Source: Gemmatimonadales bacterium (GTDB lineage Bacteria > Gemmatimonadota > Gemmatimonadetes > Gemmatimonadales > GWC2-71-9). From it: a stretch of DNA of 64,000 nt. Under the pieces are notes generated by a model, which had not been told where the DNA came from, made no database searches, and saw only the letters and a program-made list of their open reading frames with translations. Every line of letters begins with the position of its first letter. The first letter of the stretch is position 1. The translations under genes were made by a program, and so were the position numbers. This document shows, one piece after another, positions 1 through 64,000 of the stretch. The stretch spans positions 26,861 to 90,860 of the forward strand of contig JBFXAY010000005.1 of assembly GCA_050183815.1 (NCBI GenBank). Reading direction: 5' to 3'.

Positions 1-2315
1 TCAGCGAGAAGGACTTCTTCTTCATCGACCTCTGGCTCGCCGATGGCAACACCGGCAAGCCGATCCGCCGGCTGCTCAAGACGAGCGTGAGCGGCAGCTA
101 CGAATCGTTCCGCTACATCACCTCGTCCGCGGCCTGGTCAGAGGACGGCTCGATGCTGGCCTTCGCCGCCAAGCGCAGCGGCAAGGACGACATCGTGATC
201 GTCGACCCGGCCCGCAACCGGGAAATCCGCCGGATCTCGGTCCCGCTCTCCGGCGTGACCACGCCGACGTTCAGCCCCGACGGCACCAAACTGGTGTTTA
301 CCGGGCTCGACGGCGGCCTGTCCGACCTGTTCACGGTCAACATCGACGGGACCGGGCTGACCCGGCTCACGACCGACAAGTTCGCCGAACTGCATCCGAC
401 CTGGTCGCCGGACGGTTCGACGATCGCGTTCGCCACCGACCGCGGCCCGGAAACGGACTTCGAGACCCTCAAGTGGGGCGATCTGCGGCTGGCCCTCTAC
501 CACGTGGCGGACGGCCGGGTTGAACTGCTGCCGGGCACCGACCAGGGGCGGAACTCGAATCCGCAGTGGGCGCCGGACGGCCGCTCCATCGCGTTCGTAT
601 CCGACCGCGACAACGTCGCGAACCTCTATCTCTACGATTTCGCCGATCGGGAGGTCTACCGCCTCACCGACTTCTACACCGGCATTCAGGGCATCACCCC
701 GCTCTCGCCGGTGATCTCCTGGGCCCGGGGCGCCGACCGGATCGCGTTCGTCTACTTCGAGCAGGGCAAGTACGACGTCTATTCGCTCGCCAATCCGCGC
801 GCCGCGAAGAAAGAGCCGTGGCGCCCGTCGATGGCCACCCGGCAGCAGGTGCTGGTCCAGAGCCAGCCGGTACAGTTCGTCCCGCCGCCGGTCCAGGACA
901 CCGCGCCCAAGCCGCCCCAGGTCCTGAGTTCCGCCTCGATCTACCGCGGCCCGACCGGGTTCCGGCGGACCGACTCCCTGGGCGCGATCCCCGATTCCCT
1001 CCGGGCGCCGGCGCCGGTCACGATCGCCAAGCTGCTCGACTCGGTCGACATCCCGGCTCCCGACACGATCGACTTCGTCCACAAGCCGTACAAGGCGAAG
1101 TTCGAACCGGAGTACGTCGCCCGGCCGACGATCGGCTACGTCCGCGACAATTTCGGCCGGGGGGTCACCGGCTCGGCCACGATCGTGCTCGGCGACATGC
1201 TGTCCAACCAGCAGATGGTCTTCGGCGCCTCGCTCAACGGCCGGCTACCCGAAACCCAGTTCCTGGCCCAGTACATCAATCTCAAACGGCGGCTCAACTG
1301 GGGCATCGGAATCCAGCAGCAGCCGTACTTCTTCTACGACTACTCGTCGATCGAGGCCGGGCCGTCGTCGCAGGAGAACACGTACATCACCAACATCCAG
1401 CGGCTCGTCCTCCGGGACATCAACGGCATCGCCTACTATCCGTTCAGCCGTTTCTCGCGGGTGGAGGGTTCGCTCAGCCTCGCCAACGTCAGCAACGATC
1501 TCCTTCAGATCCGGGAGCCGTACTTCATCGTGAACGGCGTCCCGAGCCGGGAACCGACGATCGAAACCGTGAACCTGGAGAACATCACCTATCTCCAGCC
1601 GTCGCTGGCGTACGTCTACGACAACTCCCTGTCGGCCTACGTCGGTCCGTTCATGGGGCGGCGGTCGCGGTTCGAGGTGGCGCAGAACCTCGAGGTCTTC
1701 GGCACCGGCTGGAAGTTCACGTCGATCACGGCCGACAACCGGCGCTACGACCGGATCGCCGGCAACCTGACGCTCGCCACCCGCCAGTTGTTCATCGGGC
1801 GGATGGGACGCGACGAGAGTCGGTTCCGGTTTTTCGGCGGCAACACCGAACTCATCCGGGGCTACACCGCCGGGTCGATCAGCCGGAACGAGTGCTACGA
1901 CGACTCCGGCACCGCCGGCTCGTTCAGCGGCTGCTCGAAATTCGACGAGTTGATCGGAACCCGGGCGGCGGTCTTCAATGCCGAACTGCGGCTGCCCCTG
2001 ATCGCACCCGGCATCGGCGTAATCCCGTTGCGCGGCTTCCCCGGGGCCCTCGAGGGTGCCGCGTTCTTCGACGCCGGCGTGTTCTGGGAGAAGGGCATGT
2101 CGGTCGCCCTCAGCGGCGAGTCGACGCCCTGCAGCTTCGATTCATCGACCGGCCAGTCCCTTGGCGGCTGCACCCGGACACCGCTCACGAGCTTCGGACT
2201 TTCGCTCCGGGCCAATCTCCTTAATTTCGTGATCCTGCGCCTGGACTACGCCAGGCCGCTGCAGCGCACGGGCATAGGGGGAGTGTGGACGATCAGCCTC
2301 GGACCGACGTTCTGA
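1..2315 (+). CDS. 5'-truncated outer-membrane protein: PD40/TolB-like beta-propeller repeats fused to a C-terminal Omp85 (bacterial surface antigen/D15) beta-barrel
   Basis: The frame is open from the window edge; 87 is only the first Met in the ORF track. PD40-type blades recur (FSPDGTKLVF, WSPDGSTIAF, WAPDGRSIAF). The C-terminal half has an Omp85-like FGGNTELIRGY motif and ends in an aromatic beta-signal, ISLGPTF. Confidence 0.8.
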   Translation, partial: SEKDFFFIDLWLADGNTGKPIRRLLKTSVSGSYESFRYITSSAAWSEDGSMLAFAAKRSGKDDIVIVDPARNREIRRISVPLSGVTTPTFSPDGTKLVFTGLDGGLSDLFTVNIDGTGLTRLTTDKFAELHPTWSPDGSTIAFATDRGPETDFETLKWGDLRLALYHVADGRVELLPGTDQGRNSNPQWAPDGRSIAFVSDRDNVANLYLYDFADREVYRLTDFYTGIQGITPLSPVISWARGADRIAFVYFEQGKYDVYSLANPRAAKKEPWRPSMATRQQVLVQSQPVQFVPPPVQDTAPKPPQVLSSASIYRGPTGFRRTDSLGAIPDSLRAPAPVTIAKLLDSVDIPAPDTIDFVHKPYKAKFEPEYVARPTIGYVRDNFGRGVTGSATIVLGDMLSNQQMVFGASLNGRLPETQFLAQYINLKRRLNWGIGIQQQPYFFYDYSSIEAGPSSQENTYITNIQRLVLRDINGIAYYPFSRFSRVEGSLSLANVSNDLLQIREPYFIVNGVPSREPTIETVNLENITYLQPSLAYVYDNSLSAYVGPFMGRRSRFEVAQNLEVFGTGWKFTSITADNRRYDRIAGNLTLATRQLFIGRMGRDESRFRFFGGNTELIRGYTAGSISRNECYDDSGTAGSFSGCSKFDELIGTRAAVFNAELRLPLIAPGIGVIPLRGFPGALEGAAFFDAGVFWEKGMSVALSGESTPCSFDSSTGQSLGGCTRTPLTSFGLSLRANLLNFVILRLDYARPLQRTGIGGVWTISLGPTF

Positions 2316-3742
2316 TCCGCCGGACGGCAGCGGGGCCCGCGACCACGATCGGCTCGTTGGTCGCGGGCCTTCTGCTTGCCGCCGGGTGCGGCGGCGGCGA
2401 GGATCAGGTGCCCCCCGACCTCCCCGCCATCGGGGGCCAGGTCGCCATCGTCCGGGTCCCGGCCGGCGGCGGCCCGGTGGCGGCCTACGACCCCGACAGC
2501 CTGGCCACCCCGATCTGGACGAGCCGCTCGGACGTCCCCGCCGTCCGGGAAGTCCTCGGCATCAATCCCGACTCCCGCCTCCTCATGGCGGTCGACGAGT
2601 CGAAGAACCTCTTCGCCATCGATCTCGAGGCCCGCGGCCTCCGGCAACTCGGCCAGCGGGTGGATGGAGCCGCCATGGCCGCCGATGGCTCGGTCTACTC
2701 CTTCAACGCAGACCGGCGGGTCAGCCGCTTCCAGGCCGGGCTGCCCTCGGTGTACCGCACCCCGCTGCCGGTCCCGCCGGTCTTCCAGACGGCCACCCTC
2801 GGCAATCGCTATATCGCCGTGGTCGGCACCAAACCACGGCAGCTGCTGATTCTCGGTCCGGACGAGGTACTCTCCAAGACGGACATCGGCGACGGTCCGC
2901 TCGCCGCGACCGAATGGGCCGACCTGGTGGCGGTGGCCCGTGGCGGCGACGTCGACCTCTACCAGACCGAGGAGCCCTTCGGGAGCCGGCAGTACCGGGC
3001 TGAGGCGGTCCCCACCCGGGTGGCGTTCAGCCCGTCCGGACACCGGCTCTACGTGGCCCACGACGACCCGGTCCTCGAGGTCGTGGACCGATACTCGCTC
3101 ACCCGGATCACCGCCATTCGGCTGCCCGGCGCCCCGGCGGCCCTCCGCCTCGACGCCACCGGCCGCTGGCTCCTGGCCCGCGCCGACCTCGGCGACAGCA
3201 CCTGGGTCGTCGACCTGGCGACCAACCGGCTGGTCGGGACCGTCGGCAGCGACTGGACCGTCGATCTGCCGACCGTGGCCGGGGCCGGCACCCTGCTGGC
3301 CAGCCGCGACGGCGATCTGGCCGCCATCGACCTCACCCGGTCGGGCCTCCCCGAGCGGGGCCGGATCTCGGGCGCCGCCGACGATTTCTGGCTGGTGACC
3401 ACCTGGCTCCCGCGGGAGCGGAAATCGCTCGCCGCCGCCGCCGCGGAATCGGTCCTGGTGGCCCAGGACAGTGCCCTCGTCGGCGATACGCCGGACCTCG
3501 CCGCCTCGGTCGACCGCCTCTACCTTCAGGTCAGCCACTCCCAGAACGCGGTGTGGTCCCGCGATTTCGCGAAACAACTCACCGCCGGGGGCTATCCGGC
3601 CCGGGTCATCGAGCCGACCAACCCCGACGACGGGTACCGGGTGGTGATCGGTCCCTACCCGAGCCGGGACGCCGCGGAGGAGGCCGGCCGCAAGCTTGAC
3701 AGGCCGTATTTCGTCCTCACGAACCCGCCGTTCCGAGAGTAG
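2285..3742 (+). CDS. lipoprotein with beta-propeller-like repeats and a C-terminal SPOR (septal peptidoglycan-binding) domain
   Basis: GTG start. Basic n-region followed by lipobox LLAAGC. The C-terminal ~75 aa fit the SPOR pattern (LQVSHSQNAVWSRDFAKQL...GYRVVIGPYPSRDAAEEAGRKL). Overlaps the upstream CDS by 31 nt. Confidence 0.75.
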   Translation: MDDQPRTDVLIRRTAAGPATTIGSLVAGLLLAAGCGGGEDQVPPDLPAIGGQVAIVRVPAGGGPVAAYDPDSLATPIWTSRSDVPAVREVLGINPDSRLLMAVDESKNLFAIDLEARGLRQLGQRVDGAAMAADGSVYSFNADRRVSRFQAGLPSVYRTPLPVPPVFQTATLGNRYIAVVGTKPRQLLILGPDEVLSKTDIGDGPLAATEWADLVAVARGGDVDLYQTEEPFGSRQYRAEAVPTRVAFSPSGHRLYVAHDDPVLEVVDRYSLTRITAIRLPGAPAALRLDATGRWLLARADLGDSTWVVDLATNRLVGTVGSDWTVDLPTVAGAGTLLASRDGDLAAIDLTRSGLPERGRISGAADDFWLVTTWLPRERKSLAAAAAESVLVAQDSALVGDTPDLAASVDRLYLQVSHSQNAVWSRDFAKQLTAGGYPARVIEPTNPDDGYRVVIGPYPSRDAAEEAGRKLDRPYFVLTNPPFRE

Positions 3743-3822
3743 CCCCGGCGCCTTCCTCCCGACTATTTTTCGTGATTCGCGGCCCCCGCGGCCGAGCCAG
3801 AGAACCGCCCACCGGATCGCCC

Positions 3823-6800
3823 ATGAAACTGCTCAAGCTGGAGCTCTCCGGCTTCAAGTCGTTCGCTGATACCGTCACTCTCGAATTCGATCATGGCGTC
3901 ACCGCCATCGTGGGTCCCAACGGCTGCGGCAAGTCGAATGTCTCCGACGCCGTCCGCTGGGTGCTGGGCGAAACGTCGGCGCGGTTGCTGCGCGGCGGCA
4001 AGATGGAGGACGTCATCTTCCAGGGGTCGGTCAACCGGCGCCCCGTGAACGTCACCGAAGTTTCTCTCTACCTCGACAACGCCGACGGCGATCTGCCGAT
4101 CGCCTACAACGAAGTGGTCATTACCCGGCGGCTGAGCCGCGCCGGCACCAGCGAGTACTTCATCAACAAGAGCCCCGTGCGGCTCCGCGACGTCAACGAC
4201 CTGCTCCGCGGCACCGGCCTCGGCAGCGACGCCGGCGTCGTGATGGAAGCGAAGATGATCGACCTCCTCCTCTCCGACCGGGCCGACGAGCGCCGGTCGC
4301 TGTTCGAGGAAGCCGCCGGCATCGGCCTCTACCGCGACCGGAAGCACTCGACCGAGCGGCGACTCGAGGAAACCGCGGCCGATCTCCAGCGGCTGGAGGA
4401 TCTCCTCACTGAAGTGCAGTCGCAGATCCGGAGCCTGGCCCGGCAGAAGGGGAAAGCCGAGCGGCACGGCAAGCTGATGGAGGAGAAGTTCTCCGTGCAG
4501 CTGACCCTCGCCCGCCGGGTCCTCGACGAGCTGGCCGAGCGCGCGAGCGGGATGTCGGCGCGGCACGAGGAGCTCAAGGAAGCGCTCCCCCGGCTCCGCG
4601 AGCAGCTCGCCGAGGCCAGCACCCTGCAGGACACCCGCGCCCGGGAACGCGGCAAGGCCGAGGAGCACCGCGCCATCGTGGCCCGGGAACTGGCCCAGAT
4701 CCAGGTGGCCCTCGGCAAGCTGGACGGCGACCTCGCCGTGGCCGCCGAGCGGCTCGCCCACACCCGGGCCCGCCGCCAGCGGGACGAGGAAGAACGGCAG
4801 CAGGTCGAGGTCCGCACCCAGCAGGCATCGCTCGAGCGCGACCAGGCGGATGCGGATCGCACGGAGGCCGAAGCGGAGCACCAGCGGATCCACGAGACCC
4901 TCGCCGCCCGGGCCACGGTCGAGGAGGCCGTCCGCCAGCGCCTCTCGACCCACCGCGACGAAGTGCGCCAGTTGGAACAGGCGCTCCACGCCCAGACCCA
5001 ATCGCTCCGGACCCTCGAGGGCGAGCGCTTGGCGCTGGAAGGCGATCTCGCCTCGCAGCGCGAGTCGCTGGCTCAGCAGCAGGCCCATGTCGCCGGCCTG
5101 GCGCAAGATTTCTCGGAGGTGGAGACCCGCGCGCAGACCGCCGAGCAGGAGGCGCTCGACCGTAACCGGGACACCCTGATGGCCACGGCGGCCTCCGACC
5201 GGGCCCGGCACCTGGTGTCCGAAACCCGCGAACGCGAAGCCGTCGAGCGGGACGAACGGCGCCTCGCCGAGGAGAGCCTCGCCCAACTCACCGCGCGGCG
5301 CCAGGCACTGGAGGAATTGGAGCGCGACCGGGTCGGCCTGGCCCCGGCCGCCCAGGCGCTGCTCGGCGCCCGGGAGCGGTTCGGAGACGCGGTCCTGGGC
5401 CCGCTGTCCGACTTCATCAGCACCAATCGCGAAGACGCCGAGTTGGCCGAACGGCTCCTCGGCGAGTGGATGCACGCGATCCTGGTGCGTGACTGGAACA
5501 CCGTCAACGCGATCCATACCTGGTACGAGTCCGAACAGCCGGGATCGCTCGTGCTGCTGCCGGTGGAGCCGGGACCGGCCGAAGACGGCCAGGGGACCCA
5601 CCCGCTCACCAACCGCCTCTCGGCGGAAGGACCGGCGGCTGCCTGGATCGATGCTCTGCTCCGGGGATCTGAGGTACTCCACCCGTCGGGCCGGGTCCTC
5701 AAGCGCCGGAGCGGCGCGGTGCTCCTCACCGGCGCGGCGGCCCCGTCGGGTCCGATCCGGCGGCGGGCCGACCTCGCCGCGCTCACGAGCGACATCGATT
5801 CCCAGAGCAGCCAGCTCGCGGCCATCGTCTCTCGGCTCACCGCCACCCGCGAACGCCTCGTCGAGGCCGAGCGGGTGGCCAACGAGGCGCAACAGGTCCT
5901 GGAACAGGCGCGGGAGCGGGAACGCCACGCCGTGGTGGCACGCGACGATGCGAACCGCCTGCTCCTCTCCCTCGGCCGCGAAAAGGCGGACGCCGAAACG
6001 CAGCTCAATCGCCTCGGGGACCGCATCGACCGGGCCACGGCCCGCCAGACGGAAGTCGGCGCTGCCCTCAAGGACGGCGAACTGGCCCGGCTCCGGCAGG
6101 AAGAGGCGCTCACCACCGCCCGGGCCACGCTGGCCAGCCTCGAGGGCGAGCAGGAAACCGCCCGCGAGGAGCGGGTCCACTGGCAGGTCCAGGAAGCCCA
6201 CGTCGGCGCCCGCCTTCGGGCCACGACGGAACGGCTCGACCGCGCAACGCAGACGATCGAGTTGGCCCGTCAGGCCAGCGAGGCGCTGGCCTCCGAGATC
6301 GCCCAGCTCGCGGTGGAAACCGGCGAACTGGAAACCCAGCACCAGGGGTGGCTCGAGCAGCGACAGGACCGGATCGTCGCCCTGACGGAACTGGAGGCGG
6401 CGGTCGCCAACGCGGAAGCCGGCCTCACCGCCGCCAACGCCGGCCTGCAGGAGGCCGAGCAGACGGTGGCCGAACTCCGCCAGGAACTCGAGGGCGCCAA
6501 CGAGGAGTTCCACCATCTCGAAGTCGAACTGACCGAGGTGGCCGGCGTCCGCCGCAGCGTCATCGAGCGGGTCGAGACCGAATGGCGCTCGCCGTTCGAC
6601 GACCTCATGGGCCGGCTCCAGCCCCTCGACCTCGACCGCGAGACGCTCGAAGCCGAAATGACGCGGATCGTCCAGTCGCTCGAATCGATCGGTCCGGTCA
6701 ACCCGCTGGCCGTGGAGGAACACGCCGAGGAAACCAAGCGCCACGAGTTCCTCACCGCCCAGCGCGACGATCTCGTCGCGGCCCGGCAGAGTCTCCTGCA

Positions 6801-7299
6801 GGCCATCCGGGAAATCGATGGCACCGCCAAGACGCTGTTCCTGGAAACCTTCGCCGCGGTCCAGGCGAACTTCCAGAAGGTGTTCCAGACGCTCTTCGGC
6901 GGCGGCGAGTGCGACCTCCGGCTCTCCAACCAGGAGGACCCGCTCGAAGCCGAGATCGAGATCCACGCCGCACCGCGCGGCAAGAAGACCCAGCGGATCC
7001 ACCTGCTCAGCTCGGGCGAGCGCACCCTGGTGGCGGTCTCGCTGCTTTTCAGCATCTACCTCACCAAGCCGAGCCCCTTCTGCCTCATGGACGAAGTGGA
7101 CGCGCCGCTCGACGACTCCAACGTCGGCCGGTTCACCAACCTCCTGCACGAGTTCAAGGGCTCGACCCAGTTCGTGGTCATCACCCACAACCCCCGCACC
7201 ATGCAGGCGGCCGACGCGGTCTTCGGCGTCACGATGCAGGAGCCCGGCGTGTCCACGATCGTCGGCGTCCGGCTCGGGGAGACGGAGCGGGCGGCCTGA
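3823..7299 (+). CDS. smc: chromosome segregation protein SMC
   Basis: MKLLKLELSGFKSF N-terminus, Walker A GPNGCGKSN, long coiled-coil arms, signature LSSGERTL and Walker B FCLMDEVDAPLD. The ATG at 3823 is preferred over the ORF-track start at 3772. Confidence 0.95.
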   Translation: MKLLKLELSGFKSFADTVTLEFDHGVTAIVGPNGCGKSNVSDAVRWVLGETSARLLRGGKMEDVIFQGSVNRRPVNVTEVSLYLDNADGDLPIAYNEVVITRRLSRAGTSEYFINKSPVRLRDVNDLLRGTGLGSDAGVVMEAKMIDLLLSDRADERRSLFEEAAGIGLYRDRKHSTERRLEETAADLQRLEDLLTEVQSQIRSLARQKGKAERHGKLMEEKFSVQLTLARRVLDELAERASGMSARHEELKEALPRLREQLAEASTLQDTRARERGKAEEHRAIVARELAQIQVALGKLDGDLAVAAERLAHTRARRQRDEEERQQVEVRTQQASLERDQADADRTEAEAEHQRIHETLAARATVEEAVRQRLSTHRDEVRQLEQALHAQTQSLRTLEGERLALEGDLASQRESLAQQQAHVAGLAQDFSEVETRAQTAEQEALDRNRDTLMATAASDRARHLVSETREREAVERDERRLAEESLAQLTARRQALEELERDRVGLAPAAQALLGARERFGDAVLGPLSDFISTNREDAELAERLLGEWMHAILVRDWNTVNAIHTWYESEQPGSLVLLPVEPGPAEDGQGTHPLTNRLSAEGPAAAWIDALLRGSEVLHPSGRVLKRRSGAVLLTGAAAPSGPIRRRADLAALTSDIDSQSSQLAAIVSRLTATRERLVEAERVANEAQQVLEQARERERHAVVARDDANRLLLSLGREKADAETQLNRLGDRIDRATARQTEVGAALKDGELARLRQEEALTTARATLASLEGEQETAREERVHWQVQEAHVGARLRATTERLDRATQTIELARQASEALASEIAQLAVETGELETQHQGWLEQRQDRIVALTELEAAVANAEAGLTAANAGLQEAEQTVAELRQELEGANEEFHHLEVELTEVAGVRRSVIERVETEWRSPFDDLMGRLQPLDLDRETLEAEMTRIVQSLESIGPVNPLAVEEHAEETKRHEFLTAQRDDLVAARQSLLQAIREIDGTAKTLFLETFAAVQANFQKVFQTLFGGGECDLRLSNQEDPLEAEIEIHAAPRGKKTQRIHLLSSGERTLVAVSLLFSIYLTKPSPFCLMDEVDAPLDDSNVGRFTNLLHEFKGSTQFVVITHNPRTMQAADAVFGVTMQEPGVSTIVGVRLGETERAA

Positions 7300-7326
7300 G
7301 CCGGCGGGTCCTCCTTCCCGGGCCAG

Positions 7327-7362
7327 CCCCCGGAGCGCGCGGCAATCGCGTCGCTCCGGGGG
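7327..7362 (+). terminator. strong GC hairpin between smc and the lolA-like gene (terminator-like; no clear U-tract)
   Basis: CCCCCGGAGCG (7327-7337) pairs perfectly with CGCTCCGGGGG (7352-7362). An inner CGCG/CGCG extension is possible. Confidence 0.35.
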
Positions 7363-7382
7363 TCAGGCGCATCTTTCGGAGG

Positions 7383-8045
7383 ATGAGCCGGTTTGCTCTT
7401 GCTCTCCTCCCGGCCCTCGCGCTGCTGCCGGGCGCCGCTGCGGCCCAGGATCCGGTGGCCATCGTGGGCCGCGCCGGCCGGGTATACCGCGGACTGTCAT
7501 CGCTCCGGGCGGACTTCACCCAGATCATCGAAGACCGGTCCCAGGGCGACACGCTCACGAGTCGCGGCATCGTCTACCAGTCCGGCAACAATCTCTTCGC
7601 GATGCGGTTCTCCGACCCCGACGGCGAAGCGGTCGTGGTCGACGGCAAGTACATCTGGACCTACACGCCCAGCACCGCGCCTGACGTGGTGTATCGCCGC
7701 AACCTCCCCACCGACCCGGTGTACGGCGTCAACCTCCTGGCCCAGCTGCTCGACCGGCCTCAGGACCGGTACCAGACCACTTATCTGGCCCGCGATACCG
7801 TCCGCGGCCGGCCGGTCGACGTCGTGGAGTTGGTCCCGCTGACCCAAAGCGTCAGCTTCGCCCGAGCCCGCCTCTGGCTCGGAACCGATGATGCCCTGCC
7901 GCGCCGGATCATCCTCGACGAAGGGCCTGGATCGCGCCGGACCATCGATCTCACCTCGCTCCGCCCGAATGCGACGATCCCCCGTGGCACCTTCAAGTTC
8001 GAGGTGCCCTCGGGGGTTCGGATCATCGCTGATCCTGGTTTCTGA
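7383..8045 (+). CDS. LolA-like outer-membrane lipoprotein carrier / LolA-fold periplasmic protein
   Basis: Signal peptide MSRFALALLPALALLPGAAAAQD. LolA-family pattern: LRADFTQ..., GIVYQSGNNLFAMRF, VVVDGKYIWTY, FKFEVPSGVRII. This is the in-frame internal part of the 6348..8045 ORF. Confidence 0.8.
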   Translation: MSRFALALLPALALLPGAAAAQDPVAIVGRAGRVYRGLSSLRADFTQIIEDRSQGDTLTSRGIVYQSGNNLFAMRFSDPDGEAVVVDGKYIWTYTPSTAPDVVYRRNLPTDPVYGVNLLAQLLDRPQDRYQTTYLARDTVRGRPVDVVELVPLTQSVSFARARLWLGTDDALPRRIILDEGPGSRRTIDLTSLRPNATIPRGTFKFEVPSGVRIIADPGF

Positions 8046-8074
8046 ACCCAACGACCGGGCCGAGCCGGCCCCGG

Positions 8075-9385
8075 TCAGCTGGAAGTTTTGGCGATCGCCG
8101 CGACGAGGGCGCGGCGGTTCGGATGCTTGAGGAGGAGGTCGCGGGCCACCGCCAGGGCATCGTCGGCGCCGCTGCCCTCCGGACCGAGCGGAATGAGGCG
8201 GTCCGGGACGATGCCACCGCCCCCGAACACCGTCCGGCCGCCGTCGGTGGTAAACGTCGGACGGGTCTCGACGGTGTCGGCCGGCGCGGATGAACCATCC
8301 TCGACCGGCGGCAGTCGCTGGATCGTCCGGCCGCTCGGCGTCCGCCAGAGTTCCGTCAGCAACCTCAGGGCAAGCCCGTTGCCCACCGGATAGTACGACA
8401 CCGCCCCCGCCCGCCCGAAGGTCGTGGCACCGATCACCACCGCGCGGTCATGGTCCTGGAGCGCGCCGGCGAGCGCTTCGGCCGGCCCCGCCGTGCCCTG
8501 ATCGACGAGTACCACCACCGCGAGATCCGGCTGCGAGGCGACTCCCCTGGTGGTGACCACGGTCGAATCGCCCGGACCGCGTCCCACCGCCACCACGACC
8601 GACTGATCGCGCCCCAGCAGCGCGTCGCCCATGGCCACAACACCGTCCAGGGTGCCGCCCACGGCACCGCGGAGGTCGAGAACCAGCCCTCGTCCACCCC
8701 GCTGGCCAAGGCCGTCCAAGGCGGACCGCAGCGAGGCGGCGGCCTGGGAATCGACCGTGAACGCCCGGACCATCGCCAGATCGCCGTCGAGCGTCTCCAC
8801 TGAGGGCGCAGGCGGGGCCACGGCCGGACCCCGGACCAGGGATAGCCAGAGGGCCGGCGTGCCGGCTTCCCGACCGACCCGGACCCGAACCGTCGACCCA
8901 TCCGCACCACCCAGCAGCCGGGCGGCTTCCTCCGGCGTCTGGTGGCCCAAGGTGGTGTTCCCGATCCGGAGAATCGCATCGCCGGCGCGGGCGCCCGCGC
9001 GGGCGGCGGGCGACCCCGGGACGACCGCCACCACGGTGACCAGCCCATCCGACCAGTCGAGATACATCCCCTGCACTGCGTCGGGACCGAGCACCGTGCG
9101 CGGGCGGAGGGTGTCCGCGGCCGGAATCAGGGCCGCGTAGGGATCGGTGAGTTCGCCCAGCACGCCGGATGTCGCCAGTTGGTAGATCCGGCTGTCGTCG
9201 AGGGAGTCCACCGCGTAGTTGCGGACGGTTTCCACGACGGAATTGAAGAGCTTGGTGCCCTCTTCGGCGGTCCGCACGGTCGTTTCGGGCCGCGCCACAT
9301 TGGTCATGCCGCGCCGGAGCAGCCAGCCACCCGCGAAGAAAGCCGCCACGACCACGATGAAGGCGGCGACAACCCGAACTCGCAT
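8075..9385 (-). CDS. S41 C-terminal processing peptidase homolog (PDZ + S41 fold), apparently lacking the Ser/Lys dyad
   Basis: N-terminal TM anchor MRVRVVAAFIVVVAAFFAGGWLL, a PDZ-like region and the LDLRGAVGG box. The region VLVDQGTAGPAEALAGALQDHDRAVVIGATTFGRAG aligns to the S41 SASASE...TFGKG block. The start overlaps the tmk stop (TGATG). Confidence 0.85.
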   Translation of the reverse strand: MRVRVVAAFIVVVAAFFAGGWLLRRGMTNVARPETTVRTAEEGTKLFNSVVETVRNYAVDSLDDSRIYQLATSGVLGELTDPYAALIPAADTLRPRTVLGPDAVQGMYLDWSDGLVTVVAVVPGSPAARAGARAGDAILRIGNTTLGHQTPEEAARLLGGADGSTVRVRVGREAGTPALWLSLVRGPAVAPPAPSVETLDGDLAMVRAFTVDSQAAASLRSALDGLGQRGGRGLVLDLRGAVGGTLDGVVAMGDALLGRDQSVVVAVGRGPGDSTVVTTRGVASQPDLAVVVLVDQGTAGPAEALAGALQDHDRAVVIGATTFGRAGAVSYYPVGNGLALRLLTELWRTPSGRTIQRLPPVEDGSSAPADTVETRPTFTTDGGRTVFGGGGIVPDRLIPLGPEGSGADDALAVARDLLLKHPNRRALVAAIAKTSS

Positions 9386-10017
9386 CAGTCGATCGCTCCA
9401 AAAAGATCCGGACGGGCCTCGCGCAGCGCGGCCCCGGCCGCCTGACCGACCGCCTCGACGCCCAGCGACGCATCGAGGTGGACGATGCCCGGACCGGTCG
9501 CGGCCCGGTAGACGGCGGCCACCCGGGCGTGGAAATCGCCGTCTTCCTGGTCGAGGCGATCCTGCCGCTTCCCGGCACCGATCTGCCGCTCCCGCCCGGT
9601 CTCCGGCTTGATGTCGAGTACCAGGGTGAGATCGGGCGCCAGCCCGCCAGTCGCCGCGTGGTTGACCCACTCGACCTGCTCGGCCGGGAGCCCGCGCCCG
9701 CCGATCTGGTAGGCGCGGGTCGACAGGTCGTAGCGGTCGGACACCACCACCCGGTCGGCGTCCAGGGCCGGACGGATCACCTTGGCCACGAGGTCGGCCC
9801 GGGCGGCGGTCACATAGAGCAACTCGGCCTCGGGGGTCCAGGTCCGGTCGTCATGCAGCAACTCGGCCCGAAGCGCCTCGGCCGCCGGGGTGCCACCCGG
9901 CTCGCGCACGGTGACCGGCTCGATGCCGGCCGCGCGCAGCCGGGCCGCGAGGCCCTTGGTCAAGGTGCTCTTGCCGGCCCCTTCAGGGCCTTCGACCACG
10001 AGGAAGAACCCGGCCAT
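9385..10017 (-). CDS. tmk: thymidylate kinase
   Basis: FLVVEGPEGAGKST P-loop, REPGGT motif, typical length of 210 aa. Confidence 0.9.
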   Translation of the reverse strand: MAGFFLVVEGPEGAGKSTLTKGLAARLRAAGIEPVTVREPGGTPAAEALRAELLHDDRTWTPEAELLYVTAARADLVAKVIRPALDADRVVVSDRYDLSTRAYQIGGRGLPAEQVEWVNHAATGGLAPDLTLVLDIKPETGRERQIGAGKRQDRLDQEDGDFHARVAAVYRAATGPGIVHLDASLGVEAVGQAAGAALREARPDLFGAID

Positions 10018-10370
10018 TACCCCAGCGTGATGATGTTGCTGGTGGCGCCGCGTTCGATCCCCTGGCTCATCAGCTGGTTCACCTTGGCCATGAGCTTGTC
10101 GAAGTTGGTGCGCGCCACAACGTACGTCTGGCCCACGCCGGACAGTTCGAGGGCCCGAACCGACTCTTCGTACTGCTGGGTCATGGCCTCATCGGGCATC
10201 TGTCCCTGGGAGACCAGCTGGTCGATCTGGCGGGCGAGGGTCTGGATCTGATCCAGCTTGGCGACCGTGTCGGCGTCGTCCTTGAGCGCCTGTTCGGCGC
10301 GGCGGAGGGCCTGATACTCGCTGGACTGGCCGATCAGGCGGCCGAGTTCCATCGCTTTATCGTCGATCAT
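10017..10370 (-). CDS. YlbF/YmcA-family (UPF0342) protein
   Basis: The 117-aa helical protein MIDDKAMELGRLIGQSSEYQALRRAEQALKDD... matches the Com_YlbF pattern. Only the last 117 codons of the 10017..11039 ORF are credible. Overlaps the prmC stop by 4 nt and the tmk start by 1 nt. Confidence 0.75.
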   Translation of the reverse strand: MIDDKAMELGRLIGQSSEYQALRRAEQALKDDADTVAKLDQIQTLARQIDQLVSQGQMPDEAMTQQYEESVRALELSGVGQTYVVARTNFDKLMAKVNQLMSQGIERGATSNIITLG

Positions 10371-11221
10371 CGTCCCTCTCCCTTGGCGATCAGATAGCGC
10401 GGGCGTCCGAAGAGATCGTCGGCCACCGTGGCGTTGGCCCAGCCGGCTTCCCGGGCGGCCGTGAGCGACTCCGCGGCCCGCATCTCGGCGATCTCGAGGA
10501 TCGCGACTCCGGCGGGCCGCAGAACCCGGCGCGCGTCGGCCAGCAACCGGGTCGTCGCGTCGAGACCGTCCGCACCGCTGGCCAGCGCCGCCCGCGGCTC
10601 GTAGTCCCGAACCGCAGTGTCGAGCGCAAGATACTCGCTTTCGCTGAGATACGGCGGGTTCGAGACGATCAGGTCGGCCGCCGCGGTCCCGACGGCCGCG
10701 CTCAAGTCGCCGCGGACCAGATCCACCGCCAGGCCCGTGGCCCGTCGGTTCTGCGCGGCGAGTTCGAGAGCGGCGGCGGACCGGTCGATCGCAACCACCC
10801 GCCGGTACCGGCCCTCGTCGGCGAGGCTCAGGGCCAGGCAGCCCGTTCCGGTTCCGACATCGACGGCCACCCCGGTCGGACACAGCGCCAGCGCGTGATC
10901 GATCAACCCCTCCGTCTCCGGCCGCGGGATGAGCGCCCGCCGATCGCTCCGGAGCAGCAACCGCCGGAAGCCGGCGAGGCCGGTGACGTACGACAGCGGC
11001 TCGCCCTGCGCCCGCCGAGCCACGGCCCGGTCGATCCACCGGCGCCGGTCCGGTTCGATGACGGTCTCCCGTCCGAGCGTCACTTCCGCGGGCGTCCAGC
11101 CAAGCAGGTCGGCCAGCAACCGCGTGGCCTCCCGCCTCGGCGCGTCGATCCCGGCCCGGGCTAGGGTGGCGGTCGCCGCGTCCAGCGCGCCGAGCACCGT
11201 GAGCCGACGCTCGCCGCTCAC
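10367..11221 (-). CDS. prmC: release-factor glutamine N5-methyltransferase
   Basis: SAM motif VDVGTGTGCLAL and catalytic NPPY (IVSNPPYL). Sits directly downstream of prfA. A GTG start at 11221 is proposed; the ORF track extends to 11302 and overlaps prfA. Confidence 0.85.
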   Translation of the reverse strand: MSGERRLTVLGALDAATATLARAGIDAPRREATRLLADLLGWTPAEVTLGRETVIEPDRRRWIDRAVARRAQGEPLSYVTGLAGFRRLLLRSDRRALIPRPETEGLIDHALALCPTGVAVDVGTGTGCLALSLADEGRYRRVVAIDRSAAALELAAQNRRATGLAVDLVRGDLSAAVGTAAADLIVSNPPYLSESEYLALDTAVRDYEPRAALASGADGLDATTRLLADARRVLRPAGVAILEIAEMRAAESLTAAREAGWANATVADDLFGRPRYLIAKGEGR

Positions 11222-11222
11222 G

Positions 11223-12281
11223 TCAATCACCGCCCGCCTCTTCGCGGCTGGCGTGTCGGAGGGCCTTGACGAGTTCGTCGAGACGGCCGTCCATGATTTC
11301 ACTCAGGTTATACAGCGAGACGTTGATCCGGTGATCCGTGACCCGGCTCTGGGGAAAGTTGTAGGTCCGGATCTTGGCCGAACGGTCGCCGGTGCCCACC
11401 ATCGACTTCCGTTCGCGGGCCCGGGCGGACTCCTGTTCGGAAATCATCTTGTCGAGCAGGCGGGCGCGGAGCACCTCCATCGCCTTGATCTTGTTCTGGA
11501 GCTGGGATTTCTGATCCTGCTGTGAGACCACGATACCGGACGGCAGGTGGGTGATTCGCACGGCGCTGTCGGTGGTGTTGACGCTCTGCCCGCCCGGCCC
11601 CGAGGACCGGTAGACATCGATCCGGAGATCCTGCGGATCGATCTTGACGTCCACCTCTTCCGCCTCGGGCAGCACGGCGATCGTGGCCGCGGAGGTGTGG
11701 ATCCGTCCCTGGGCCTCGGTGGCGGGGACCCGCTGGACGCGGTGGACGCCGGATTCCCGGCGGAAGAGGCCGTAGGCATCCTCGCCCTTGATGGCGATGA
11801 TCGCCTCGCGGATGCCGCCGAGGACCCCGTCGCTCAGCGACAGGTGCTCCACCTTGAGCCCGTGCCGCTCCGCGAACCGCGTATACATCCGCAGGAGTTC
11901 GGCGGCGAACAGGGCGGCCTCGTCACCGCCGGTGCCGGCCCGAATCTCGACGATGGCATTGCGGTCCTCGAGCGGGTCTCTGGGCAGCAGCAGCTCGTCG
12001 AGTTCGGCCGTCATCCCTTCGAGCTCGCCGGTGAGCCGCTCGACGTCGGCGCGGGCCATCCCGGCGAGTTCGTCGTCGTCCGCGTCCGCCAGTTCGCGAG
12101 CGCCGGCCAGTTCCTCGGTCATCCGGAGATACTGGCCACCCAAACGCACGATGGGCGCGAGCCTCGAGTGCTCGCGCCCAAGGGCCTGACGGCGGGCGGG
12201 ATCTTTCGCGAGCGCGGGATCCCCGAGCTCGCGCGAGACCTCCTCCGCCCGGGCCATGGCCTGGCGGAGTTTGGCCTCCAC
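11223..12281 (-). CDS. prfA: peptide chain release factor 1
   Basis: GGQ motif (SGPGGQSVNTTDSAVRITHLPSG) and the RF1-type PxT tripeptide (VPATE). Confidence 0.95.
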   Translation of the reverse strand: MEAKLRQAMARAEEVSRELGDPALAKDPARRQALGREHSRLAPIVRLGGQYLRMTEELAGARELADADDDELAGMARADVERLTGELEGMTAELDELLLPRDPLEDRNAIVEIRAGTGGDEAALFAAELLRMYTRFAERHGLKVEHLSLSDGVLGGIREAIIAIKGEDAYGLFRRESGVHRVQRVPATEAQGRIHTSAATIAVLPEAEEVDVKIDPQDLRIDVYRSSGPGGQSVNTTDSAVRITHLPSGIVVSQQDQKSQLQNKIKAMEVLRARLLDKMISEQESARARERKSMVGTGDRSAKIRTYNFPQSRVTDHRINVSLYNLSEIMDGRLDELVKALRHASREEAGGD

Positions 12282-12284
12282 TAG

Positions 12285-12509
12285 CTACTCCTTGGCGGCC
12301 GGCGCGGCCTCCCTGGAGCCGTACTTCCGGCGGAACCGATCAACGCGGCCGGCCGTATCGACCAACCGCTGCTTGCCGGTGAAGTACGGATGGCACACCG
12401 CACAGACTTCGACGTGGATCGAGGCGGCCGTGGAACGGGTTTCGAACTCGTTCCCGCAGGCGCACTTCGCCATGATCTTGTGGTAGAGAGGATGGAGATT
12501 CGGCTTCAC
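12285..12509 (-). CDS. rpmE: 50S ribosomal protein L31
   Basis: VKPNLHPLYHKIMAKCACGNEFETRST...CAVCHPYFTGKQR, with a CxxC...CxxC zinc ribbon. GTG start with a GGAG about 7 nt upstream. Confidence 0.9.
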   Translation of the reverse strand: MKPNLHPLYHKIMAKCACGNEFETRSTAASIHVEVCAVCHPYFTGKQRLVDTAGRVDRFRRKYGSREAAPAAKE

Positions 12510-12694
12510 GGCGGACTCCGCACGGTAAATCGTTGAGCACGAACAACTTCTAGGCCCGAAAGCCAAGCCTCTAAAGCTAGCGGCCGACCCCCGTTGTGGC
12601 AAGAGAGGCCCCCCGGGCCACCGGAGGCGCCCAGCCACCCCTCGAAAGCCCGTAACTCGTTGTGTGACCTGCATCACCGGTCATTTCGGCCGTC

Positions 12695-12723
12695 TTGCCG
12701 CCCGGGCGGCGGGTCCCTATGCT
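12695..12723 (+). promoter_or_regulatory. candidate sigma70-type promoter giving a leaderless crp-family transcript
   Basis: TTGCCG (12695-12700), a 17-nt spacer, then TATGCT (12718-12723). The ATG at 12729 lies 6 nt after the -10 hexamer and has no Shine-Dalgarno. Confidence 0.3.
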
Positions 12724-12728
12724 GAACC

Positions 12729-13406
12729 ATGCCCGTTGCGATCGCCCCGGTGCTCCGGACCATCCCGCTGTTCCAGCATCTCGACCAGGCCGAGGTCGAA
12801 GCCCTGGCCGCGCTGTTCCGGGAACGGAGCTTCGCCCGCGGGAGCATCATCGTGTCCCAGGGAGACCCCGGCGACGCGATGTTCCTGATCGCCGACGGGC
12901 AGGTCAAGGTGGCGGTCTTCGGCGAGGACGGCCGGGAAGTGATTCTCGCCGTCCACTCCAACCGGGGCTTCTTCGGCGAGATGGCCCTGCTCGACGACGA
13001 GCCTCGTTCGGCCCACGTGATCGCGATGACCGACGCCCGGTTGTTGCAGCTTCGGCGGGAGGACTTCCGGAACCGGCTGCGGGCATCGCCCGACCTTGGC
13101 GTGGCGCTGCTGCGCGAGCTGTCGCGCCGGCTCCGCCGCGCCGACGAAACCATCGCCAGCATGGCACTCCTCGACGTCAACGGCCGGATCGCCCACCTGC
13201 TGCTGGAGATGGCCCGGGAAGAGGGCGGCAGCCGGATCACCCGGAAACTGACCCACGCCACCATTGCCCAGATGGTGGGTGCCAGCCGCGAAACGGTGAG
13301 CCGGACGATGCGCAGCCTGGCGGTCCAGGGGGTCATCGACGTGTCCCGCCGGGAGATCGTCCTCCGCAACCCTGACCAGCTCCGGATCGCGGCCCAGCGC
13401 ACCTGA
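12729..13406 (+). CDS. Crp/Fnr-family cyclic-nucleotide-binding transcriptional regulator
   Basis: cNMP-binding domain with FFGEMALLDDEPRSAHV (the FGE...RSA phosphate-binding cassette). C-terminal HTH: ATIAQMVGASRETVSRTMRSL. Confidence 0.9.
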   Translation: MPVAIAPVLRTIPLFQHLDQAEVEALAALFRERSFARGSIIVSQGDPGDAMFLIADGQVKVAVFGEDGREVILAVHSNRGFFGEMALLDDEPRSAHVIAMTDARLLQLRREDFRNRLRASPDLGVALLRELSRRLRRADETIASMALLDVNGRIAHLLLEMAREEGGSRITRKLTHATIAQMVGASRETVSRTMRSLAVQGVIDVSRREIVLRNPDQLRIAAQRT

Positions 13407-14263
13407 TGGCCGGGCTCTCCGTCACCTTCTGGGGCACCCGCGGATCCATCCCCACGCCGGGCCCTGGCACCGTCCGCTACGGCGGCAACACGCCCTGCCT
13501 CGCGGTGTCCGCCGGCGGGCGACAGCTCATCCTCGACGCCGGAACGGGCCTCCGGGCCTGCGGCCTCGCCGCGGCGCACACGAAGGACCGCGTCACGATC
13601 CTGCTCACTCACACCCACTGGGACCACATCCAGGGGCTTCCGTTCTTCGCGCCGCTCTACCGCCCGGGCGCCGCGATCTCGGTGGTCGGCCCCCGGCAGT
13701 CGGGCACGACGCTCGAAGCGATCCTCCACGCCCAGATGACCGAGACCGTGTTCCCGGTCCCGGCATCCGCGGTCGGCGCCACGCTCGCGGTGCGGGAAAT
13801 CGACGCCGAGGCATTCGCCGTCGACGGCTTCGAGATCGACGTTATCCGCAACTGTCATCCCGGCCCGACCTTGGGCTACGCCGTGCGCACCGGCGGCGGG
13901 AAGCCCCCGCTCGGTTACCTTACCGACAACGAACTCCGCTGCGACGATGCGGTGCGTCGCCGGACCGATTTCGTACGTTTCTTGCGTGGCGTCGAACTGC
14001 TGGTCCACGACGCGATGTACTTCGAGTCGGAAATCGGCCACCGGGCCGGTTGGGGCCATAGCACGGCGAGCGATGCGGTCCTGCTCGCCCTCGAGGCGGA
14101 GGCCGAGCGGCTGGTGCTGTTTCACCACGATCCCGGCCACGACGACGCCGCCCTCGAGCGGCTCCGCGAGGAAGCGGATGCCTGTCGGGTGCGCCAAGGC
14201 GGCACGCTCGACGTCACCATCGCGGTGGAAGGCGCCACGGTCCACTGCCAGGGAGGAGCATGA
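13406..14263 (+). CDS. MBL-fold metallo-hydrolase (possible cyclic-nucleotide phosphodiesterase)
   Basis: FWGTRGSIPTPG...YGGNTPC N-terminus and the HxHxDH motif (THTHWDHIQG). The start overlaps the crp-family stop (TGATG). Confidence 0.85.
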   Translation: MAGLSVTFWGTRGSIPTPGPGTVRYGGNTPCLAVSAGGRQLILDAGTGLRACGLAAAHTKDRVTILLTHTHWDHIQGLPFFAPLYRPGAAISVVGPRQSGTTLEAILHAQMTETVFPVPASAVGATLAVREIDAEAFAVDGFEIDVIRNCHPGPTLGYAVRTGGGKPPLGYLTDNELRCDDAVRRRTDFVRFLRGVELLVHDAMYFESEIGHRAGWGHSTASDAVLLALEAEAERLVLFHHDPGHDDAALERLREEADACRVRQGGTLDVTIAVEGATVHCQGGA

Positions 14264-14958
14264 TGAAACGGGCAACGTTCTTGATGGTGCTCTCGGCGCT
14301 GGCCGCGCCAGCCGTCGTCCGGGCCCAGGACAGCCGGCCCGGCCTGGCCGTGTTGCCGTTCGAGAACGGCGGCAGCTACGGCAAGGACAAGGAAGACTTC
14401 GATGCGCTGCGGCGCGGCATCGCGGCGATGATGATGTCCGAACTGAGCCAGAACCCAGCGGTCCGGCTGGTGGACCGCGAGCGGGTACAGCAGCTCCTCG
14501 ACGAGCAGGGGCTCGCGACGGCCGAGCGGGTGGACGCGCAAACGGCGGCCAAGGTCGGCAAGCTGGTGGGCGCCCGCTACATGATCGCGGGCACGTTCAT
14601 CGACCTGTACGGCGATTTCCGGATCGACGCGCGGATCATCGACGTCGAGACGAGCGAGATCATCAAGGTCGTTCGGAGCGATCCCAAGCTGTCCGACCGG
14701 AAGCAGATGTTCCGGATCATTCAGTCGGTGGCGGATCGGGTCATGGAGGGCACGAAACTGCCGCCCCTCCCGGCCGCCGCCACCCAGGCCCGGTCCCGGA
14801 ACGTTCCGACCGAGGCCCTGGCACTTTACAGCCGGGCCCTGCTCTACAAGGATCGCGGCGATACCAAGAAGGCGATCGAGTACTACAGCGCCGCGATCAA
14901 GGCGTTCCCGGCCTTCACCGAAGCCCAGGAAGGACTCAAGCGACTCGGCGGCGGCTGA
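14260..14958 (+). CDS. secreted CsgG/TolB_N-like domain protein with C-terminal TPR
   Basis: Signal peptide ending VVRAQD. LAVLPFENGG...VDRERVQQLLDEQGL...GARYMIAGTF...IDARIIDVETSEI pattern. TPR-like ALALYSRALLYKDRGDTKKAIEYYSAAIKAFPAF. ATGA overlap with the MBL gene. Confidence 0.7.
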   Translation: MMKRATFLMVLSALAAPAVVRAQDSRPGLAVLPFENGGSYGKDKEDFDALRRGIAAMMMSELSQNPAVRLVDRERVQQLLDEQGLATAERVDAQTAAKVGKLVGARYMIAGTFIDLYGDFRIDARIIDVETSEIIKVVRSDPKLSDRKQMFRIIQSVADRVMEGTKLPPLPAAATQARSRNVPTEALALYSRALLYKDRGDTKKAIEYYSAAIKAFPAFTEAQEGLKRLGGG

Positions 14959-16249
14959 GCCGATCCGCCTCCGCAACGGGGCCGGGACCGGAAACGGTGC
15001 CGGCCCCGATCGCTTTCAGGCCGAGGAGCAAGCCGGTGTGGATCGGGAGCAGGAAGGCGATCATGTCGCGGTTGGATTGCACCCCGCCGATCAGATTGAG
15101 GAGCAGCCCGGCGGCGCTCACGATCACCACGGCGGCCGCCAGCCGGGTGGCGAGGGGAAGGCGGGTCCGGCTCCGCCACAGCGCCGAGGGCAGGACGAAC
15201 GCCAGCAGCAGCGATATCACGTTGAGTTGGAGGACATTCTCGTTCCCATAGCTGAACCGATGGTCGGTCAGGGCCCAGAGAAACGCGAGGAGCAGTCCTC
15301 CCACCCCGGCGAAAAAGGCCCACGCCGCGGCCGCCGAGCCGAATGCCAGCCGCCAACCGCTGCCCCGCCGCCCCAGAACGCCCAACAGACCGAGCGCCAT
15401 TCCAAGCAGCCCGCCCACCGCGAGGTATCCGCCGGTCCAGTCGTGAGGACGCTCCGCCACCGAGAAGCGGTCGTTCTCCACGACGTGCCGGCTTTCCCGT
15501 ACCAGCGGGTGAACCCGGCCGTCCGGGTCGGTCACCACCAGGCGATCGAGATACGGCCGGAGCTCGATCGGCAGGAACATGGCCTTCCACGCCGTGATCG
15601 GCCGGTCGGTCGGCCGGCCCAGGCCCAGCATCAGGGCCGTGTACATGAATGGGTCGTTCTCGGTGGTGCGCCGGGTGTGATCCCGGTAACTCATGTCGGT
15701 GCGGATCGTGTCGGCCCAGGCCTGGAGTTGGCCGCCGATCACCGCGTCGAGCGCGTCGCGGATCCGGGTCGAACAGTTGTCGGTGTAGTAGTTGTATCGG
15801 TAGACCCGGTTCTCCTCGCGCATGTTCCAGAGGAGGAACCGCTGGAGTCGGCCCCGGGCGGCCGCCGGGAGGTCGAGTTCCTGAGACCAGATGGAACGGT
15901 CCGCCGCCGTGTAGGCCCGGAAATAGGCGTCACCCGATCCGGCCCCCATCGAATAGTCCATCAGACCCCGGGCAAAGCGGCCGACGAATCGGAGCTGATC
16001 GCCGAAGGTGCGGCCGAAGTCGAACCGGCCGTAGTCGAAGGCGACGTCCCGGCCCGAGCGATTGTCACGAATCAACAAAGCATTGTGACCGAACCGCTCC
16101 CAGACGATCTCACCTGGATCGAAAGTAAGGAGATAGACGGTCAGGTCCGCCCCCAGCGCCGAGTCCGTCGGCTCGGCAGGGAGCATCCGGATCTCGGCCG
16201 GGGCCTGGGCCGTCAGCAACGCGGCCGCCAGTCCGGCGAGAGTGATCAC
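14936..16249 (-). CDS. DUF4105 (Lnb N-terminal periplasmic domain)-family membrane protein
   Basis: Signal peptide, FGHNALLIRD motif typical of DUF4105, and four or more C-terminal TM helices. Convergent 23-nt overlap with the preceding gene. Confidence 0.75.
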   Translation of the reverse strand: MITLAGLAAALLTAQAPAEIRMLPAEPTDSALGADLTVYLLTFDPGEIVWERFGHNALLIRDNRSGRDVAFDYGRFDFGRTFGDQLRFVGRFARGLMDYSMGAGSGDAYFRAYTAADRSIWSQELDLPAAARGRLQRFLLWNMREENRVYRYNYYTDNCSTRIRDALDAVIGGQLQAWADTIRTDMSYRDHTRRTTENDPFMYTALMLGLGRPTDRPITAWKAMFLPIELRPYLDRLVVTDPDGRVHPLVRESRHVVENDRFSVAERPHDWTGGYLAVGGLLGMALGLLGVLGRRGSGWRLAFGSAAAAWAFFAGVGGLLLAFLWALTDHRFSYGNENVLQLNVISLLLAFVLPSALWRSRTRLPLATRLAAAVVIVSAAGLLLNLIGGVQSNRDMIAFLLPIHTGLLLGLKAIGAGTVSGPGPVAEADRLSRRRVA

Positions 16250-17325
16250 AGGATGGCTTCGCGGGCGTCAGCGTCTGACTTGTAGATCGCTTCGAGAACC
16301 TTGAGTACCTGGACCTGTTCCTCGAGGGGCGGCGCCGCCACCCGCCCTGCCGCGGCCGCGAGAAAGTGAGCCCATTGAGCCTTGAAGGAAGCGACGAAGG
16401 CCGTGTCCCGGCTGCCGGAGCCCGTCGGCGAGACGTCGTGCGGCAGGCCGTGGATTTCCTTCCAGACATGCAGCGGGTTGATCCCCGCGGATCCCTTCGA
16501 CCCCCGAATCCCCGCACCGAAGCGCTCCCCCGCCCCGATGTGCCGCCAGGTGACGTCGACGAAGATCGCCGCCCCGTTTTCGCAGACCACGAACGCGCTT
16601 CCGGACTGCTCGACAGTCCGTTCACTGCCGGCCCGGCTCAGGGTGGCGCAGACCCGGGCCGGCACGGGGTTGTTGGCCAGGAAGAGGCCGAGGTCCAGCA
16701 TCGTCAGGCCGAGGTCCAGCATGGCGCCGCCGCCCGATTCCGTCCGCTTTTCGCGCCAGCCCATCGGCGCCCGGGCGGGCCGGGCCAGGTGCCAGCTGGC
16801 CCGGACCGAGGAAATTTCCCCAAGTTCGCCGGCCTGAACGAAGCTCCGGACCGCCTGGACGTCGGGCCGGTACCGGTGGGTCATCCCGGTCATGACGACC
16901 TTGCCCCGTCGGTCGGCGGCGCGGAGCACCTTCTGGGCGGCCGCGGAGGTCAGGGCCAGCGGCTTCTCGACCAGGACGTTGAGACCGGCGGAGAGCGCCG
17001 CCAGGATATGCGACTCGTGGAGGTGATTCGGCGTGGCGATGAGCACCGCGTCGAGTTCCTCATGCCGAAGCAGGTCTTCGAAGTCGTCGTAGAAGCTCGA
17101 AATCCCGGACCGCTCGGCGAGGGCTCGGGCCTTGTTGATATCGGAATCGCAGAGCGCCACGAGTTCGACGGCCTTGCTCTTCCGGAGCACGGGCAGATGG
17201 GCCACCTGCACGATGGCGCCCCCGCCGATGATGCCGACCCGGGTCGGGGCCTGCAGGCCGTCGATTTCCACCCCGCGCGGGCGGGGCGTCGGGCGGGAAT
17301 GCGGGCCGGAGCGGCGTGTGCTCAT
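16246..17325 (-). CDS. Gfo/Idh/MocA-family NAD(P)-dependent oxidoreductase
   Basis: Rossmann motif VGIIGGGAIVQVAHLP and VLVEKPLA motif. Confidence 0.85.
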   Translation of the reverse strand: MSTRRSGPHSRPTPRPRGVEIDGLQAPTRVGIIGGGAIVQVAHLPVLRKSKAVELVALCDSDINKARALAERSGISSFYDDFEDLLRHEELDAVLIATPNHLHESHILAALSAGLNVLVEKPLALTSAAAQKVLRAADRRGKVVMTGMTHRYRPDVQAVRSFVQAGELGEISSVRASWHLARPARAPMGWREKRTESGGGAMLDLGLTMLDLGLFLANNPVPARVCATLSRAGSERTVEQSGSAFVVCENGAAIFVDVTWRHIGAGERFGAGIRGSKGSAGINPLHVWKEIHGLPHDVSPTGSGSRDTAFVASFKAQWAHFLAAAAGRVAAPPLEEQVQVLKVLEAIYKSDADAREAIL

Positions 17326-17337
17326 CGGTTCGGATCC

Positions 17338-18609
17338 TCAGAAAAGGCGGCGGATTTCGGTTCCCGGAAAATAAGCATCCAGGATCTCACGGTAGTCCGC
17401 GCCCGCGCGGGCCCGCCCGACCGCACCCCACTGGCACATCCCGACCCCGTGACCCGCCCCGGCACCGACGGCCACGACCCGGACGATCCGGCTCCCGCTC
17501 CGGGTCGTCTGGAGGGTGAATTGGGCGCTGCGGAGCCAGGCTCCGTCCGGGGTCCGCAGGACCTGCCGGATGATCTGCTGACGCGAGATCGTGACCGGTT
17601 CCCGCCCCGCCACGAGAACCAGCTCCTCGGCGCGGCCGGTGGCCGACCGGCTCGTGACCTGGAGATCGCTCGGGCTGGCCACCGCCTCCGGCCGGAGGCC
17701 GGCCAGGGCGGCATTGCCGCGGAGTGTCCGGCTGAGTTCTTCGCCGGACCACTCCTCCTGCCAGCGGAACCTGGGTGAGATCGAGCAGTACGCCTCGCCG
17801 GAGGGGGCTCGGTCGTTGATGGACTGGAGGTATGGCTGGGCCGCCCCGCTGAAGACGGCATCGACGGCTTCCGTCCGGCCACCGCAGGTCGAGTGGAAGA
17901 ACGCCTCGATGACGGCCCCGCCGTAGGTGAGCACTTCCCCGCGGGTCACCCGGACCGCGTTCCAGCCGGCGTCGGTTTCCGACGCCACACCGCCATAGGC
18001 CTGGTCCGACACGGTGCTGACGAGGTCGTACCCGCGCACCCGGTACCGGCCAAGGGCCCGCATGGCCACGGTCCGGGAGATCACGGCCTGGGCGAACACC
18101 GCCTGGCTGTCTCCGGGCGGCCGGCGCCCCATCTCGGCGTTGACCACGCCGGCCACGTAGCCCTCGAGCGACACCAGGTTCACCGCGAGGACGCCGGTTG
18201 GCGTCGAGGTGACGAGCAGTTCGCCCCGGTAGTCGCGGCCGTTGACCCGGACGTACCCGGTTGGACTGGCCGGCCGCACGGTGAGCGCCGTGGCGGGCTG
18301 GGTGCCGGCGCCGCCGATCCGGGCTTCCACGGACGCCCCGTCGCCCGCCACCGTGGCCGTGGTCCCCTCCGGCAGCAGGGTGATGCCCCCGCCATCCGGT
18401 CCGGAAATCAGGAGGGGCTCGCCGCCCCCGATGGACAGGGCGGGCACCGGCCCGCCCAGTCCGACTCGGACCTGCGGCTCGGCGGTTTCGGCCCCGGGCA
18501 GGACACCGACTTCGTAGCGGGGGCAGGCTGCCGCCAGCAGCAGACCGAGGAGGGCGGCGGCGCCCGCCCGGCTAGCCGCGGTAGTTGCCGAACTTGAGCT
18601 CGATGCCAA
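17338..18609 (-). CDS. SpoIID/LytB-domain protein (lytic transglycosylase / amidase-enhancer family), lipoprotein
   Basis: Lipobox LLAAAC. Family motifs LEGYVAGVVNAEM, EAFFHSTCGGRTE and GHGVGMCQWGA. TTG start; overlaps the yajQ 3' end by 38 nt, so the start is uncertain. Confidence 0.85.
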   Translation of the reverse strand: MASSSSSATTAASRAGAAALLGLLLAAACPRYEVGVLPGAETAEPQVRVGLGGPVPALSIGGGEPLLISGPDGGGITLLPEGTTATVAGDGASVEARIGGAGTQPATALTVRPASPTGYVRVNGRDYRGELLVTSTPTGVLAVNLVSLEGYVAGVVNAEMGRRPPGDSQAVFAQAVISRTVAMRALGRYRVRGYDLVSTVSDQAYGGVASETDAGWNAVRVTRGEVLTYGGAVIEAFFHSTCGGRTEAVDAVFSGAAQPYLQSINDRAPSGEAYCSISPRFRWQEEWSGEELSRTLRGNAALAGLRPEAVASPSDLQVTSRSATGRAEELVLVAGREPVTISRQQIIRQVLRTPDGAWLRSAQFTLQTTRSGSRIVRVVAVGAGAGHGVGMCQWGAVGRARAGADYREILDAYFPGTEIRRLF

Positions 18610-19075
18610 AATCCTGAGCGCGGAGGAAGGCGATGACGGTCTGGAGGTCGTCGCGGGAAGGGCTGATGACCCTCACCTCGTCCCCCTGGATCTGGGTCTG
18701 GATCTTCTTGAAGCCCTGGTCCTTGATCGCCTTGGTGATCTTCTTGGCGGTGTCCTGATCGATGCCCTGCTTGAGGGTGATGGTGCAACGAACGGTGGTG
18801 CCGGTTCCCGGCTCGAACTCGCTCTTGCTGAGGTTCTTGGCCGGGACGTTCCGCTTGGCACACTTGGCCTCGAGGACGTCGATCAACTGCTTCATCCGGA
18901 ACTCGTCATCGGCCATGAGCTTGAGGACGGCCGTGGCTCGATCGTATTCGATGGTGCAGTTGGTGCCCTTGAAGTCGTACCGCTGCCCGATCTCCTTGAG
19001 CGTCTGGTTGACCGCGTTGTCGACTTCCTGGAGATCGGCACCCGTCGAGATGTCGAAGGAGCTGTTCGAAGCCAT
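18572..19075 (-). CDS. yajQ: YajQ-family nucleotide (c-di-GMP)-binding protein
   Basis: SFDISTGADLQEVDNAVNQTLKEIGQRYDFKGT is the typical UPF0234/YajQ N-terminus; 167 aa. Confidence 0.9.
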   Translation of the reverse strand: MASNSSFDISTGADLQEVDNAVNQTLKEIGQRYDFKGTNCTIEYDRATAVLKLMADDEFRMKQLIDVLEAKCAKRNVPAKNLSKSEFEPGTGTTVRCTITLKQGIDQDTAKKITKAIKDQGFKKIQTQIQGDEVRVISPSRDDLQTVIAFLRAQDFGIELKFGNYRG

Positions 19076-19078
19076 GGT

Positions 19079-19948
19079 CTAGGAAAGAAAACTTTCGAGA
19101 GCCTTGGAGCGGCTCACGTGGCGGAGCCGGCTCAAGGCCTTCTCCTTGATTTGGCGGACCCGCTCGCGGGTAATCCCGAGTTGGGCCCCGATTTCCTCGA
19201 GGGTCATCGGTTCCGGGCTGTCGAGCCCGAAATAGAGACGGAGGATTTTGGCCTCCCGCTCCCGGAGGCTCGACAGCACTTCCTCGATCGACTGGGTGAG
19301 GGCCCGTTCGAAGGTCTCGGCGTCCGGCCCGGGATTCTGGGTGTCCGGCAGGTAGTCCAGCAACCGGTTGTCCTCGCCCGGGGCCAGTGGGGCGTCGAGC
19401 GAGACGTGATTCTGGGAAATCGACAGGGTCTTTTCGACCTCCTCGACCTCGATATCCATCCCTTCCGCCACTTCGGCGGCCGTGGGTTCCCGGCCAAGCT
19501 CCTGCTGGAGGGCGGAACTCCGGCGGGTGATCCGGTGGAGCGTTCCGGCCCGGTTGAGCGGAACCCGCACGATCCGGCTCTGCTCCGCGAGCGCCTGGAG
19601 GATGGCCTGCCGGATCCACCACACGGCGTAGGAGATGAACTTGATGCCTTTGGTTTCGTCGAACTTGTGGGCGGCGCGAATGAGCCCGAGGTTGCCCTCG
19701 TTGATCAGGTCCGAGAGCGACACGCCCTGGTTCTGATACTTCTTCGCGACCGAAACCACGAAGCGAAGGTTGCTGCGGACCAGCTTGTCGAGCGCTTCCT
19801 CTTCGCCGACGTGGATGCGCCGGGCGAGCGTCACCTCCTCCTCCTGGTTGATCAGCGGATATCTGCTGATCTCGCGCAGGTAGAGATCGAGGGAGCCGTC
19901 GTCGGAGGCCGACCCGCCCCTGCCGGGGCCGACCCGAATCGGACGCAT
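19079..19948 (-). CDS. RpoD/SigA-family sigma-70 factor (short, group-2-like)
   Basis: Region 2 (LINEGNLGLIRAAHKFD, FISYAVWWIRQAI) and region 4 HTH (TLEEIGAQLGITRERVRQIKEKAL). Confidence 0.9.
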   Translation of the reverse strand: MRPIRVGPGRGGSASDDGSLDLYLREISRYPLINQEEEVTLARRIHVGEEEALDKLVRSNLRFVVSVAKKYQNQGVSLSDLINEGNLGLIRAAHKFDETKGIKFISYAVWWIRQAILQALAEQSRIVRVPLNRAGTLHRITRRSSALQQELGREPTAAEVAEGMDIEVEEVEKTLSISQNHVSLDAPLAPGEDNRLLDYLPDTQNPGPDAETFERALTQSIEEVLSSLREREAKILRLYFGLDSPEPMTLEEIGAQLGITRERVRQIKEKALSRLRHVSRSKALESFLS

Positions 19949-20042
19949 GCTAATGTTCGCCTCTGCCGGTCAACACGAATTCGCCTCGAACCTAGCCACC
20001 GCCGCCGGGGCGGCGCAACAGCCGACGCGCTGGCGGCGGCCC

Positions 20043-20058
20043 GCCCGGCGAACCGGGC
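20043..20058 (-). terminator. GCCCGG-UUCG-CCGGGC tetraloop hairpin downstream of the aldehyde dehydrogenase gene
   Basis: Perfect 6-bp stem with a UUCG loop on the minus strand, 22 nt after the stop at 20080. No U-tract. Confidence 0.3.
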
Positions 20059-20079
20059 ACCCGCCGCCTCCCGCGCCGG

Positions 20080-21570
20080 TCAGTCGTAGTTGTCGATCTG
20101 GGCCCGCTGCAGGGTGCCCGAGTAGTCCACGTAGCAGACCTTGGTCTCCGAGAAGAAGTGGTAACCCTCCCAGCCGACTTCCCGGTGACCGTTTCCGGTC
20201 TGTTTGATCCCGCCGAACGGCAAATGGGCCTCGGCACCGATGGTCGGCGCGTTCACGTAGGTGATGCCGTTGTCGAGCTCCTCGAGCGCCCGGAAGCCGA
20301 GATTGACGTTCCGGGTGTAGAGCGAACTGGAAAGCCCGTACTTCACGCCGTTGTTGATCCGGACCGCCTCGTCAAAGGTGGAGAACCGGATGACGCTCAG
20401 CACGGGGCCGAAGATCTCTTCCCTCGCCACCCGGTGCGACGGTTTCACGCCGGCCAGAATCGTCGGCCGGTAGAACCAGCCGCCCCGATACTTCTGCCCG
20501 CCGGCCCGCTTGCCGCCCAACACGATCTCGGCACCCTGCTCTTCCCCGACACCCACGTAGTACTCCACCTTCTCCCGCGCGGCTTCGTGGATCAGCGGGC
20601 CGACCTGGGTGCGCGACTCCCGGCCGTCCCCCAGCACCAGGCCGGACGCCGCATCGACGAGCCGCCGGAGGAACCGGTCGTGCACCTTCCGGTGCAGCAG
20701 GAGCCGACTGGTGGCCGTGCACCGTTGTCCGGTCGTCCCGAACGCGCCCCAGAGCACCCCGTCGAGCGCCAGGTCGAGGTCGGCATCGTCCATCACGATC
20801 ATGGCGTTCTTGCCGCCCATCTCGAGCGACACCCGCTTGTGCATCCGGCCGCACGTCTCGCCGACGAAGGCCCCGGTGATCGTCGATCCGGTGAAGGAAA
20901 TCACCGGCACGCCGGGATGCTCGACCAGGGCCTTCCCGACAACCTCGCCCCGGCCATGGACGAGCTGGATCACCTCCGGCGGGAGCCCGGCCTCCAGGAG
21001 AATCTCGACCAGCAGATGCGATGTATGGGGGACGTCTTCGGACGGCTTGAGCACCACCGAGTTCCCGCACAGCAGAGCCGGAAACATCTTCCAGGTCGGA
21101 ATCGCGAGTGGAAAGTTGAACGGCGTGATGAGGCCGACGACGCCGATCGGCCGGCGGTAGCTCATCGCCCACTTCTTCCGGAGTTCCGACGGCACCACGT
21201 GCCCGAAAAGGCGCCGTCCCTCCGAGGCGGCGTAGTACGCCGTGTCGATCGCCTCCTGGACGTCACCCCGGGTTTCCGCGAGCACCTTGCCCATTTCCCG
21301 GGTCATGGCGTTGGCGAGCGCTTCCTTGCGATCGACCAGGAGATCACCGATCCGCCGCAGCACGTCGCCCCGGGCCGGCGCGGGCACCTTCGACCACCGC
21401 TCGAAGCCGCGCTGCGCCGCCGCGACCGCCCGATCGAGATCCGCCTCGGCGGATTCGGGGAACCGCCCGATCAAGTCGCGCGGATTGGCGGGATTCCGAT
21501 TCTCGACATAGGTCGCGGTCGACGGAGCCACCCAGCGACCGGCAATGAAGTTCTTGAAGTTCTTGGCCAT
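20080..21570 (-). CDS. NAD(P)-dependent aldehyde dehydrogenase
   Basis: Catalytic Glu (LEMGGKNA), catalytic Cys (GQRCTATSR) and FTGST motif. Confidence 0.9.
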   Translation of the reverse strand: MAKNFKNFIAGRWVAPSTATYVENRNPANPRDLIGRFPESAEADLDRAVAAAQRGFERWSKVPAPARGDVLRRIGDLLVDRKEALANAMTREMGKVLAETRGDVQEAIDTAYYAASEGRRLFGHVVPSELRKKWAMSYRRPIGVVGLITPFNFPLAIPTWKMFPALLCGNSVVLKPSEDVPHTSHLLVEILLEAGLPPEVIQLVHGRGEVVGKALVEHPGVPVISFTGSTITGAFVGETCGRMHKRVSLEMGGKNAMIVMDDADLDLALDGVLWGAFGTTGQRCTATSRLLLHRKVHDRFLRRLVDAASGLVLGDGRESRTQVGPLIHEAAREKVEYYVGVGEEQGAEIVLGGKRAGGQKYRGGWFYRPTILAGVKPSHRVAREEIFGPVLSVIRFSTFDEAVRINNGVKYGLSSSLYTRNVNLGFRALEELDNGITYVNAPTIGAEAHLPFGGIKQTGNGHREVGWEGYHFFSETKVCYVDYSGTLQRAQIDNYD

Positions 21571-21661
21571 GAGATGCGCAGTGGTGTCGGGTCAGCCGGC
21601 TCGACATGATACCGGCCCGGGCAAGGTAGCCGCCCCGACACGGACGCGGGAGCCAAGCGGC

Positions 21662-22123
21662 TCAGGGACAGACCCAGGCCGCGACGCCCCTGGCGTATCC
21701 GATTCGCGGCAGGACCACCGCCGCCGCAAGGCCGAGGCCCCAGAGGAACACCAGCAGCGACACGACATGCGCCACGCCGATGCGCTGCCGCCAGCTCGTC
21801 ACCATCCCCCAGACACCGCTCAGCCCCACGACGCCGACGGCACCGAGGTAGACAAACAGTGCCGTTCCGCAGGCGTGGAAGTAGGGCCATTGCGTCATGG
21901 CCGCCGCGAGCACCACGCCGAGCCCGACCCGAAGCCAGGTGCCCAGCGCGCTGCCCCGGGGCACGGCCGCCCGCGGAGCGGCAGCCGCCGGCGCCTTGCC
22001 CCCGCCCGCCGCCGGAGCCACCGCCTTGGAACCGCCGCCCGGCGCCGGGGCCGGCGATTTCGCCATGATCTTGTCGATTTCCGCGAGTTCCTTGTCCCAG
22101 TCGCGGGGCTGTTCGGCGCTCAT
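21662..22123 (-). CDS. hypothetical membrane protein (cytoplasmic N-terminus, Pro/Ala/Gly linker, about 3 TM helices)
   Basis: GC3-rich ORF. Its ATG overlaps the stop of the sigma54 activator (ATGA). Hydrophobic segments WLRVGLGVVLAAAM, LFVYLGAVGVVGLSGVWGMV and VVSLLVFLWGLGLAAAVVL. Confidence 0.6.
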   Translation of the reverse strand: MSAEQPRDWDKELAEIDKIMAKSPAPAPGGGSKAVAPAAGGGKAPAAAAPRAAVPRGSALGTWLRVGLGVVLAAAMTQWPYFHACGTALFVYLGAVGVVGLSGVWGMVTSWRQRIGVAHVVSLLVFLWGLGLAAAVVLPRIGYARGVAAWVCP

Positions 22124-23481
22124 TGGGACTCCTTGGAGAGCTGGAAGCGCTCCATCTTCTTGTACAGGGCGGATCGGGGAATGCCGGCCGCTCGGGCGGC
22201 CTCGGCGATGTTCCAGTCCGCCTCCTGGAGTTTCTGCAGCAGGAAGGAACGCTCCGATTCCAGGCGGAACTCTTCGAGACTGCCGCCGGCCGACACCGGT
22301 TCCGCCAGCGTGATCGTCGAGGACGGGAGGAGGCGTTCCACATCGGCCCGACTGACGGTCCGGCCCTTCGACAGGATCAGCAGGCGTTCGACCGCATTGC
22401 GGAGCTCCCGGACGTTGCCCGGCCAGGGCCTGGACTCGAGCCGGCTCATGGCGTCCGGCGCGAACGGCTTCGCCACGATGCCCGCCCGGCCGCTCAACTG
22501 CTCGACGAAGTGCGCCACCAGCTCGGATACGTCCGACCGGCGGTCGCGCAGCGGCGGCACCACGATCGGCACCACGTTGAGCCGGTAGAAGAGATCTTCC
22601 CGGAACCGGCCCGCGCCGATTTCCGCCTCCAGGTTCTTGTTGGTGGCCGCCAGCACCCGGACGTCGACCTCCTGCGCCCGCCCCGAACCGATCCGCGTCA
22701 CGATCCCTTCCTGCAGCGCCCGGAGCACCTTGGCCTGGGCGGACAGCGACATGTCGCCGATTTCGTCGAGAAAGAGCGTGCCGCCGTCCGCGAGCTCGAA
22801 CTTGCCGGGCCGATCACCCACTGCGCCGGTGAAGCTGCCCTTCATGTGGCCAAAGAGCTCGCTCTCGATCAACTCGGTGGGGATCGCCGCGCAGTTGACC
22901 TCGATGAAGGCCCGCTCGGCCCGCGGGGACGCCTCGTGGATGGCCCGGGCAACGAGTTCCTTGCCGGTGCCGTTCTCCCCGAGGATCAGCACCCGGGCGT
23001 CGGTCGGACCGACTCGGGCGATGACCTCGCGGACTTCCTTGAGCCCGTCACTGGAACCCACCATCGGGTAGCGGGTATCGACGTGCCCCTTCAGCCGCTC
23101 GAATTCGCCCGACAGCGAGGCGTGGGACGTGGCGTTTCGCAGCGTGACCAGGAGACGGTCGGCGTCGAGCGGCTTTTCGAGAAAGTCGAACGCCCCGCGC
23201 TGCGTGGCCTGCACCGCCGTGGCAATGGTGCCATGGCCGGAAATCATGACCACGACCGCACCGGGATCGAGGGCCTTGAGGCGAGACAACACTTCGAGTC
23301 CGTCGAGTCCGGCCATCTTCACGTCGAGCAGGACCACGTCCGGACGGAAACTTTCGAACAGCGTGAGGCCCTCGCCGCCGGAACCGGCCGTACGCACGTC
23401 CCAGCCCTCGTACTCGAGCACCTGGCGGACCGCGTCCCGGATGGCCGCTTCATCGTCGACGATCAGCACCTTCGCCTTCAT
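22120..23481 (-). CDS. sigma54-dependent response regulator (NtrC/AtoC-type enhancer-binding protein)
   Basis: REC domain (VLIVDDE, LLDVKM), AAA+ domain (GENGTGKE, GSFTGA loop, ESELFGH, LFLDEIG) and a C-terminal Fis-type HTH. The ATG at 23481 is inside the longer 22120..23655 ORF. Confidence 0.9.
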   Translation of the reverse strand: MKAKVLIVDDEAAIRDAVRQVLEYEGWDVRTAGSGGEGLTLFESFRPDVVLLDVKMAGLDGLEVLSRLKALDPGAVVVMISGHGTIATAVQATQRGAFDFLEKPLDADRLLVTLRNATSHASLSGEFERLKGHVDTRYPMVGSSDGLKEVREVIARVGPTDARVLILGENGTGKELVARAIHEASPRAERAFIEVNCAAIPTELIESELFGHMKGSFTGAVGDRPGKFELADGGTLFLDEIGDMSLSAQAKVLRALQEGIVTRIGSGRAQEVDVRVLAATNKNLEAEIGAGRFREDLFYRLNVVPIVVPPLRDRRSDVSELVAHFVEQLSGRAGIVAKPFAPDAMSRLESRPWPGNVRELRNAVERLLILSKGRTVSRADVERLLPSSTITLAEPVSAGGSLEEFRLESERSFLLQKLQEADWNIAEAARAAGIPRSALYKKMERFQLSKESQ

Positions 23482-24116
23482 CGAGGTACCCCATAGAGCA
23501 CGGTCCCCCGCGGCGTGACCCGTACGCCGGTCACGCGCTGGTCGACGGGGAACGTGAGCGAAGTGCGCGCCCCCGGCAGCACCGCCGCGAGCAGCGGCTC
23601 CCAGAGCGGCCGGGGCAGCGGGACCCGGCTCACCGACACGCTGCTGATCCGCCACTCGCCGGTGCCGACCCGGAGCAGCCCGATCGGCCCGCCGACTTCC
23701 ACCATCCGGGGCCCCTCGAGCCAGTCGCGCAGCGGGCCCAGCGAATTCGCCGGCAGCCGGGCCGGATCGATCCGCCCCCGAAGGCTCACGGAGCCGTCAC
23801 CCAGCTGAACGCTCACACTGTCGGCCAGCGTGCCAAGGCGCCGGGCCACTTCCTCGACCACGAGGGCTTCGGTTTCCCGCGGGGAGAGCAACACCGAATC
23901 GGCGCGGCGCCGCACCACCGAGTCGAGGCGGGCTTCCGCGACCCGGATCAGTTGCGCCGGCGATTCCGCCTCGGCCGGGAGCGACCCGGGTTCGGCCGTC
24001 ATCTCGTGCACCCATCGTTTCACCTCGGCCCGGTGGGTCCAGGCCAGGTACCCGAGGGCAATCATGATCGCGAGGCCAAGGAGCCGGAACGGCAGGGTGA
24101 GACAGCCTTTGATCAC
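23478..24116 (-). CDS. hypothetical single-pass membrane-anchored protein
   Basis: GTG start overlapping the thpR stop (GTGA). TM helix LPFRLLGLAIMIALGYLAW followed by a ~180-aa extracytoplasmic domain with no recognisable motif. The stop overlaps the activator start (ATGA). Confidence 0.6.
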   Translation of the reverse strand: MIKGCLTLPFRLLGLAIMIALGYLAWTHRAEVKRWVHEMTAEPGSLPAEAESPAQLIRVAEARLDSVVRRRADSVLLSPRETEALVVEEVARRLGTLADSVSVQLGDGSVSLRGRIDPARLPANSLGPLRDWLEGPRMVEVGGPIGLLRVGTGEWRISSVSVSRVPLPRPLWEPLLAAVLPGARTSLTFPVDQRVTGVRVTPRGTVLYGVPR

Positions 24117-24664
24117 TGGAACCGGACCTCGTGACGAACCTGGTAGGTCGGCCCCGAGGGACCCAGTTCGCTCAGGAACAGCACCACCCGATCGGCCAGG
24201 AAGGCCGAACCCGGGCGGATCCGCTCCAAGGCGGTTTCCCAACTCGCCGGCAGCCGATGACCCTCGCGAACCCGGCCGAGGGTGACGTGCGGCCGGAACG
24301 GACGGCCCTCGGGGGGAAACCCGAGCTTCTCGGCACCCCGCTCGATTCGATCCTGCAACAACTCGAGACTGGGCTCCGAATCGATCGCGAGCGCCACCAC
24401 CCGCGGCCGCCGGGCCGTCGGCCATACCGTGGCGCCGGAGAACGACAGCGCAATCGGGCTCACGCCGCCGGCGGCGAACGACAGCATTTCGACGATCGCG
24501 TCGACCCGGTCCGAGGTGACCTCGCCGAAGAACTTGAGGGTGAGATGGGGACCATCTTCCCGGATCCAGCGAACCGGCCACTCGAGCTGCCGCAACGCGC
24601 GGAGGACCTCCGCCGTCTCGCCGCGGGCGGGCTCGGGCAACGGAATCGCGATGAACAGTCTCAT
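24113..24664 (-). CDS. thpR: RNA 2',3'-cyclic phosphodiesterase (2H phosphoesterase, ThpR/LigT)
   Basis: Two HxTx motifs (GPHLTLKF and RPHVTLGR); 183 aa. Confidence 0.85.
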   Translation of the reverse strand: MRLFIAIPLPEPARGETAEVLRALRQLEWPVRWIREDGPHLTLKFFGEVTSDRVDAIVEMLSFAAGGVSPIALSFSGATVWPTARRPRVVALAIDSEPSLELLQDRIERGAEKLGFPPEGRPFRPHVTLGRVREGHRLPASWETALERIRPGSAFLADRVVLFLSELGPSGPTYQVRHEVRFQ

Positions 24665-25455
24665 GTGGCGATCGGCAACAGACTCCCGCGCCGGTATCCG
24701 GCCGGGTCGAGGTCAACGTGCGGGAAGCCCAACTCGGCGAACCGGCCCTCGACTTCAGGCCACCGGGCGGCGAGTTCGGCCAGCTGATCACGGGCCACTT
24801 CGACCCGGGCCCGGGAGCCGTGGTGGCGGACCCGCAGGTCGCCCCGGATTCCGAGGGTACGGAGAAACGCCTCGCCGAGTTCCACTTGCCGGAGGCGGTC
24901 GGCGGTGACTTCCAGGCCGTAGGCTATCCGGCTCGACAAGCACGGCGCCGCGGGGGCGTCCCACACGGGCAGGCCGAGGTCCCGGGCCACGTCGCGTACC
25001 CGGGCCTTGTCCCACCCAAGGTCGAGAAACGGCGATCGGATGCCCCGCTCCCGTCCGGCGGCGGCGCCGGGCCGGTGGTCACCAAGGTCGTCGGTGTTGG
25101 TCCCGTCGACGATAGTGCCGAAGCCCCGCTCCGCGGCAATCCCGCGGAGCCGGCTCCAGAGCTCCGTCTTGCAGAAGTAGCACCGGTCAGGATTGTTGGC
25201 CCGGTACCGATCGTCGGAGAGCTCCTCCGTGGCCACCTCGAGCACGGGCACGCCGAAATCGCGGGCCACGGAACGTGCCGCCTCCCATTGAACGGCCGGG
25301 TAGGACGCGCTCCGGCCGATGACGGCCAGGAAGTCGGGACCGAGGACCCCCGCCCCGACCACGGCGAGCACCGCGGAGTCCACCCCGCCGGAATACCCCA
25401 GCAGGGTGCGGCCGGCCGCCCGGTACCAGTCGTCGAGTTCGTGCCGTGATGACAT
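24661..25455 (-). CDS. LarE-like PP-loop ATP pyrophosphatase (adenine nucleotide alpha-hydrolase)
   Basis: PP-loop YSGGVDSAVLA and CYFCK motif. The ATG at 25455 is inside the 24661..25518 ORF. No larB or larC in the window. Confidence 0.8.
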   Translation of the reverse strand: MSSRHELDDWYRAAGRTLLGYSGGVDSAVLAVVGAGVLGPDFLAVIGRSASYPAVQWEAARSVARDFGVPVLEVATEELSDDRYRANNPDRCYFCKTELWSRLRGIAAERGFGTIVDGTNTDDLGDHRPGAAAGRERGIRSPFLDLGWDKARVRDVARDLGLPVWDAPAAPCLSSRIAYGLEVTADRLRQVELGEAFLRTLGIRGDLRVRHHGSRARVEVARDQLAELAARWPEVEGRFAELGFPHVDLDPAGYRRGSLLPIAT

Positions 25456-25477
25456 GCCGGAAACGTAACGCTGAGGC

Positions 25478-25491
25478 CAGCTTCCGGAAGC
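25478..25491. promoter_or_regulatory. 12-bp perfect palindrome GCTTCCGGAAGC in the divergent larE-like/arfB promoter region
   Basis: Self-complementary sequence. The 13-mer CAGCTTCCGGAAG recurs at 34239-34251 in another intergenic region. Confidence 0.3.
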
Positions 25492-25523
25492 ATTTTTCGG
25501 CACCGCCGCTACATTCACGACCC

Positions 25524-25943
25524 ATGCCGCCGGCCTCCCGATTTCCGATTCCCGACGCGGAACTCGAGTTCCGGGCGAGCCGCGCGGGCGGCCCCGGTGG
25601 CCAGCACGTCAACACCAGTTCGACGCGGGTCGAACTGCGCTGGAACGTGGCTGGCTCAACGGCCGTGTCCGAGGCCCAGCGGACCCGGCTGCTCGAAGGG
25701 CTGGCCGGCCGGCTCGACGATGCGGGGTGGCTCCGGGTCGTCGCGGCGGATACCCGCAGCCAGTTCCGGAATCGGGAGCTCGCCCGCGAGCGGCTGGAGG
25801 CGCTGGTCGCCCGGGCCCTGGTCCGGCGAGCCGTTCGCAAGGCGACGAAGGTTCCTCGCGCCGCCAAGAAGAAACGGCTGGAGGCCAAGCGCCAGCGCGG
25901 CGCGCTCAAAGCCCAGCGGCGCCGCCCGGAGCGGGATGACTGA
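25524..25943 (+). CDS. arfB: alternative ribosome-rescue factor ArfB (peptidyl-tRNA hydrolase)
   Basis: GGQ motif (SRAGGPGGQHVNTSSTRVELRW) and a basic C-terminal tail (KKKRLEAKRQRGALKAQRRR). Confidence 0.85.
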   Translation: MPPASRFPIPDAELEFRASRAGGPGGQHVNTSSTRVELRWNVAGSTAVSEAQRTRLLEGLAGRLDDAGWLRVVAADTRSQFRNRELARERLEALVARALVRRAVRKATKVPRAAKKKRLEAKRQRGALKAQRRRPERDD

Positions 25944-26238
25944 GCGGCCGGTGGACGCGTGGCGCTACTTCGCCAGCCGCGAGGTCAGGGCGGCCCGCGC
26001 CTGGGCGGCGGACGGCGGCGTGGCGGTCCATGAGAATATCTTCAAGTCGCGGGGCCGCCGAACCTGCCACCTCCTGGCCGTCGACGAGACGACCCTGGTG
26101 GCCGCGGCCATCTCGGTGGGCTGCTCTCCGTGGTGGATTCAGCGAACCCGCACCCTGCATTTCGACCTCGTCGAGGTCCATCTCCACCGGGCGCTACTGC
26201 GCTGCAGCGTGGGGCCGGAGGTGCTCTACCGCGGCTGA
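25936..26238 (+). CDS. hypothetical protein, DUF4031-like
   Basis: GC3-rich 100-codon ORF that overlaps the arfB 3' end by 8 nt. CHLLAVDETTLVAAAISVGCSPWWIQRTRTLHFDL resembles the DUF4031 pattern, with HFD in place of the family's HYD motif. Confidence 0.5.
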   Translation: MTERPVDAWRYFASREVRAARAWAADGGVAVHENIFKSRGRRTCHLLAVDETTLVAAAISVGCSPWWIQRTRTLHFDLVEVHLHRALLRCSVGPEVLYRG

Positions 26239-26246
26239 GGCGGCGC

Positions 26247-26807
26247 CTAACGAGCGGCGACCTGGTCCCGGCGGGTGGCGAGCCGCCGTTCGAGATCGCC
26301 GGCCAGGCCGTCGATCCGGTCCCGGCCCGCGCCCACCAGGCCGACCACCGCTCGCACCAGCGGATTGCCGATGTCCCGCTCCTCGCGGATTTCGAGGCGG
26401 GTGCCGGCGGCGTGCGGTTCGAGACGGTACACCCAGCGGGTCCCCGGTGCGGCGTCAGCGGACCGGACCACCAGCCGGACCGGCGGCACCACCTCGACGG
26501 CCTCCAGGGCCGCCGTGCGGCCGTCGGCGCGAATCTCCCGCCACCGCACCGAGGCCGGCCCGCCGGGCAGGCGTTCGAGCCCGGCCAGGTCATGCCGCCA
26601 GTCCGACATCGCGTCGAGGTCGGTGAGCAGCTGCCAGATCGTTTCCGGCGACGCCGCCAGTTCGAGCCGAGCCGACTCGGCGTGGTGCCGCGGCAGGAAG
26701 AGCCCGACCAGCCAGAGGCCGACCAGCACCGTACCCGGCACCGCCAGAGACAGCCGCCGGAGCCGGGCCTGGCGGCGGCGCTGCGAACGACTCACAGGGA
26801 GTTTCAT
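26247..26807 (-). CDS. SRPBCC (polyketide cyclase/START-like) family protein with an N-terminal TM anchor
   Basis: Pattern ASPETIWQLLTDLDAMSDWRHDL...WVYRLEP...GTRLEIRE. ATGA overlap with the marR-family gene. Confidence 0.7.
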   Translation of the reverse strand: MKLPVSRSQRRRQARLRRLSLAVPGTVLVGLWLVGLFLPRHHAESARLELAASPETIWQLLTDLDAMSDWRHDLAGLERLPGGPASVRWREIRADGRTAALEAVEVVPPVRLVVRSADAAPGTRWVYRLEPHAAGTRLEIREERDIGNPLVRAVVGLVGAGRDRIDGLAGDLERRLATRRDQVAAR

Positions 26808-27262
26808 CCGGTTGGTTCCTCCGACGTTCGACGCCAGCGACGAATGGCGCGGGCCAACGTGGTCAGTCCCGCCACGCCGGCGGCCCGCTCGTCCGGCGTG
26901 AGTTCCTCAAGCAGCGACCGCACCCGGACCGGATCGAGCAGCGACCGGTCCCGAGCCACCTGCGCCCCGGCCGCCGTCAGCCGCACCAGCACTCGCCGCT
27001 TGTCCGCCGCATCCCGATCCCGCTGGACCATCCCGAGGCGGCCGAGGCGGTCGATCAGCAAGGAGACCGTGGGCATGGCGAGACCGAGCGTCTGGGCGAG
27101 ATCGCCGACGGTGCGGCCGTCCCGCTGGTCGAGGTGCCCCAGGACGGTGGCCTGGTGGGCGCTCACGACCGCTTCCCCGGCGGGCACTTCCCGCTGCCGG
27201 AGGGCGTGATGGATGACCGGGTAGGCGGCGAGCACCTGGGCGACGGCGTCGGCACGAGGCAT
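26804..27262 (-). CDS. MarR-family transcriptional regulator
   Basis: Winged HTH (TVGDLAQTLGLAMPTVSLLIDRLGRLGMVQRDRDAADKRRVLVRLT). The ATG at 27262 is preferred; an alternative GTG lies at 27277. Confidence 0.85.
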   Translation of the reverse strand: MPRADAVAQVLAAYPVIHHALRQREVPAGEAVVSAHQATVLGHLDQRDGRTVGDLAQTLGLAMPTVSLLIDRLGRLGMVQRDRDAADKRRVLVRLTAAGAQVARDRSLLDPVRVRSLLEELTPDERAAGVAGLTTLARAIRRWRRTSEEPTG

Positions 27263-27283
27263 GAACAACGATAGCACAATTAT

Positions 27284-27302
27284 TTTTATTTGTCAAATAA
27301 AA
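27284..27302. promoter_or_regulatory. AT-rich perfect inverted repeat TTTTATTTG-T-CAAATAAAA (candidate MarR operator / divergent promoter)
   Basis: 9-bp arms around one central base, inside a ~40-bp AT-rich island in an otherwise GC-rich window. Lies between the divergent marR-family and tonB-like genes. Confidence 0.5.
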
Positions 27303-27433
27303 TTATTGGGAAGATCCCGCCGCGCCAACACGTTGAGCGACAAAGCAAAGCCGTTCGCTGGGGTCGAAACCGCGCCTCCCTTGCCTCCGTCGGGACCAGT
27401 ACCGTAGAGTTGAATCGAAGGGAGTTGGACCAG

Positions 27434-28129
27434 GTGCCATTCGACATCCTCCCGCCCCGGTCGCGTTTCTGGGATCCGGGAGCGGTCACCAGCCTCGTCA
27501 TCCACACGCTGCTCGTCCTGCCGCTCGTGATCGGTGCGCCGATCGCCGATGCCGGCGGCGACCCCGTGGAGCAGCTGGTGACGTTCCTGGTCCCGCCCAA
27601 CCGCGAGGTCGGGCGGGCGGAGAAGAGCCAGGGCGTGCAGTGGTCGAGCGTCGAGGGCACGGGCGGCGCCACGGAGGAGGAACTCCCCGTGGTGGCGGAG
27701 CCGGTCGAGGAACTCCCGCTTGGCACGGCGGGGGACACCGTGGCCGCCGAGCCGGAGGTGCCGTCCGCCCCCGCGGTGGACGAAACCGCCCTCACCGAGA
27801 TCGAGGTTGACTCGGTCGTGGCCCGGGACCCGACCAGCGCGGCGCCGGTCTACCCGCCGGAGCTGCTGGCGAAGGAGATCGAGGGCAGTACTTTCGTGAA
27901 TTACGTGGTCGACACCACCGGCCAGGTCGATCTCTCGACGATCCGGATCGTATCGACCACCCGGCCGGAGTTCGCCGAGGCGGTGAGGGTCGCCCTGGCG
28001 CAGATGAAGTTCCGCCCGGCGATCCAGGCTTCCCGAGTGGTGCGCCAATGGGTTCAACAGAACTTCGCGTTCCGGATCGTTCGTCCGGCCCAGCAGCGGC
28101 CCGACACGACGTCATCTCGATCGACCTGA
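27434..28129 (+). CDS. TonB C-terminal-domain energy-transducer protein
   Basis: TM helix AVTSLVIHTLLVLPLVIG, an acidic/Pro linker and a TonB_C pattern (PVYPPELLAKEIEGSTFVNYVVDTTGQVD...RPEFAEAVRVALAQMKFRPA). GTG at 27434 with AAGGGAG upstream is preferred over the TTG at 27290. Confidence 0.7.
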   Translation: MPFDILPPRSRFWDPGAVTSLVIHTLLVLPLVIGAPIADAGGDPVEQLVTFLVPPNREVGRAEKSQGVQWSSVEGTGGATEEELPVVAEPVEELPLGTAGDTVAAEPEVPSAPAVDETALTEIEVDSVVARDPTSAAPVYPPELLAKEIEGSTFVNYVVDTTGQVDLSTIRIVSTTRPEFAEAVRVALAQMKFRPAIQASRVVRQWVQQNFAFRIVRPAQQRPDTTSSRST

Positions 28130-28872
28130 ACGCCGACCTCGGCGAAGGGTTCGGCCGCTACCGGCTGCCCTCCGACGCCGACCTCCTGTCGCTGGTCAGT
28201 TCCGCCAACATCGCCTGCGGCTTCCACGCCGGGGATCCGATCGTGATCCGGGAGACGGTCTCCCGGGCCGTCGCGAACCGGGTGGTCCTCGGGGCCCACC
28301 CCTCGTACCCGGACCGGGTCGGGTTCGGCCGCCGCGAGCTCGCGGCGACACCGGATGAGATCGAAGCCGACGTGATCTACCAGATCGGGGCCCTGGCAGC
28401 GTTCGCCACGGGGCATGGGGCGCGGGTCCGCTACGTGAAACCCCATGGGGCGCTGTACAACCGGGCCGCCGTGGATCAGACCGCGGCGAGGGCCATCGCC
28501 CGGGCGATCCGGACCGTGGACCCCGAGTTGGTGCTGCTCGGACTCGACGGCACCGTGATGATCGACGAGGCCCGCGCCGAAGGGCTCGAGGTGGCGCGTG
28601 AGGCATTCGTGGACCGCGCGTACCGGCCGGACGGACAGCTGGTATCCCGCAGCGAGCCGGGTGCGGTGCTCGACGATGTGGCGACCGTGGTCGAACGGGC
28701 GTTCCGGATGGTCACCGAGCGCTACGTCATCGCCATCGACGGGACGCGGAGAATCGTGCGGCCCGATTCGCTCTGCGTCCACGGTGACGGGCCGCACGCG
28801 GTCGCCATGGTGCGGGCCCTTCGCGAGCGCTTCGAAGGCGCCGGCATCAACATCGCCTCGTTCACCCGGTGA
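28048..28872 (+). CDS. pxpA: 5-oxoprolinase subunit A (LamB/YcsF family)
   Basis: IDLNADLGEGFG and ACGFHAGDP motifs. The only in-frame start codon is the ATG at 28048, which gives an 82-nt overlap with the tonB-like gene. Confidence 0.85.
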   Translation: MGSTELRVPDRSSGPAAARHDVISIDLNADLGEGFGRYRLPSDADLLSLVSSANIACGFHAGDPIVIRETVSRAVANRVVLGAHPSYPDRVGFGRRELAATPDEIEADVIYQIGALAAFATGHGARVRYVKPHGALYNRAAVDQTAARAIARAIRTVDPELVLLGLDGTVMIDEARAEGLEVAREAFVDRAYRPDGQLVSRSEPGAVLDDVATVVERAFRMVTERYVIAIDGTRRIVRPDSLCVHGDGPHAVAMVRALRERFEGAGINIASFTR

Positions 28873-29522
28873 CGGCTGCCCTGCCCCGCCTGGCGCCGCT
28901 CGGCGACCAGGCCGTTACCCTGACGTATGCGACCGCCCTGAACGCCGAGGTCGCCGCGCTGGCCCGGCATCATGCGGCCGTTCTCCGCCGTGCCGAGCTG
29001 CCGGGCGTCCGCGAGGTCACCAGCGGCTATGTCACGCTCACGGTGCACTTCGATCCGTCGCTCACCGGGTTCGCGACGATCCGGGACCAGGTGGCGACGG
29101 CACTGGCCGGGGCAGCACCGCCGGCGCCCGAGACCGGCGGCCGCCTGGTGGAGATCCCGGTGCGCTACGACGGACCGGACCTGGCCGAGGTGGCCGCCCG
29201 GACGGGGCTGGCGGAGGCGGACGTGGTGGCACGCCACACCGGGCGCGAATATCGGGTGGCGCTGCTCGGATTCGTGCCGGGCTTCGCCTACCTCGGGCCG
29301 CTCGATCCGGCGCTGGTGCTGCCCCGCCGGGCCCCGCCCCGCACGCGGGTTGCCGCCGGCTCGGTGGCGATTGCCGGCGAGCAGACCGGGATCTATCCGG
29401 CGGCGACCCCGGGCGGGTGGCACCTCCTCGGCACCACCGGCCTCGCGATGTTCGACCCGACCCGGGAACCGCCCTGTCCGCTGGCGGTGGGCGACCGGGT
29501 CCGGTTCGTGGCGGAGCGTTAG
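28869..29522 (+). CDS. pxpB: 5-oxoprolinase subunit B (KipI / allophanate hydrolase subunit 1 family)
   Basis: YRVALLGFVPGFAYLG and IAGEQTGIYP motifs. 4-nt overlap with pxpA. Confidence 0.85.
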   Translation: MTAALPRLAPLGDQAVTLTYATALNAEVAALARHHAAVLRRAELPGVREVTSGYVTLTVHFDPSLTGFATIRDQVATALAGAAPPAPETGGRLVEIPVRYDGPDLAEVAARTGLAEADVVARHTGREYRVALLGFVPGFAYLGPLDPALVLPRRAPPRTRVAAGSVAIAGEQTGIYPAATPGGWHLLGTTGLAMFDPTREPPCPLAVGDRVRFVAER

Positions 29523-30458
29523 GTGCTCGCGGTCGAGCGGGTGAGCGGCCTGGCCACGGTGCAGGACCAGGGCTGGAGCGGCTGGCGATCGATCGGGCTG
29601 CCGCCCGGCGGCGCCGCCGATCCGGTGGCGCTCCGGGTCGGCAACGCGCTGGTCGGCAATCCGGAAGACCACGCGGGCATCGAGGTGACCCTCGGCGCGC
29701 TCTCGATGACCTGCCACCGGGCGGCGGTGATTGCCGTGACGGGCGCGGGCGGGCCGGTCACCGTCGACGGCGAAGCGGCCGAACCGAACGCCGCCGTCCC
29801 GGTGGCGGCCGGGGCCACGGTCCTCGTCCATCGGGCGACATCGGGCCGCTTCCGCTACGTCGCCGTGGCCGGCGGCATCGCGGTGCCGCTGCGGCTCGGG
29901 AGCCGTTCCACCTACCTGCCGACGGGCTTCGGCGGGCTCGAGGGTCGGCCCCTGGCGGTCGGCGACCATTTGCCCGTGGGGCCGGTGGTACACCGACCGG
30001 CGGCCGCGCGGGCGCCGGACCTGCTCGGGAACGATTCGGCCATCCGGGTCACCGCCGGACCGCAGTCCAGCCTCTTCCCGCCCGAAGCCGGGGTCCGGTT
30101 CGAAGCGTCGGAGTACCGCGTCGCCGCCGCGAGCGACCGGATGGGAACCAGACTCGACGGCCCCGCCTTGCCGCTTCGCCAGGCCGCCTCGCTGCCCTCG
30201 GAGCCGACCTGCCTTGGCGCCATTCAGGTCCCGGACGACGGCCGGCCGATCGTGATCCTCGGCGACGGGCCCACCGTCGGCGGGTATCCCAAACTCGGCG
30301 CCGTGATCGCGGCCGACCTCGGCCGGTTCGCCCAGCTGCCGTTAGGCAGCGCGGTCCGGTTCCACTGGGTCGCGGTGACCGAGGCCGAACGGATCGGTCG
30401 GGCGGCGCGGGACCGGGAGCGGGCGGCGCTGGCCGAGCTGGTCTGGGGGCGAGGCTGA
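29523..30458 (+). CDS. pxpC: 5-oxoprolinase subunit C (KipA / allophanate hydrolase subunit 2 family)
   Basis: TVQDQGWSGWRSIGLPPGGAAD and GAIQVPDDGRPIVILGDGPTVGGYPK motifs. Confidence 0.85.
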   Translation: MLAVERVSGLATVQDQGWSGWRSIGLPPGGAADPVALRVGNALVGNPEDHAGIEVTLGALSMTCHRAAVIAVTGAGGPVTVDGEAAEPNAAVPVAAGATVLVHRATSGRFRYVAVAGGIAVPLRLGSRSTYLPTGFGGLEGRPLAVGDHLPVGPVVHRPAAARAPDLLGNDSAIRVTAGPQSSLFPPEAGVRFEASEYRVAAASDRMGTRLDGPALPLRQAASLPSEPTCLGAIQVPDDGRPIVILGDGPTVGGYPKLGAVIAADLGRFAQLPLGSAVRFHWVAVTEAERIGRAARDRERAALAELVWGRG

Positions 30459-31356
30459 CGTCGACGGCGGCCCACCCCGAAGCCGCACCGTCGGAATAGC
30501 GGAGGTCATAGACCCGGTAGCGGTCGCCGCCCAGGGGAACGACGGCGGGAAACCGGGCCCAGTGCCGGAAGGCCCGCCCCTCGGCATCCCGGCCGAGGGC
30601 CGCCATCGCCTCGTCGAACCGGTCACCCCTGGGCACCGATTCCCTGAGTTCCACCGCGGGCGGCAGCAACCGGACCAAGCCCGTCTCGTAGTGGTCACCC
30701 GCGTCGACGATCAGCTGCTTCACGAACGGCGTGACCGGCCGGGCCGTGACCATGAAGCGCGGCGCCGGCTCCCCGGGGTACCGGCCCCGCACCAGCTGCC
30801 GTCCGAAGAGCGTTCCGACGATGGCCAGGCCGATGTACACCGTCGCCAGCCAGAGGCCGACCCGGGCCCAGCGCGCCGCGCCGGCGTCACCGCGGCGACG
30901 GGCCGACCCCGTGAGCCAGAGCCCGACACCCAAGGCCAGGTAGAGCCAGGGATCGACGATGAAGAGGCTGTCGCCGTAGAACCAGCGGTCCCGAACCGGC
31001 ATCAGCCAACGCATCCCGTAGTTGTTGAGGTAGTCCAGGAACGGATGGGTCAGGACCCCCAGGGCCGACATGCCCACGAGCGGCCACCAGCGCACCGGGG
31101 CCTCCCCGGGCCGCCGCCGCCACCGATCCCAGGCGACCATCACGACCGCGATCAGGAACGGCCACGCGACCAGCGCCGGGACGCCATGGGTCGCACCCCG
31201 GCGCCAGGCAAGGCTCATCCCGAGCGGGGCCGCCAGGATGTCGACATCCGGGGCGTTCGCGGCGAGAATCAGGGTAGCGGTGGCCCGGCGGGTCAACCGA
31301 TCGAGGCCGGCGCGGGAGAGCGTGGCGCCGACGAGGGTATGACAGATTGGATCCAT
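30049..31356 (-). CDS. membrane-bound metal-dependent hydrolase (YdjM/DUF457 family) with an Arg/Pro/Gly-rich C-terminal read-through
   Basis: MDPICHTLVGATL...NAPDVD...THGV N-terminus and several TM helices. The recognisable domain ends near 30460, but the first in-frame stop is at 30049. Confidence 0.7.
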   Translation of the reverse strand: MDPICHTLVGATLSRAGLDRLTRRATATLILAANAPDVDILAAPLGMSLAWRRGATHGVPALVAWPFLIAVVMVAWDRWRRRPGEAPVRWWPLVGMSALGVLTHPFLDYLNNYGMRWLMPVRDRWFYGDSLFIVDPWLYLALGVGLWLTGSARRRGDAGAARWARVGLWLATVYIGLAIVGTLFGRQLVRGRYPGEPAPRFMVTARPVTPFVKQLIVDAGDHYETGLVRLLPPAVELRESVPRGDRFDEAMAALGRDAEGRAFRHWARFPAVVPLGGDRYRVYDLRYSDGAASGWAAVDVSLAPRPARPAPPAPGPAPPDRSVRPRSPRPSGTGPRCLTAAGRTGRGRPRSRRRVWDTRRRWARRRGSRSAGRRPGPEWRQGRSAPRAARRPGEAARRGRRVWFPSGRSRRRRGTPTLRTGPRLRAGRGWTAVRR

Positions 31357-31438
31357 GACAGGCGGGTTCCGGACCGGGTCACTGGAAAACTGGCAGCATC
31401 GGTGGTATCAGGCGAGACGGCCGCACCAAGGAGGCACC

Positions 31439-31966
31439 ATGAAGAAAGCCCTGCTCATCGGACTGGCGCTGGCGACCGGCGCCGCCCCGCGGCTCGCGGC
31501 CCAGGAGGAGATGTACCGCGACTGGCTGGGCTTCGTCTTCCGCCGCGACCGGGGCATGACGACCGGCACCGTGGCCGGCGCCCCCGATTCGGTCTACCGC
31601 GTGCTGCGCCGCCTCGCGCAGGATCTCGGCCTCAAGGCCGACGTCGAGGACGAAGGCACCCGTCAGTTCGGTGCCAAGCGGCAGCGGGCCTATCGCCAGC
31701 TCGGGAAGACGGCCGTGTCCGCCTATCTCAACTGCGGCGACGGCCTGATGGGGCCCAACGCGAACACCTGGTACGTGTACCTGAACTTCGGGGCCCAGGT
31801 CGAGCCGGCGGGGTCCGGATCCAGTGTGACGCTGATGCTCAACGCCCAGGCCGCCGACGTCCCCAACGGCGGCAACCAGCGCCTCCCGTGCACCTCGACC
31901 GGCCGCCTCGAAATGGCACTCGTCAACCGCCTCGCCGCGACCTTCGGCGGCGCCCCGCCCGGCTGA
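31439..31966 (+). CDS. secreted hypothetical protein
   Basis: AAGGAGG Shine-Dalgarno 5 nt upstream. Signal peptide MKKALLIGLALATGAAPRLAAQE. Two Cys. No recognisable family. Confidence 0.65.
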   Translation: MKKALLIGLALATGAAPRLAAQEEMYRDWLGFVFRRDRGMTTGTVAGAPDSVYRVLRRLAQDLGLKADVEDEGTRQFGAKRQRAYRQLGKTAVSAYLNCGDGLMGPNANTWYVYLNFGAQVEPAGSGSSVTLMLNAQAADVPNGGNQRLPCTSTGRLEMALVNRLAATFGGAPPG

Positions 31967-32021
31967 GCCTCCGGCGCAACTTTTTTCGCATTTCAGACAT
32001 CGGAAGCCTAACCGTCGGTCG

Positions 32022-32037
32022 GGCCGGTTCGCCGGCC
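32022..32037 (+). terminator. GGCCGG-UUCG-CCGGCC tetraloop hairpin
   Basis: Perfect 6-bp stem with a UUCG loop, 56 nt after the stop at 31966. No U-tract. Confidence 0.3.
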
Positions 32038-32195
32038 GGACTCGCGGTTTGCGCCGATTCGTGTCGGTTTCGCGTGTCGAACCCACACGGCCGGACCGCC
32101 GGAAATCGGGGCCCCGTTGGGGGGACTCGACTTACCGGACCCCGGGAGCTGGTATGGGGGTTGCGAAGCCGTAAGTCGGGAGGTCGTGCAGCGTT

Positions 32196-32603
32196 ATGCG
32201 GTTGTTTCGAACTACGATGATGGCGGCAGTCCTGGCCGCGACGAGCTGCCTGGGGACGGACACCCAGGAGGCGGCGTTGGGGCAGGAGTTCGAGCTCATC
32301 CCCAACGAGAGCACCCGGATTTCGGGCACCCAGTTGGTGGTCGGTTTCCGGCGTGTGGCCGAGGATCTTCGCTGCCCGATCGACGCCGCCTGTGTGGCGG
32401 ACGGCGAGGCCGGGATCGAGATCGAGGTCTTCGGCACGGATCACTCGGGCCCGATCCTCGTGAACACGCCGCTGCCCAATTCGTGGCACGACGCCAGCTA
32501 TCAGGTGCGTCTGGTGGACCTCCTGCCTCATCCGACCGCCGACCATCCGATCAGCCCGGACGAGTACCGGCTGCGGCTGGTGGTGGACCGCCTCCCCCGC
32601 TGA
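32196..32603 (+). CDS. small lipoprotein, unknown function
   Basis: Lipobox LAATSC, and a CPIDAACVADG motif containing a Cys pair. Convergent 53-nt overlap with the comM/yifB-like gene. Confidence 0.65.
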   Translation: MRLFRTTMMAAVLAATSCLGTDTQEAALGQEFELIPNESTRISGTQLVVGFRRVAEDLRCPIDAACVADGEAGIEIEVFGTDHSGPILVNTPLPNSWHDASYQVRLVDLLPHPTADHPISPDEYRLRLVVDRLPR

Positions 32604-34104
32604 CCGGTTCCGCGCGGCGATACTGAAGGGCCTCGGCCACGTGGGCCGCGCGCACCCGAGTTTCCAGGTCGAGATCGGCGATTGTCCGGGCCACCCGAAG
32701 CACCCGCGTCAGCGCCCGCGCCGACCAGGCCGACCGGGCCGCCGCGGCTTCCAGCAGCCGGCGCCCGTCCCGGTCGGGCGCGCACCACCGGTCGAACGCG
32801 GCTCCGCCGAGCATGCTGTTGAGCCACGGGGCACCCGGCCGCAACCGCTGGCGGTCGCGGGCCACGACGACCCGGGCCCGAATCGCGGCGGAGGTTTCGG
32901 CCGGACCGTCGTCGGCGAGGGCGGCCAGCGACGTGGGCGGAACGGACAGGTGGAGATCGATCCGGTCGAGGAGCGGACCGGAGATACGGCTCTGGTAGGC
33001 GCGAACCCGCTCCGGCGAGCAGAGGCATGCCCGCCGCGGGTCTCCCAGGAAGCCACATGGGCACGGGTTCATTGCCGCGACGAGCATGAACCGCGCGGGA
33101 AACGTCAGCGTCATGGCCGCGCGGGACACTGTGACGACCCCATCCTCGAGCGGCTGCCGCAGCGCCTCGAGCACGTTCCGGCGGAACTCCGGAAACTCGT
33201 CGAGGAACAGCACCCCGCGGTGCGCGAGGCTCACTTCCCCCGGCCGTGGTGACGAGCCGCCGCCCGCCATGCCGGCGTCCGACACCGTGTGATGGGGCGC
33301 CCGAAAAGGCCGCTCCGTGACCAGGCCCCCGCCGGCCTCGAGCGTCCCTGCGACACTGTGAATGGCGGTGACTTCGAGCGCCTCCTCCGGCTCGAGCGCC
33401 GGGAGCAAGCCGGCGACCCGGCGGGCCAGCATGGTCTTCCCGACGCCCGGCGGTCCGACCATGAGCACGTTGTGACCGCCGGCGGCCGCGATCTCGAGCG
33501 CGCGCCGCGCCATGGCCTGCCCGCGGACTTCGGAGAAGTCCGGCTGATCCCGGCTCCGGCAGCCCGGCGGCGCCGGTGCGGCGGCGCGGATCGGGGCGCC
33601 ACCCCGCAGGTGCGCCGCCACTTCCCGAAGCGACTCCGCCCCGAGCACCTCGATGCCCTCGACGAGCGATCCCTCGGCCGCGACCGCCGCCGGGACAATG
33701 GCCCAGCGAGCGCGGGCAACCCGGGCGCAGCGCACCAACGGCAACGTGCCGCGCAGTGGCCGGAGCCCGCCGTCGAGGCCGAGTTCGCCGAAGTAGAAGC
33801 CGTCATCGGGAACCGGGGGAAGCTGGCCGCTTGCGATCAGGATGCCGACGGCGATGGCGAGATCGAACGCCGAGCCGGCCTTGGGCACGTCCGCGGGGGC
33901 AAGATTGGCGGTGATCCGGCGAAGCGGGAGCTCGAACCCTGTGTTGACGAGTGCCGCGGTGACCCGCTCCCGACCCTCACGAACGGCCCCATGGGGGAGC
34001 CCGACCGTGGTGAAGGACGGCAATCCGTTGGCCAGGTCCACTTCGACCTCGACCGGATACGCTTCGATCCCGAGTACCGCCGCCGACCGCACCCGAGCCA
34101 GCAT
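32551..34104 (-). CDS. YifB/ComM-family Mg-chelatase-like AAA+ ATPase
   Basis: Lon-like N-domain (MLARVRSAAVLGIEAYPVEVEVD), Walker A MVGPPGVGKTMLA and Walker B VLFLDEFPEF. Confidence 0.9.
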   Translation of the reverse strand: MLARVRSAAVLGIEAYPVEVEVDLANGLPSFTTVGLPHGAVREGRERVTAALVNTGFELPLRRITANLAPADVPKAGSAFDLAIAVGILIASGQLPPVPDDGFYFGELGLDGGLRPLRGTLPLVRCARVARARWAIVPAAVAAEGSLVEGIEVLGAESLREVAAHLRGGAPIRAAAPAPPGCRSRDQPDFSEVRGQAMARRALEIAAAGGHNVLMVGPPGVGKTMLARRVAGLLPALEPEEALEVTAIHSVAGTLEAGGGLVTERPFRAPHHTVSDAGMAGGGSSPRPGEVSLAHRGVLFLDEFPEFRRNVLEALRQPLEDGVVTVSRAAMTLTFPARFMLVAAMNPCPCGFLGDPRRACLCSPERVRAYQSRISGPLLDRIDLHLSVPPTSLAALADDGPAETSAAIRARVVVARDRQRLRPGAPWLNSMLGGAAFDRWCAPDRDGRRLLEAAAARSAWSARALTRVLRVARTIADLDLETRVRAAHVAEALQYRRAEPVSGGGGPPPAAAGTRPG

Positions 34105-34286
34105 CCTGTCCGTCCGGTGATGACCGCACCATGGTAGCGGGATCGCCTCGGGTCGGGGCCATCGAGTCTACGCGAACCGGACCGAATTGCGACGGGAAGG
34201 CAAGCGCGGGTGCCCGGGCGGGCCCCGGCCGGCGGGTGCAGCTTCCGGAAGAACGCCTATCTGGACCGGCTGGAACGGGCCGCCGA

Positions 34287-34688
34287 TCACGAGGTCGCTT
34301 CGACGAAGACCGCCGTGCCGTAGCAGAGCACCTCGGTGACGCCCTGCATGACCTCGGTCGCGTCGTACTTGATGGCGATCACGGCGTTGGCGCCGAACTG
34401 CTCGGCGTGCTCCAGCATCAGTTCGAATGCTTCCGACCGGGTCCGCTCGCAGAGCTCGACGAAGCGGGTGATCCGGCCGCCTCGCAGGGTCTCGAGGGAG
34501 GCCCCGATGAAACCGAGGATGGAGCGGGAGCGCACCGTGATGCCAAGAACTACGCCGTAGTTCTCGACCACCCGGTAACCGTCGAGCTGCAGGGCGGTCG
34601 TGGTCAAGTGGTGCTGGATCTTGTTCGGATTGGCGAGCGGCGTCGGCACCGGAGACTCCCGTCGTGGGGACCCGGAAGGTTGCCGCAT
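34287..34688 (-). CDS. YbjQ-family (UPF0145) protein
   Basis: TTTALQLDGYRVVENYGVVLGITVRSRS...ANAVIAIKYD pattern. The start is uncertain: ATG at 34688, or TTG at 34607, which would give the canonical length. Confidence 0.8.
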   Translation of the reverse strand: MRQPSGSPRRESPVPTPLANPNKIQHHLTTTALQLDGYRVVENYGVVLGITVRSRSILGFIGASLETLRGGRITRFVELCERTRSEAFELMLEHAEQFGANAVIAIKYDATEVMQGVTEVLCYGTAVFVEATS

Positions 34689-34763
34689 CGGGCTCGCTGT
34701 ATCAAGGCGCCCCCCCGGGATAGATTCGGCGAGCCCCTTCTCGACGGCCGACCCCAAGGTTCA

Positions 34764-35597
34764 ATGCTCACTGTCGACCATGCCCTGATCCTCGCCGCCG
34801 ATCTCGACCAGGCCGCGCTCGCCTATCGCCGCCTCGGCTTCTCCCTGACACCCCGCGGGTACCATCAGGGCCTCGGCTCGGCCAACCACACGATCATGCT
34901 GAAGGAGACCTACCTCGAGCTCCTGGGCATCCTCGACCCCGAAGCCGCCCGGGAGCGGTGGTCCCACCTGACCAGGAAGGGGCCGGGTCTCCGGGCTCTG
35001 GCCTACCGCAGCCGCGACGCCCGCGCCGACCGAGCGGCGTTGGTGAGCCGGGGCGTCGAGGCCCGGCCGGTCGTGGACTTTTCCCGCCCGGTCCCCGGTC
35101 CCGACGGCGGCGAAGCCCGGTTCAGCCTGAGCGATCTACCCGAGCGCGCGATGTCGGTGCTGCCCGGCTTCCTCTGCCAGCACCACACACCGGAACTCGT
35201 CTGGCGGCGGGGCTACCTGCTCCACCCGAACTCGGCGGTCCGGCTCGTCGGCTGCACGGTGGCGGCCACCCGGCCAGCGGCGGCCGCACTCGAATTCGAG
35301 CGAGTCCTGGGCCGTGCCCGGGTTCATCCGCATCCGGGCGGCATGGCGGTAGACCTCGGCTCGACGCGTCTCTGGCTGGTTGAACCGGGCTACGCGCGAC
35401 GCCGGCTGGGCCACGCCTTCCCGGACGGCGAACCGAATCAACCGCTCGGTCTGTCGGTCGAGGTCCTCTCTCTCGGGGCCGCCCGCGCCGCCCTCGCGGC
35501 GGGCGGCGTTCCGTTCGCGCCCTTCGGCAGCCACTCGATTATCGTCGGTCCCACCTGGACCGCAGGCATCTACCTCGAATTCCTGGCCCTCGGATGA
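34764..35597 (+). CDS. VOC/glyoxalase-like domain protein
   Basis: MLTVDHALILAADLDQAALAYRRLGFSLTPRGYH...ANHTIML pattern. Only the last 277 codons of the 34131..35597 ORF are credible. Confidence 0.75.
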   Translation: MLTVDHALILAADLDQAALAYRRLGFSLTPRGYHQGLGSANHTIMLKETYLELLGILDPEAARERWSHLTRKGPGLRALAYRSRDARADRAALVSRGVEARPVVDFSRPVPGPDGGEARFSLSDLPERAMSVLPGFLCQHHTPELVWRRGYLLHPNSAVRLVGCTVAATRPAAAALEFERVLGRARVHPHPGGMAVDLGSTRLWLVEPGYARRRLGHAFPDGEPNQPLGLSVEVLSLGAARAALAAGGVPFAPFGSHSIIVGPTWTAGIYLEFLALG

Positions 35598-36691
35598 CGA
35601 CGACCTGTCGGGCTGCGGTCATCCCGGCCCCTCACGCCCCCGTCGAACTGCGCCAGGTCCCGGTGCCGAAGCTCGAGCCCGGTGCAGCGTTGCTCGAAAC
35701 GACGTACTCGGAGGTGTGCGGCACCGACGTGCATCTCCACCACGGCCGGCTCACCGGGGTGCCGTATCCGCTCATCCCGGGACACGTCTCGATCGGCCGG
35801 ATCGTCGACCTGGCCGGCACGCCGCGGGACATCGAAGGGGAGGCGTTTCGCGCCGGGGATCTGGTCACGTTCCTCGACGTCCACGAGACCTGCAACGCCT
35901 GCTACCAGTGTCTCGTGGCCAAGCAGACGACGCGGTGTCCGCACCGCAAGGTCTACGGCATCACCTACGGCGCGGACGACGGCCCCCTTGGCGGCTGGGC
36001 CGACCGGATCTGGATGAAACCCGGAGTGAAGATGATCCGGATTCCGCCGGACCTGACACCCGAGACCTTCATCGGGGGCGGTTGCGGTCTGGCCACCGCG
36101 GTCCATGCGGTCGAACGGGCCGGGATCCAGCTGGAACAGAGCGTCGCCGTGCTGGGCGTGGGGCCCGTCGGCCAGTCGGTGATCGCGCTCGCCGCCTTGT
36201 CGGGTGCCGGGCAGGTCTTCGCGGTCGGCGGGCCGGCCGATCGGCTGGCATTCGCGCAGCGAATGGGCGCCACCGACGTCATCGGGCTCGAAATCCCGCC
36301 GGAGGAGCGCGCGGCCGCCGTCCGGGCGGCCACGCGCGGGCGGGGGGTCGACGTGGTGATCGAGGCGGCGGGACGGCCCGAGGCGGTACCGCAGGCGCTC
36401 GATCTGGTGCGGGACGGCGGCCGGGTGGTGGTGGTCGGCCAGTACACCGATCACGGGGCGGTGCCGATCCATCCGCACTTCCAGATCAACCGGAAGCACG
36501 TCGAGATCCGCGGCTGCTGGGGTTCCGATTTCTCCCACTTCCACCGGGCGGTGGCCCTGGCCGCCCGGCACCAGGACCGGGTGCCGTGGCGCGAGATGGT
36601 CTCGGCCCGCTACTCCCTGAACGACGCCGGCCTGGCACTCGAAGCCGTCGAGCGCCAGGCCGTGCTGAAGGCCCTGATCGTACCGGCCTAA
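35594..36691 (+). CDS. zinc-type medium-chain alcohol dehydrogenase/reductase
   Basis: EVCGTDVHLHHG, PLIPGHV and Rossmann VLGVGPVGQS motifs. ATGA overlap with the VOC gene. Confidence 0.85.
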   Translation: MTTTCRAAVIPAPHAPVELRQVPVPKLEPGAALLETTYSEVCGTDVHLHHGRLTGVPYPLIPGHVSIGRIVDLAGTPRDIEGEAFRAGDLVTFLDVHETCNACYQCLVAKQTTRCPHRKVYGITYGADDGPLGGWADRIWMKPGVKMIRIPPDLTPETFIGGGCGLATAVHAVERAGIQLEQSVAVLGVGPVGQSVIALAALSGAGQVFAVGGPADRLAFAQRMGATDVIGLEIPPEERAAAVRAATRGRGVDVVIEAAGRPEAVPQALDLVRDGGRVVVVGQYTDHGAVPIHPHFQINRKHVEIRGCWGSDFSHFHRAVALAARHQDRVPWREMVSARYSLNDAGLALEAVERQAVLKALIVPA

Positions 36692-37620
36692 CGACTCGAC
36701 CGGACCCGGATGTCGCCGGAGAAAGACTGCAGGTCGATTACCGCCGAGCCGTTGCCCCAGGAGCCGCTGAACCGGTTCCGGCGCCGGCGACTGTCCCGGT
36801 TGACCGGGAAGTCGGAGTCGAAGCGGCCGCTGAAGGTCGAGGCCGTCACCTTGGCATCCGGTTCCCGCGGCACGGTCAGCGTCACATCCCCGCTCAGCGT
36901 CTCGAAGTTGTACTCGCCGCGGCCGTCGATCGGGCCGGCGAACGTCACGTCGCCGCTCACGGTTTGCGCGGACATTTCCCGCACGGCGACCTGATCGAGC
37001 CGGACGTCGCCGCTGACACTCCGGGCGTCGAGGGTTTCCCCCTGGGCGTCGGTGAGTTCCAGTTCCCCGGAGACGGTCCCGAGATCGAGGGACCGACCCC
37101 GCAGCCCCCGGCCGAAGACGTCGCCGACGACGCTGTGGATGTCGAGATCGAGACCCGCCGGCACCCGAACGGTGAACTCGACGCGGGTGTCGTTCCGGCT
37201 GTTCCCGCCCCAGTTGCCCTCCCGGCGGCAGGGATCGTCGGCCCGGCGCCGGCTCCGGTCATCGCGATCGTCGCGGTCCTCCCGCTCAGCTCGGTCGTCC
37301 CGGTCATCACGATCCCGCTCCCGGCCCCGCCGGCTGTCGTTGGACTGCCCTGGGTACCAGACGCAGACCGCCACGCCGCCTCCCGGAAGGTCTCGCGCTT
37401 CGATCTCGACGTCGCGGGGATCGCCCTGTCGCCCTTCGCGCTTGACCGCGGTGACTTCGAGCCGGCGGCCCGCTGACGCCTCGACCCGGATGTCGCCGAT
37501 GATGTTCCGGAGCGCGAACCGCGATCCCGGCGCCAGCTGGCGGTTGAGTTCGAAGTCCTGGGCCGCCATTGGGGCGGCGCCGGCCGCGCCGGCGAGGAGA
37601 ACGAGGGAAAGGGCCTTCAT
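36688..37620 (-). CDS. DUF4097-family beta-repeat protein (putative adhesin fold), secreted, with a charged Asp/Arg insert
   Basis: Signal peptide. Repeated SGD(V/I)-type strands (VSGDVRL, VSGDVTF, LSGDVTL, FSGDIRV). The 45-aa insert RRGRERDRDDRDDRAEREDRDDRDDRSRRR is flanked by two Cys. Confidence 0.75.
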   Translation of the reverse strand: MKALSLVLLAGAAGAAPMAAQDFELNRQLAPGSRFALRNIIGDIRVEASAGRRLEVTAVKREGRQGDPRDVEIEARDLPGGGVAVCVWYPGQSNDSRRGRERDRDDRDDRAEREDRDDRDDRSRRRADDPCRREGNWGGNSRNDTRVEFTVRVPAGLDLDIHSVVGDVFGRGLRGRSLDLGTVSGELELTDAQGETLDARSVSGDVRLDQVAVREMSAQTVSGDVTFAGPIDGRGEYNFETLSGDVTLTVPREPDAKVTASTFSGRFDSDFPVNRDSRRRRNRFSGSWGNGSAVIDLQSFSGDIRVRSSR

Positions 37621-38642
37621 CGGCGGATCTCCAGATTGATCGGGAACGCGAATGAGAAGTCGAAGTCGATGCCGAAGCCGAGGGCGAGAGACAGGTCGAG
37701 GTCGAAGTCGAAGTCACGACCCCGTTCGCCCCGTTCGCGGTCGCGGTCGCGGTCGCGCCCCCGCTCGCGTTCCGGCCGGCGCTCCGGCCGGAGCTCGGAG
37801 GGGCGAATCAGTCGGACGTCGCCGCTGAAGGTTTCCACCTCGATCGAGGCGCTGCCGTTGCCCATCGTGTACGTGGCCCGGCGGCGCGACCGCCGATCGG
37901 TCTTGAGGTCGAGACTCGACTCGACATCGCCGTTGGCCGAGGAGACCGAGATCGTGGCGTTGCTGTTGTCGGGCAGGGCCACGACGACGTCACCGCTGTG
38001 CGAGAGGAAGGAGTAGGTGCCGGCCTCCGCGATCGTGCCCTCGAAGGTCACATCGCCGCTCACCGTCTGGGCATCCACGGAGGCCGCCGCGATCCGGCGA
38101 AGCATGATGCTGCCCGACACCGCTTCGACGGTGATTTCGCCCTGGACGTCCTCAACCCGGATGTCGTCGGAGGCCGAGTGGAGCTCGACCCGGCCGCGGG
38201 CACCGGTGACGTCGATGCGGCCCTGGGCCGTCGATACGGTGACGTCGGTGCCGCCCCGGATCCGGATCTCGCCATCGATGGTGGACACCTTGATCGGCGC
38301 CCGGGTCCCCTCGACGACGATGTCGGACTCGAGGCCGCCAAGTTCGACCGCCATCCAGGTCGGCACCGTCAGCTCGTAGTCGACCACGCCGCCGAGTCCG
38401 AGGGAGCCCCGGCGGCCGCGGAGCTGGATCACGGAGCCGCGGTTGTCCACCTCGATCTCGGTCCGGGACGAGTGCTCTGCCTGGATCCGCATCCGGTCCT
38501 GATCCCAGGCGCGGATGGTGATGTCGCCACCCTGTTGCTGGAGCCGGAGCCGGGATCCCTGGCGGACGGCGATGGTGGTGTCGGTACCGCGTTGGTCCCC
38601 GACCCCGCCAATCGCCGCGAGAAACAGCAATGTATGAATCAT
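37617..38642 (-). CDS. DUF4097-family beta-repeat protein with a charged repeat and an alternating amphipathic C-terminal tail
   Basis: The ATG at 38642 is inside the 37617..39224 ORF. SGD(V/I) repeats (VSGSIML, VSGDVTF, HSGDVVV, FSGDVRL). The tail is RDRDRDRERGERGRDFDFDLDLSLALGFGIDFDFSFAFPINLEIRR. Confidence 0.75.
   Translation of the reverse strand: MIHTLLFLAAIGGVGDQRGTDTTIAVRQGSRLRLQQQGGDITIRAWDQDRMRIQAEHSSRTEIEVDNRGSVIQLRGRRGSLGLGGVVDYELTVPTWMAVELGGLESDIVVEGTRAPIKVSTIDGEIRIRGGTDVTVSTAQGRIDVTGARGRVELHSASDDIRVEDVQGEITVEAVSGSIMLRRIAAASVDAQTVSGDVTFEGTIAEAGTYSFLSHSGDVVVALPDNSNATISVSSANGDVESSLDLKTDRRSRRRATYTMGNGSASIEVETFSGDVRLIRPSELRPERRPERERGRDRDRDRERGERGRDFDFDLDLSLALGFGIDFDFSFAFPINLEIRR
37735..37757. 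repeat. in-frame hexanucleotide tandem repeat (TCGCGG) x ~3.8 within the DUF4097 gene tail
   Basis: Read directly: tcgcgg tcgcgg tcgcgg tcgcg. Nearby tandem units are gaagtc x2 and cccgttcgc x2. Confidence 0.7.
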
Positions 38643-38658
38643 CGAGTCCGTCCGTTCG

Positions 38659-39333
38659 TCAGGTTTCGCTGGCGAGGGCCCGGGTGGCCAGCCGAAGCAG
38701 GTTGACCTTGGCCCGCATCCTCGCGGTGATCTGACCGTTGAGATACGCGTTGGCCGTATCTCGTTGGATCGCCGCGCGGGCCTCCGCGATCGCGGCGTCG
38801 ATCTTGGCGAGACTTTCTTCGAGGACCCGGACGGTGGCCGTGTCGAGCTTCGACCGGTTGGCCCGGAGCGTCGCTTCGAGCTCGCTGACGGCGGCGTCGT
38901 AGGCGACTTCCCGACGGTTCGCGAGGAGCGTCGAGTCGGTCCCGGGGGCGAGGGTCGGCGGCGCCGAGGCCAGGGTTGGCGCCGGCACTGGGCCGGCGGA
39001 GCCGCCGCGAAGGAGCCAGGCCCCCGCGGCTCCGATGCCGACGAGCAGCAGCGCCGCCGCGGCGAGGGCCACCGGCCGCGAAGCTGGCCGTGTTGCCGGC
39101 CGCGCGAACGGCAGCACGGAGGGACCCACCTGGCGTCGAATCGCGGGCCAGAGATCGCGAGACGGCTCGGTCCCGGCATATCCCGGGGCCGCCGCCACGA
39201 TCCGGCGCAGATCCTCGAGGACACCGCGGCACGCGGCGCACTCGCGGAGGTGACCGTCGACCCGGCGCCGGGTCACGGCGTCGAGTTCGTTGTCGAGGTA
39301 TGCCGACAGAAGGTCGGTCCATTCGGAATGCAT
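38659..39333 (-). CDS. anti-sigma factor (zf-HC2 type), single-pass membrane protein
   Basis: N-terminal H-x3-C-x2-C motif (VDGHLRECAACRGVL) and TM helix VALAAAALLLVGIGAAGAWLL. The start overlaps the ECF sigma stop (TGATG). Confidence 0.8.
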   Translation of the reverse strand: MHSEWTDLLSAYLDNELDAVTRRRVDGHLRECAACRGVLEDLRRIVAAAPGYAGTEPSRDLWPAIRRQVGPSVLPFARPATRPASRPVALAAAALLLVGIGAAGAWLLRGGSAGPVPAPTLASAPPTLAPGTDSTLLANRREVAYDAAVSELEATLRANRSKLDTATVRVLEESLAKIDAAIAEARAAIQRDTANAYLNGQITARMRAKVNLLRLATRALASET

Positions 39334-39851
39334 CAGGCGCTCTCCTTCTCACCCAGCACCCGGCGGAGCAGCATCCGGGCCCGGTGCAGCTGCGAGCGCG
39401 AGGTCCCGGGGTCGATCCCGAGCAACTCGCCGATTTCGTCGTGTTTGAAGCCTTCCATGTCGTGCAACACGAAGACGTCGCGGGCACCGGCGGGAAGGTC
39501 CCCCACCGCCCGTTCAATGGCCACCTTGAGGTCCGGATGATGGCTCGGCGCTGCGGCGCCGGCGAGGGCGATTTCGTCCGAACCATGCCGGTCGTAGAAC
39601 CGGACCGTCGTCTCCCGGCGGCGCAACAGCGCGTTGACCGCAACCCGGTGGAGCCAGGTACCGAAGGCACTCTGCCCGCTGAAAGTCCCGATCTTCTGCC
39701 AAACCCGAATGAAGACCTCCTGCACCGCATCGTCCGCATCGTCCACTCCAACCAGCCACCGGGCCAGAGAGTTCACCCGGGCCAGATGCTGACGATAGAG
39801 ACGCTCGAACGCGGCGGCATCCCCGCGGGCGGCGAGGGCGACGTCGTCCAT
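39333..39851 (-). CDS. ECF (sigma-24 family) RNA polymerase sigma factor
   Basis: Region 2 (FERLYRQHLARVNSLARWLVG...DAVQEVFIRVW) and region 4 (HDEIGELLGIDPGTSRSQLHRARMLLR). The ATG at 39851 is preferred over 39896. Confidence 0.85.
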   Translation of the reverse strand: MDDVALAARGDAAAFERLYRQHLARVNSLARWLVGVDDADDAVQEVFIRVWQKIGTFSGQSAFGTWLHRVAVNALLRRRETTVRFYDRHGSDEIALAGAAAPSHHPDLKVAIERAVGDLPAGARDVFVLHDMEGFKHDEIGELLGIDPGTSRSQLHRARMLLRRVLGEKESA

Positions 39852-39998
39852 CTCAGCGTTCGCTCGTCCGAGCGGCAAGGCAGGTTGCAGGCGCAAGGCT
39901 TCGGCGGCCAGGGTCCAGTCCTAAGGAATTGATTCGAAAGGGTTTGAGCCAGGGAGGCACAAAAACGTTGGAATCCGTCCGGAGGCACTTGCCCGGGC

Positions 39999-40026
39999 GA
40001 TATCTTTGTGATATCATCTAGATATC
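39999..40026. promoter_or_regulatory. three GATATC hexamers at exact 11-bp phasing overlapping a candidate sigma70 promoter of the SPFH gene
   Basis: GATATC at 39999, 40010 and 40021. The last two form the inverted repeat GTGATATC-N5-GATATCAC. TTGCCC (39989-39994), a 17-nt spacer, then TATCAT (40012-40017). Confidence 0.45.
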
Positions 40027-40043
40027 ACCTTCGGAGCGGGGAA

Positions 40044-40931
40044 ATGATCAACGAACGTGTGGTTCGGCCGATGCCTGGGTTGGTCATGCTGGTCGGCCTG
40101 CTGGTCGTCGGCACGGGCGCCGTCGTGCTGATGGTGCGGACCATCCGGCTGCTGGCCCAGCAGCTGGGCGGATCGTCGTTCCTGGTCGTGGCCGCGATCC
40201 TGGTGCTGTTGGCCTGCCTCATCGGACTGGGTGGGCTCTTCGTCGTCAACCCGAACGAGGCCAAGGTCCTGACCCTGTTCGGTCGCTACGTCGGGTCGGT
40301 CAAGGATCCGGGCATCTGGTTCGTCAATCCGTTCGCCGCCAAGCACAAGCTCTCGCTTCGGGTTCGGAACTTCGAGACCGCCAAGCTCAAAGTGAACGAC
40401 GCGCATTCCAACCCGATCGAGATCGGGGCCGTGGTAGTCTGGCAGGTCGTGGACACCGCCGAGGCGCTGTTCGAAGTCGACGACTACGAGAACTTCGTCA
40501 AGGTTCAGAGCGAGGCAGCCCTCCGGTCCCTCGCCTCGACCTATCCGTACGACGCCCACGAGTCGGGGCAGGAGTCGCTCAGCGGCAGCCCCGCGGCGGT
40601 GTCCGCGATGCTCCAGGGCCACGTTCAGGAGCGGCTCGCCAAGGCCGGCGTCCACGTGATCGAGGCACGGATCAGTCATCTCGCCTACGCCCAGGAAATT
40701 GCCCAGGCAATGCTCCAGCGGCAGCAGGCCTCCGCCATCATCGCCGCCCGGCAGAAGATCGTCGAGGGCGCGGTGGGCATGGTCGAGAATGCGCTGGCCT
40801 TGCTGTCCGAGGGGAACATCGTGCACCTCGATGACGAGCGGCGGGCGACGATGGTTTCGAACCTGCTCGTGGTGCTCTGCAGCGAGCGGGCCACCCAGCC
40901 GGTCCTCAACACGGGGACGCTGTACCAGTGA
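40044..40931 (+). CDS. SPFH/band-7 domain membrane protein
   Basis: GGAG Shine-Dalgarno. Two N-terminal TM helices. SPFH pattern: [19 protein letters not shown]..., [35 protein letters not shown]. Confidence 0.85.
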
Positions 40932-41006
40932 GCCGAGCCGGCCTAACCGCCCGCCCTGGCTGGAGCGCCCGCGGTCCGGCCCCGGGACGTCGCCAACCGG
41001 ACCGGC

Positions 41007-41192
41007 ATGGCTGAGCGGAAGGCGGTCCTGATCCGCATCGACCCGGCGCTGCACGATGCCCTGCAGCGCTGGGCCGGGGCGGAATTTCGAAGCCTCAACG
41101 CCCAGATCGAGTACGCGCTGCGGCGGGCCCTCGCCGAGGCGGGTCGCCTGCCCCGCCCCGAGAATGCCGACCTCAAGTCCGAGGACACCTGA
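41007..41192 (+). CDS. ribbon-helix-helix (Arc/MetJ-type) DNA-binding protein
   Basis: 61 aa. Beta-strand KAVLIRIDPAL, then two helices HDALQRWAGAEFRSLNAQIEYALRRALAEAG; the FRSLNAQI segment matches the Arc-family core. Confidence 0.65.
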   Translation: MAERKAVLIRIDPALHDALQRWAGAEFRSLNAQIEYALRRALAEAGRLPRPENADLKSEDT

Positions 41193-41362
41193 TGCTCCAT
41201 CTGCTGCTCGCCGCCCTCATCGTCGCCGCGGCGATGCTGGTGCCGGGCCCCGCCCGACGGGACGACCGCCCTGCCCCGCGGCCGGCCACCGAAGTTGCTC
41301 CCGCGGTCAGGCCGAACGCAGACAGCCGGGATTCGACCACGAGCCGCCCGGACTCGCTATAA
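41192..41362 (+). CDS. possible small membrane peptide (56 aa)
   Basis: The ATG overlaps the RHH stop (TGATG). N-terminal hydrophobic helix MLHLLLAALIVAAAMLV. Not in the ORF track because it is under 60 aa. Weak support. Confidence 0.3.
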   Translation: MLHLLLAALIVAAAMLVPGPARRDDRPAPRPATEVAPAVRPNADSRDSTTSRPDSL

Positions 41363-41396
41363 TGAAAGGGTAGCCCGTAACAGAGGAGCAGGAACG

Positions 41397-41807
41397 ATGC
41401 GCTGGATCGCCGCAGTCATGCTGGCCGGCCTCGTGGTGGCGCCGGCCGCCGCTCAGGAGCAAGGCAAAACCAAGCCGAAGATCGACCGCCGTCCCAATCT
41501 GATCTCGATCGAGGAGATCGACCTCATTCGCCACGAAGTGACGTCGGCCTACGACATCGTGCAACGGCTTCGGCCGTCCTACCTCCGCCCCCGGGGCACC
41601 AACAGCTTCGGCAATGCCGCTGGTGGCGCGTCCCCGACGGCCCGGGTAATCGTCGACGGCGTTCCGCGGGGCGACACGTCGATGCTGCGGGACCTTCCGG
41701 CCGCCACGGTGAAGGAGATCCGCTACCTCAACGCCGCCGACGCGAGTACCCAGTACGGCACCAACTACGGTGGGGGCGCCATCCAGGTCTTCACGCGAAC
41801 GCAGTAG
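41397..41807 (+). CDS. secreted stand-alone TonB-dependent-receptor plug-like domain protein
   Basis: AGAGGAG Shine-Dalgarno and a signal peptide ending APAAAQE. RVIVDGVPRGDTSMLRDLPAATVKEIRYLNAADASTQYGTNYGGGAIQVFTR matches the Plug-domain pattern, but no barrel follows. Confidence 0.65.
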   Translation: MRWIAAVMLAGLVVAPAAAQEQGKTKPKIDRRPNLISIEEIDLIRHEVTSAYDIVQRLRPSYLRPRGTNSFGNAAGGASPTARVIVDGVPRGDTSMLRDLPAATVKEIRYLNAADASTQYGTNYGGGAIQVFTRTQ

Positions 41808-41828
41808 CGGGGCGGGCCCAGCGACGCT

Positions 41829-42173
41829 TTACGGCCGGCGCTCGCGGCGGAGCGCCGCGCCGACGAGACCGCCGCCAAGACCGAGGCCCCCGGCGATCGC
41901 GAGGGTCAGGATCACCAGCACGCCCGCCGACTGCCCGGTCACACCGCGAAGGAGTTCGACGAGCGTGTCGAACCGCGGTGCGGTCGCCGCCCGGAGCAGC
42001 AGCAGCCCCCACCCCACCACGACGCCCGCCACGGCCACCGCCACCGGTCGCCGCCCCGGGGGGACCAGCCACCCGGAGACCAGGGCGACCACCGGCAGGA
42101 TCCACCACCCCAGCATCGCCGTCAGGAGTGCCGCCACCGCCGCGGTGCCCGTCACCCCGAGCAGAGCACCCAT
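41829..42173 (-). CDS. small hydrophobic membrane protein (about 4 TM helices)
   Basis: The ATG at 42173 overlaps the acylase stop (TGATG). The sequence is almost entirely Gly/Ala/Val/Leu TM segments. Confidence 0.5.
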   Translation of the reverse strand: MGALLGVTGTAAVAALLTAMLGWWILPVVALVSGWLVPPGRRPVAVAVAGVVVGWGLLLLRAATAPRFDTLVELLRGVTGQSAGVLVILTLAIAGGLGLGGGLVGAALRRERRP

Positions 42174-44644
42174 CACCGGCCACCGCCCTGCAACCGGAGG
42201 CGACTCTCCACGGCCGCCGCCGGGAACCCAGCCGGATCGGCCGGCACCACGAGCGAGTCGAGGTGGCCGGCCTGCCACCGGGAGACCAGGTCGCGATAGT
42301 GCCGGCTGACCGGATTGCCTGACTGCCCGCCGGGATACACCGCCCAGGCCCGCACCGGGTCGCTCAGTTCGACGACCATCCGCCAGCTCGCCCCGTGAGT
42401 CCCCGCGCCGGACGAGGGACTCACCGTGCCGGTACCCCACGCTACGGGAAGCCGCAGGGCCGACAACGCCGGCAGGCGCATCGGGTGGTAGATGTTGGCC
42501 TGGTGAACGGTCCCCCACTCCCAGGCCGGACCTCGGGGACCGTAGCGACTGACGGTGGAATCGAATCCGGCCGCGAGCGCCGATCGAATGATCTGGTCGC
42601 GTCCTTCGCGTTCCGGGGTGTCACGCCGGTCCCACCAGATGCTTTCGGCGTCGGCGAGCAGGCCGAGGAGCACCCCGTCGGACGGGCGCAATCCGCCGGC
42701 CCGTCCCGGGGTCTGCAGCTCGTCCCACAGTCGCCGCCCCAGCTCCCGCGTCACGGCGTCGAACAGCACTGCGTCCCGGGTGTCGAGGCCGTACCGATGG
42801 TCCCAGTCCTCGAGCAGCCGGCGGGCGCGCTCGGCACTCGAGTCGCCCGCCGTCGGTACCGCGAGCAGGATCGGCAACACGGCGTCGGCGAAGCCGCTTC
42901 GGTTGTCGGTCTGGATCCGGCGCATCGCTTCCGGGGTGACGGCCGAGTCCTCCCGCAGCAGTTGATTGATTCGCAGCGCCCGCCAGGGGCTCGGCCAGTC
43001 GGCGCCGAGATAGCGGCCGTTGCGCGCGGGATCGACGGGCTGCTGATTGGCCGACGAAAGGAACCCCCGCCCCGGGTTAAGGCCGAACGGATAAAGGTCG
43101 AGCGGCAGATCGCCGGTCCAGTCGGCCGCGCGGGTGGTGCCGTCGCGCACCACGTCGCCGCGACCGTCGCCCGGACGGACCGGATAGGTCCCGGTTGAGC
43201 GGATGGCGATGGTACCCCGGCGGTCCGCCACGAGCATGTTCTGCGCGGGGGCTACGTACCCGGCCATCGCCTCGAGAAACTCGCCGGCGGTGCGGGCCCG
43301 GTTGGCTTCGAGAAATTCCTTGCCGTCGGCGTGGGGCAGATAGGCCGTCCAGGCCACCGAGAGCCAGGTCGAATCGACCGCCAGCAGCGGTCCGCGGTGG
43401 GTGAATCGCGTGGTGTCGATGGCCAGGACGTTGCCGTCCGGTCCGAGAAAGGTCTCGGTGCGCTGTTCGACGGGGCGCCAGTCGCCGTCGAGCCAATACC
43501 GGGCCGGGTGGGCCGGGTCGTCGACCCGCTCCCGATAGAAATCGTTGACGTCCGACCCGGTGTTCGTAAGCGACCAGGCGATCGACCGGTTGAACCCGAT
43601 GATGACACCGGGCGCGCCGGGCAGGGTGGCGCCCGCCACGTCCAGCTTCCCCGGGACGACAAGGTGGGCCTGGTACCAGATTGACGGCAGCGTCAGCGCG
43701 AGGTGCGGATCGCCGGCCAGGAGGGCAGCTCCCGCCGCCGTGCGGGACGGTGCCACCGCCCAGTTGTTGCTGCCGAGGACCACCTCTTCCTCGCCCCAGC
43801 GGACGCTGCCCAATTGCCGGCGGGCGGCGTCGAATGTAGCCCCGAGCGCCAGCATGCCGGAGTCCGGCGGGCCGGGCGGCGGCAACGGCGCGAAGGAGTA
43901 CCGCGGCCCATCGACCGGATTCGGCTGAATCGGTTCTTGAATGGGCTCGTTGATCGGGAAGAGCGCGTCCGCCGCCGGGGCACCGACCAGGGCAGCCGCC
44001 CGGGCCTTGAGGAGCGACGGGTCGTTCCAGGCCAGATCCCGCGCCATCCGGCCGAATAGCAGGTAGCTGTTCCGCGGTTCCCAGCGTTCGGGCCGCCGGC
44101 CGATCAGCCGGTACTCCAGCGGCACGTCGCCGGGCCCCATCCGGTCGAGCCAGGCGTTGACTCCGGCGGCGTAGGCCTCGATGGCCCGGAAGGCGAAGCT
44201 CGTCGAGTCCGCCTGTGCGAGCCGCTGGTCCGCGAGGCGCCCCAGACCCAGCCGGCGGGCCTCGCGGTCGAGATCGAGCGCCTGGGTGCCGAACCATTCC
44301 GTCAGCCGGCCCGCCGCCGCCCGGGTCTGCAATTCGAGTTGGAAGAGCCGGTCGCGGGCCACGACGAAACCGAGCGCCCGGTAGGCGTCCAGTTCGGACC
44401 CGGCGTAGACGTGCGGGACCCCGCGATCGTCGTAGACGACCTCGGCGTCGGCGTCGAGGGACGGGAGCGACAGGGACTCCGACGGGCGCCGCTCGGCCGC
44501 GCGGGCGGCAGCCCAGACCCCGCCCCCGGGGTCGAGGAGCGGGCCGAGGGGCGGCAGCGGGCCGAGCCGGCGGGTGAGGAGCACGAAGGCCCCCGCGAGC
44601 AACGACAGCCCGGTCGCGAATGTGAGAAGCCGGCGAGGCGACAT
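42173..44644 (-). CDS. penicillin acylase-family Ntn hydrolase (S45), secreted
   Basis: Signal/TM at the N-terminus. Autoprocessing site ...VVLGSNNWAV (Ser nucleophile of the beta subunit). 823 aa, typical for this family. Confidence 0.9.
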   Translation of the reverse strand: MSPRRLLTFATGLSLLAGAFVLLTRRLGPLPPLGPLLDPGGGVWAAARAAERRPSESLSLPSLDADAEVVYDDRGVPHVYAGSELDAYRALGFVVARDRLFQLELQTRAAAGRLTEWFGTQALDLDREARRLGLGRLADQRLAQADSTSFAFRAIEAYAAGVNAWLDRMGPGDVPLEYRLIGRRPERWEPRNSYLLFGRMARDLAWNDPSLLKARAAALVGAPAADALFPINEPIQEPIQPNPVDGPRYSFAPLPPPGPPDSGMLALGATFDAARRQLGSVRWGEEEVVLGSNNWAVAPSRTAAGAALLAGDPHLALTLPSIWYQAHLVVPGKLDVAGATLPGAPGVIIGFNRSIAWSLTNTGSDVNDFYRERVDDPAHPARYWLDGDWRPVEQRTETFLGPDGNVLAIDTTRFTHRGPLLAVDSTWLSVAWTAYLPHADGKEFLEANRARTAGEFLEAMAGYVAPAQNMLVADRRGTIAIRSTGTYPVRPGDGRGDVVRDGTTRAADWTGDLPLDLYPFGLNPGRGFLSSANQQPVDPARNGRYLGADWPSPWRALRINQLLREDSAVTPEAMRRIQTDNRSGFADAVLPILLAVPTAGDSSAERARRLLEDWDHRYGLDTRDAVLFDAVTRELGRRLWDELQTPGRAGGLRPSDGVLLGLLADAESIWWDRRDTPEREGRDQIIRSALAAGFDSTVSRYGPRGPAWEWGTVHQANIYHPMRLPALSALRLPVAWGTGTVSPSSGAGTHGASWRMVVELSDPVRAWAVYPGGQSGNPVSRHYRDLVSRWQAGHLDSLVVPADPAGFPAAAVESRLRLQGGGR

Positions 44645-44674
44645 GACGATCCGAGTCGTGATGGAAACGGCCGG

Positions 44675-45991
44675 CTAGATCAGTGCCCGCCGCTTGAGAC
44701 CAACGTAGCAGTCTACGACGGCTTTCGCTGCCGCCTCCGGATGGGCATCCACGACGATCACGCCGCGAGAGCGGAGATCGGCCAACGCGTCGTTGCGAAC
44801 GAGGAGCAACTGCTCGGCCGCCGCCCGTTCGAAGGCGGATTCCACCGTGCTCGCCGAGGCCACGGCGAGCCGCTCGAGCGCCAGGTCGCGAAGGGTCACG
44901 GCCACCGGCACGTGGCGCGGACGGAGCCCGCCGAGCTGGTGCACGAGGGCATCGCTGGCGAACCGGTCGATGACGTCGGTGAAGAGCACGGTCAGGGCCC
45001 GCTTCCGTGCCTGGGCCGCCAGAAAAGCGAACGCCCGCGGGTAGTCGGATTCCACCAGCCGCCCCTCGACCAGCGCCAGCGCGTCGAGAATGGCGCGGAG
45101 CGCCCGCCGCCCGCGCACTGGCGGCACGAAATGATCGATGTCGTCCGAAAAGACGATGAGCCCGACGTCGTCGTCGAGCCCGACCGCCCGATAGGCGAGC
45201 TGCGCTACCGCCTCCACGGCATCCTCGAGGCGGGGCCGACCCTCCGTTTCCGCGGTGAGCATCCGGCCGGCATCGAGCGCGATCATCACCCGCTGCCGCC
45301 GCTCGGCTTCGTACTGTCGGGCGATGAGCTTGCCGCGCTTGGCCGAGGCCTTCCAGTCCACCGCCCGCATCTCGTCGCCGGGGACCCACTCGCGGAGACT
45401 CTCGAAGAGGCGCCCCTCCCCGATCCGCCGGACCTGACGAAGTCCGACCTCCCGGCGAATCCGGCTCTGCGTCGGCAACTGGGCCAGCGCGGCGTTACGG
45501 AGCGCCGGGTACACTGTGATCTCCCAATCGGGACGGAGCACGAGCTGCCGCCAGCAGAGGCCCCAGGGCCCCGCCACCCGGATGTCGAACCGCCACCGGC
45601 GGGCCCGGCCCCGGGCCCGGGGGTCGAGGCGTCGCTCCTCGATCCAATCGCGGTCCGCCCGCAGATCGATGATCCGGTCACTGCCGTCCGGCAGACCGAT
45701 TTCGGGCGGGGCGGATTCGCGCACCCAGAGGCGGGCCGAACGCGGGCTGTGCCAGTGATATCGAACCGGCAACGGCCGCCCGAGCGACAGGGCACCGGCC
45801 GCGGTGCGGATCAGGGAGAGACGGCTCGCGTCGAAGCGGTTCACCCGATACCCATCGACCGCCAGCATCAGGACCCAGAGCACCGAGGCCGTTACCCAGG
45901 CCACCGCTGCGGCCGGCCACCAGACGGCCCCGACGGCAATCGCGCCGGCGAGCAGCGCCCCGAGCAACCACCGCCGCGAGGGAACGATCAC
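44675..45991 (-). CDS. DUF58 (vWA-like) protein with two N-terminal TM helices
   Basis: REWVPGDEMRAVDWKASAKRGKLIARQYEAERRQRVMIALDAG is the DUF58 signature. GTGA overlap with the MoxR gene. Confidence 0.85.
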   Translation of the reverse strand: MIVPSRRWLLGALLAGAIAVGAVWWPAAAVAWVTASVLWVLMLAVDGYRVNRFDASRLSLIRTAAGALSLGRPLPVRYHWHSPRSARLWVRESAPPEIGLPDGSDRIIDLRADRDWIEERRLDPRARGRARRWRFDIRVAGPWGLCWRQLVLRPDWEITVYPALRNAALAQLPTQSRIRREVGLRQVRRIGEGRLFESLREWVPGDEMRAVDWKASAKRGKLIARQYEAERRQRVMIALDAGRMLTAETEGRPRLEDAVEAVAQLAYRAVGLDDDVGLIVFSDDIDHFVPPVRGRRALRAILDALALVEGRLVESDYPRAFAFLAAQARKRALTVLFTDVIDRFASDALVHQLGGLRPRHVPVAVTLRDLALERLAVASASTVESAFERAAAEQLLLVRNDALADLRSRGVIVVDAHPEAAAKAVVDCYVGLKRRALI

Positions 45992-46971
45992 TGCCGCGGG
46001 GCCTCGATGGCATCGAGCACCGAGGCGAGCGCCGCGTCGGGGGTCACCCCCTCGAGTTCCAGTTCCGGCGCCACCATCACCCGGTGCCGCAACACCGCGG
46101 GCGCGAGGGATTTCACGTCGTCCGGAATGACGAAGGTCCGGCCCTCCGCGGCGGCCGCCGCTTGCGCGAGTTTGAGCAGGGCCACACTCGCCCGCGGGGA
46201 GGCGCCGAGGGTGAAGGCCGGCGCGTCGCGGGTCGCCCGAACGAGCGCGGTGATGTACTCGACCAGCGGCGGTTCGGCCCGAACCCGGGCCACCGCCGCC
46301 TGGAGTGCGGCGATCCCGTCCCGATCCGCGACCGGCGTCACCCCGAACGTTTCGGTGGCCGCCGGGTCGAACCCGCCCAGCACCCGGTCCAGGAGACCAC
46401 GCTCCGCCTCGGCGTCTGGGTAACCGATGATGCTCTTCACCAGGAAGCGGTCGAGTTCGGCTTCGGGCAGCGGGTAAGTACCCTCGAACTCGATCGGGTT
46501 CTGGGTGGCGAACACCGTGAAGGCGGCCGAGAGGCGGTGCGCCTCGCCGTCGACCGTGACGGTGCGCTCCTGCATCGCTTCGAGCAGAGCCGCCTGGGTC
46601 TTGGCGGGGGCGCGGTTGATCTCGTCGGCCAGCACGAGATCGGCGAACACAGGGCCGGGCCGGAACGTGAACTGGGCGCCGCCGGTCATGATGTTGACGC
46701 CGGTGAGGTCCGCGGGCATCAGGTCCGGAGTGAACTGGATCCGCCGGAAGTCGAGCGACAGCGCCTGGGCCAGGGTGCGGACCAGCAGCGTCTTGGCCGT
46801 CCCGGGCGGGCCTTCCAGCAGCACGTGCCCCCGGGCCAGGAGCGCGAGGACGACCTCGCGGACCACGGCGCGCTGTCCGAGCACCACCCGCTCGAGGGCG
46901 CCGGCGAGCGCGGCAATCCGTTCGGCCGCATCCTGGGCCGCGTCAGGGCTCAGGAACTCATCTCGTTCCAC
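45988..46971 (-). CDS. MoxR-family AAA+ ATPase
   Basis: Walker A LLEGPPGTAKT, Walker B VLADEINRAPAKTQAALLEAMQE, and TVFATQNPIEFEGTYPLPEAELDRF. Confidence 0.9.
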   Translation of the reverse strand: MERDEFLSPDAAQDAAERIAALAGALERVVLGQRAVVREVVLALLARGHVLLEGPPGTAKTLLVRTLAQALSLDFRRIQFTPDLMPADLTGVNIMTGGAQFTFRPGPVFADLVLADEINRAPAKTQAALLEAMQERTVTVDGEAHRLSAAFTVFATQNPIEFEGTYPLPEAELDRFLVKSIIGYPDAEAERGLLDRVLGGFDPAATETFGVTPVADRDGIAALQAAVARVRAEPPLVEYITALVRATRDAPAFTLGASPRASVALLKLAQAAAAAEGRTFVIPDDVKSLAPAVLRHRVMVAPELELEGVTPDAALASVLDAIEAPRQ

Positions 46972-48173
46972 ATGTCCTCCACGAGGTTTGCCGCCGTGAG
47001 TACATCACTTTCGGACGGCTGCGGGCGATCGAGCGCCTCGAGCCGCTGTCCGAGTGCTACCACCTTCTGGTTGCGGGTCCGGTGCCGGATCTGTTCGAGC
47101 CAGGACCGCCAGGAATCCCGCTGCCCGCTGCTCGGGCGGCCGAGCCGCCGCCGGACGCCACCGACGAGGAGCCCGATCGCCAGGCCGTGACCGCCGGCCG
47201 CCCGGAGGGCGGCCGCGAGGGCCCGCACGTGCTCGGCCACGGAGCGCCGCCGCCGGTCGAACGCCTCGACCGGCGGGCCGAACCGGACGGCGCCGGCAGC
47301 GAGCGCCAGCAGGCCGACCACGATGGCATGCCAGACGAGCCAGCCCCACGGCGACCGCGCGGCCCACTCCATCACGAAATCGACCATCGAGCCGCCCTCG
47401 GAGAATCCATGGCGGAACTCGTCGAACCAGACGACCTGATAGTCGAGCAGCCAGGGCAGCACGACTGCGCCGGCGTCGGTTTCCCGGAGCGTCTGATTGC
47501 GAAACAGCCCGACATCCCCGACCAGGGTGACCGTACCGGAGCCGCCGGGCGGCCGCAGGCGAACCGCCACCGGGGAGCCTCCGGCCGTCAGCAGCGTGTC
47601 CACCGGCACCCCGCGCACGACGTCGCAACGATAGACGAGCGCGTCACTCAGGCGGCTCGAATCCACGACCTCGCTCTCGGTCGTTTCGCGAAGCGCGAGC
47701 CGCACCCTCGGTGCCGGCAGCCGGCCGTCCGGACGGTCCACGGGCGTGACGGCGTCCGGCACCGGTCGGCTGCCGCGATCGAGGCGGAGCGTGTCGAACC
47801 CGAGGCATCGGAGGACCGCGCGGGTGGTCGATCCCGCGAACAGCAGCGAGACGCCGCGGCGCGGCAATTCGAGCAACGCATCGACATCGGAGCCGGACAC
47901 CGGCCGGGAGGGATTCAGGAGGATCACCGCAGTGGCCGATCCGGAATCCATCATGGTCGCGAAACGCTCCTGGCGGAGTTCCCGAACGTCCACGCCGAGG
48001 CGGCGGGCCGCTTCCGCCACGGCAGAGGCCCCGTTCGGCTCAGTGATCAGCGTCGAGGGCCGGACATCCGCGCCCGGCGTCGGCCGGCGGCGGGTCCCGG
48101 CGTTGGCCACGATCAACGCCAGCAACGCGATCAGCGCGAGGGTCCCGATGAGGAACCTACGATCCGGGGACAT
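46950..48173 (-). CDS. DUF4350-domain membrane protein
   Basis: N-terminal TM helix FLIGTLALIALLALIVA, a periplasmic alpha/beta-like domain, a second TM helix WLVWHAIVVGLLALAAG and a helical C-terminus. The ATG at 48173 is inside the 46950..48245 ORF. Confidence 0.75.
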   Translation of the reverse strand: MSPDRRFLIGTLALIALLALIVANAGTRRRPTPGADVRPSTLITEPNGASAVAEAARRLGVDVRELRQERFATMMDSGSATAVILLNPSRPVSGSDVDALLELPRRGVSLLFAGSTTRAVLRCLGFDTLRLDRGSRPVPDAVTPVDRPDGRLPAPRVRLALRETTESEVVDSSRLSDALVYRCDVVRGVPVDTLLTAGGSPVAVRLRPPGGSGTVTLVGDVGLFRNQTLRETDAGAVVLPWLLDYQVVWFDEFRHGFSEGGSMVDFVMEWAARSPWGWLVWHAIVVGLLALAAGAVRFGPPVEAFDRRRRSVAEHVRALAAALRAAGGHGLAIGLLVGGVRRRLGRPSSGQRDSWRSWLEQIRHRTRNQKVVALGQRLEALDRPQPSESDVLTAANLVEDMWNEMSS

Positions 48174-48777
48174 AGCGCTCCGCGGCGGCGCGGGCCGTCC
48201 AGTCGTCGAGTTCGGCGGGCCCGCACGGCGTACCGCCGAAGGCAAAGCGATAGAGATCCTTCACCAGATCGGCGAACGGACCGCGCTGAGGATCGGCGGC
48301 GGGGAAATCGGCGAGATACTCCTGCGGCGTCCGGCTCGGATGAAAGCGGAGGCGTCCCCGGGTATCGAGTTCCAGCACCAGCCGGACGAACTCGGCCTGC
48401 ATCGCGGCCGCGAACCGGCCGGCCGCCCGGTGCCGGGCGGCCAGCGCGGCAAACCACCCGGCGTCCCGAACCTCGGCCCTGCCCCGCGCGGTGCCGGTCC
48501 CGGCCGGGACCGCCCGAGCGCGGGTCGTCCGGATCAGGAGCCAGACCGCGTGCAGGGCGATAGCGGCGAGCACCGCCACCAGCAGGTAGACGACGACCTT
48601 GAACGCGGCCGGGTGGCGCTCCGCCAGATCGTAGAACCAGTCCACGACGGCCCGCCGCCAGCGCCGCAACGTCACCGTGGCCGACGACTCGTCCTGCCAC
48701 TGGTAGGCAGTGCCCTGGAACACGTCCGCGACGACCCGCCGCAGCGAGTCCGCGGCGACGCCATCCGGTCCCTGCAC
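48157..48777 (-). CDS. DUF4129-domain membrane protein
   Basis: TM helix VVVYLLVAVLAAIALHAVWLLI. C-terminal FHPSRTPQEYLADF...LVKDLYRFAFGG matches the DUF4129 pattern. The GTG start abuts the upstream stop. Confidence 0.75.
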   Translation of the reverse strand: MQGPDGVAADSLRRVVADVFQGTAYQWQDESSATVTLRRWRRAVVDWFYDLAERHPAAFKVVVYLLVAVLAAIALHAVWLLIRTTRARAVPAGTGTARGRAEVRDAGWFAALAARHRAAGRFAAAMQAEFVRLVLELDTRGRLRFHPSRTPQEYLADFPAADPQRGPFADLVKDLYRFAFGGTPCGPAELDDWTARAAAERYVPGS

Positions 48778-49548
48778 TCAGAGCGCCTCGAGCTGCGACT
48801 CGAGGATCTCGAGGTCGAATCCTTCCTTGCGGACCCGGAGGTCGTAGTACAGCACGGTAACGGCCGAATAGATGAACGGGTAGACCAGCACCGACAGGAC
48901 GGCGGAGACCGCCGCGATGACGAGCACGCCGGTCGTCACGCTCGAACTCCCCAACCCGAGCACCAGCCCGGCCACGCCTCCGATGAACACCGCGACGAAG
49001 CTCACCATATAGACGAGCAGGAGCGCCACCAGCAGCGTGCCGAACACCTTCCACCGATGTCCCTTGGTCAGGTTCCACGACCGGTTGAGCGAGTCGATCG
49101 GCGACAGACCTTCGACCACCAGCGCACACGCGGAGACCGCGACGCCGGTACCGATCACGATCCCCGGAATCACCAGGAGCAGGAAACCGATCCCGACGAT
49201 CAGGGTGGAGACCATGGACAGGACGATGATCTTGCCGAGGTGCGGCACCACCCAGCCGATCGCCGCGGCGGCCTGCACTTCCCGGCCCAGATAGGCGTCC
49301 GCCACGATCTTGGTGGAGGCGCCCATGCCGACCGCCGTACAGATCATCCCGACGACCAGCGACGCCCCCCACAGGGCCGGATGCTCGAGCAGCCCGCCGC
49401 TCGCCTCAACGAAGACGGACAGCAGAATCGCGGCGGCCTGGCTGATCATCGCCACTGTGGCCAGCGCCACGAAGTGCTTGCGATAGAGGGAAAAGGCGAC
49501 GTCGAGCACTTCGCCGATCGCCAGGGGCCTGAGTTGCGCTTCCGTCAT
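48778..49548 (-). CDS. polytopic membrane protein (GPDPase_memb/YciC-like topology, about 6 TM helices)
   Basis: The ATG at 49548 is inside the 908-aa ORF 48778..51504. MTEAQLRPLAIGEVLDVAFSLYRKHF... followed by six hydrophobic segments. The C-terminus YYDLRVRKEGFDLEILESQL is typical of this family. Confidence 0.7.
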   Translation of the reverse strand: MTEAQLRPLAIGEVLDVAFSLYRKHFVALATVAMISQAAAILLSVFVEASGGLLEHPALWGASLVVGMICTAVGMGASTKIVADAYLGREVQAAAAIGWVVPHLGKIIVLSMVSTLIVGIGFLLLVIPGIVIGTGVAVSACALVVEGLSPIDSLNRSWNLTKGHRWKVFGTLLVALLLVYMVSFVAVFIGGVAGLVLGLGSSSVTTGVLVIAAVSAVLSVLVYPFIYSAVTVLYYDLRVRKEGFDLEILESQLEAL

Positions 49549-49647
49549 GGGGAATCTCCGCCGCTGGGGTTCGCCGCCGGTAGGCCGAATTCTCACCCAC
49601 GGGTCCCGACTTGGGAAGGCCACCCCGGGGTTCCTAGATTGGGGACA

Positions 49648-51438
49648 ATGCCCGCTCCGCCTTCGCTCCGGCCCCGCCGGGCGACCCGCCCCGAAACCGC
49701 CCAGGACCACAGGCAGCGGCTCGAGGTCGAGACCCCCGAGAACGTCGTCCTCGACTACGAGCTCGGCGGCTTCGGCTCGCGCCTCCTCGCGGCCCTGATC
49801 GATGCGGCCATCGTGGTCGTCTCGCTCGTCACCCTGTTCCTCCTCGCGGCGTGGCTCGGCGGAACGGGCAATTGGACCGGGGTGATCGGCTCGATCCTGA
49901 GCTTCGTGGCGGTCTGGGGCTACTACGCGCTGTTCGAGGGCTTCTATCGGGGCCAGACACCGGGCAAGAAATCGCTCGGCCTCCGGGTGCTTCGGGATTC
50001 GGGACAGCCGATCGGCTTTGCCGAGGCGGCCCTCCGCAACCTGGTTAGGGTCGCCGACTTCCTCCCGCCCCCGTTTCTCCTCGGCCTCGGCATGATCGCC
50101 TTTCACCCCCGGGCCAAGCGCCTCGGCGACCTCGTCGCCGGCACCGTGGTGGTGCGGGATCGGCCCCAGGAAGGCGGCCTCGCCCGCCCGACCCCCGCCC
50201 CGCCGGGAACGGAACCGGCCGCTCGCATCGGCGCCGAGGGCCCGCGACTGTCGGACGAAGAGTTCCGGGTGCTCGGTGCCTTCCTCGAGCGGGCGGCCGG
50301 GTTCGAGAAGGCGGTTCGGGAGCGGTTCGCCGGCCGGCTCATCGAGCGGTTCGCCGACCGGATTCCGGCGGGAGCCGGCGGGTCCGAGGCCCTCCTGGAT
50401 CTCTACACCGAGGAAACCGCCCGGCGGAGCCGCCCGGGCGGCGGCGGCCCGGGCCATGGTCCGGCCGACCGTTTCGTCCGGCAGAAGGAAGGCAGGTGGG
50501 CCGAGTTCCAGACACTGGCCGAAGCCGCTGCGGCGGGCGGACTGGATCGCTTTCCGCCCGACCGGCTCGTCGACTTCACGACCCGCTATCGCGAGGTCGC
50601 CGCCGACTACGCTCGCGCCCGAACCTACGGCGTCGCCCCGGGCACCATTCGCGCGCTCGAGCGCGCGGTGGCGGCAGGACACAACGCCCTCTACCGCGAG
50701 AAGAGTGCGTCGTGGCAGCGCCTCTGGCGCTTTCTCACGACCGATTGTCCCGCCGCGGTCGTCGAGGCCCGCCTGGCCGTGGGCCTGGCCTTTCTCACGT
50801 TCGCCGTCCCGGCGCTGATGGGGTTTGCCTTGCTCCGGGAACGGCCGGACGTGGCGCCTCAGGTCCTCCCGGCGACGATGCTGGACCGGGCCGACGCCGG
50901 CGCCCGGCGCCAAGCCGAAGGCAAGGGATACTTCGAGGCCGACCCGGGCGACCGGCCGCTCGTGGCCACGAGCATCATTCTCAACAACGTCCGGGTCGCG
51001 TTCGCCTGCTTCGCCTCCGGGGTGTTTGCCGGGGTCGGTTCGCTCGTGCTGCTGGCCGTGAACGGCCTCTCCATTGGAGCCGCGAGCGGCCACTTCGCCA
51101 ACAAGGGACTGTTCGGCTACCTCTGGACGTTCGTGATCGGCCACGGTTTCCTGGAACTGTTCGCGATCTGGGTGGCGGGCGCCGCCGGGTTCCAACTCGG
51201 CTTCGCGATTCTCAATCCGGGCCGCTTCCGCCGCCGTGACGCGCTGGCCCGGGCCGGCCAGCGGGCGATTCGCATGGTCGGCACCGCGACCCTCCTCCTG
51301 ATCATCGCCGGACTGGTCGAAGGCCTGGTCTCCGCCAGCGGCCTCGGTCTTCTCCCCAAAGCGTCGATCAGCGTCGGCAGCGCCCTGTTCCTGGTGGCCT
51401 ACCTCGCCCTCGGGGCCCGGAACGCGCGCGCCGCCTGA
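49648..51438 (+). CDS. fusion protein: N-terminal RDD domain + C-terminal SpoIIM-like (DUF95) membrane domain
   Basis: The ATG at 49648 is inside the 1230-aa ORF 47746..51438. RDD-family pattern (GSRLLAALIDAAIV..., QTPGKKSLGLRVLRDSG, KRLGDLVAGTVVVRD). DUF95 pattern (ILNNVRVAFACFASGVFAGVGSLVLLAVNGLSIG, IGHGFLELFAIWVAGAAG). No stop codon between the two halves. Confidence 0.8.
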   Translation: MPAPPSLRPRRATRPETAQDHRQRLEVETPENVVLDYELGGFGSRLLAALIDAAIVVVSLVTLFLLAAWLGGTGNWTGVIGSILSFVAVWGYYALFEGFYRGQTPGKKSLGLRVLRDSGQPIGFAEAALRNLVRVADFLPPPFLLGLGMIAFHPRAKRLGDLVAGTVVVRDRPQEGGLARPTPAPPGTEPAARIGAEGPRLSDEEFRVLGAFLERAAGFEKAVRERFAGRLIERFADRIPAGAGGSEALLDLYTEETARRSRPGGGGPGHGPADRFVRQKEGRWAEFQTLAEAAAAGGLDRFPPDRLVDFTTRYREVAADYARARTYGVAPGTIRALERAVAAGHNALYREKSASWQRLWRFLTTDCPAAVVEARLAVGLAFLTFAVPALMGFALLRERPDVAPQVLPATMLDRADAGARRQAEGKGYFEADPGDRPLVATSIILNNVRVAFACFASGVFAGVGSLVLLAVNGLSIGAASGHFANKGLFGYLWTFVIGHGFLELFAIWVAGAAGFQLGFAILNPGRFRRRDALARAGQRAIRMVGTATLLLIIAGLVEGLVSASGLGLLPKASISVGSALFLVAYLALGARNARAA

Positions 51439-51473
51439 GTCCGGCTTGCGGGCATCCCTCCGGCGCCGTAGCG

Positions 51474-51483
51474 TTGTATACAA
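51474..51483. promoter_or_regulatory. TTGTATACAA perfect palindrome (GntR/FadR-type t.GT...AC.a operator candidate)
   Basis: 10-bp self-complementary AT-rich site 81 nt upstream of the deacylase start. A GntR-family gene is in the same operon. Confidence 0.45.
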
Positions 51484-51563
51484 ATCTGTTCTCCAGTGGC
51501 GCACCCGGCGTCGTCGGGGCCACTCGGACTACCCGCTTCTCCACCCTCGACCCCGAAAACCCG

Positions 51564-53288
51564 ATGCGCTCACCTGTGCGGTGGTTGCCGCTCTGTGCCG
51601 CGACGTTGCTGGCCTGTCAGCCCCCGGCCGACGCCGGCACCTCGTCAGCCGGCCCGAGCTACGACGTCGTCATCACCGGCGGCCGGATCGTCGACGGCGC
51701 CGGCAATCCCTGGTTCTATGGCGACGTCGGCATCCGCGGCAGCCGGATTTCGCGGATTACGCCGCGCGGCATGCTGGCCGGCGCTCAGGCGACTCGCCGG
51801 ATCGACGCCACGGGCAAAATCGTGGCGCCTGGTTTCATCGATATTCAGGGCCAGTCGGTCCAGCAATTCACCATGGGCGACGGCCGCGTCATTTCGAGCG
51901 TGACGCAGGGCATCACCACCGAGATCCTCGGCGAGGGCGCGACGCCGGCACCCGCGAACGACCGGACGATCGCGGCCATGGGTCTCGCCGACGAGTCGCT
52001 CAAGCCCGTCCTCGACCAGTTCCGCGGCCCCCACGGGTTCGGCGCGTGGCTCGAGGCCATGGAAAAGCACGGCATCTCCCAGAACGTGGGCTCCTTCCTC
52101 GGCGCCGCAACACCGCGGGTCTACGCCAAGGGCGAGGCCCAGGGCGAAGCCACCGCCGAAGAGATGGACACCATCCGGACCGTGGTCCGGCACGCGATGG
52201 AGGACGGCGCCTTCGGCATCGCGACGGCGCTCATCTATCCGCCGGCCAACTTCGCGAGCACCACCGAGCTGATCGAACAGGCCAAGGCGGCGGCTCCGTT
52301 CGGCGGGATCTACATCACCCACATGCGTTCCGAAGCCGACCGGCTTCTCGAAGCCATCGACGAGGCCATCACGATCGGGCGGGAAGGCGGCGTGCCGGTC
52401 GAGATCTATCACCTGAAGGCCAGCGGGGCCCGCAACTGGGCCAAGATGCCGCTCGCCATCGCCAAGATCGACTCGGCGCGGCGGGCCGGCCAGGATGTGA
52501 CCGCCGACATGTACCTCTACACCGCGGGTGGGACCGGGCTCGCGGCCTGCGTCCCGCCCTGGGCCGCCGCCGACGGCAAGCTGCTCGCCAACCTGGCGGA
52601 CCCGGCGCAGCGCGCGAAGATCAAGGCGGAGATGCTGGCGCCCCGCCCGGACTCGGAAGGGCTCTGCGAGCTCGGCGGCCCCGGCGCGGTGCAGGTGGTC
52701 GGGTTCCGGAGCGCCAACCTGACCAAGTATGAGGGCCAGCGACTCGATGCCATCGCCAGCCAGATGGGCAAGGACTGGACCGACGCCCTGTTCGACATCG
52801 TACTCGAGGAGAAGGGGGCGATCGGCGCCATCTTCCACATGATGACGGAGGCCAATCTCCCACTCCAGATCCGGCAGCCCTGGATCAAGTGGGGCACCGA
52901 TGCGGACGGACTCAATCCGGACAGCGCGGCGGGAACGCTGGCGCACCCGCGGGCCTACGGAAACTACCCGCGGCTCCTCGGGCGCTATGTGCGGGAGCAG
53001 GGTGTGATCTCGATCGAGGAGGCGATCCGCAAGGGAACGTCGGCGGTGGCGCGCCGGCTGTCGATCCCGGACCGCGGCCTGCTGGCCCAGGGGTTCTACG
53101 CGGACGTCATCGTGTTCGACCCCGCGACCATCATCGACCGGGCGACGTTCGAGAACCCCCACCAGCTGTCGGTCGGCGTCGAGCAGGTGCTCGTGAACGG
53201 CACCCTGGTCATCAGCGACGGCAAGCACACCGGGGAGAAGCCCGGACGGGTCGTGCGGGGACCGGGCTGGACCGGAGGCTCCCGATGA
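51564..53288 (+). CDS. N-acyl-D-amino-acid deacylase-family amidohydrolase, lipoprotein/secreted, with variant metal ligands
   Basis: Lipobox LLAC. YDVVITGGRIVDGAGNPWFYGDVGIRGSRI...APGFID, THMRSE, IYHLKASG and HPRAYGNYPRLLGRYVRE patterns. QGQ replaces the HxH motif. Confidence 0.85.
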   Translation: MRSPVRWLPLCAATLLACQPPADAGTSSAGPSYDVVITGGRIVDGAGNPWFYGDVGIRGSRISRITPRGMLAGAQATRRIDATGKIVAPGFIDIQGQSVQQFTMGDGRVISSVTQGITTEILGEGATPAPANDRTIAAMGLADESLKPVLDQFRGPHGFGAWLEAMEKHGISQNVGSFLGAATPRVYAKGEAQGEATAEEMDTIRTVVRHAMEDGAFGIATALIYPPANFASTTELIEQAKAAAPFGGIYITHMRSEADRLLEAIDEAITIGREGGVPVEIYHLKASGARNWAKMPLAIAKIDSARRAGQDVTADMYLYTAGGTGLAACVPPWAAADGKLLANLADPAQRAKIKAEMLAPRPDSEGLCELGGPGAVQVVGFRSANLTKYEGQRLDAIASQMGKDWTDALFDIVLEEKGAIGAIFHMMTEANLPLQIRQPWIKWGTDADGLNPDSAAGTLAHPRAYGNYPRLLGRYVREQGVISIEEAIRKGTSAVARRLSIPDRGLLAQGFYADVIVFDPATIIDRATFENPHQLSVGVEQVLVNGTLVISDGKHTGEKPGRVVRGPGWTGGSR

Positions 53289-54004
53289 GCGCGCGGCGGG
53301 TAGCGACCAAAGCGGCCAACCGACCCGACCGGCCGAAACAGGTCTACGAGCAACTGAGGGGCCTGATCGTCACCGGCCGGCTCGCTCCGGGCAGCCGGCT
53401 GGTCGAAACCGACATCGCGAACCGGTTCGGGGTGAGCCGCACCCCGGTTCGCGGCGCGCTGCAGCGCCTCCAGCAGGAAGGGTACATCGTCGACTCACCG
53501 TCGATGCGGCAGTCGCGCCCGACTGTCGCTCCGCTGACGGGCAACGACGCGCGCGAATTGTTCGACATCGTCGGCCAACTCGAGGCCATCGCCGCGGCCA
53601 ACGCCGCCGAGCTGCCGCCGACCCAGCGCCAGACGCTGGTGAAGGAGTTGACCAGCGTCAACAACGACTTTCGCAAGGCGGCGCAGAATCCCCGGCCCGA
53701 CCACAACCGGCTCTGGGACCTCGACGAGGCCTTTCACGAGCGCTGCGTTGAGGTGGCCGGCGGGCCCCGGCTCCGGCTGCTGCACGCCTCGGTCAAGCCG
53801 CAGGCGGAGCGGTACGAGCGCCTCTACGTGAGCTACCTGGCCGGCGAAATCGCGACCTCGGTGGCGGAACACGAGGAGATCATCGGCGCCATCGCCGCCG
53901 GCGACGCGGCGCGGGCCAAGGGTGCGGTCGAGCAGAACTGGCACAACGCCGCCGAACGGCTGGGGCGGGTCATCGAACGGGTCGGCGACCGGGGCCACTG
54001 GTAA
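53285..54004 (+). CDS. GntR-family transcriptional regulator (FadR/FCD subfamily)
   Basis: Winged HTH (VYEQLRGLIVTGRLAPGSRLVETDIANRFGVSRTPVRGALQRLQQEGYI) plus a helical FCD-like C-domain. ATGA overlap with the deacylase stop. Confidence 0.85.
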   Translation: MSARRVATKAANRPDRPKQVYEQLRGLIVTGRLAPGSRLVETDIANRFGVSRTPVRGALQRLQQEGYIVDSPSMRQSRPTVAPLTGNDARELFDIVGQLEAIAAANAAELPPTQRQTLVKELTSVNNDFRKAAQNPRPDHNRLWDLDEAFHERCVEVAGGPRLRLLHASVKPQAERYERLYVSYLAGEIATSVAEHEEIIGAIAAGDAARAKGAVEQNWHNAAERLGRVIERVGDRGHW

Positions 54005-54007
54005 CCT

Positions 54008-55321
54008 ATGGCCGAACTCTCCCGCACTCTCAACGCCCGCGACGTTGCGTTCATCACCGCCGGCACCGTCATCGGGTCCGGCATCTTCCTCACGCCGGGC
54101 GGTGTCCTCGCCAGCTCCGGCGGCTCCGTCGGCCTGGCAATCGGCGTCTGGACCATCGGGGGCATCCTGAGCCTGCTCGGCGCCCTGACGTACGCGGAAC
54201 TCGGCTGCCTCAAGGTGGGCACCGGCGGCCTCTATGCGTACATCCGCGACGCATTCGGGCCGGTGGCCGCGTTCGTCTACGGCTGGACGCTGTTCGTGGT
54301 CATCGCGAGCGGATCGCTCGCGACCCTCGGCGTGGCCGCCGGAGACAACATGGCGGCGCTGATCCCGGGCATCTCGCCGGCCGGGAAGAAGGCCGTCGCG
54401 CTGATCATGCTCGCGGGCCTGGCCTTCATCAATGCCCGGGGTACGAAGGCGAGCACCCGGGTGCTGGCCGGGGCCACGGTACTCAAGGTGCTGGCGCTGG
54501 CCTTCCTCATCGTGATCCTGCCGTTGGTGGGGCACGGCTTCTCCGAGGTGGAGCAGGCGCCGCCGACGAACTGGAACGGCGCGATGCTCTCCGGCGGCCT
54601 CGTCGCGATGATCAGCGTGCTCTGGGCCTATGAAGGCTGGCAGTACGCGACCTTCGTGGGCGGCGAGGTGACCGATCCCCAGCGGAACTTCCCGCGGGGC
54701 CTCCTCGTTGGCACCGGGCTGGTGATCGTCATCTACGTCCTCGCCAACATCGGGTACGTGGCCGGCCTCGGTCCGACCGCGCTGGCGGGCTCGACGACCG
54801 TCGCGTCCGACGCGGTCCGGGCCGGCGTGGGGCCGGGGGCGGCGAAGATCATCGCGATCCCGGTCCTCGTCTCGATCGTGAGCGGGGCCCACGGCCTGAT
54901 GCTGACGTCGTCGCGGGTGTTCTTCGCGATGGCGCGCGATGGCGTCTTCTTCAAGCGGCTCGGCGAGATTCATCCGCGATTCGAGACGCCGGCGAACTCG
55001 ATCGTCGCGATGAGTGTCTGGGCGGCGGTCCTCGCGCTGAGCGGCACGTTCACCATCCTCCTCACCTACGTGGTGTTCGTCGGCTGGATCTTCTACGGCC
55101 TTGGCGGCCTCTGCGTCATCGCCTTCCGCCGGAAGGAGCCGGACGCACCCCGGCCGTTCCGGGTCCCGGGCTATCCGGTCACGCCGCTCGTCTTCGTCGC
55201 GTCGGCGGCGGTGATCGTGCTGAACACCGTCATTGCCAATCCCGTTCGGGGCGCGATCGGGGTCGGGGGTGCGTTGCTCGGCCTCCCGATCTTCTACTTC
55301 TGGCGTCGCCGGGCCGCCTGA
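54008..55321 (+). CDS. APC-superfamily amino-acid permease
   Basis: 12 predicted hydrophobic segments. N-terminal GTVIGSGIFLTPG motif. Confidence 0.9.
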   Translation: MAELSRTLNARDVAFITAGTVIGSGIFLTPGGVLASSGGSVGLAIGVWTIGGILSLLGALTYAELGCLKVGTGGLYAYIRDAFGPVAAFVYGWTLFVVIASGSLATLGVAAGDNMAALIPGISPAGKKAVALIMLAGLAFINARGTKASTRVLAGATVLKVLALAFLIVILPLVGHGFSEVEQAPPTNWNGAMLSGGLVAMISVLWAYEGWQYATFVGGEVTDPQRNFPRGLLVGTGLVIVIYVLANIGYVAGLGPTALAGSTTVASDAVRAGVGPGAAKIIAIPVLVSIVSGAHGLMLTSSRVFFAMARDGVFFKRLGEIHPRFETPANSIVAMSVWAAVLALSGTFTILLTYVVFVGWIFYGLGGLCVIAFRRKEPDAPRPFRVPGYPVTPLVFVASAAVIVLNTVIANPVRGAIGVGGALLGLPIFYFWRRRAA

Positions 55322-55326
55322 CCGAG

Positions 55327-55355
55327 CCGAGCGGGGTCGAACCGGCCCCGCTCGG
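55327..55355 (+). terminator. strong hairpin immediately after the permease stop
   Basis: CCGAGCGGGG (55327-55336) pairs with CCCCGCTCGG (55346-55355) and could extend into the loop. No U-tract follows. Confidence 0.4.
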
Positions 55356-55434
55356 CCCCTTGCCAGCCCCCGCCCTAACACCGGTAAGCAGCCGGTAAGT
55401 GGCCCTTCTTAGTTTCCAGGCAGAAGTCGATAAG

Positions 55435-55458
55435 GGGTAATGCGTTACCCTACCGGTA
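55435..55458. promoter_or_regulatory. adjacent palindromes GGGTAA-TGCG-TTACCC and TACCGGTA upstream of the tetR-family gene (operator candidates)
   Basis: Read directly. A direct repeat CCGGTAAG also occurs at 55381-55388 and 55392-55399. Confidence 0.4.
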
Positions 55459-55530
55459 CAGGCGCGGAACCCTAACGGGGCAAGTACTTGCTTGCATCAT
55501 GAGGAAGACCCCATTAACCTTGCCGACCCT

Positions 55531-56112
55531 ATGGAACTACGCGAACGAATCCTCGAGGCGGCGGCCGCCGTGTACGCCGAAACCGGCTTCCGCGGCGCGA
55601 CCACGCGGCGAATCGCCGAGCGAGCCGGGGTGAACGAAATCACCCTGTTCCGGCACTTCGGCTCGAAGACCATGCTGCTCCATGAGGCCGTGCGATGCGC
55701 CGGCCTCGAACCGAATCTTTGCCCGCTGCCCGATCGTCCGGGGGAGCCGTTCACCGACCTCCGTGACTGGGCTCGCAACTCCTTCGAGTGGCTCTATGAG
55801 CGGCGCTCGCTGATCCGGACGGCGATGGGGGAGATGGACGAACGACCGGACCTCCTCCCCGCCGACCGAAGCCCGGCGGTCTGCGCCGGCCAGGCACTCG
55901 CCCAGTACCTGCTCCGGTTGCAGGAAACCGGGGTCATCGGCGCCGACGTGGATGTCCGGGCGGCGGCCATGATGTTCATGGGGACCATCTTCAGCGACGC
56001 GATCACCCGGGATTTCGTGCCGGCCGCCTATCGTCCGGCGCCGGAGACGTCGATTGAGCAATACGTGACCCTCTTCACCAGGGCGTTAGGAATCAAGGAG
56101 CAGGCGCGGTGA
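55531..56112 (+). CDS. TetR/AcrR-family transcriptional regulator
   Basis: N-terminal HTH (RERILEAAAAVYAETGFRGATTRRIAERAGVNEITLFRHFGSK). The ATG at 55531 is preferred over the TTG at 55492. Confidence 0.85.
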   Translation: MELRERILEAAAAVYAETGFRGATTRRIAERAGVNEITLFRHFGSKTMLLHEAVRCAGLEPNLCPLPDRPGEPFTDLRDWARNSFEWLYERRSLIRTAMGEMDERPDLLPADRSPAVCAGQALAQYLLRLQETGVIGADVDVRAAAMMFMGTIFSDAITRDFVPAAYRPAPETSIEQYVTLFTRALGIKEQAR

Positions 56113-57638
56113 AACGATTGACCCTTTGCATGGCGGCCGGGGCGCTGGTTGCCGGATCCTCCCTCGCGGCCCAGGCGCCCGCGCCCCGGTCGCTCTCGCT
56201 CGAGGAAGCGCTGCAGCTCGCCCGCCCGGCGAGCGAGGGCATCGCGCTGGCCCGGCTTGGCGTCGATCAGGCCCGCGGGCAGCAGTATCTGGCCCGAAGC
56301 CCGTTGCTGCCGCAGCTGAGCGGGTCGATCGGCTACACCCACCAGCTCAAGTCGCAATTCGACGGCGTCTTCGGCAGCACCCCGGTGGACTCCACCGCGC
56401 CGCCGCCGACCACGAGCTGTCCGCCGTACAACCCCGACCCGAGCCTGCCGATCGCCGACCGGATCGACGCGCTCGAGCAGGCGGTCGATTGCTCGACCCG
56501 GCTCAACCCGTTCGCGGGATTCAGCCGGCTGCCGTTCGGACGGAAGAACACTTATACCTGGGGCCTCTCCGCCAGCCAGACCCTCTTCGACGGCGGCCGC
56601 GCCTTCGGCCAGATCAGGGCCGCCAACGCCGGCCGGACCAGCGCCACGATCGGCCTGACCAGCGCGGAAGCCGCCGTGGTGCTCGAGGTCGTCCAGGCCT
56701 ACTACGACGCGGCACTCACCGACCGCCTGGTGGCCATTGCGGAGGCCACGCTGGCCCAGACGGACACCACCCTGCGGCAGACCCAGCTCCGGCGCGAGGT
56801 CGGGACTGTCCCGGAGTTCGACCTGCTCCGGGCCCGGGTCGCCCGCGACAACCAGCGGCCGGCGGTGATCCAGGCGCACACGGCCCGGGATCTCGCCTAC
56901 GTCCGGCTCCGGCAACTCCTCAACCTGCCGGCTGACGCCGACCTGGAGCTGACCACCGCCCTCGCGGACACGTCCCTGATCCGGACGCCGACGCTGGCCC
57001 AGCTGGCGGCCACGGCGCCGGACACGGCGGTCGAGCGCCGGGCGCCGGTCCGTCAGGCGGCATTGGCCGTTGCGGCCCAGGAGGGGCTCGACCAGGCCTC
57101 CCGCGCCGGCCGGCTGCCGTCGGTGTCGCTCACGTCGCAGTACACCCGCCTGGCCTACCCGACGAAGGGCCTGCCGGGCCTCGACGAATTCGTGACCGAC
57201 TGGAACCTCGCGCTGGGCGTCCAGATCCCGATCTTCACCGGCGGCCGGATCAAGGGCGACCGGATCCGCGCGTCCGCCGCGGTGGCCGAAGCGAAGCTCC
57301 GGCTGACCCAGGCCCGGGAAGCGGCCGAGCTCGACGCCCGCAGCGCCCTCGCCCAGCTGGACGCGGCGATCGCGAACTGGCAGGCGAGCGAGGGGACCGC
57401 CGCGCAGGCGACCCGGGCCTACCAGATCGCCGAGATCCGCTTCCAGGAGGGGATCTCGACGCAGACCGAGTTGCTCGACGCCCGGATCGCCCTCCAGCAG
57501 GCCGAGGTGAACCAGGCGCAGGCCGCCCGCGACCTCCAGATCGCCCGGGCCCGGGCGAGTCTCATCGCGGACCTGCCGTTCGGCGCGACCTCATCGACTT
57601 CGACGGCCGGACGCTCGCCGTCGCCGGCCTCCAACTGA
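56109..57638 (+). CDS. TolC-family outer-membrane efflux protein
   Basis: Signal peptide. Duplicated TolC repeat pattern (SLEEALQLA..., YDAALTDRLV, repeated heptad helices). GTGA overlap with tetR. Confidence 0.85.
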   Translation: MKRLTLCMAAGALVAGSSLAAQAPAPRSLSLEEALQLARPASEGIALARLGVDQARGQQYLARSPLLPQLSGSIGYTHQLKSQFDGVFGSTPVDSTAPPPTTSCPPYNPDPSLPIADRIDALEQAVDCSTRLNPFAGFSRLPFGRKNTYTWGLSASQTLFDGGRAFGQIRAANAGRTSATIGLTSAEAAVVLEVVQAYYDAALTDRLVAIAEATLAQTDTTLRQTQLRREVGTVPEFDLLRARVARDNQRPAVIQAHTARDLAYVRLRQLLNLPADADLELTTALADTSLIRTPTLAQLAATAPDTAVERRAPVRQAALAVAAQEGLDQASRAGRLPSVSLTSQYTRLAYPTKGLPGLDEFVTDWNLALGVQIPIFTGGRIKGDRIRASAAVAEAKLRLTQAREAAELDARSALAQLDAAIANWQASEGTAAQATRAYQIAEIRFQEGISTQTELLDARIALQQAEVNQAQAARDLQIARARASLIADLPFGATSSTSTAGRSPSPASN

Positions 57639-57652
57639 GGACTGACGTACTC

Positions 57653-58777
57653 ATGCGTGCTCGTGTGCTTGCCCCCGCCCTGCTTCTCTCTCTCTCCGCC
57701 GTCCTCGGTGCCGGCTGCGGCGCCAAGGAGGCCGGTGCCGACGCCGCGGTCGAGGCGCCGCCGACCCTCGTCGGGCCGGAGAATCTGTTCGTGGCCGAGC
57801 AGGCCATGCTGCAGAATGGTCCGGTGATCTCCGGCGCCCTCGACGCCGAACGAAAGGCCACCGTCCGCGCCGAAGTCGCGAGCCAGGTGACCCAGGTGCT
57901 CGTCGAGGTCGGCCAGCCGGTGACCCGCGGCCAGATCCTCGCCCGGCTCAACGACGACGCCGTTCGCGACGTCGTCCTCTCGGCCCGTTCGGGCCTCCGC
58001 ACGGCCACCGAGGCGGCCGTGGTGGCCAAGCGCAACGCCGAACGCTCCGAGAAACTGGCCGGCGCCGGTGCCCTGTCGGATCGGGACCTCGAACAGGCCC
58101 GCTGGCAGGCGATGAACGCCGACGCCGTCGTGGCCGACGCCGAGGCCCGGCTGGCCAGCGCGGAAAAGGCCCTCGGGTACACCCAGATCCGATCGCCGCT
58201 CAACGGCGTCGTGAGCGAGCGCCAGGTGAGCGCCGGCGACAACGTGTCGGCGGGCAATCCGCTCTTCGGCATCGTCGATCCGTCGAGCCTCCGGCTCGAG
58301 GCGCAGGTCCCGGTCTCCGCGATCGGCGCCCTCAAGGTCGGGACGGCGGTGCCGTTCGCGATCGACGGGATCGCCGATCGCCGCTTCGAGGGTCGGGTCA
58401 CCCGCATCAACCCGGCCGTCGACCCGACCACCCGTCAGGTCCGCGTGATCGTCGGGCTGCCCAATCAAAGCGGGCGGCTGGTGGCGGGGCTCTTTGCCCA
58501 GGGCCGCGTGGCGCTCGAGTCCCGTGAAGGCATCGTGGTACCGTCCTCGGCGATCGACCGCCGCGGCCTCCGGCCGGTCGTCACCCGGCTCGACGCCGGC
58601 GTAGCGCGCCGCATCGAAGTGGCCCTCGGCATCGAGGACCCCAGCACCGACCGCGTCGAGATCACGTCGGGCGTCGCCCTCGGCGACACCCTCATCATCG
58701 GGGCCGCGCGGGGCGTTCCGCCCGGCACCAAGGTCAGGCCCTCGGCGCAAGCCGAACGGGCCGCGACCAGCAACTAG
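57653..58777 (+). CDS. RND efflux periplasmic adaptor (membrane-fusion protein)
   Basis: Lipobox LGAGC, and biotinyl-lipoyl/hairpin/beta-barrel patterns (VEVGQPVTRGQILARL, YTQIRSPLNGVVSERQVSAGDNV). Confidence 0.9.
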   Translation: MRARVLAPALLLSLSAVLGAGCGAKEAGADAAVEAPPTLVGPENLFVAEQAMLQNGPVISGALDAERKATVRAEVASQVTQVLVEVGQPVTRGQILARLNDDAVRDVVLSARSGLRTATEAAVVAKRNAERSEKLAGAGALSDRDLEQARWQAMNADAVVADAEARLASAEKALGYTQIRSPLNGVVSERQVSAGDNVSAGNPLFGIVDPSSLRLEAQVPVSAIGALKVGTAVPFAIDGIADRRFEGRVTRINPAVDPTTRQVRVIVGLPNQSGRLVAGLFAQGRVALESREGIVVPSSAIDRRGLRPVVTRLDAGVARRIEVALGIEDPSTDRVEITSGVALGDTLIIGAARGVPPGTKVRPSAQAERAATSN

Positions 58778-58791
58778 CGGGAGGACGACCC

Positions 58792-61700
58792 GTGGTCATT
58801 TCCGATTTCGCGATTCGCCGCCCCGTCATCACCATCGTGGCCATGCTGGCGCTGGTCACGTTCGGGGTGTTCTCCCTGTTCAAGCTCAAGACCGACGAAT
58901 TCCCGGAGATCAATCCGCCGTTCGTCTCCGTGATTCTGATCTACCCGGGCTCGGCACCCGACGGCGTCGAGAAGGACGTGATCGACCCGGTGGAGGAAGC
59001 CATCGCGGGGATTTCGGGCGTCAAGCGGGTGATCAGCACCGCCGAAGACGGCTTCGGCCAGGTGCTCGTCGAGTTCCAGTTCGAGAAGCCGCTCGCCGAA
59101 GCGACGCAGGACGTCCGCGACGCGATCTCCGAGATCCGCGGCGACCTGCCCCCGGAGCTCGAAGAGCCGATCATCAAGAAGTTCAACGACACCGACCGGC
59201 CGATCGTCTCGCTGGCGCTCTCGTCGACCCGGCTCTCGCCGGCCGAACTCACCCGGCTCGCCGACCCCGCGATCACCCGGGAAATGCGGGCCATCGGCGG
59301 GGTGGCGGAAGTCGCCATCGCCGGGAAGCTCGAGCGCGAGCTGACGGTCGAGATCAATCCACAGGCCATGCAGGCCGCCGGCGTGAGCGTCAGCCAGATC
59401 GTCCAGGCGCTGCAGCTCCAGAACCTCTCGAGCCCGGTAGGCCGGATCGAGGGCCCGAACGAGGAACGGTCGATCCGGCTTCGGGGCCGGCTCCAGACGC
59501 CGGCGGAGTTCGCCCAGATCGCCGTTGTGGAGCGGGGCGGCCGGGTCGTCCGCCTCGGCGAGCTCGCCGCCGTGCGGGACGGCCACGCCGAGGCGCGGAC
59601 GCTGGCGCTCTACAACGGCAACGAGGCCGTGGGCATCGACATCAAGAAGAGCCAGGGGTACAGCACCACCGACGTCTCGGGCCGGATCCTGGCCCGGGTC
59701 GACGCGATCCGGGCCGGCCTGCCGGAAGGCACCACACTCGACATCATCCGGGATTCCGGCGAACGCGTCGACCGCTCGGTCTGGGAGGTCGGCAAGGCGC
59801 TGATCGAGGGCGCGCTGCTGACCGTGCTCGTGGTCTTCATCTTCCTCAACTCGTGGCGCTCGACCGTGATCACCGGCCTGGCGCTCCCGGTCTCGGTACT
59901 GGCCTCGTTCATTGCGGTGTGGGCCTTCGGGTTCACCCTGAACACGATGTCACTGCTCGGGCTCTCGCTCGCGATCGGCGTGCTGATCGACGACGCGATC
60001 GTGGTCCGGGAAAACATCGTTCGCCACGTCGAGATGGGGAAAGACCACGTCCGCGCGGCGCACGAGGGCACCGACGAGATCGGCCTCGCCGTGGCAGCCA
60101 CGACCTTCTCCATTCTGGCTGTGTTCATCCCGGTCGGCTTCCAGGGCGGCCTCACCGAACAGTGGATGCAGCCCTTCGCGCTCACCATCGCGTGTTCGGT
60201 GGCGGTCTCGCTCCTGGTATCGTTCTCCCTCGACCCGATGCTGTCGGCCTACTGGCCCGATCCGCACAAGCCGCCACACGAGCGGGGCCCGATCACCCGG
60301 GCGTTGGACAAGTTCAATGCGTGGTTCGCCCGCCAGGCCGAGAACTACAAGAAGGTCATCGCCTGGGCGCTCGACCACCGCCTGTCGATGGTCATCCTGA
60401 CGGTCGGGACCTTCTTCGCCTCGTTCGTCCTGCCCAACAAGGGCCTGCTCGCCCTGATCGGCGCGCTCATCGGGCTCGGGGTCATGGCGTGGGGCGCCGC
60501 CCAGACCCGGACCGCCGTCAAGGTCCTCGGGGTTCTCGGCGGCCTGGTGCTGGCCGTGGCACTCGAGCGGGCGGCACCGGTCTGGAAGAAGGTCGGGGCC
60601 GGGTTCTTTCCGCTCGACGACCGGTCGGAGTTCTTCGTCAAAGTGGAAACGCCGCCGGGCTCGAGCCTCGACTACACCCACCGTCAGGTGGACCAGGTCG
60701 AAAGCGTCCTCAAGACCATCCCCGAGCTGCGCTACACCTATGCCACGCTCGGCGGTGGCCAGTCCGGCACGGTGGACGTTGCGAACATCTACGTCAAGGT
60801 GACGCCCAAGGCCGAACGGGAGCGGGACGTCGAGGCCATCGCGACGGAAGTCCGGACGAAGGTAGCGAACTTCACCGGCTTCACGCCGTCGGTCTTCACG
60901 AACGACTTCAGCGGCGGGCGGAAGATGCTCGCGCTCAACGTCCAGGGCGACGACCCCGCGGCCCTCTCCGCAATGGCCGAGCAGATCAAGGCGGAAGTCG
61001 CCCAGGTACCGAACGTGGTGGACCTCGGGTTGTCGACCAAGGGCCAGAAGCCCGAACTCAACATCGAACTCAACCGGGGCCTCGCCGGCGCCCTTGGCGT
61101 CAGCGTCGGCCAGGTGGCCCAGGCCATCCGGCCGGCCTTCGCGGGCATCGATGCCGGCGACTGGATCGATCCGTCCGGCGAAACCCGCGACGTCCGGATC
61201 CGCCTCGCGCCGGAGTACCGCGCCCGGACCACCGACCTGGCCCAGCTGCCCCTCGTCGTCCCCGGGCCCACCGGCGCCCCCGCGACCCTGCCCCTCGGCC
61301 AGGTCGCCGAGATCTCCAACGGCCTCGGGCCCGCGGCGATCAACCACCTCAACCGCGAGCCGAACGTCGTCGTCGAATGGAACGTCGCCGGCCGGTCGAC
61401 CGGTGAGGTCTTCGCCGACGTCCAGGCCCGCCTCGCGGCGCGGGGAATCGCGCTCAACACACCCCTCACCGGCGGCGTGTCGGTCACGACCGGCGGCGAT
61501 CAGGAGAGCCAGAACGAAGCGTTCGGCAGCATCTTCTTCTCGCTGGGCGTCGCCGTGATGCTGATGTACCTGGTGCTGGTCATGCAGTTCGGGTCCTTCA
61601 TGGACCCGCTCGCCATCATGGCCTCGCTGCCGCTCTCGCTGATCGGCGTCCTCCTCGGGCTTTCGCTCGCGGACTATACGATCAACATCATGAGCCTCAT

Positions 61701-62094
61701 CGGGGTTATTCTACTGATGGGACTCGTGGCCAAGAACGCGATCCTGCTGATCGACTTCGCCAAGTGGGCCCAGGAGGAGCGGGGCCTGTCGATCCGAGAC
61801 GCGCTCATCGAGGCCGGCGGCATCCGGCTTCGGCCGATCCTGATGACGACCGTGGCCCTGATCGCCGGCATGATCCCGATCGCCCTCGGCACCGGGGAAG
61901 GCTCGCAGTTCCGGTCGCCCCTCGGCGTGGCGGTCATTGGCGGAGTCGCCACGTCCACCTTGCTCACGTTGCTCGTGATCCCGACCTTCTACGAGATCAT
62001 GTACGAAACGCGGGAGCGGCTGTTCAACCGATTCCGGTCGGCCCGCCGCGGCCTCCGGACTGAGACCGCCCGCGTGGCGGAGGAGAGTCGGTGA
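58792..62094 (+). CDS. RND (HAE1/AcrB-like) efflux permease
   Basis: 1100 aa. ISDFAIRRPV N-terminus, and the TM4 proton-relay motif LAIGVLIDDAIVVRENI. Confidence 0.95.
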   Translation: MVISDFAIRRPVITIVAMLALVTFGVFSLFKLKTDEFPEINPPFVSVILIYPGSAPDGVEKDVIDPVEEAIAGISGVKRVISTAEDGFGQVLVEFQFEKPLAEATQDVRDAISEIRGDLPPELEEPIIKKFNDTDRPIVSLALSSTRLSPAELTRLADPAITREMRAIGGVAEVAIAGKLERELTVEINPQAMQAAGVSVSQIVQALQLQNLSSPVGRIEGPNEERSIRLRGRLQTPAEFAQIAVVERGGRVVRLGELAAVRDGHAEARTLALYNGNEAVGIDIKKSQGYSTTDVSGRILARVDAIRAGLPEGTTLDIIRDSGERVDRSVWEVGKALIEGALLTVLVVFIFLNSWRSTVITGLALPVSVLASFIAVWAFGFTLNTMSLLGLSLAIGVLIDDAIVVRENIVRHVEMGKDHVRAAHEGTDEIGLAVAATTFSILAVFIPVGFQGGLTEQWMQPFALTIACSVAVSLLVSFSLDPMLSAYWPDPHKPPHERGPITRALDKFNAWFARQAENYKKVIAWALDHRLSMVILTVGTFFASFVLPNKGLLALIGALIGLGVMAWGAAQTRTAVKVLGVLGGLVLAVALERAAPVWKKVGAGFFPLDDRSEFFVKVETPPGSSLDYTHRQVDQVESVLKTIPELRYTYATLGGGQSGTVDVANIYVKVTPKAERERDVEAIATEVRTKVANFTGFTPSVFTNDFSGGRKMLALNVQGDDPAALSAMAEQIKAEVAQVPNVVDLGLSTKGQKPELNIELNRGLAGALGVSVGQVAQAIRPAFAGIDAGDWIDPSGETRDVRIRLAPEYRARTTDLAQLPLVVPGPTGAPATLPLGQVAEISNGLGPAAINHLNREPNVVVEWNVAGRSTGEVFADVQARLAARGIALNTPLTGGVSVTTGGDQESQNEAFGSIFFSLGVAVMLMYLVLVMQFGSFMDPLAIMASLPLSLIGVLLGLSLADYTINIMSLIGVILLMGLVAKNAILLIDFAKWAQEERGLSIRDALIEAGGIRLRPILMTTVALIAGMIPIALGTGEGSQFRSPLGVAVIGGVATSTLLTLLVIPTFYEIMYETRERLFNRFRSARRGLRTETARVAEESR

Positions 62095-63962
62095 AACCGG
62101 CCAAGCGGAAGACCAACTTCAAGGCGGCCTGGCAGGAAGCCAGGGCGCTCATCTGGCGGCATCGCGTGCGGCTCGGCTTCGGCCTGTCCCTCATGGTCGT
62201 AAGCCGCATGGCCGGACTGATTCTGCCCGCGAGCCCGAAGGTCCTCATCGACCATGTACTCGTCCCGGTGGGAACGCCGAGCGTCTGGGACAACATCCTG
62301 CCGCCCGACCGCGGCGACCGCCTCTGGCTGATCGCCGGCGTGGCGGCCCTGGCCACCCTCATCCAGTCGGTCACGTCGTTCGCCCTCACCCGGGTCCTCG
62401 GCGTCGCCGCCCAGCGGGCGATCACCGACATGCGCCGGAGCGTCATGGAGCACGTGATCCGGCTCCCGATCCGCACCTTCGACGCCACCCAGGTCGGGCA
62501 GCTCGTCAGCCGGATCATGACCGACGCCGAAGGGATCCGGAATCTGGTCGGCACCGGGCTCGCCCAGATCGCCGGCGGCCTCCTCCAGGCGATCGTGGTC
62601 CTCGGGATCCTCTTCTTCCTCAACTGGCAGCTCACCGCGATCACCCTGGTGGTCCTGCTGCTCTTCGCCGGCGGCATGGCGCTCGCCTTCACCCGGCTCC
62701 GGCCCCTTTTCCGGGAGCGGGCCAAAATCAACGCCGAGGTCACCGGCCGCCTGACCGAAACCCTGGGCGGCATTCGGGTGGTGAAGTCCTATGTGGCCGA
62801 GCGCCGCGAGCAGCTGATCTTCGCCCGCGGGGCGCACCGGCTCCTCCGGAACGTCGCGACCACCATGACGGGGATTTCGGCCGTCGGCGCCTTCTCGTCG
62901 CTGATCGTCGGATCGATCGGTGCGGTCATGATCGTCGTCGGCGGCGGCCGGGTGCTCGGCGGGTCGATGACGATGGGCGACTATTTCACCTACGCCCTGT
63001 TCACGGGCATGATGGCGTTTCCGCTGATCCAGCTGGCCTCGATCGGCACCCAGATCAGCGAGGCCTTCGCGGGACTCGACCGGATCCGGGAAATCAAGCA
63101 GGTCCCCACCGAGGACCAGGAGGACGAGTCGCGCCAGCACGTCGGCCCGATCAAGGGCGAGGTGGCGTTCGACCAGGTCTGGTTCGAATACCACGCCGGC
63201 ACGCCGGTCATCAAGGGCATCTCCTTCACCGCCCCATCCGGCACCACCACCGCCCTGGTGGGCTCGAGCGGCTCCGGCAAGAGCACGATCCTGAGCCTGG
63301 TGATGGCCTTCAACCGGCCGACCAAAGGCGCGATCCGGATCGACGGCCGCGACCTGGGCGACCTCCGTCTTGGCGAGTACCGACATCACCTCGGGATCGT
63401 CCTGCAGGACAATTTCCTGTTCGACGGGACCGTGGCGGACAACATCCGTTTCTCCCGGCCCGACGCCACAATGGAGGACGTGATCCGAGTGAGCCGGATC
63501 GCGCATTGTGACGAGTTCATCGACACGTTCGAGAAGAAGTACGACACGATCGTGGGCGAACGCGGCGTCCGGCTCTCGGGCGGCCAGCGACAGCGGGTCG
63601 CGATCGCCCGGGCCATCCTGGCGGAGCCCTCGATTCTCCTGCTCGACGAAGCCACGTCGAGCCTCGACAGCGAGAGCGAGGCGCTGATCCAGGACGGGCT
63701 CAAAGCGCTCCGCAGCGGCCGGACGACGTTCGTGATCGCCCACCGCCTCAGCACCATCATGAGCGCGGACCAGATCCTGGTGGTGGAGGAGGGGCAGATC
63801 GTCGAACGCGGCAGCCATGAAGAGCTCCTGGCCCAGGACGGCCGCTACCGGCAACTCTACGAAAAGCAGTATCGCCTCGAACGGGACCGCTTCATCAACC
63901 CGGGCGAGGACTTCACCACGCCGCTGACACCGAGCGCCGGGCGAGGTGGCGGGGTCGGCTGA
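62091..63962 (+). CDS. ABC exporter, fused permease/ATPase (MsbA-like type I half-transporter)
   Basis: Six N-terminal TM helices, Walker A GSSGSGKST, signature LSGGQRQR, Walker B ILLLDEATSSLD and H-loop IAHRLST. 4-nt overlap with the RND gene. Confidence 0.9.
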   Translation: MKPAKRKTNFKAAWQEARALIWRHRVRLGFGLSLMVVSRMAGLILPASPKVLIDHVLVPVGTPSVWDNILPPDRGDRLWLIAGVAALATLIQSVTSFALTRVLGVAAQRAITDMRRSVMEHVIRLPIRTFDATQVGQLVSRIMTDAEGIRNLVGTGLAQIAGGLLQAIVVLGILFFLNWQLTAITLVVLLLFAGGMALAFTRLRPLFRERAKINAEVTGRLTETLGGIRVVKSYVAERREQLIFARGAHRLLRNVATTMTGISAVGAFSSLIVGSIGAVMIVVGGGRVLGGSMTMGDYFTYALFTGMMAFPLIQLASIGTQISEAFAGLDRIREIKQVPTEDQEDESRQHVGPIKGEVAFDQVWFEYHAGTPVIKGISFTAPSGTTTALVGSSGSGKSTILSLVMAFNRPTKGAIRIDGRDLGDLRLGEYRHHLGIVLQDNFLFDGTVADNIRFSRPDATMEDVIRVSRIAHCDEFIDTFEKKYDTIVGERGVRLSGGQRQRVAIARAILAEPSILLLDEATSSLDSESEALIQDGLKALRSGRTTFVIAHRLSTIMSADQILVVEEGQIVERGSHEELLAQDGRYRQLYEKQYRLERDRFINPGEDFTTPLTPSAGRGGGVG

Positions 63963-64000
63963 GCGCCGGCCGTTGGATGGAACCGATCGGGCCCGTGTGG

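Follow-up and report, generated by a model that had tools for sequence, protein, structure and literature searches.

Five overlapping genes on the minus strand of a Gemmatimonadales MAG, at positions 21662-25455 of the 64-kb window (the whole stretch of DNA analysed), form a real operon that is conserved across the order Gemmatimonadales. The reading favoured here, at roughly even confidence, is an order-wide operon with a phosphorylation-type sigma-54 enhancer-binding protein (EBP) and the membrane protein mem153 as its core, usually accompanied by a second membrane protein, mem212, and transcribed from a sigma-70-type leaderless promoter. A LarE-like enzyme and ThpR share this promoter with the EBP but are dispensable for the regulatory core. 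The operon is thus a lineage-specific puzzle, not a new kind of system.

Architecture and conservation of the operon

From its first to its last gene, the operon encodes a LarE-family PP-loop ATP pyrophosphatase of the [4Fe-4S]/CxxC...C type (larE-like, 264 aa, 24661-25455), a ThpR/LigT RNA 2',3'-cyclic phosphodiesterase (thpR, 183 aa, 24113-24664), a Gemmatimonadales-specific protein with a GTG start, an N-terminal TM helix and an alpha/beta domain (mem212, 212 aa, 23478-24116), an NtrC-family sigma-54 enhancer-binding response regulator with REC-AAA+-HTH_8 architecture (EBP, 453 aa, 22120-23481) and a membrane protein in which an N-terminal helix and a Pro/Ala linker precede three TM helices (mem153, 153 aa, 21662-22123). 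The original prediction of five genes joined by four ATGA/GTGA overlaps holds at these positions on the minus strand; read directly from the sequence, the junctions are ATGA, GTGA, ATGA and ATGA from larE-like to mem153. The domains assigned to the LarE-like protein, ThpR and the EBP likewise agree with the Pfam and NCBIfam results. In the called frame of each of the five ORFs, third codon positions have a GC content of 0.84-0.87, and across 58-84 orthologues of all five genes substitutions follow the order position 3 > position 1 > position 2, with zero in-frame stops. This pattern identifies the two membrane ORFs, for which a missing coding signal had been considered, as coding.

The gene string is conserved in 80/80 species-level genomes examined, with individual members missing in some lineages, and across genomes the membrane proteins co-occur with the EBP as well. 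The invariant part is the EBP followed by mem153: in every locus reaching far enough upstream the EBP lies directly before mem153, without exception and down to 44-50% mem153 identity. A 4-nt overlap joins the two in 68/80 loci, and mem212 overlaps the EBP in 62/67. The larE/thpR junction (n=48) has a 4-nt overlap in 20 cases and a 1-nt overlap in about 25, while the mem153-aldh and aldh-sigma-70 junctions are always gaps. Synteny is high region-wide, with arfB, aldh, the sigma-70 gene and yajQ also conserved; the RpoD-like sigma factor of this neighbourhood shows 82-97% identity. In the 60 loci with enough upstream DNA, thpR is missing from 8-9, larE from 5 and mem212 from 4-5. These losses are independent and occurred in different lineages, the new junctions are tight again after each deletion, and the EBP and mem153 are always retained.

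As regional synteny is generally high, the EBP-mem153 adjacency alone is weak evidence, and so are the 4-nt overlaps by themselves, because such overlaps are common in this genome: they also occur at 8/31 other co-directional junctions of the window (~26%, counted with heuristic gene starts). It is possible, though doubtful, that phylogenetic inertia in a compact, high-GC genome has simply kept regulatory and housekeeping genes that are unrelated to one another together under one promoter, and that the membrane proteins are irrelevant to the EBP. Synteny without shared function would agree with a conserved block that runs past the five genes (arfB, aldh, RpoD-like sigma, yajQ), with the dispensability of each of larE, thpR and mem212, and with the presence of the mem153 module in other contexts. 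It is less easily reconciled with an EBP-mem153 adjacency that has no exception in the covering loci, with an 85-93% retention of the overlaps on either side of the EBP, whereas the aldh and sigma-70 junctions are always gapped, with junctions that re-seal after gene loss, and with a cytoplasmic helix of mem153 whose invariance is confined to EBP-linked orthologues. The weight thus rests on the cross-genome retention of the overlaps, not on the overlaps as such. Since they are conserved across deep divergence, translational coupling within a tight operon-like unit, as originally proposed, is plausible.

Promoters and RNA-linked enzymes

A -10-like hexamer, TACGTT (25462..25467, minus strand), precedes the ATG of larE by 6 nt and belongs to the consensus TTACGTT[T/A]CC; the conserved TTACGTT box sits 6-7 nt ahead of this start codon. 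A TAnnnT hexamer is present 6-8 nt before the larE ATG in 59/62 orthologous loci, 39 of which have TACGTT; as the search pattern demanded TAnnnT, the informative part is the full TTACGTT consensus. Outside the box, the intergenic sequence of these loci has diverged. The box suggests a sigma-70-type promoter, and, judged from this motif only, transcription would probably yield a single leaderless mRNA beginning at the larE ATG.

A promoter scan of the window detected no -24/-12 promoter in, next to or upstream of the operon and none before arfB, and no sigma-54 promoter scoring ≥10/11 anywhere in the window. The EBP therefore does not drive the genes of its own operon, which are preceded by the sigma-70-type box instead, and the missing -24/-12 promoter argues that the EBP acts elsewhere. 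The proposed search for GG-N10-GC promoters yielded one conserved canonical -24/-12 site in the window, at 32150-32165, which has an upstream inverted repeat and precedes a lipoprotein gene 10 kb from the operon. This site indicates that the lineage makes use of sigma-54 signalling, and it is one candidate target of the EBP. The roughly 45 ORFs scanned in the window do not include rpoN (Sigma54 domain); cultured Gemmatimonas (G. aurantiaca) contains sigma-54 and 12 EBPs (PMC3162934 supplementary file 1).

The LarE-like protein reaches 269.8 bits with TIGR00268 (cutoff 150) and aligns with L. plantarum LarE (5udq, 1e-40). The motif class was assigned after PMC9283937, and SGG[VT]DS is present in 61/62 orthologues, CxxC in at least 60/62 and PCL[SA]SR in 62/62. 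The protein resembles the [4Fe-4S]-dependent LarE of Thermotoga maritima (PMC9283937) in the PP-loop SGGxDS and the CxxC...C triad, but differs in its context, as the roughly 45 ORFs scanned in the window include no larA, larB or larC. The reported absence of larB and larC is thereby confirmed for these ORFs; none of the three genes occurs in the flanks of L001, L003 and L004 either, and a Lar nickel-pincer cofactor pathway is not supported within this range. ThpR scores 131.8 bits with TIGR02258 (cutoff 65.7), contains the Pfam LigT_PEase domain twice and has both HxTx motifs (HLTL at 40, HVTL at 126). The neighbouring arfB was identified with 139 bits (cutoff 100).

With RtcR, a sigma-54 EBP linked to RNA repair is already known, and the operon shares with RtcR-RtcBA a sigma-54 activator beside an RNA-end-processing function, as ThpR acts on 2',3'-cyclic phosphates. 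The combination of three RNA- or translation-linked genes (arfB, thpR and larE-like with its CxxC...C cluster) could accordingly represent an Rtc-like RNA-damage module, in which ArfB, ThpR and a PP-loop enzyme of the tRNA/RNA-thiolation type handle cleaved or stalled RNA while the EBP senses stress and controls the response. LarE homologues with the CxxC...C cluster have been likened to [4Fe-4S] tRNA-thiolation enzymes (PMC9283937). Such a module is nevertheless improbable: the sigma-70-type box takes the place of a -24/-12 promoter, rtcA and rtcB are missing from the roughly 45 ORFs scanned in the window, and independent losses of thpR and larE have left the EBP in place. Equating the EBP with RtcR was also rejected, as it carries a REC instead of a CARF domain and the RtcR model covers its AAA+ part only, with 303 bits against a cutoff of 650. 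The independent loss of larE, thpR and mem212 with re-sealed junctions argues against an obligatory RNA-repair/activator unit, and the idea, read from their arrangement in the original prediction, that ThpR and the PP-loop enzyme are functionally tied to the EBP is not sustained.

The enhancer-binding protein and its kinase

Pfam recognises in the EBP a receiver domain (Response_reg, 4.8e-30), an AAA+ domain (Sigma54_activat, 8.8e-70), AAA_lid_14 and a Fis-type HTH (HTH_8, 2.1e-08, residues 409-446). The REC residues DD9-10, D52, S80 and K102 are kept in 76-78 of 78 orthologues; the phospho-acceptor Asp is invariant, in line with the intact REC domain noted before. The GSFTGA loop is present in 78/78, and Walker A (GxNG[ST]GKE) and Walker B (LFLDE[IV]G) show little or no variation. 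By sequence, the EBP is therefore a standard phosphorylation-type NtrC-family sigma-54 activator, and its nearest solved structures are Aquifex NtrC4 (4l4u, 6e-102), NtrC1 (1ny5) and Brucella NtrX (5m7n, 1.7e-97). It matches NtrC-family bEBPs such as Aquifex aeolicus NtrC1 and NtrC4 or enteric NtrC, ZraR and AtoC in its REC-AAA+-HTH_8 order, GAFTGA-type loop, Walker motifs and phospho-acceptor Asp, but it has no adjacent kinase, and its gene comes late in an operon that also encodes two lineage-specific membrane proteins. Its scores stay below every NCBIfam equivalog cutoff. The best model is NtrX of the alphaproteobacterial NtrY/NtrX system (NF051870 equivalog), yet an assignment as NtrX was rejected at 442.1 bits against a cutoff of 600, and no NtrY-like kinase is adjacent. 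NtrX proteins are not known to carry a canonical GAFTGA; in the EBP, by contrast, GSFTGA is invariant.

No HisKA or HATPase_c domain was detected among the about 45 ORFs scanned in the window, which confirms that it encodes no histidine kinase among these ORFs, and none adjoins the EBP within 8 kb in L001, L003 and L004. Across homologous loci, no kinase is consistently adjacent. Seven loci (L027, L034, L039, L054, L070, L077 and L078) contain a PAS-HisKA-HATPase_c kinase 3-6 kb upstream on the operon strand. These kinases are orthologous (48-70% identity) and occur in the order HK-comM-sua5-arfB, operon. For L072 and L080, which were placed in the same subclade by gene spacing, no kinase match is listed within 10 kb. 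The description of the EBP as an orphan holds for the window, with the PAS kinase of this subclade as a qualification. A classical two-component pair was rejected, given the lack of an adjacent cognate kinase and the restriction of the PAS kinase to seven loci. It also appears quite unlikely that an ordinary two-component system has had its kinase gene drift off, with the PAS kinase as cognate partner and the membrane proteins irrelevant to signalling: the invariant phospho-acceptor residues and the orthologous kinase on the operon strand would fit, but two or three unrelated genes separate this kinase from the operon, it is missing within 10 kb in L072 and L080 and from the whole window, four other loci have another kinase, which is encoded on the opposite strand and is not orthologous to it, and kinases make up 5-6 of 107 large flanking ORFs, mildly above the estimated chance level.

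Membrane proteins and a possible regulatory role

Both membrane proteins, described as unannotatable in the original prediction, are real, conserved and without a family match, and both families are restricted to Gemmatimonadota. The fastest-evolving of the five genes is mem212. Its AlphaFold2 model (pLDDT 89.4) has one N-terminal TM helix and an alpha/beta domain, which bears out the predicted single TM helix; the proposed large outer domain is unproven, as the charge around the helix is ambiguous. A single-sequence search yielded 33 homologues and a profile search at least 923, all of about 215 aa, and all named sources are Gemmatimonadales. There is no Pfam or NCBIfam match (E ≤ 0.1), no PDB fold match with TM > 0.3 and, by sequence, nothing significant in the PDB (best E = 0.21).

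The mem153 family has at least 381 homologues, comprises 570 representatives at 50% identity and is present in 342 species-level genomes. The AlphaFold2 model (pLDDT 78) shows the expected Pro/Ala linker, which is disordered, between a conserved N-terminal helix (PRDWDKELAEIDK) and three TM helices, and the protein has no match in Pfam, NCBIfam (both at E ≤ 0.1) or PDB. Cys85, His119 and Cys152 are invariant in the mem153 alignment. R7, W9, D10, E12, A14 and D17 of the N-terminal helix are invariant in EBP-linked orthologues and differ in paralogues not adjoining an EBP. The membrane module also occurs where no EBP is nearby, as a fusion with alpha/beta hydrolases, and so it is not an EBP-specific device.

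In the favoured reading of a conserved regulatory core, the EBP would be translationally coupled to mem153 and usually preceded by the membrane-anchored mem212. The EBP would most likely function as other bEBPs do: a kinase whose gene lies elsewhere would phosphorylate it at Asp52, and it would assemble an AAA+ ring and remodel the sigma-54 holoenzyme at -24/-12 promoters outside its own operon. In this reading mem153, together with mem212 where present, may serve as a putative membrane-side partner that tethers or modulates the EBP; mem153 could act as anti-activator or co-sensor via its invariant cytoplasmic N-terminal helix. The LarE-like sulfur-transfer enzyme and ThpR would be separable enzymes sharing the promoter. 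In the PspF-PspA-PspBC system small membrane proteins adjust a bEBP, which makes it an analogue in concept rather than a proposed homologue. PspF is not known to carry a REC domain, and a Psp-type membrane-stress system was rejected because neither mem153 nor mem212 contains a PspA/IM30, PspB or PspC domain (Pfam and NCBIfam, E ≤ 0.1). A more far-reaching and rather unlikely proposal is that the EBP, mem153 and mem212 constitute a Gemmatimonadota-specific membrane-coupled signalling unit, in which the two membrane proteins, both undescribed so far, gate, instead of or besides a histidine kinase, an EBP controlling envelope genes such as the sigma-54-driven lipoprotein gene 10 kb away, and in which obligatory co-transcription with the [4Fe-4S] LarE-type enzyme and ThpR ties dosage to RNA or sulfur metabolism.

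Although Gemmatimonadota abound in soil and water, their genetics is almost unstudied. In hundreds of their species, this operon places a standard EBP between two families without annotation, Pfam model or PDB relative. Control of the EBP by the membrane proteins, if real, would amount to a new kind of input into bEBP signalling and give two orphan families found across the order a first functional handle. Even if there is no such control, the result is of use: the LarE-like/ThpR/EBP linkage would reflect promoter sharing rather than a pathway, and the defined, putatively leaderless promoter motif and the candidate sigma-54 promoter with its inverted repeat can be tested in cultured Gemmatimonas.

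Structure and conservation of the operon

The five genes lie on the minus strand of a window with about 70% G+C and comprise, in 5'→3' order, a larE-like gene (24661-25455), thpR (24113-24664), mem212 for a 212-aa membrane protein (23478-24116), EBP for an NtrC-family sigma-54 enhancer-binding response regulator (22120-23481) and mem153 for a 153-aa membrane protein (21662-22123). Their junctions read ATGA, GTGA, ATGA and ATGA in operon order, and in-frame GC3 is 0.84-0.87 for each of the five ORFs. Across 58-84 orthologues, substitutions in all five ORFs are most frequent at codon position 3, followed by positions 1 and 2, and in-frame stops are absent. The original prediction of five genes joined by four ATGA/GTGA overlaps is thus borne out by coordinates, junctions and coding signal alike, and the substitution pattern and lack of stops identify both membrane ORFs as coding. 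Its domain calls (LarE family, ThpR, NtrC-type activator and two unassigned proteins) agree with Pfam and NCBIfam searches. The overlaps alone are unremarkable, because this genome is rich in exact 4-nt overlaps (8 of the 31 other co-directional junctions in the window, counted from heuristic gene starts). Scanning the window for Rfam families and tRNAs gave no match. Between 18.5 and 26.2 kb, a consensus sigma-70 promoter scan returned zero promoters and terminator-like sites did not exceed the shuffle expectation, both of which are uninformative.

A hypothetical protein from a Gemmatimonadales MAG has the same sequence as mem212. For mem212, 33 homologues were found in a single-sequence search and at least 923 in a profile search, all of about 215 aa, and those with a named source come from Gemmatimonadales without exception. 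For mem153, at least 381 homologues and 570 representatives at 50% identity were found, and the gene is present in 342 species-level genomes. All but one of the 80 fetched loci carry a Gemmatimonadota label. The exception, L061 (JAQAZZ010000184.1), is a 4.9-kb contig of a 'Micrococcales' MAG, yet it shows the typical Gemmatimonadales string arfB|larE-mem212-EBP-mem153-aldh and probably ended up in that bin as a contaminant.

Gene tables of three loci, in which mem212 identity falls from 54% to 32%, give the same order: divergent arfB, larE-thpR-mem212-EBP-mem153, aldh and a sigma-70-family gene. This order was extended by tblastn of the window proteins against 85 loci, and EBP is located directly upstream of mem153 in every locus with sufficient upstream coverage. 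The 5' genes were scored in 60 loci with enough upstream DNA: 42 contain larE, thpR and mem212, eight lack only thpR, five lack only larE, four lack only mem212, and one retains larE without thpR and mem212. The losses of the three genes fall in different lineages. Of the five loci without a mem212 match, four show a real deletion, because the space is also gone; the fifth, L073, retains a gap of 650 bp, in which a divergent copy may reside. The invariant core therefore consists of EBP and mem153, and each 5' gene is individually dispensable.

Exact 4-nt overlaps occur at 62 of 67 mem212/EBP and 68 of 80 EBP/mem153 junctions. At larE/thpR they are found in 20 of 48 loci, with 1-nt overlaps in about 25, and at thpR/mem212 in 26 of 56, with 1-nt overlaps in about 15. 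The mem153-aldh and aldh-sigma-70 junctions are nearly always gaps, and most new junctions left by gene loss overlap or abut again. Conserved order and junction pattern together indicate that the five genes form a conserved operon-like unit. A literature search found no paper linking LarE with ThpR and no description of the operon in Gemmatimonas.

Putative promoter region and other window features

In 59 of 62 loci, a TAnnnT hexamer precedes the larE ATG by 6-8 nt, while the rest of the arfB-larE intergenic DNA is divergent. The hexamer is TACGTT in 39 of these loci (consensus TTACGTT[T/A]CC), and the window copy is a TACGTT -10-like box at 25462-25467 on the minus strand. This spacing is that expected for the -10 box of a leaderless mRNA. 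It supports the ATG at 25455 over the GTG at 25518 as the larE start, which would then be leaderless. In the anti-Shine-Dalgarno table of a published survey, the entry for Gemmatimonadetes is among the lowest values, 22 (PMC10783764); read as the percentage of SD-led genes, it would agree with non-SD or leaderless initiation being frequent.

The arfB start is most likely at 25524, given that the longer ORF aligns to the NCBIfam model only from residue 31 onwards and that an orthologue has 139 aa. A TACATT box (25510-25515, plus strand) is found 8 nt upstream of this start. Thus, the 68-bp divergent spacer (25456-25523) holds two back-to-back TAnnnT boxes, each 6-8 nt from its ATG, and a perfect 12-bp palindrome, GCTTCCGGAAGC (25480-25491), between them. 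In one subclade (L020, L023, L045 and L062) the spacer has grown to 150-210 bp and contains short, AT-richer tandem units, CTTAAGG/GGCTTATGGC/GCTAACC…; at the same position, L032 carries an inverted array of GAGTAAG/CTCACT units.

Several other features of the window were recorded. A 289-aa RpoD-like sigma factor with regions 1.2, 2, 3 and 4 is encoded at 19079-19948 (minus strand); its best NCBIfam matches are to RpoD at about 300 bits, under the cutoff. Identity across loci is 82-97%, and the protein may be one of the short primary-type sigma factors without region 1.1, a form found in Bacteroidota. A strikingly AT-rich stretch for a 70% G+C genome, …AATAATTTTATTTGACAAATAAAAATAATTG… (27240-27330), spans the 12-bp gap and the adjoining ends of divergent MarR-family (26804-27277, minus) and TonB_C (27290-28129, plus) genes, and is probably an operator/promoter region. 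At 36688-39896 (minus strand), two DUF4097 'toastrack' proteins whose genes overlap by 4 nt are encoded after an ECF sigma factor gene (39333-39896), an arrangement that may constitute a sigma/anti-sigma-type module. Finally, a MoxR AAA_3 ATPase-DUF58-DUF4350 cluster (minus) faces an RDD and SpoIIM domain region (plus) at 44675-51438, where a 1230-aa plus-strand ORF is probably an over-extended call.

The two membrane proteins

Neither membrane protein has a relevant Pfam or NCBIfam match at E ≤ 0.1, and PDB sequences yielded nothing significant when searched with profiles of the two families (best E = 0.21). In the AF2 model of mem212 (pLDDT 89.4), a TM helix (residues 6-26) and a second helix are followed, after a short disordered stretch, by an alpha/beta domain of about 160 aa; the model has no PDB fold match at E ≤ 0.001 (best TM-score ≤0.27). 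Its invariant residues include W25, R28, D72-S73, S99 and W154. As read from the alignment, charges are balanced on the two sides of the TM helix and do not discriminate between an inward and an outward orientation of the domain. A lipoprotein reading was rejected, because the conserved cysteine at residue 4 is too near the N-terminus for a lipobox.

In the mem153 model (pLDDT 78), a disordered Pro/Ala linker connects a helix (residues 9-22) to three TM helices; against the PDB the model gave no match at E ≤ 0.001, the best TM-scores (≤0.51) being to generic helix bundles. Invariant residues are located in the N-terminal helix (R7, W9, D10, E12, A14, D17), the first loop (W79-P80-Y81, C85-G86) and the second loop and tail (W111, R114, H119, P139-R140, G142-Y143, W150, C152). 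An N-in topology would place both Cys85 and Cys152 facing the periplasm. A paralogous subfamily retains the TM module and most invariant residues; its N-terminal helix is different, and an alpha/beta hydrolase is fused to its C-terminus. Such fusions are encoded at L086:8001-9368 (P0377) and represented by P0275, P0325 and P0398. The L086 paralogue has no EBP nearby. Since the module also occurs away from an EBP, it is not EBP-specific, whereas the RDWDKE helix is confined to the EBP-linked form. An anti-sigma role of mem153 towards the sigma factor encoded downstream was rejected, because the protein has no anti-sigma domain and aldh intervenes.

We propose that the conserved operon is driven by a sigma-70-type promoter and that its core combines a standard phospho-activated sigma-54 activator with a coupled membrane protein, mem153. 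The activator would act in trans, with its kinase encoded elsewhere, and mem153 and mem212 would be its partners, serving as tether, co-sensor or anti-activator. We hold this reading as a whole with about even confidence. Its main rival, pure synteny, in which the genes would be neighbours and no more, is possible and the less probable of the two: the exception-free adjacency, the conserved overlaps, the junctions re-sealed after gene loss and the invariant cytoplasmic helix favour a partner role.

The activator and its associated enzymes

EBP (453 aa) contains REC, Sigma54_activat, AAA_lid_14 and HTH_8 domains. The acidic pair, D52, S80 and K102 are kept in 76-78 of 78 orthologues, Walker A and B are kept with minor variants, and GSFTGA is invariant. 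Among solved structures, those of Aquifex NtrC4 and NtrC1 and of Brucella NtrX are nearest; EBP scores below all NCBIfam equivalog cutoffs (best NtrX, 442 bits versus 600). By these features, EBP is predicted to be a functional bEBP of the phosphorylation type that belongs to no named subfamily. Cultured G. aurantiaca is listed with sigma-54 and 12 EBPs in the supplement of Francke et al. 2011 (PMC3162934).

A scan for TGGCAC-N5-TTGCW at a threshold of ≥10/11 found no sigma-54 promoter in the window, and none before the operon or arfB; EBP thus does not drive its own operon. A candidate sigma-54 promoter, CTGGTATGGGGGTTGCG (32150-32165, plus strand), is located 30 nt before the ATG of lip135, a 135-aa lipoprotein-like ORF (32196-32603, plus strand) without a Pfam or NCBIfam match. 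About 75-90 bp upstream, an inverted repeat, CGTGTCGAACCCACACG (32073-32089), is accompanied by an additional CGTGTC half-site at 32060. In L016, L019, L022 and L046, conservation extends to the gene, its promoter and the repeat amid otherwise divergent intergenic DNA, and because EBP is the only EBP within the 64-kb window, this promoter is a candidate EBP target. The CGTGT-N7-ACACG site at 32073-32089 is single, with no second copy near the operon, and one site is no more than chance for the pattern alone. Matches in other loci were rejected as lying within coding sequence, judged by conserved codon-like sequence. A combined promoter and repeat scan of all loci recovered the lip135 promoter clade alone.

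As originally predicted, Pfam detected no HisKA/HATPase_c kinase and neither LarB nor LarC among about 45 ORFs of the window; Sigma54 domains were likewise absent from this set. Among 107 flanking ORFs of ≥330 aa from 19 diverse loci, Pfam detected HATPase_c in six and HisKA in five. An orthologous PAS-HisKA-HATPase_c kinase (48-70% identity) is encoded 3-6 kb upstream of the operon in seven loci of one subclade (L027:122-3538, L034:67-1584, L054:48-1784, L070:20-2218, and L039, L077 and L078), where comM and sua5 separate it from the operon (HK-comM-sua5-arfB|larE). This neighbour is the basis for an ordinary two-component pair whose kinase has drifted away. It is not conserved, being missing from the window and unmatched within 10 kb in L072 and L080, which by our reading of gene spacing belong to the same subclade, and L020, L023, L045 and L062 carry a different kinase on the opposite strand. 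Given this patchy occurrence, there is no conserved adjacent kinase; the PAS kinase is a weak candidate partner only, and the drifted-pair explanation is improbable.

The larE-like product matches TIGR00268 (269.8 bits versus a cutoff of 150) and ThpR matches TIGR02258 (131.8 versus 65.7). The former aligns full-length to L. plantarum LarE (1e-40), from which it differs by CYFC in place of WYYA; a further cysteine lies in PCLSSR. It thereby has the CxxC...C triad, which in T. maritima LarE serves to bind a [4Fe-4S] cluster and which occurs in most homologues (PMC9283937). Nearly all 62 orthologues keep triad and PP-loop, both HxT motifs are present in ThpR, and the two enzymes look catalytically competent. 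Their pairing with an EBP could suggest an Rtc-like RNA-damage module, which is unlikely given that the operon lacks a sigma-54 promoter, the EBP input domain is REC and not CARF, and thpR and larE are lost independently.

The observations of the original prediction, and the operon that it inferred, therefore stand, whereas its implied tie of thpR and larE to the activator is not upheld, owing to these independent losses. What emerges is a lineage-specific bEBP operon that includes two new families of membrane proteins; it is not a new class of system, and it is testable in cultured Gemmatimonas.

Follow-up and report, generated by a model that had tools for sequence, protein, structure and literature searches.

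A MoxR ATPase, a DUF58 adaptor and four membrane proteins are encoded by a conserved six-gene cluster in Gemmatimonadales

What might a MoxR ATPase do when all of its co-encoded partners are membrane proteins? The question is raised by a locus in the window analysed here (the whole 64-kb stretch, taken from a contig of a Gemmatimonadales MAG), where a MoxR ATPase, an adaptor and four membrane proteins make up a six-gene cluster. Five genes occupy the minus strand: the operon starts with a polytopic membrane protein gene (UPF0259/YciC-like; 48778..49548, ATG start preceded by GGAGA, 256 aa), followed by the genes encoding a DUF4129 protein (48157..48777, GTG start, 206 aa), a DUF4350 protein (46950..48173, ATG start, 407 aa), MoxR (45988..46971, GTG start preceded by a GGAGG Shine-Dalgarno sequence, 327 aa) and a DUF58 protein (44675..45991, GTG start, 438 aa). 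The sixth, encoding an RDD::SpoIIM fusion (49648..51438, ATG start, 596 aa), is divergently oriented on the plus strand. The longest DUF4350 ORF extends further, reaching a TTG (48245). Public gene calls made independently, for contigs with an identical DUF4350 protein, use the same DUF4350 start as here and match the products of 596, 256, 206 and 407 aa. An earlier sequence-only reading had placed all six genes at these positions and strands, and had described the minus-strand run as one translationally coupled unit; re-measured junctions of 0, 17, 22 and 4 nt (an abutment at 48778/48777, then three overlaps) bear this out, as does the 99-bp gap to the divergent gene. This gap (49549..49647) likely holds the promoters of both transcription units. 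Its operon strand carries TTCCCA-N17-GAGAAT, and related TTCCCA...CATCTT motifs are found again at other loci, a strict sigma-70 consensus scan of the region giving no match; on the other side, the RDD::SpoIIM ATG lacks a Shine-Dalgarno sequence and has TAGATT 7 nt upstream.

The families proposed at the outset were upheld by profile search, each of them exceeding its Pfam gathering score: DUF58 (98.8 bits, 3.4e-28), AAA_3 (202 bits, 2.8e-60) with AAA_lid_2 (3.5e-21) on MoxR, DUF4350 (58.7 bits, 1.2e-15), DUF4129 (30.1 bits, 4.9e-7, for a cut-off of 24.8), UPF0259 on the polytopic protein (35.2 bits, 1.5e-8), and RDD (78.6 bits, 6.9e-22) together with SpoIIM (116.9 bits, 1.1e-33) on one product. 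The TM helices claimed for all partners of the ATPase are likewise predicted by a hydropathy scan, MoxR alone having no TM segment, and the motifs quoted earlier (GPPGTAKT, LADEINR and WVPGDEMRAVDWKASAKRGKL) all occur in the sequence. The MoxR product is an intact soluble AAA+ ATPase of the MRP/AAA_3 type: GPPGTAKT (Walker A), LADEINR (Walker B) and FATQNP are kept across 78 MoxR sequences, and among solved chains it comes nearest to 2r44_A (E 2.3e-66), with midasin and RavA next in rank.

The DUF58 product is a vWA-fold adaptor, composed of an N-terminal TM hairpin, a beta-sandwich, an invariant DUF58 signature segment (poorly modelled in the prediction) and a vWA-fold domain. The TM segments lie at residues 9-27 and 27-45 in the hydropathy scan, with positive charges flanking the hairpin on either side, and because the protein is anchored by this hairpin, its beta-sandwich and vWA domain face the cytoplasm. 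VWA_2 reaches 26.0 bits, slightly below its 27-bit Pfam cut-off, and precomputed annotations place both VWA_2 and DUF58 on most homologues. With an AF2 model (pLDDT 82.3, pTM 0.75), Foldseek matches the vWA domain to that of Rpn10 (E 3.7e-6) and to NorD of the NorQD complex (9qhd_G, E 4.4e-6), and the beta-sandwich to the MG domains of C3/C4/C5; no long vWA "finger" appears in the secondary-structure summary of the model. The MIDAS is non-canonical, reading DAGR here, and D-x-G-[R/H/K] replaces DxSxS in DUF58 proteins of four lineages.

What could such an adaptor act upon? DUF4350 crosses the membrane twice, and consists of TM1, a periplasmic GldG/IFT52-like domain (GIFT, class-I-GATase-like) with two invariant Cys, TM2, and a highly conserved cytoplasmic tail predicted to form a helical bundle. 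In its AF2 model, a confident one (pLDDT 87.1), the best Foldseek match is the N-terminal domain of IFT52 (5fms_B, E 2.4e-4, TMt 0.55), then GH42/GH164 domains and GATases. Conservation peaks in cytoplasmic residues 297-345 (RFGP..RRRRS..EHVRALA.AL.AA.GH); this juxtamembrane segment and tail could be the site where a cytoplasmic motor acts. The DUF4129, YciC-like and RDD::SpoIIM products are likewise integral to the membrane, with conserved regions on the cytoplasmic side. The first has a single TM at 57-75 with RTTRAR right after it in the hydropathy scan, so that its C-terminal DUF4129 domain, in which T150-P151-x-E153 is invariant, is probably cytoplasmic; its profile retrieves 3390 matches at E<=1e-3 among 1.84 billion representative proteins. 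The polytopic protein, with about 6 TM in a TM scan, is of the UPF0259/YciC/DUF7847/GPDPase_memb kind (precomputed UPF0259 and DUF7847 on the 256-aa product; the NCBIfam YciC family at 3.8e-9, far under its cut-off), and is conserved at both ends (N-terminal LRPLS.GE.LD, C-terminal YYDLRVRKEGFDLE). In the fusion, an RDD membrane domain is followed by a cytoplasmic helical linker (about residues 195-368; DUF8413) and a multi-TM SpoIIM domain (formerly DUF95), all three being found in precomputed annotations of the one 596-aa product. When compared, the cytoplasmic domains of these membrane partners are unrelated to one another, and therefore provide no shared docking module.

Is this arrangement more than a coincidence of neighbouring genes? 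Among 80 Gemmatimonadota species loci (DUF4350 identity 35-52%), DUF4350 is present in 80, MoxR in 79, DUF4129 in 76, the YciC-like protein in 75, DUF58 in 72 and RDD::SpoIIM in 71, the missing genes being almost all at contig ends, with constant gene order and divergent orientation. The arrangement is not due to chance, because the same order recurs in the 80 loci while the flanks differ (the penicillin amidase of the window is found in 1/80 and its amidohydrolase in 0/80). Nearly all Gemmatimonadales carry the cluster, which is stably inherited by vertical descent, in a core-genome position that rho, ruvX and mltG adjoin in about half of the loci; the nearness of mltG, lying past rho and ruvX from RDD::SpoIIM in about 29 of 71 loci, is probably housekeeping synteny. 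Such stability bears on the roles offered initially for MoxR plus vWA pairs (chaperone, metal insertion or conflict), of which a chaperone or remodeller of membrane partners is favoured and the other two are not. A conflict or anti-phage system, or a chaperone inserting a metal cofactor into one enzyme (NorQD, CoxDE or MoxR-methanol-dehydrogenase type), appears highly improbable, even if both uses of MoxR-vWA pairs occur elsewhere (PMC7159879, PMC9976466) and MoxR has a bpMoxR Pfam match (2.5e-12) ranking below its top-scoring family. Conflict is disfavoured because PADLOC gives no hit beyond generic P-loop matches, Pfam detects no effector, nuclease, protease, beta-propeller or toxin domain, and the locus is stably inherited, unlike a defence island; metal insertion is disfavoured because the MIDAS is non-canonical and the neighbourhood lacks a conserved client enzyme.

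The same loci bear on another possibility, namely membrane-proximal quality control or degradation, in which MoxR would unfold a protein of the membrane or envelope so that it can be cleaved, as in operons combining MoxR, vWA and a transglutaminase-like protein (YebA/TgpA). TgpA-type transglutaminases have DUF4129 as their C-terminal domain (Pfam architectures), which counts in favour of this possibility, and so does the presence, in 8/80 loci, of one or two genes for secreted M1-family metallopeptidases between MoxR and DUF58. The M1 peptidase is nevertheless missing from the other 72 loci and from the entire 64-kb window, its signal peptide would place it across the membrane from MoxR, and Pfam finds no peptidase or transglutaminase domain in the six products. 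Thus, although such a role has been predicted for MoxR-vWA-TGL operons (Zhang and Aravind 2012, PMC3495828), with which the present cluster has MoxR and a DUF58-type vWA protein in common, we regard it as quite unlikely here.

The set also extends beyond the phylum, as a check of co-conservation outside the lineage confirmed for Actinomycetota, Alphaproteobacteria and Gammaproteobacteria: all seven genes are present and Pfam-confirmed in Nonomuraea, and the set is found in Nocardia (profile searches), Paracoccus and the one Rhizobium chromid examined (both Alphaproteobacteria) and Catenovulum (Gammaproteobacteria). DUF58 matches occur in 68 Rhizobium records, and in most of these the match is the same long one. 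In Mycobacterium it is listed with PGAP names as Rv3689-Rv3695 (M. tuberculosis) and MAB_0386c-0392c (M. abscessus/chelonae) (PMC8191103). The actinobacterial clusters share the families, the core order (polytopic protein, DUF4129, DUF4350, MoxR, DUF58, with SpoIIM/RDD adjoining) and the D-x-G-R motif of DUF58, but have low sequence identity to the cluster described here (about 30% for DUF58): the Nonomuraea DUF4350, for example, is missed by a Gemmatimonadota profile and detected by Pfam, and the Nonomuraea polytopic protein matches GPDPase_memb and DUF7847. RDD and SpoIIM, fused in 71/71 Gemmatimonadota loci that extend to the gene, are encoded separately by adjoining genes in Nonomuraea, Nocardia, Paracoccus, Rhizobium and Catenovulum, which supports a functional link between the two, and N..N..HGxxE..E is invariant in the SpoIIM/RDD gene products over four lineages. 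Co-purification with Rv0954, a divisome protein, was seen in M. tuberculosis for both Rv3694c (SpoIIM-like) and Rv3695 (RDD) (PMC8093794). The fusion's C-terminal half falls into PF01944, the Pfam family that also includes SpoIIM of Bacillus SpoIIDMP, a scaffold for peptidoglycan hydrolases during engulfment (PMC5898192), and the DUF95 proteins As-48C and LcyD, involved in circular-bacteriocin maturation and immunity (PMC5695211); both of these experimentally touched roles concern extracytoplasmic substrates (PMC5898192; PMC5695211). In contrast to those clusters, the present one has no SpoIID/SpoIIP homologue or bacteriocin precursor, and its SpoIIM domain shares a polypeptide with RDD and a locus with MoxR and DUF58.

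To what extent had this system been recognised before? Makarova et al. 2015 predicted that operons combining DUF4350, MoxR and vWA form a novel secretion or membrane-remodelling system, and noted, without explaining it, that SpoIIM homologues adjoin vWA and COG0714 genes in bacteria (PMC5898192). In their archaeal loci, DUF4350 (arCOG01314) has an N-terminal signal/TM, an extracytoplasmic GldG-like domain and a C-terminal TM as here, and a COG0714 MoxR with an Ig-like/vWA protein is comparable to MoxR and DUF58 (PMC5898192). S-layer-like Ig-domain membrane proteins (arCOG02884 and others) occur there in addition but are absent from the present cluster, in which DUF4129, YciC-like and RDD::SpoIIM products are encoded instead. 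Applied here, a secretion system would use the membrane proteins as an export conduit powered or regulated by MoxR. Membrane or extracytoplasmic proteins indeed account for most components, DUF4350 resembles GldG of the gliding/type IX-linked ABC system (PMC5898192; the GIFT fold likeness is confirmed by the Foldseek match), and circular-bacteriocin production requires SpoIIM-family proteins (PMC5695211). We nonetheless consider this unlikely: no conserved substrate gene or outer-membrane component lies in or beside the cluster in the 80 diderm Gemmatimonadota loci, a Pfam search finds none of the archaeal S-layer/Ig-domain proteins, the TM hairpin keeps DUF58 anchored on the cytoplasmic side rather than secreted as in the 2015 model, and the MoxR ATPases studied so far remodel folded clients via a vWA adaptor, with no substrate threading (PMC9976466).

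The experimentally studied pairs NorQ/NorD, CbbQ/CbbO and RavA/ViaA, where a MoxR gene lies beside that of a vWA-fold partner as here, are by analogy the likely template for motor-adaptor cooperation. These pairs have a known soluble or membrane enzyme target and an intact MIDAS, whereas the present adaptor combines a non-canonical MIDAS with a TM hairpin of its own, and the four co-encoded membrane proteins are presumed to be the clients; MoxR itself falls in the MRP/AAA_3 branch (2r44), not in the NorQ/CbbQ or RavA branches. As DUF58 lacks a canonical MIDAS, the target-binding chemistry of NorD/CbbO is therefore not simply transferable. Bat (Bacteroides aerotolerance)-type operons (MoxR, DUF58, DUF4381, BatA, BatB, BatD), of which one on Rhizobium plasmid pR132501 was inspected, also have an MRP-type MoxR followed by DUF58 and membrane proteins, but the partners there comprise BatD and membrane proteins with vWA domains in place of DUF4350, DUF4129, RDD and SpoIIM, and the match covers about 23% of the query. 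Their DUF58 is short (312 aa), without the TM hairpin and beta-sandwich; that part of the present protein therefore fits a role in specificity.

Taken together, the best explanation, to which we give slightly better than even chances, is a MoxR-vWA remodelling motor, tethered to the inner membrane on its cytoplasmic side, that works on the co-encoded membrane proteins in the envelope. In favour of this reading count the NorD match of the DUF58 vWA domain, the conserved catalytic motifs of MoxR, the joint occurrence of the genes in several phyla, the extracytoplasmic roles of SpoIIM-family proteins and the co-purification of Rv3694c and Rv3695 with Rv0954. A MoxR hexamer with one vWA protein and a target has a precedent (PMC9976466); on the model of NorQ/NorD and CbbQ/CbbO, a single DUF58 would dock via its vWA domain onto the MoxR hexamer, and the system-specific beta-sandwich and invariant signature segment may choose the target, although naming the partner contacted by DUF58 would be a guess. 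ATP hydrolysis might then assemble, disassemble or switch a DUF4350/DUF4129/YciC-like/RDD-SpoIIM complex through the cytoplasmic helical domains, the output being periplasmic, via the GIFT domain of DUF4350 and the SpoIIM-type scaffold, if the analogies hold. In the weakest step, this output would most likely position or regulate envelope processing (of peptidoglycan, glycan or an exported polypeptide); the lack of any envelope enzyme in the conserved set across the 80 loci counts against an envelope target. The non-canonical MIDAS, the absence of a long vWA finger from the model summary and the unrelated cytoplasmic domains of the partners likewise weigh against the motor reading.

The sequence-only reading had called the machine undescribed and the gene set without an assigned biochemical function. 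The latter agrees with literature searches, which found no experimentally characterised function for the set, and the former stands as regards experiment but not prediction, the system having been partly predicted in silico in 2015. The cluster thus belongs to a system that is recognised but experimentally uncharacterised, and contributes one fusion variant to it.

Along the minus strand, five of the six genes follow one another as a roughly 6-TM YciC-like protein (48778-49548, 256 aa), DUF4129 (48157-48777, 206 aa), DUF4350 (46950-48173, 407 aa), MoxR (45988-46971, with a GTG start) and the vWA-fold protein DUF58 (44675-45991), joined by one abutment and then by overlaps of 17, 22 and 4 nt, the last shared by MoxR and DUF58. 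Good Shine-Dalgarno sequences lie upstream of the first gene and of MoxR, and a 99-bp gap leads to the divergent RDD::SpoIIM gene (49648-51438, plus strand), a single 596-aa ORF. These positions, junctions and the gap exactly match those proposed by a sequence-only reading of the window, whose DUF assignments were upheld by a Pfam profile search in which every family assignment in the cluster scored above the gathering threshold. Its statement that all partners of the ATPase carry TM helices also stood in a TM scan, with segments predicted in five of the six products, MoxR being the exception. The window comes from a Gemmatimonadales MAG, and its DUF4350 product is 100% identical to an NCBI protein under that organism name. 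Public gene calls on contigs that encode this same DUF4350 put the products at 596, 256, 206 and 407 aa, and very long ORFs of this DNA (GC about 70%), such as 47746-51438 (plus) and 48778-51504 (minus), are extended versions of real genes.

A DUF4350 alignment scan of one genome per species, with a lineage-specific pattern (EHV[RQ]ALAxAL), recovered 80 Gemmatimonadota loci with DUF4350 identities of 35-52%. As counted by local phmmer of the ORFs, MoxR is present in 79 of them, DUF4129 in 76, the YciC-like gene in 75, DUF58 in 72 and RDD::SpoIIM in 71, nearly all missing partners being explained by contig ends. Gene order is constant, and RDD::SpoIIM is divergent without exception and fused in all 71 loci that reach it. 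The penicillin amidase flanking the cluster in the window recurs in one locus of the 80 and the amidohydrolase in none, which places these neighbours outside the unit. The penicillin-amidase family gene (42173-44644, minus strand, E 4.5e-194) may nevertheless be co-transcribed with the cluster in the window's genome, as it starts 30 nt past the stop of DUF58 in the same orientation and a terminator scan showed no candidate site in between; apart from the window, only the locus of the closest relative, L001, has the two genes side by side. Beyond RDD::SpoIIM, about half of the loci (~29-37 of 71; for example L064:3431-6185, minus strand) carry rho, ruvX and mltG (YceG), pointing to a stable core-genome position and not an island, whereas the genes at this place in the window's genome encode an amidohydrolase, a GntR regulator and an amino-acid permease. 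These three genes were rejected as functional partners and probably reflect housekeeping synteny.

Could the cluster be a degradation module, as proposed for the sister MoxR-vWA-transglutaminase operon (Zhang and Aravind 2012, PMC3495828)? Eight of the 80 loci (L018, L006, L019, L025, L033, L036, L051 and L053) harbor one or two tandem, same-strand Peptidase_M1 genes between MoxR and DUF58, as at L018:12162-14072 (plus strand) or, in two copies, at L033:12231-14129 and 14126-16057, with products of ~640 aa that bear a signal peptide and score above gathering (E 1e-9 to 1e-11). This explanation is weakened by the absence of a peptidase from the other 72 loci; across the 64-kb window, no Peptidase_M1 homologue was found.

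The MoxR product matches PF07726 (AAA_3) across the full profile (1-131, E 2.8e-60) and the PF17863 lid (E 3.5e-21), its closest solved relative is 2r44_A (E 2.3e-66, residues 22-320), followed by midasin and RavA, and its GPPGTAKT, LADEINRA and FATQNP motifs (Walker A, Walker B and sensor) are kept in 78 aligned sequences. Judged by sequence, it is a soluble MRP-type AAA+ protein of the AAA_3 branch, predicted to form a hexameric ring with ATPase activity. Weak P-loop matches of MoxR to TRIP13, mad8 and IetA were all that PADLOC returned, with zero for the other five proteins, so that a defence system, for which an effector is also missing, is a weakened explanation.

The AF2 model of DUF58 (pLDDT 82) begins with a TM hairpin (residues 6-51), which puts the vWA domain on the cytoplasmic side, beside MoxR. 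It continues with a beta-sandwich (59-161), similar to the macroglobulin domains of complement C3/C4/C5 and the sole Ig-like module in the cluster, and residues 234-434 adopt a vWA fold, for which the top PDB matches were the Rpn10 vWA domain, NorD of the recently solved NorQD complex (9qhd_G, E 4.4e-6) and Ku80. No part of the family is more invariant than the signature segment at residues 171-229 (window 45307-45481), reading GEGR.FES..EWVPGD..R.IDWKA.AR.GK...RQYE.ERRQ, and yet it is the only one modelled below pLDDT 50, although the alignment contained 118 sequences; its folding may depend on a partner, for example the MoxR ring. At beta1, a D-A-G-R-M/L motif, invariant in 66-118 sequences, stands in place of DxSxS, and other lineages carry D-T-G-R, D-T-G-H, D-S-G-R or D-S-G-K, such that a D-x-G-[R/H/K] variant is maintained in the DUF58 proteins of Actinomycetota, Alphaproteobacteria and Gammaproteobacteria. 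The canonical MIDAS (DxSxS ... T ... D) is thus absent from DUF58, the (T/S)D of beta4 alone being retained. These features bear on cofactor insertion as an explanation: the cluster shares with the NorQD/CbbQO pair an adjacent, co-transcribed vWA-fold gene (4-nt overlap; AF2/Foldseek), but that pair has a canonical client-binding MIDAS and a nearby client enzyme, and the cluster has neither, no enzyme gene being conserved beside it across the 80 loci, which weakens this possibility as well. The one Bat-type DUF58 inspected is likewise devoid of DxSxS, and of the entire N-terminal TM and beta-sandwich part.

In the AF2 model of DUF4350 (pLDDT 87), a first TM helix is followed by an alpha/beta domain (residues 50-251), a second TM helix (275-298) and a cytoplasmic helical bundle (312-406). 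Foldseek places the IFT52 GIFT domain first among the matches of the alpha/beta domain, then GATase-like domains of GH42/GH164, then true glutamine amidotransferases, in agreement with the HHpred link to GldG published in 2015 (Makarova et al., PMC5898192). Two invariant cysteines fit a periplasmic disulfide, and as C123 sits at a helix end and not at the nucleophile elbow, amidotransferase activity would not be expected. Conservation peaks in a cytoplasmic juxtamembrane stretch (RFGP..RRRRS..EHVRALA) outside the Pfam domain, whose model spans the periplasmic domain only and leaves the tail (residues 297-407, window 46950-47285) unannotated; this helical tail terminates in a conserved acidic VED.W.E motif.

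The other partners add further membrane components. DUF4129 is a single-pass protein whose helical domain is probably cytoplasmic, and a search of its profile against 1.84 billion representative proteins, which returned 3390 matches at E<=1e-3, gave fusion-like database proteins that join DUF4129 to DUF4350 (P0366, 449 aa), to DUF4350 and a partial MoxR (P0370, 900 aa), or to an N-terminal extension of unidentified type (P0258, 474 aa); real fusions and gene calls merged over short overlaps (the 17-nt one for P0366 and P0370) are both plausible explanations, and P0366 and P0370 were given no weight. The first operon gene belongs to the YciC / UPF0259 / DUF7847 / GPDPase_memb kind. In the RDD::SpoIIM protein, the linker corresponds to the recent Pfam family DUF8413, and the SpoIIM domain carries an N..N..HGxxE..E pattern within residues 446-559 (window 50983-51324, plus strand) that is invariant in Gemmatimonadota, Actinomycetota, Alphaproteobacteria and Gammaproteobacteria. 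These polar residues (N447, N472, H499-G500, E503 and E558) lie in or near TM helices, and their invariance across lineages points to a site for binding or catalysis, in a family seen as a scaffold. A homologous docking module common to the partners was considered and rejected, since hhalign comparisons among the cytoplasmic domains of DUF4350, DUF4129 and the RDD-SpoIIM linker and the DUF58 N-domain all gave probabilities below 2%. Profiles of DUF4350, DUF4129, DUF58, RDD::SpoIIM and the YciC-like protein found no credible match among PDB sequences.

In the divergent gap (49549-49647), no Shine-Dalgarno sequence precedes the RDD::SpoIIM ATG, and a TAGATT ends 7 nt upstream of it, suggesting that the mRNA may be leaderless; TAAT(C/G)(A/T)TA-like motifs adjoin this start in many other loci. 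The operon strand of the gap holds TTCCCA-N17-GAGAAT, which recurs elsewhere as TTCCCA...CATCTT. A strict scan for sigma-70 promoters and terminators in this 70% GC DNA gave nothing useful and missed both the TTCCCA and the TAGATT motifs.

To what extent can this organization be generalized to other phyla? The DUF4350 alignment search beyond the phylum returned Gemmatimonadota only, plus one MAG contig labelled 'Bacillota bacterium' (L061, JBLMWC010000161.1) with a Gemmatimonadota-type locus (41% DUF4350 identity, fused RDD::SpoIIM), which was probably mis-binned or mislabelled, and tblastn of DUF4350 against plasmids gave zero matches. The productive route was tblastn with DUF58 against a plasmid/chromid collection. 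All seven families occur in Nonomuraea gerenzanensis, namely a GPDPase_memb/DUF7847 membrane protein, DUF4129, DUF4350 (1e-29), MoxR, DUF58, SpoIIM (on the opposite strand) and RDD, and the same set is found in Nocardia farcinica. A Rhizobium chromid (L085) and Paracoccus carry, on one strand, DUF805, diverged DUF4129, diverged DUF4350, MoxR, DUF58, SpoIIM and RDD; DUF58 was matched in 68 Rhizobium records, most sharing one long alignment, the gene set being that inspected in L085. In the gammaproteobacterium Catenovulum, the order is RDD, SpoIIM, a hypothetical protein, DUF4350, MoxR and DUF58. The expectation that the gene set recurs in other genomes was therefore borne out in Actinomycetota, Alphaproteobacteria and Gammaproteobacteria.

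Another example is Mycobacterium chelonae, for which a published table lists identical PGAP names, with orthologues MAB_0386c-0392c and Rv3689-Rv3695 (PMC8191103). In a double lysogen, BB28_RS01830-01900, which includes the orthologous cluster together with glpK, glpF and a PadR regulator, falls by log2 6-9 (PMC8191103). This drop was rejected as evidence of co-regulation, because the whole contiguous block falls, more like the loss of a region, and given this resemblance to a deletion the table is used for gene content only. The Rv3689-Rv3695-type cluster has the same polytopic protein, DUF4129, DUF4350, MoxR, DUF58, SpoIIM and RDD set as the window, but with RDD and SpoIIM as two genes in place of one 596-aa ORF. 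As they are separate, adjacent genes in all examined sets outside Gemmatimonadota, their fusion within that phylum supports a functional link between them, and amounts to Rosetta-stone evidence.

A full-text literature search brought up no experimental work on this gene set; a bioRxiv screen of DUF complexes came up for 'DUF58' but deals with DUF5819 and has no bearing here. Operons with DUF4350, MoxR and vWA genes in archaea and 'several bacteria' have been predicted to form a secretion or membrane-remodelling system, and SpoIIM genes adjoining vWA and COG0714 genes were recorded in the same work (Makarova et al. 2015, PMC5898192). That system shares the DUF4350 plan (an N-terminal signal/TM, an extracytoplasmic GldG-like, flavodoxin-like domain and a C-terminal TM), but includes S-layer-like Ig-domain membrane proteins (arCOG02884 and relatives), of which the cluster has none; as both a substrate gene and an outer-membrane component are missing, a secretion system is also weakened. 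Unlike the Bat aerotolerance operon, the cluster has no BatA/BatB vWA membrane proteins, TPR protein BatC or BatD after MoxR-DUF58, and unlike the YebA/TgpA MoxR-vWA operon with its transglutaminase-like membrane protein, its products give zero Transglut_core matches. In SpoIIDMP engulfment, SpoIIM works with the hydrolases SpoIID and SpoIIP; within the window, neither gene lies in the cluster or its flanks. In view of the predictions of 2012 and 2015, the cluster belongs to a system that is recognised and widely annotated, yet uncharacterised; it is an ordinary representative of that system, and its RDD::SpoIIM fusion is specific to the lineage. The sequence-only interpretation, a candidate undescribed membrane AAA+ machine, is thus supported except for 'undescribed', such a system having been predicted in part in 2015; the window sequence itself is unexceptional, with little to surprise a specialist greatly.

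How might such a machine work? In the best-studied MoxR/vWA pairs, a hexamer acts with one vWA adaptor, whose vWA domain plugs the ring and whose other domain picks the client, which is remodelled and not threaded (PMC9976466). Carried over by analogy from NorQD/CbbQO-type pairs, this scheme would have DUF58 anchor the MoxR ring at the membrane and link it to those domains of the co-encoded membrane proteins that face the cytoplasm, with an output in the periplasm via the DUF4350 GIFT domain and the SpoIIM/RDD module. An envelope role is proposed from weaker leads: SpoIIM is a scaffold for peptidoglycan hydrolases in Bacillus (PMC5898192), circular-bacteriocin maturation requires DUF95/SpoIIM proteins (PMC5695211), and Rv3694c and Rv3695 co-purified with a divisome protein (PMC8093794). 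We put forward, as a speculative reading that we consider rather improbable, that the six proteins constitute an uncharacterised envelope machine, in which the cytoplasmic MoxR-vWA motor would use the conserved cytoplasmic tails of DUF4350 and DUF4129 to relay conformational changes powered by ATP to the other side of the inner membrane, driving a periplasmic GIFT-domain assembly along with a SpoIIM/RDD intramembrane module. The N..N..HGxxE..E residues of SpoIIM could then be a catalytic or substrate site.

To our knowledge, MoxR-DUF58 operons are among the commonest prokaryotic AAA+ gene pairs without a known mechanism. The seven-family version is present in M. tuberculosis, Streptomyces relatives, rhizobia and many soil phyla, and the present analysis supplies a parts list and topology for it, with the cytoplasmic location of the conserved face of DUF4350 as a new lead. 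Rhizobium leguminosarum chromids and mycobacteria offer tractable hosts with the same set. If true, the envelope-machine reading would define a new energy-coupled inner-membrane system and add a new class of energy-coupled envelope assembly or export system, shared by Actinomycetota, Proteobacteria and Gemmatimonadota, with a related form in Archaea.
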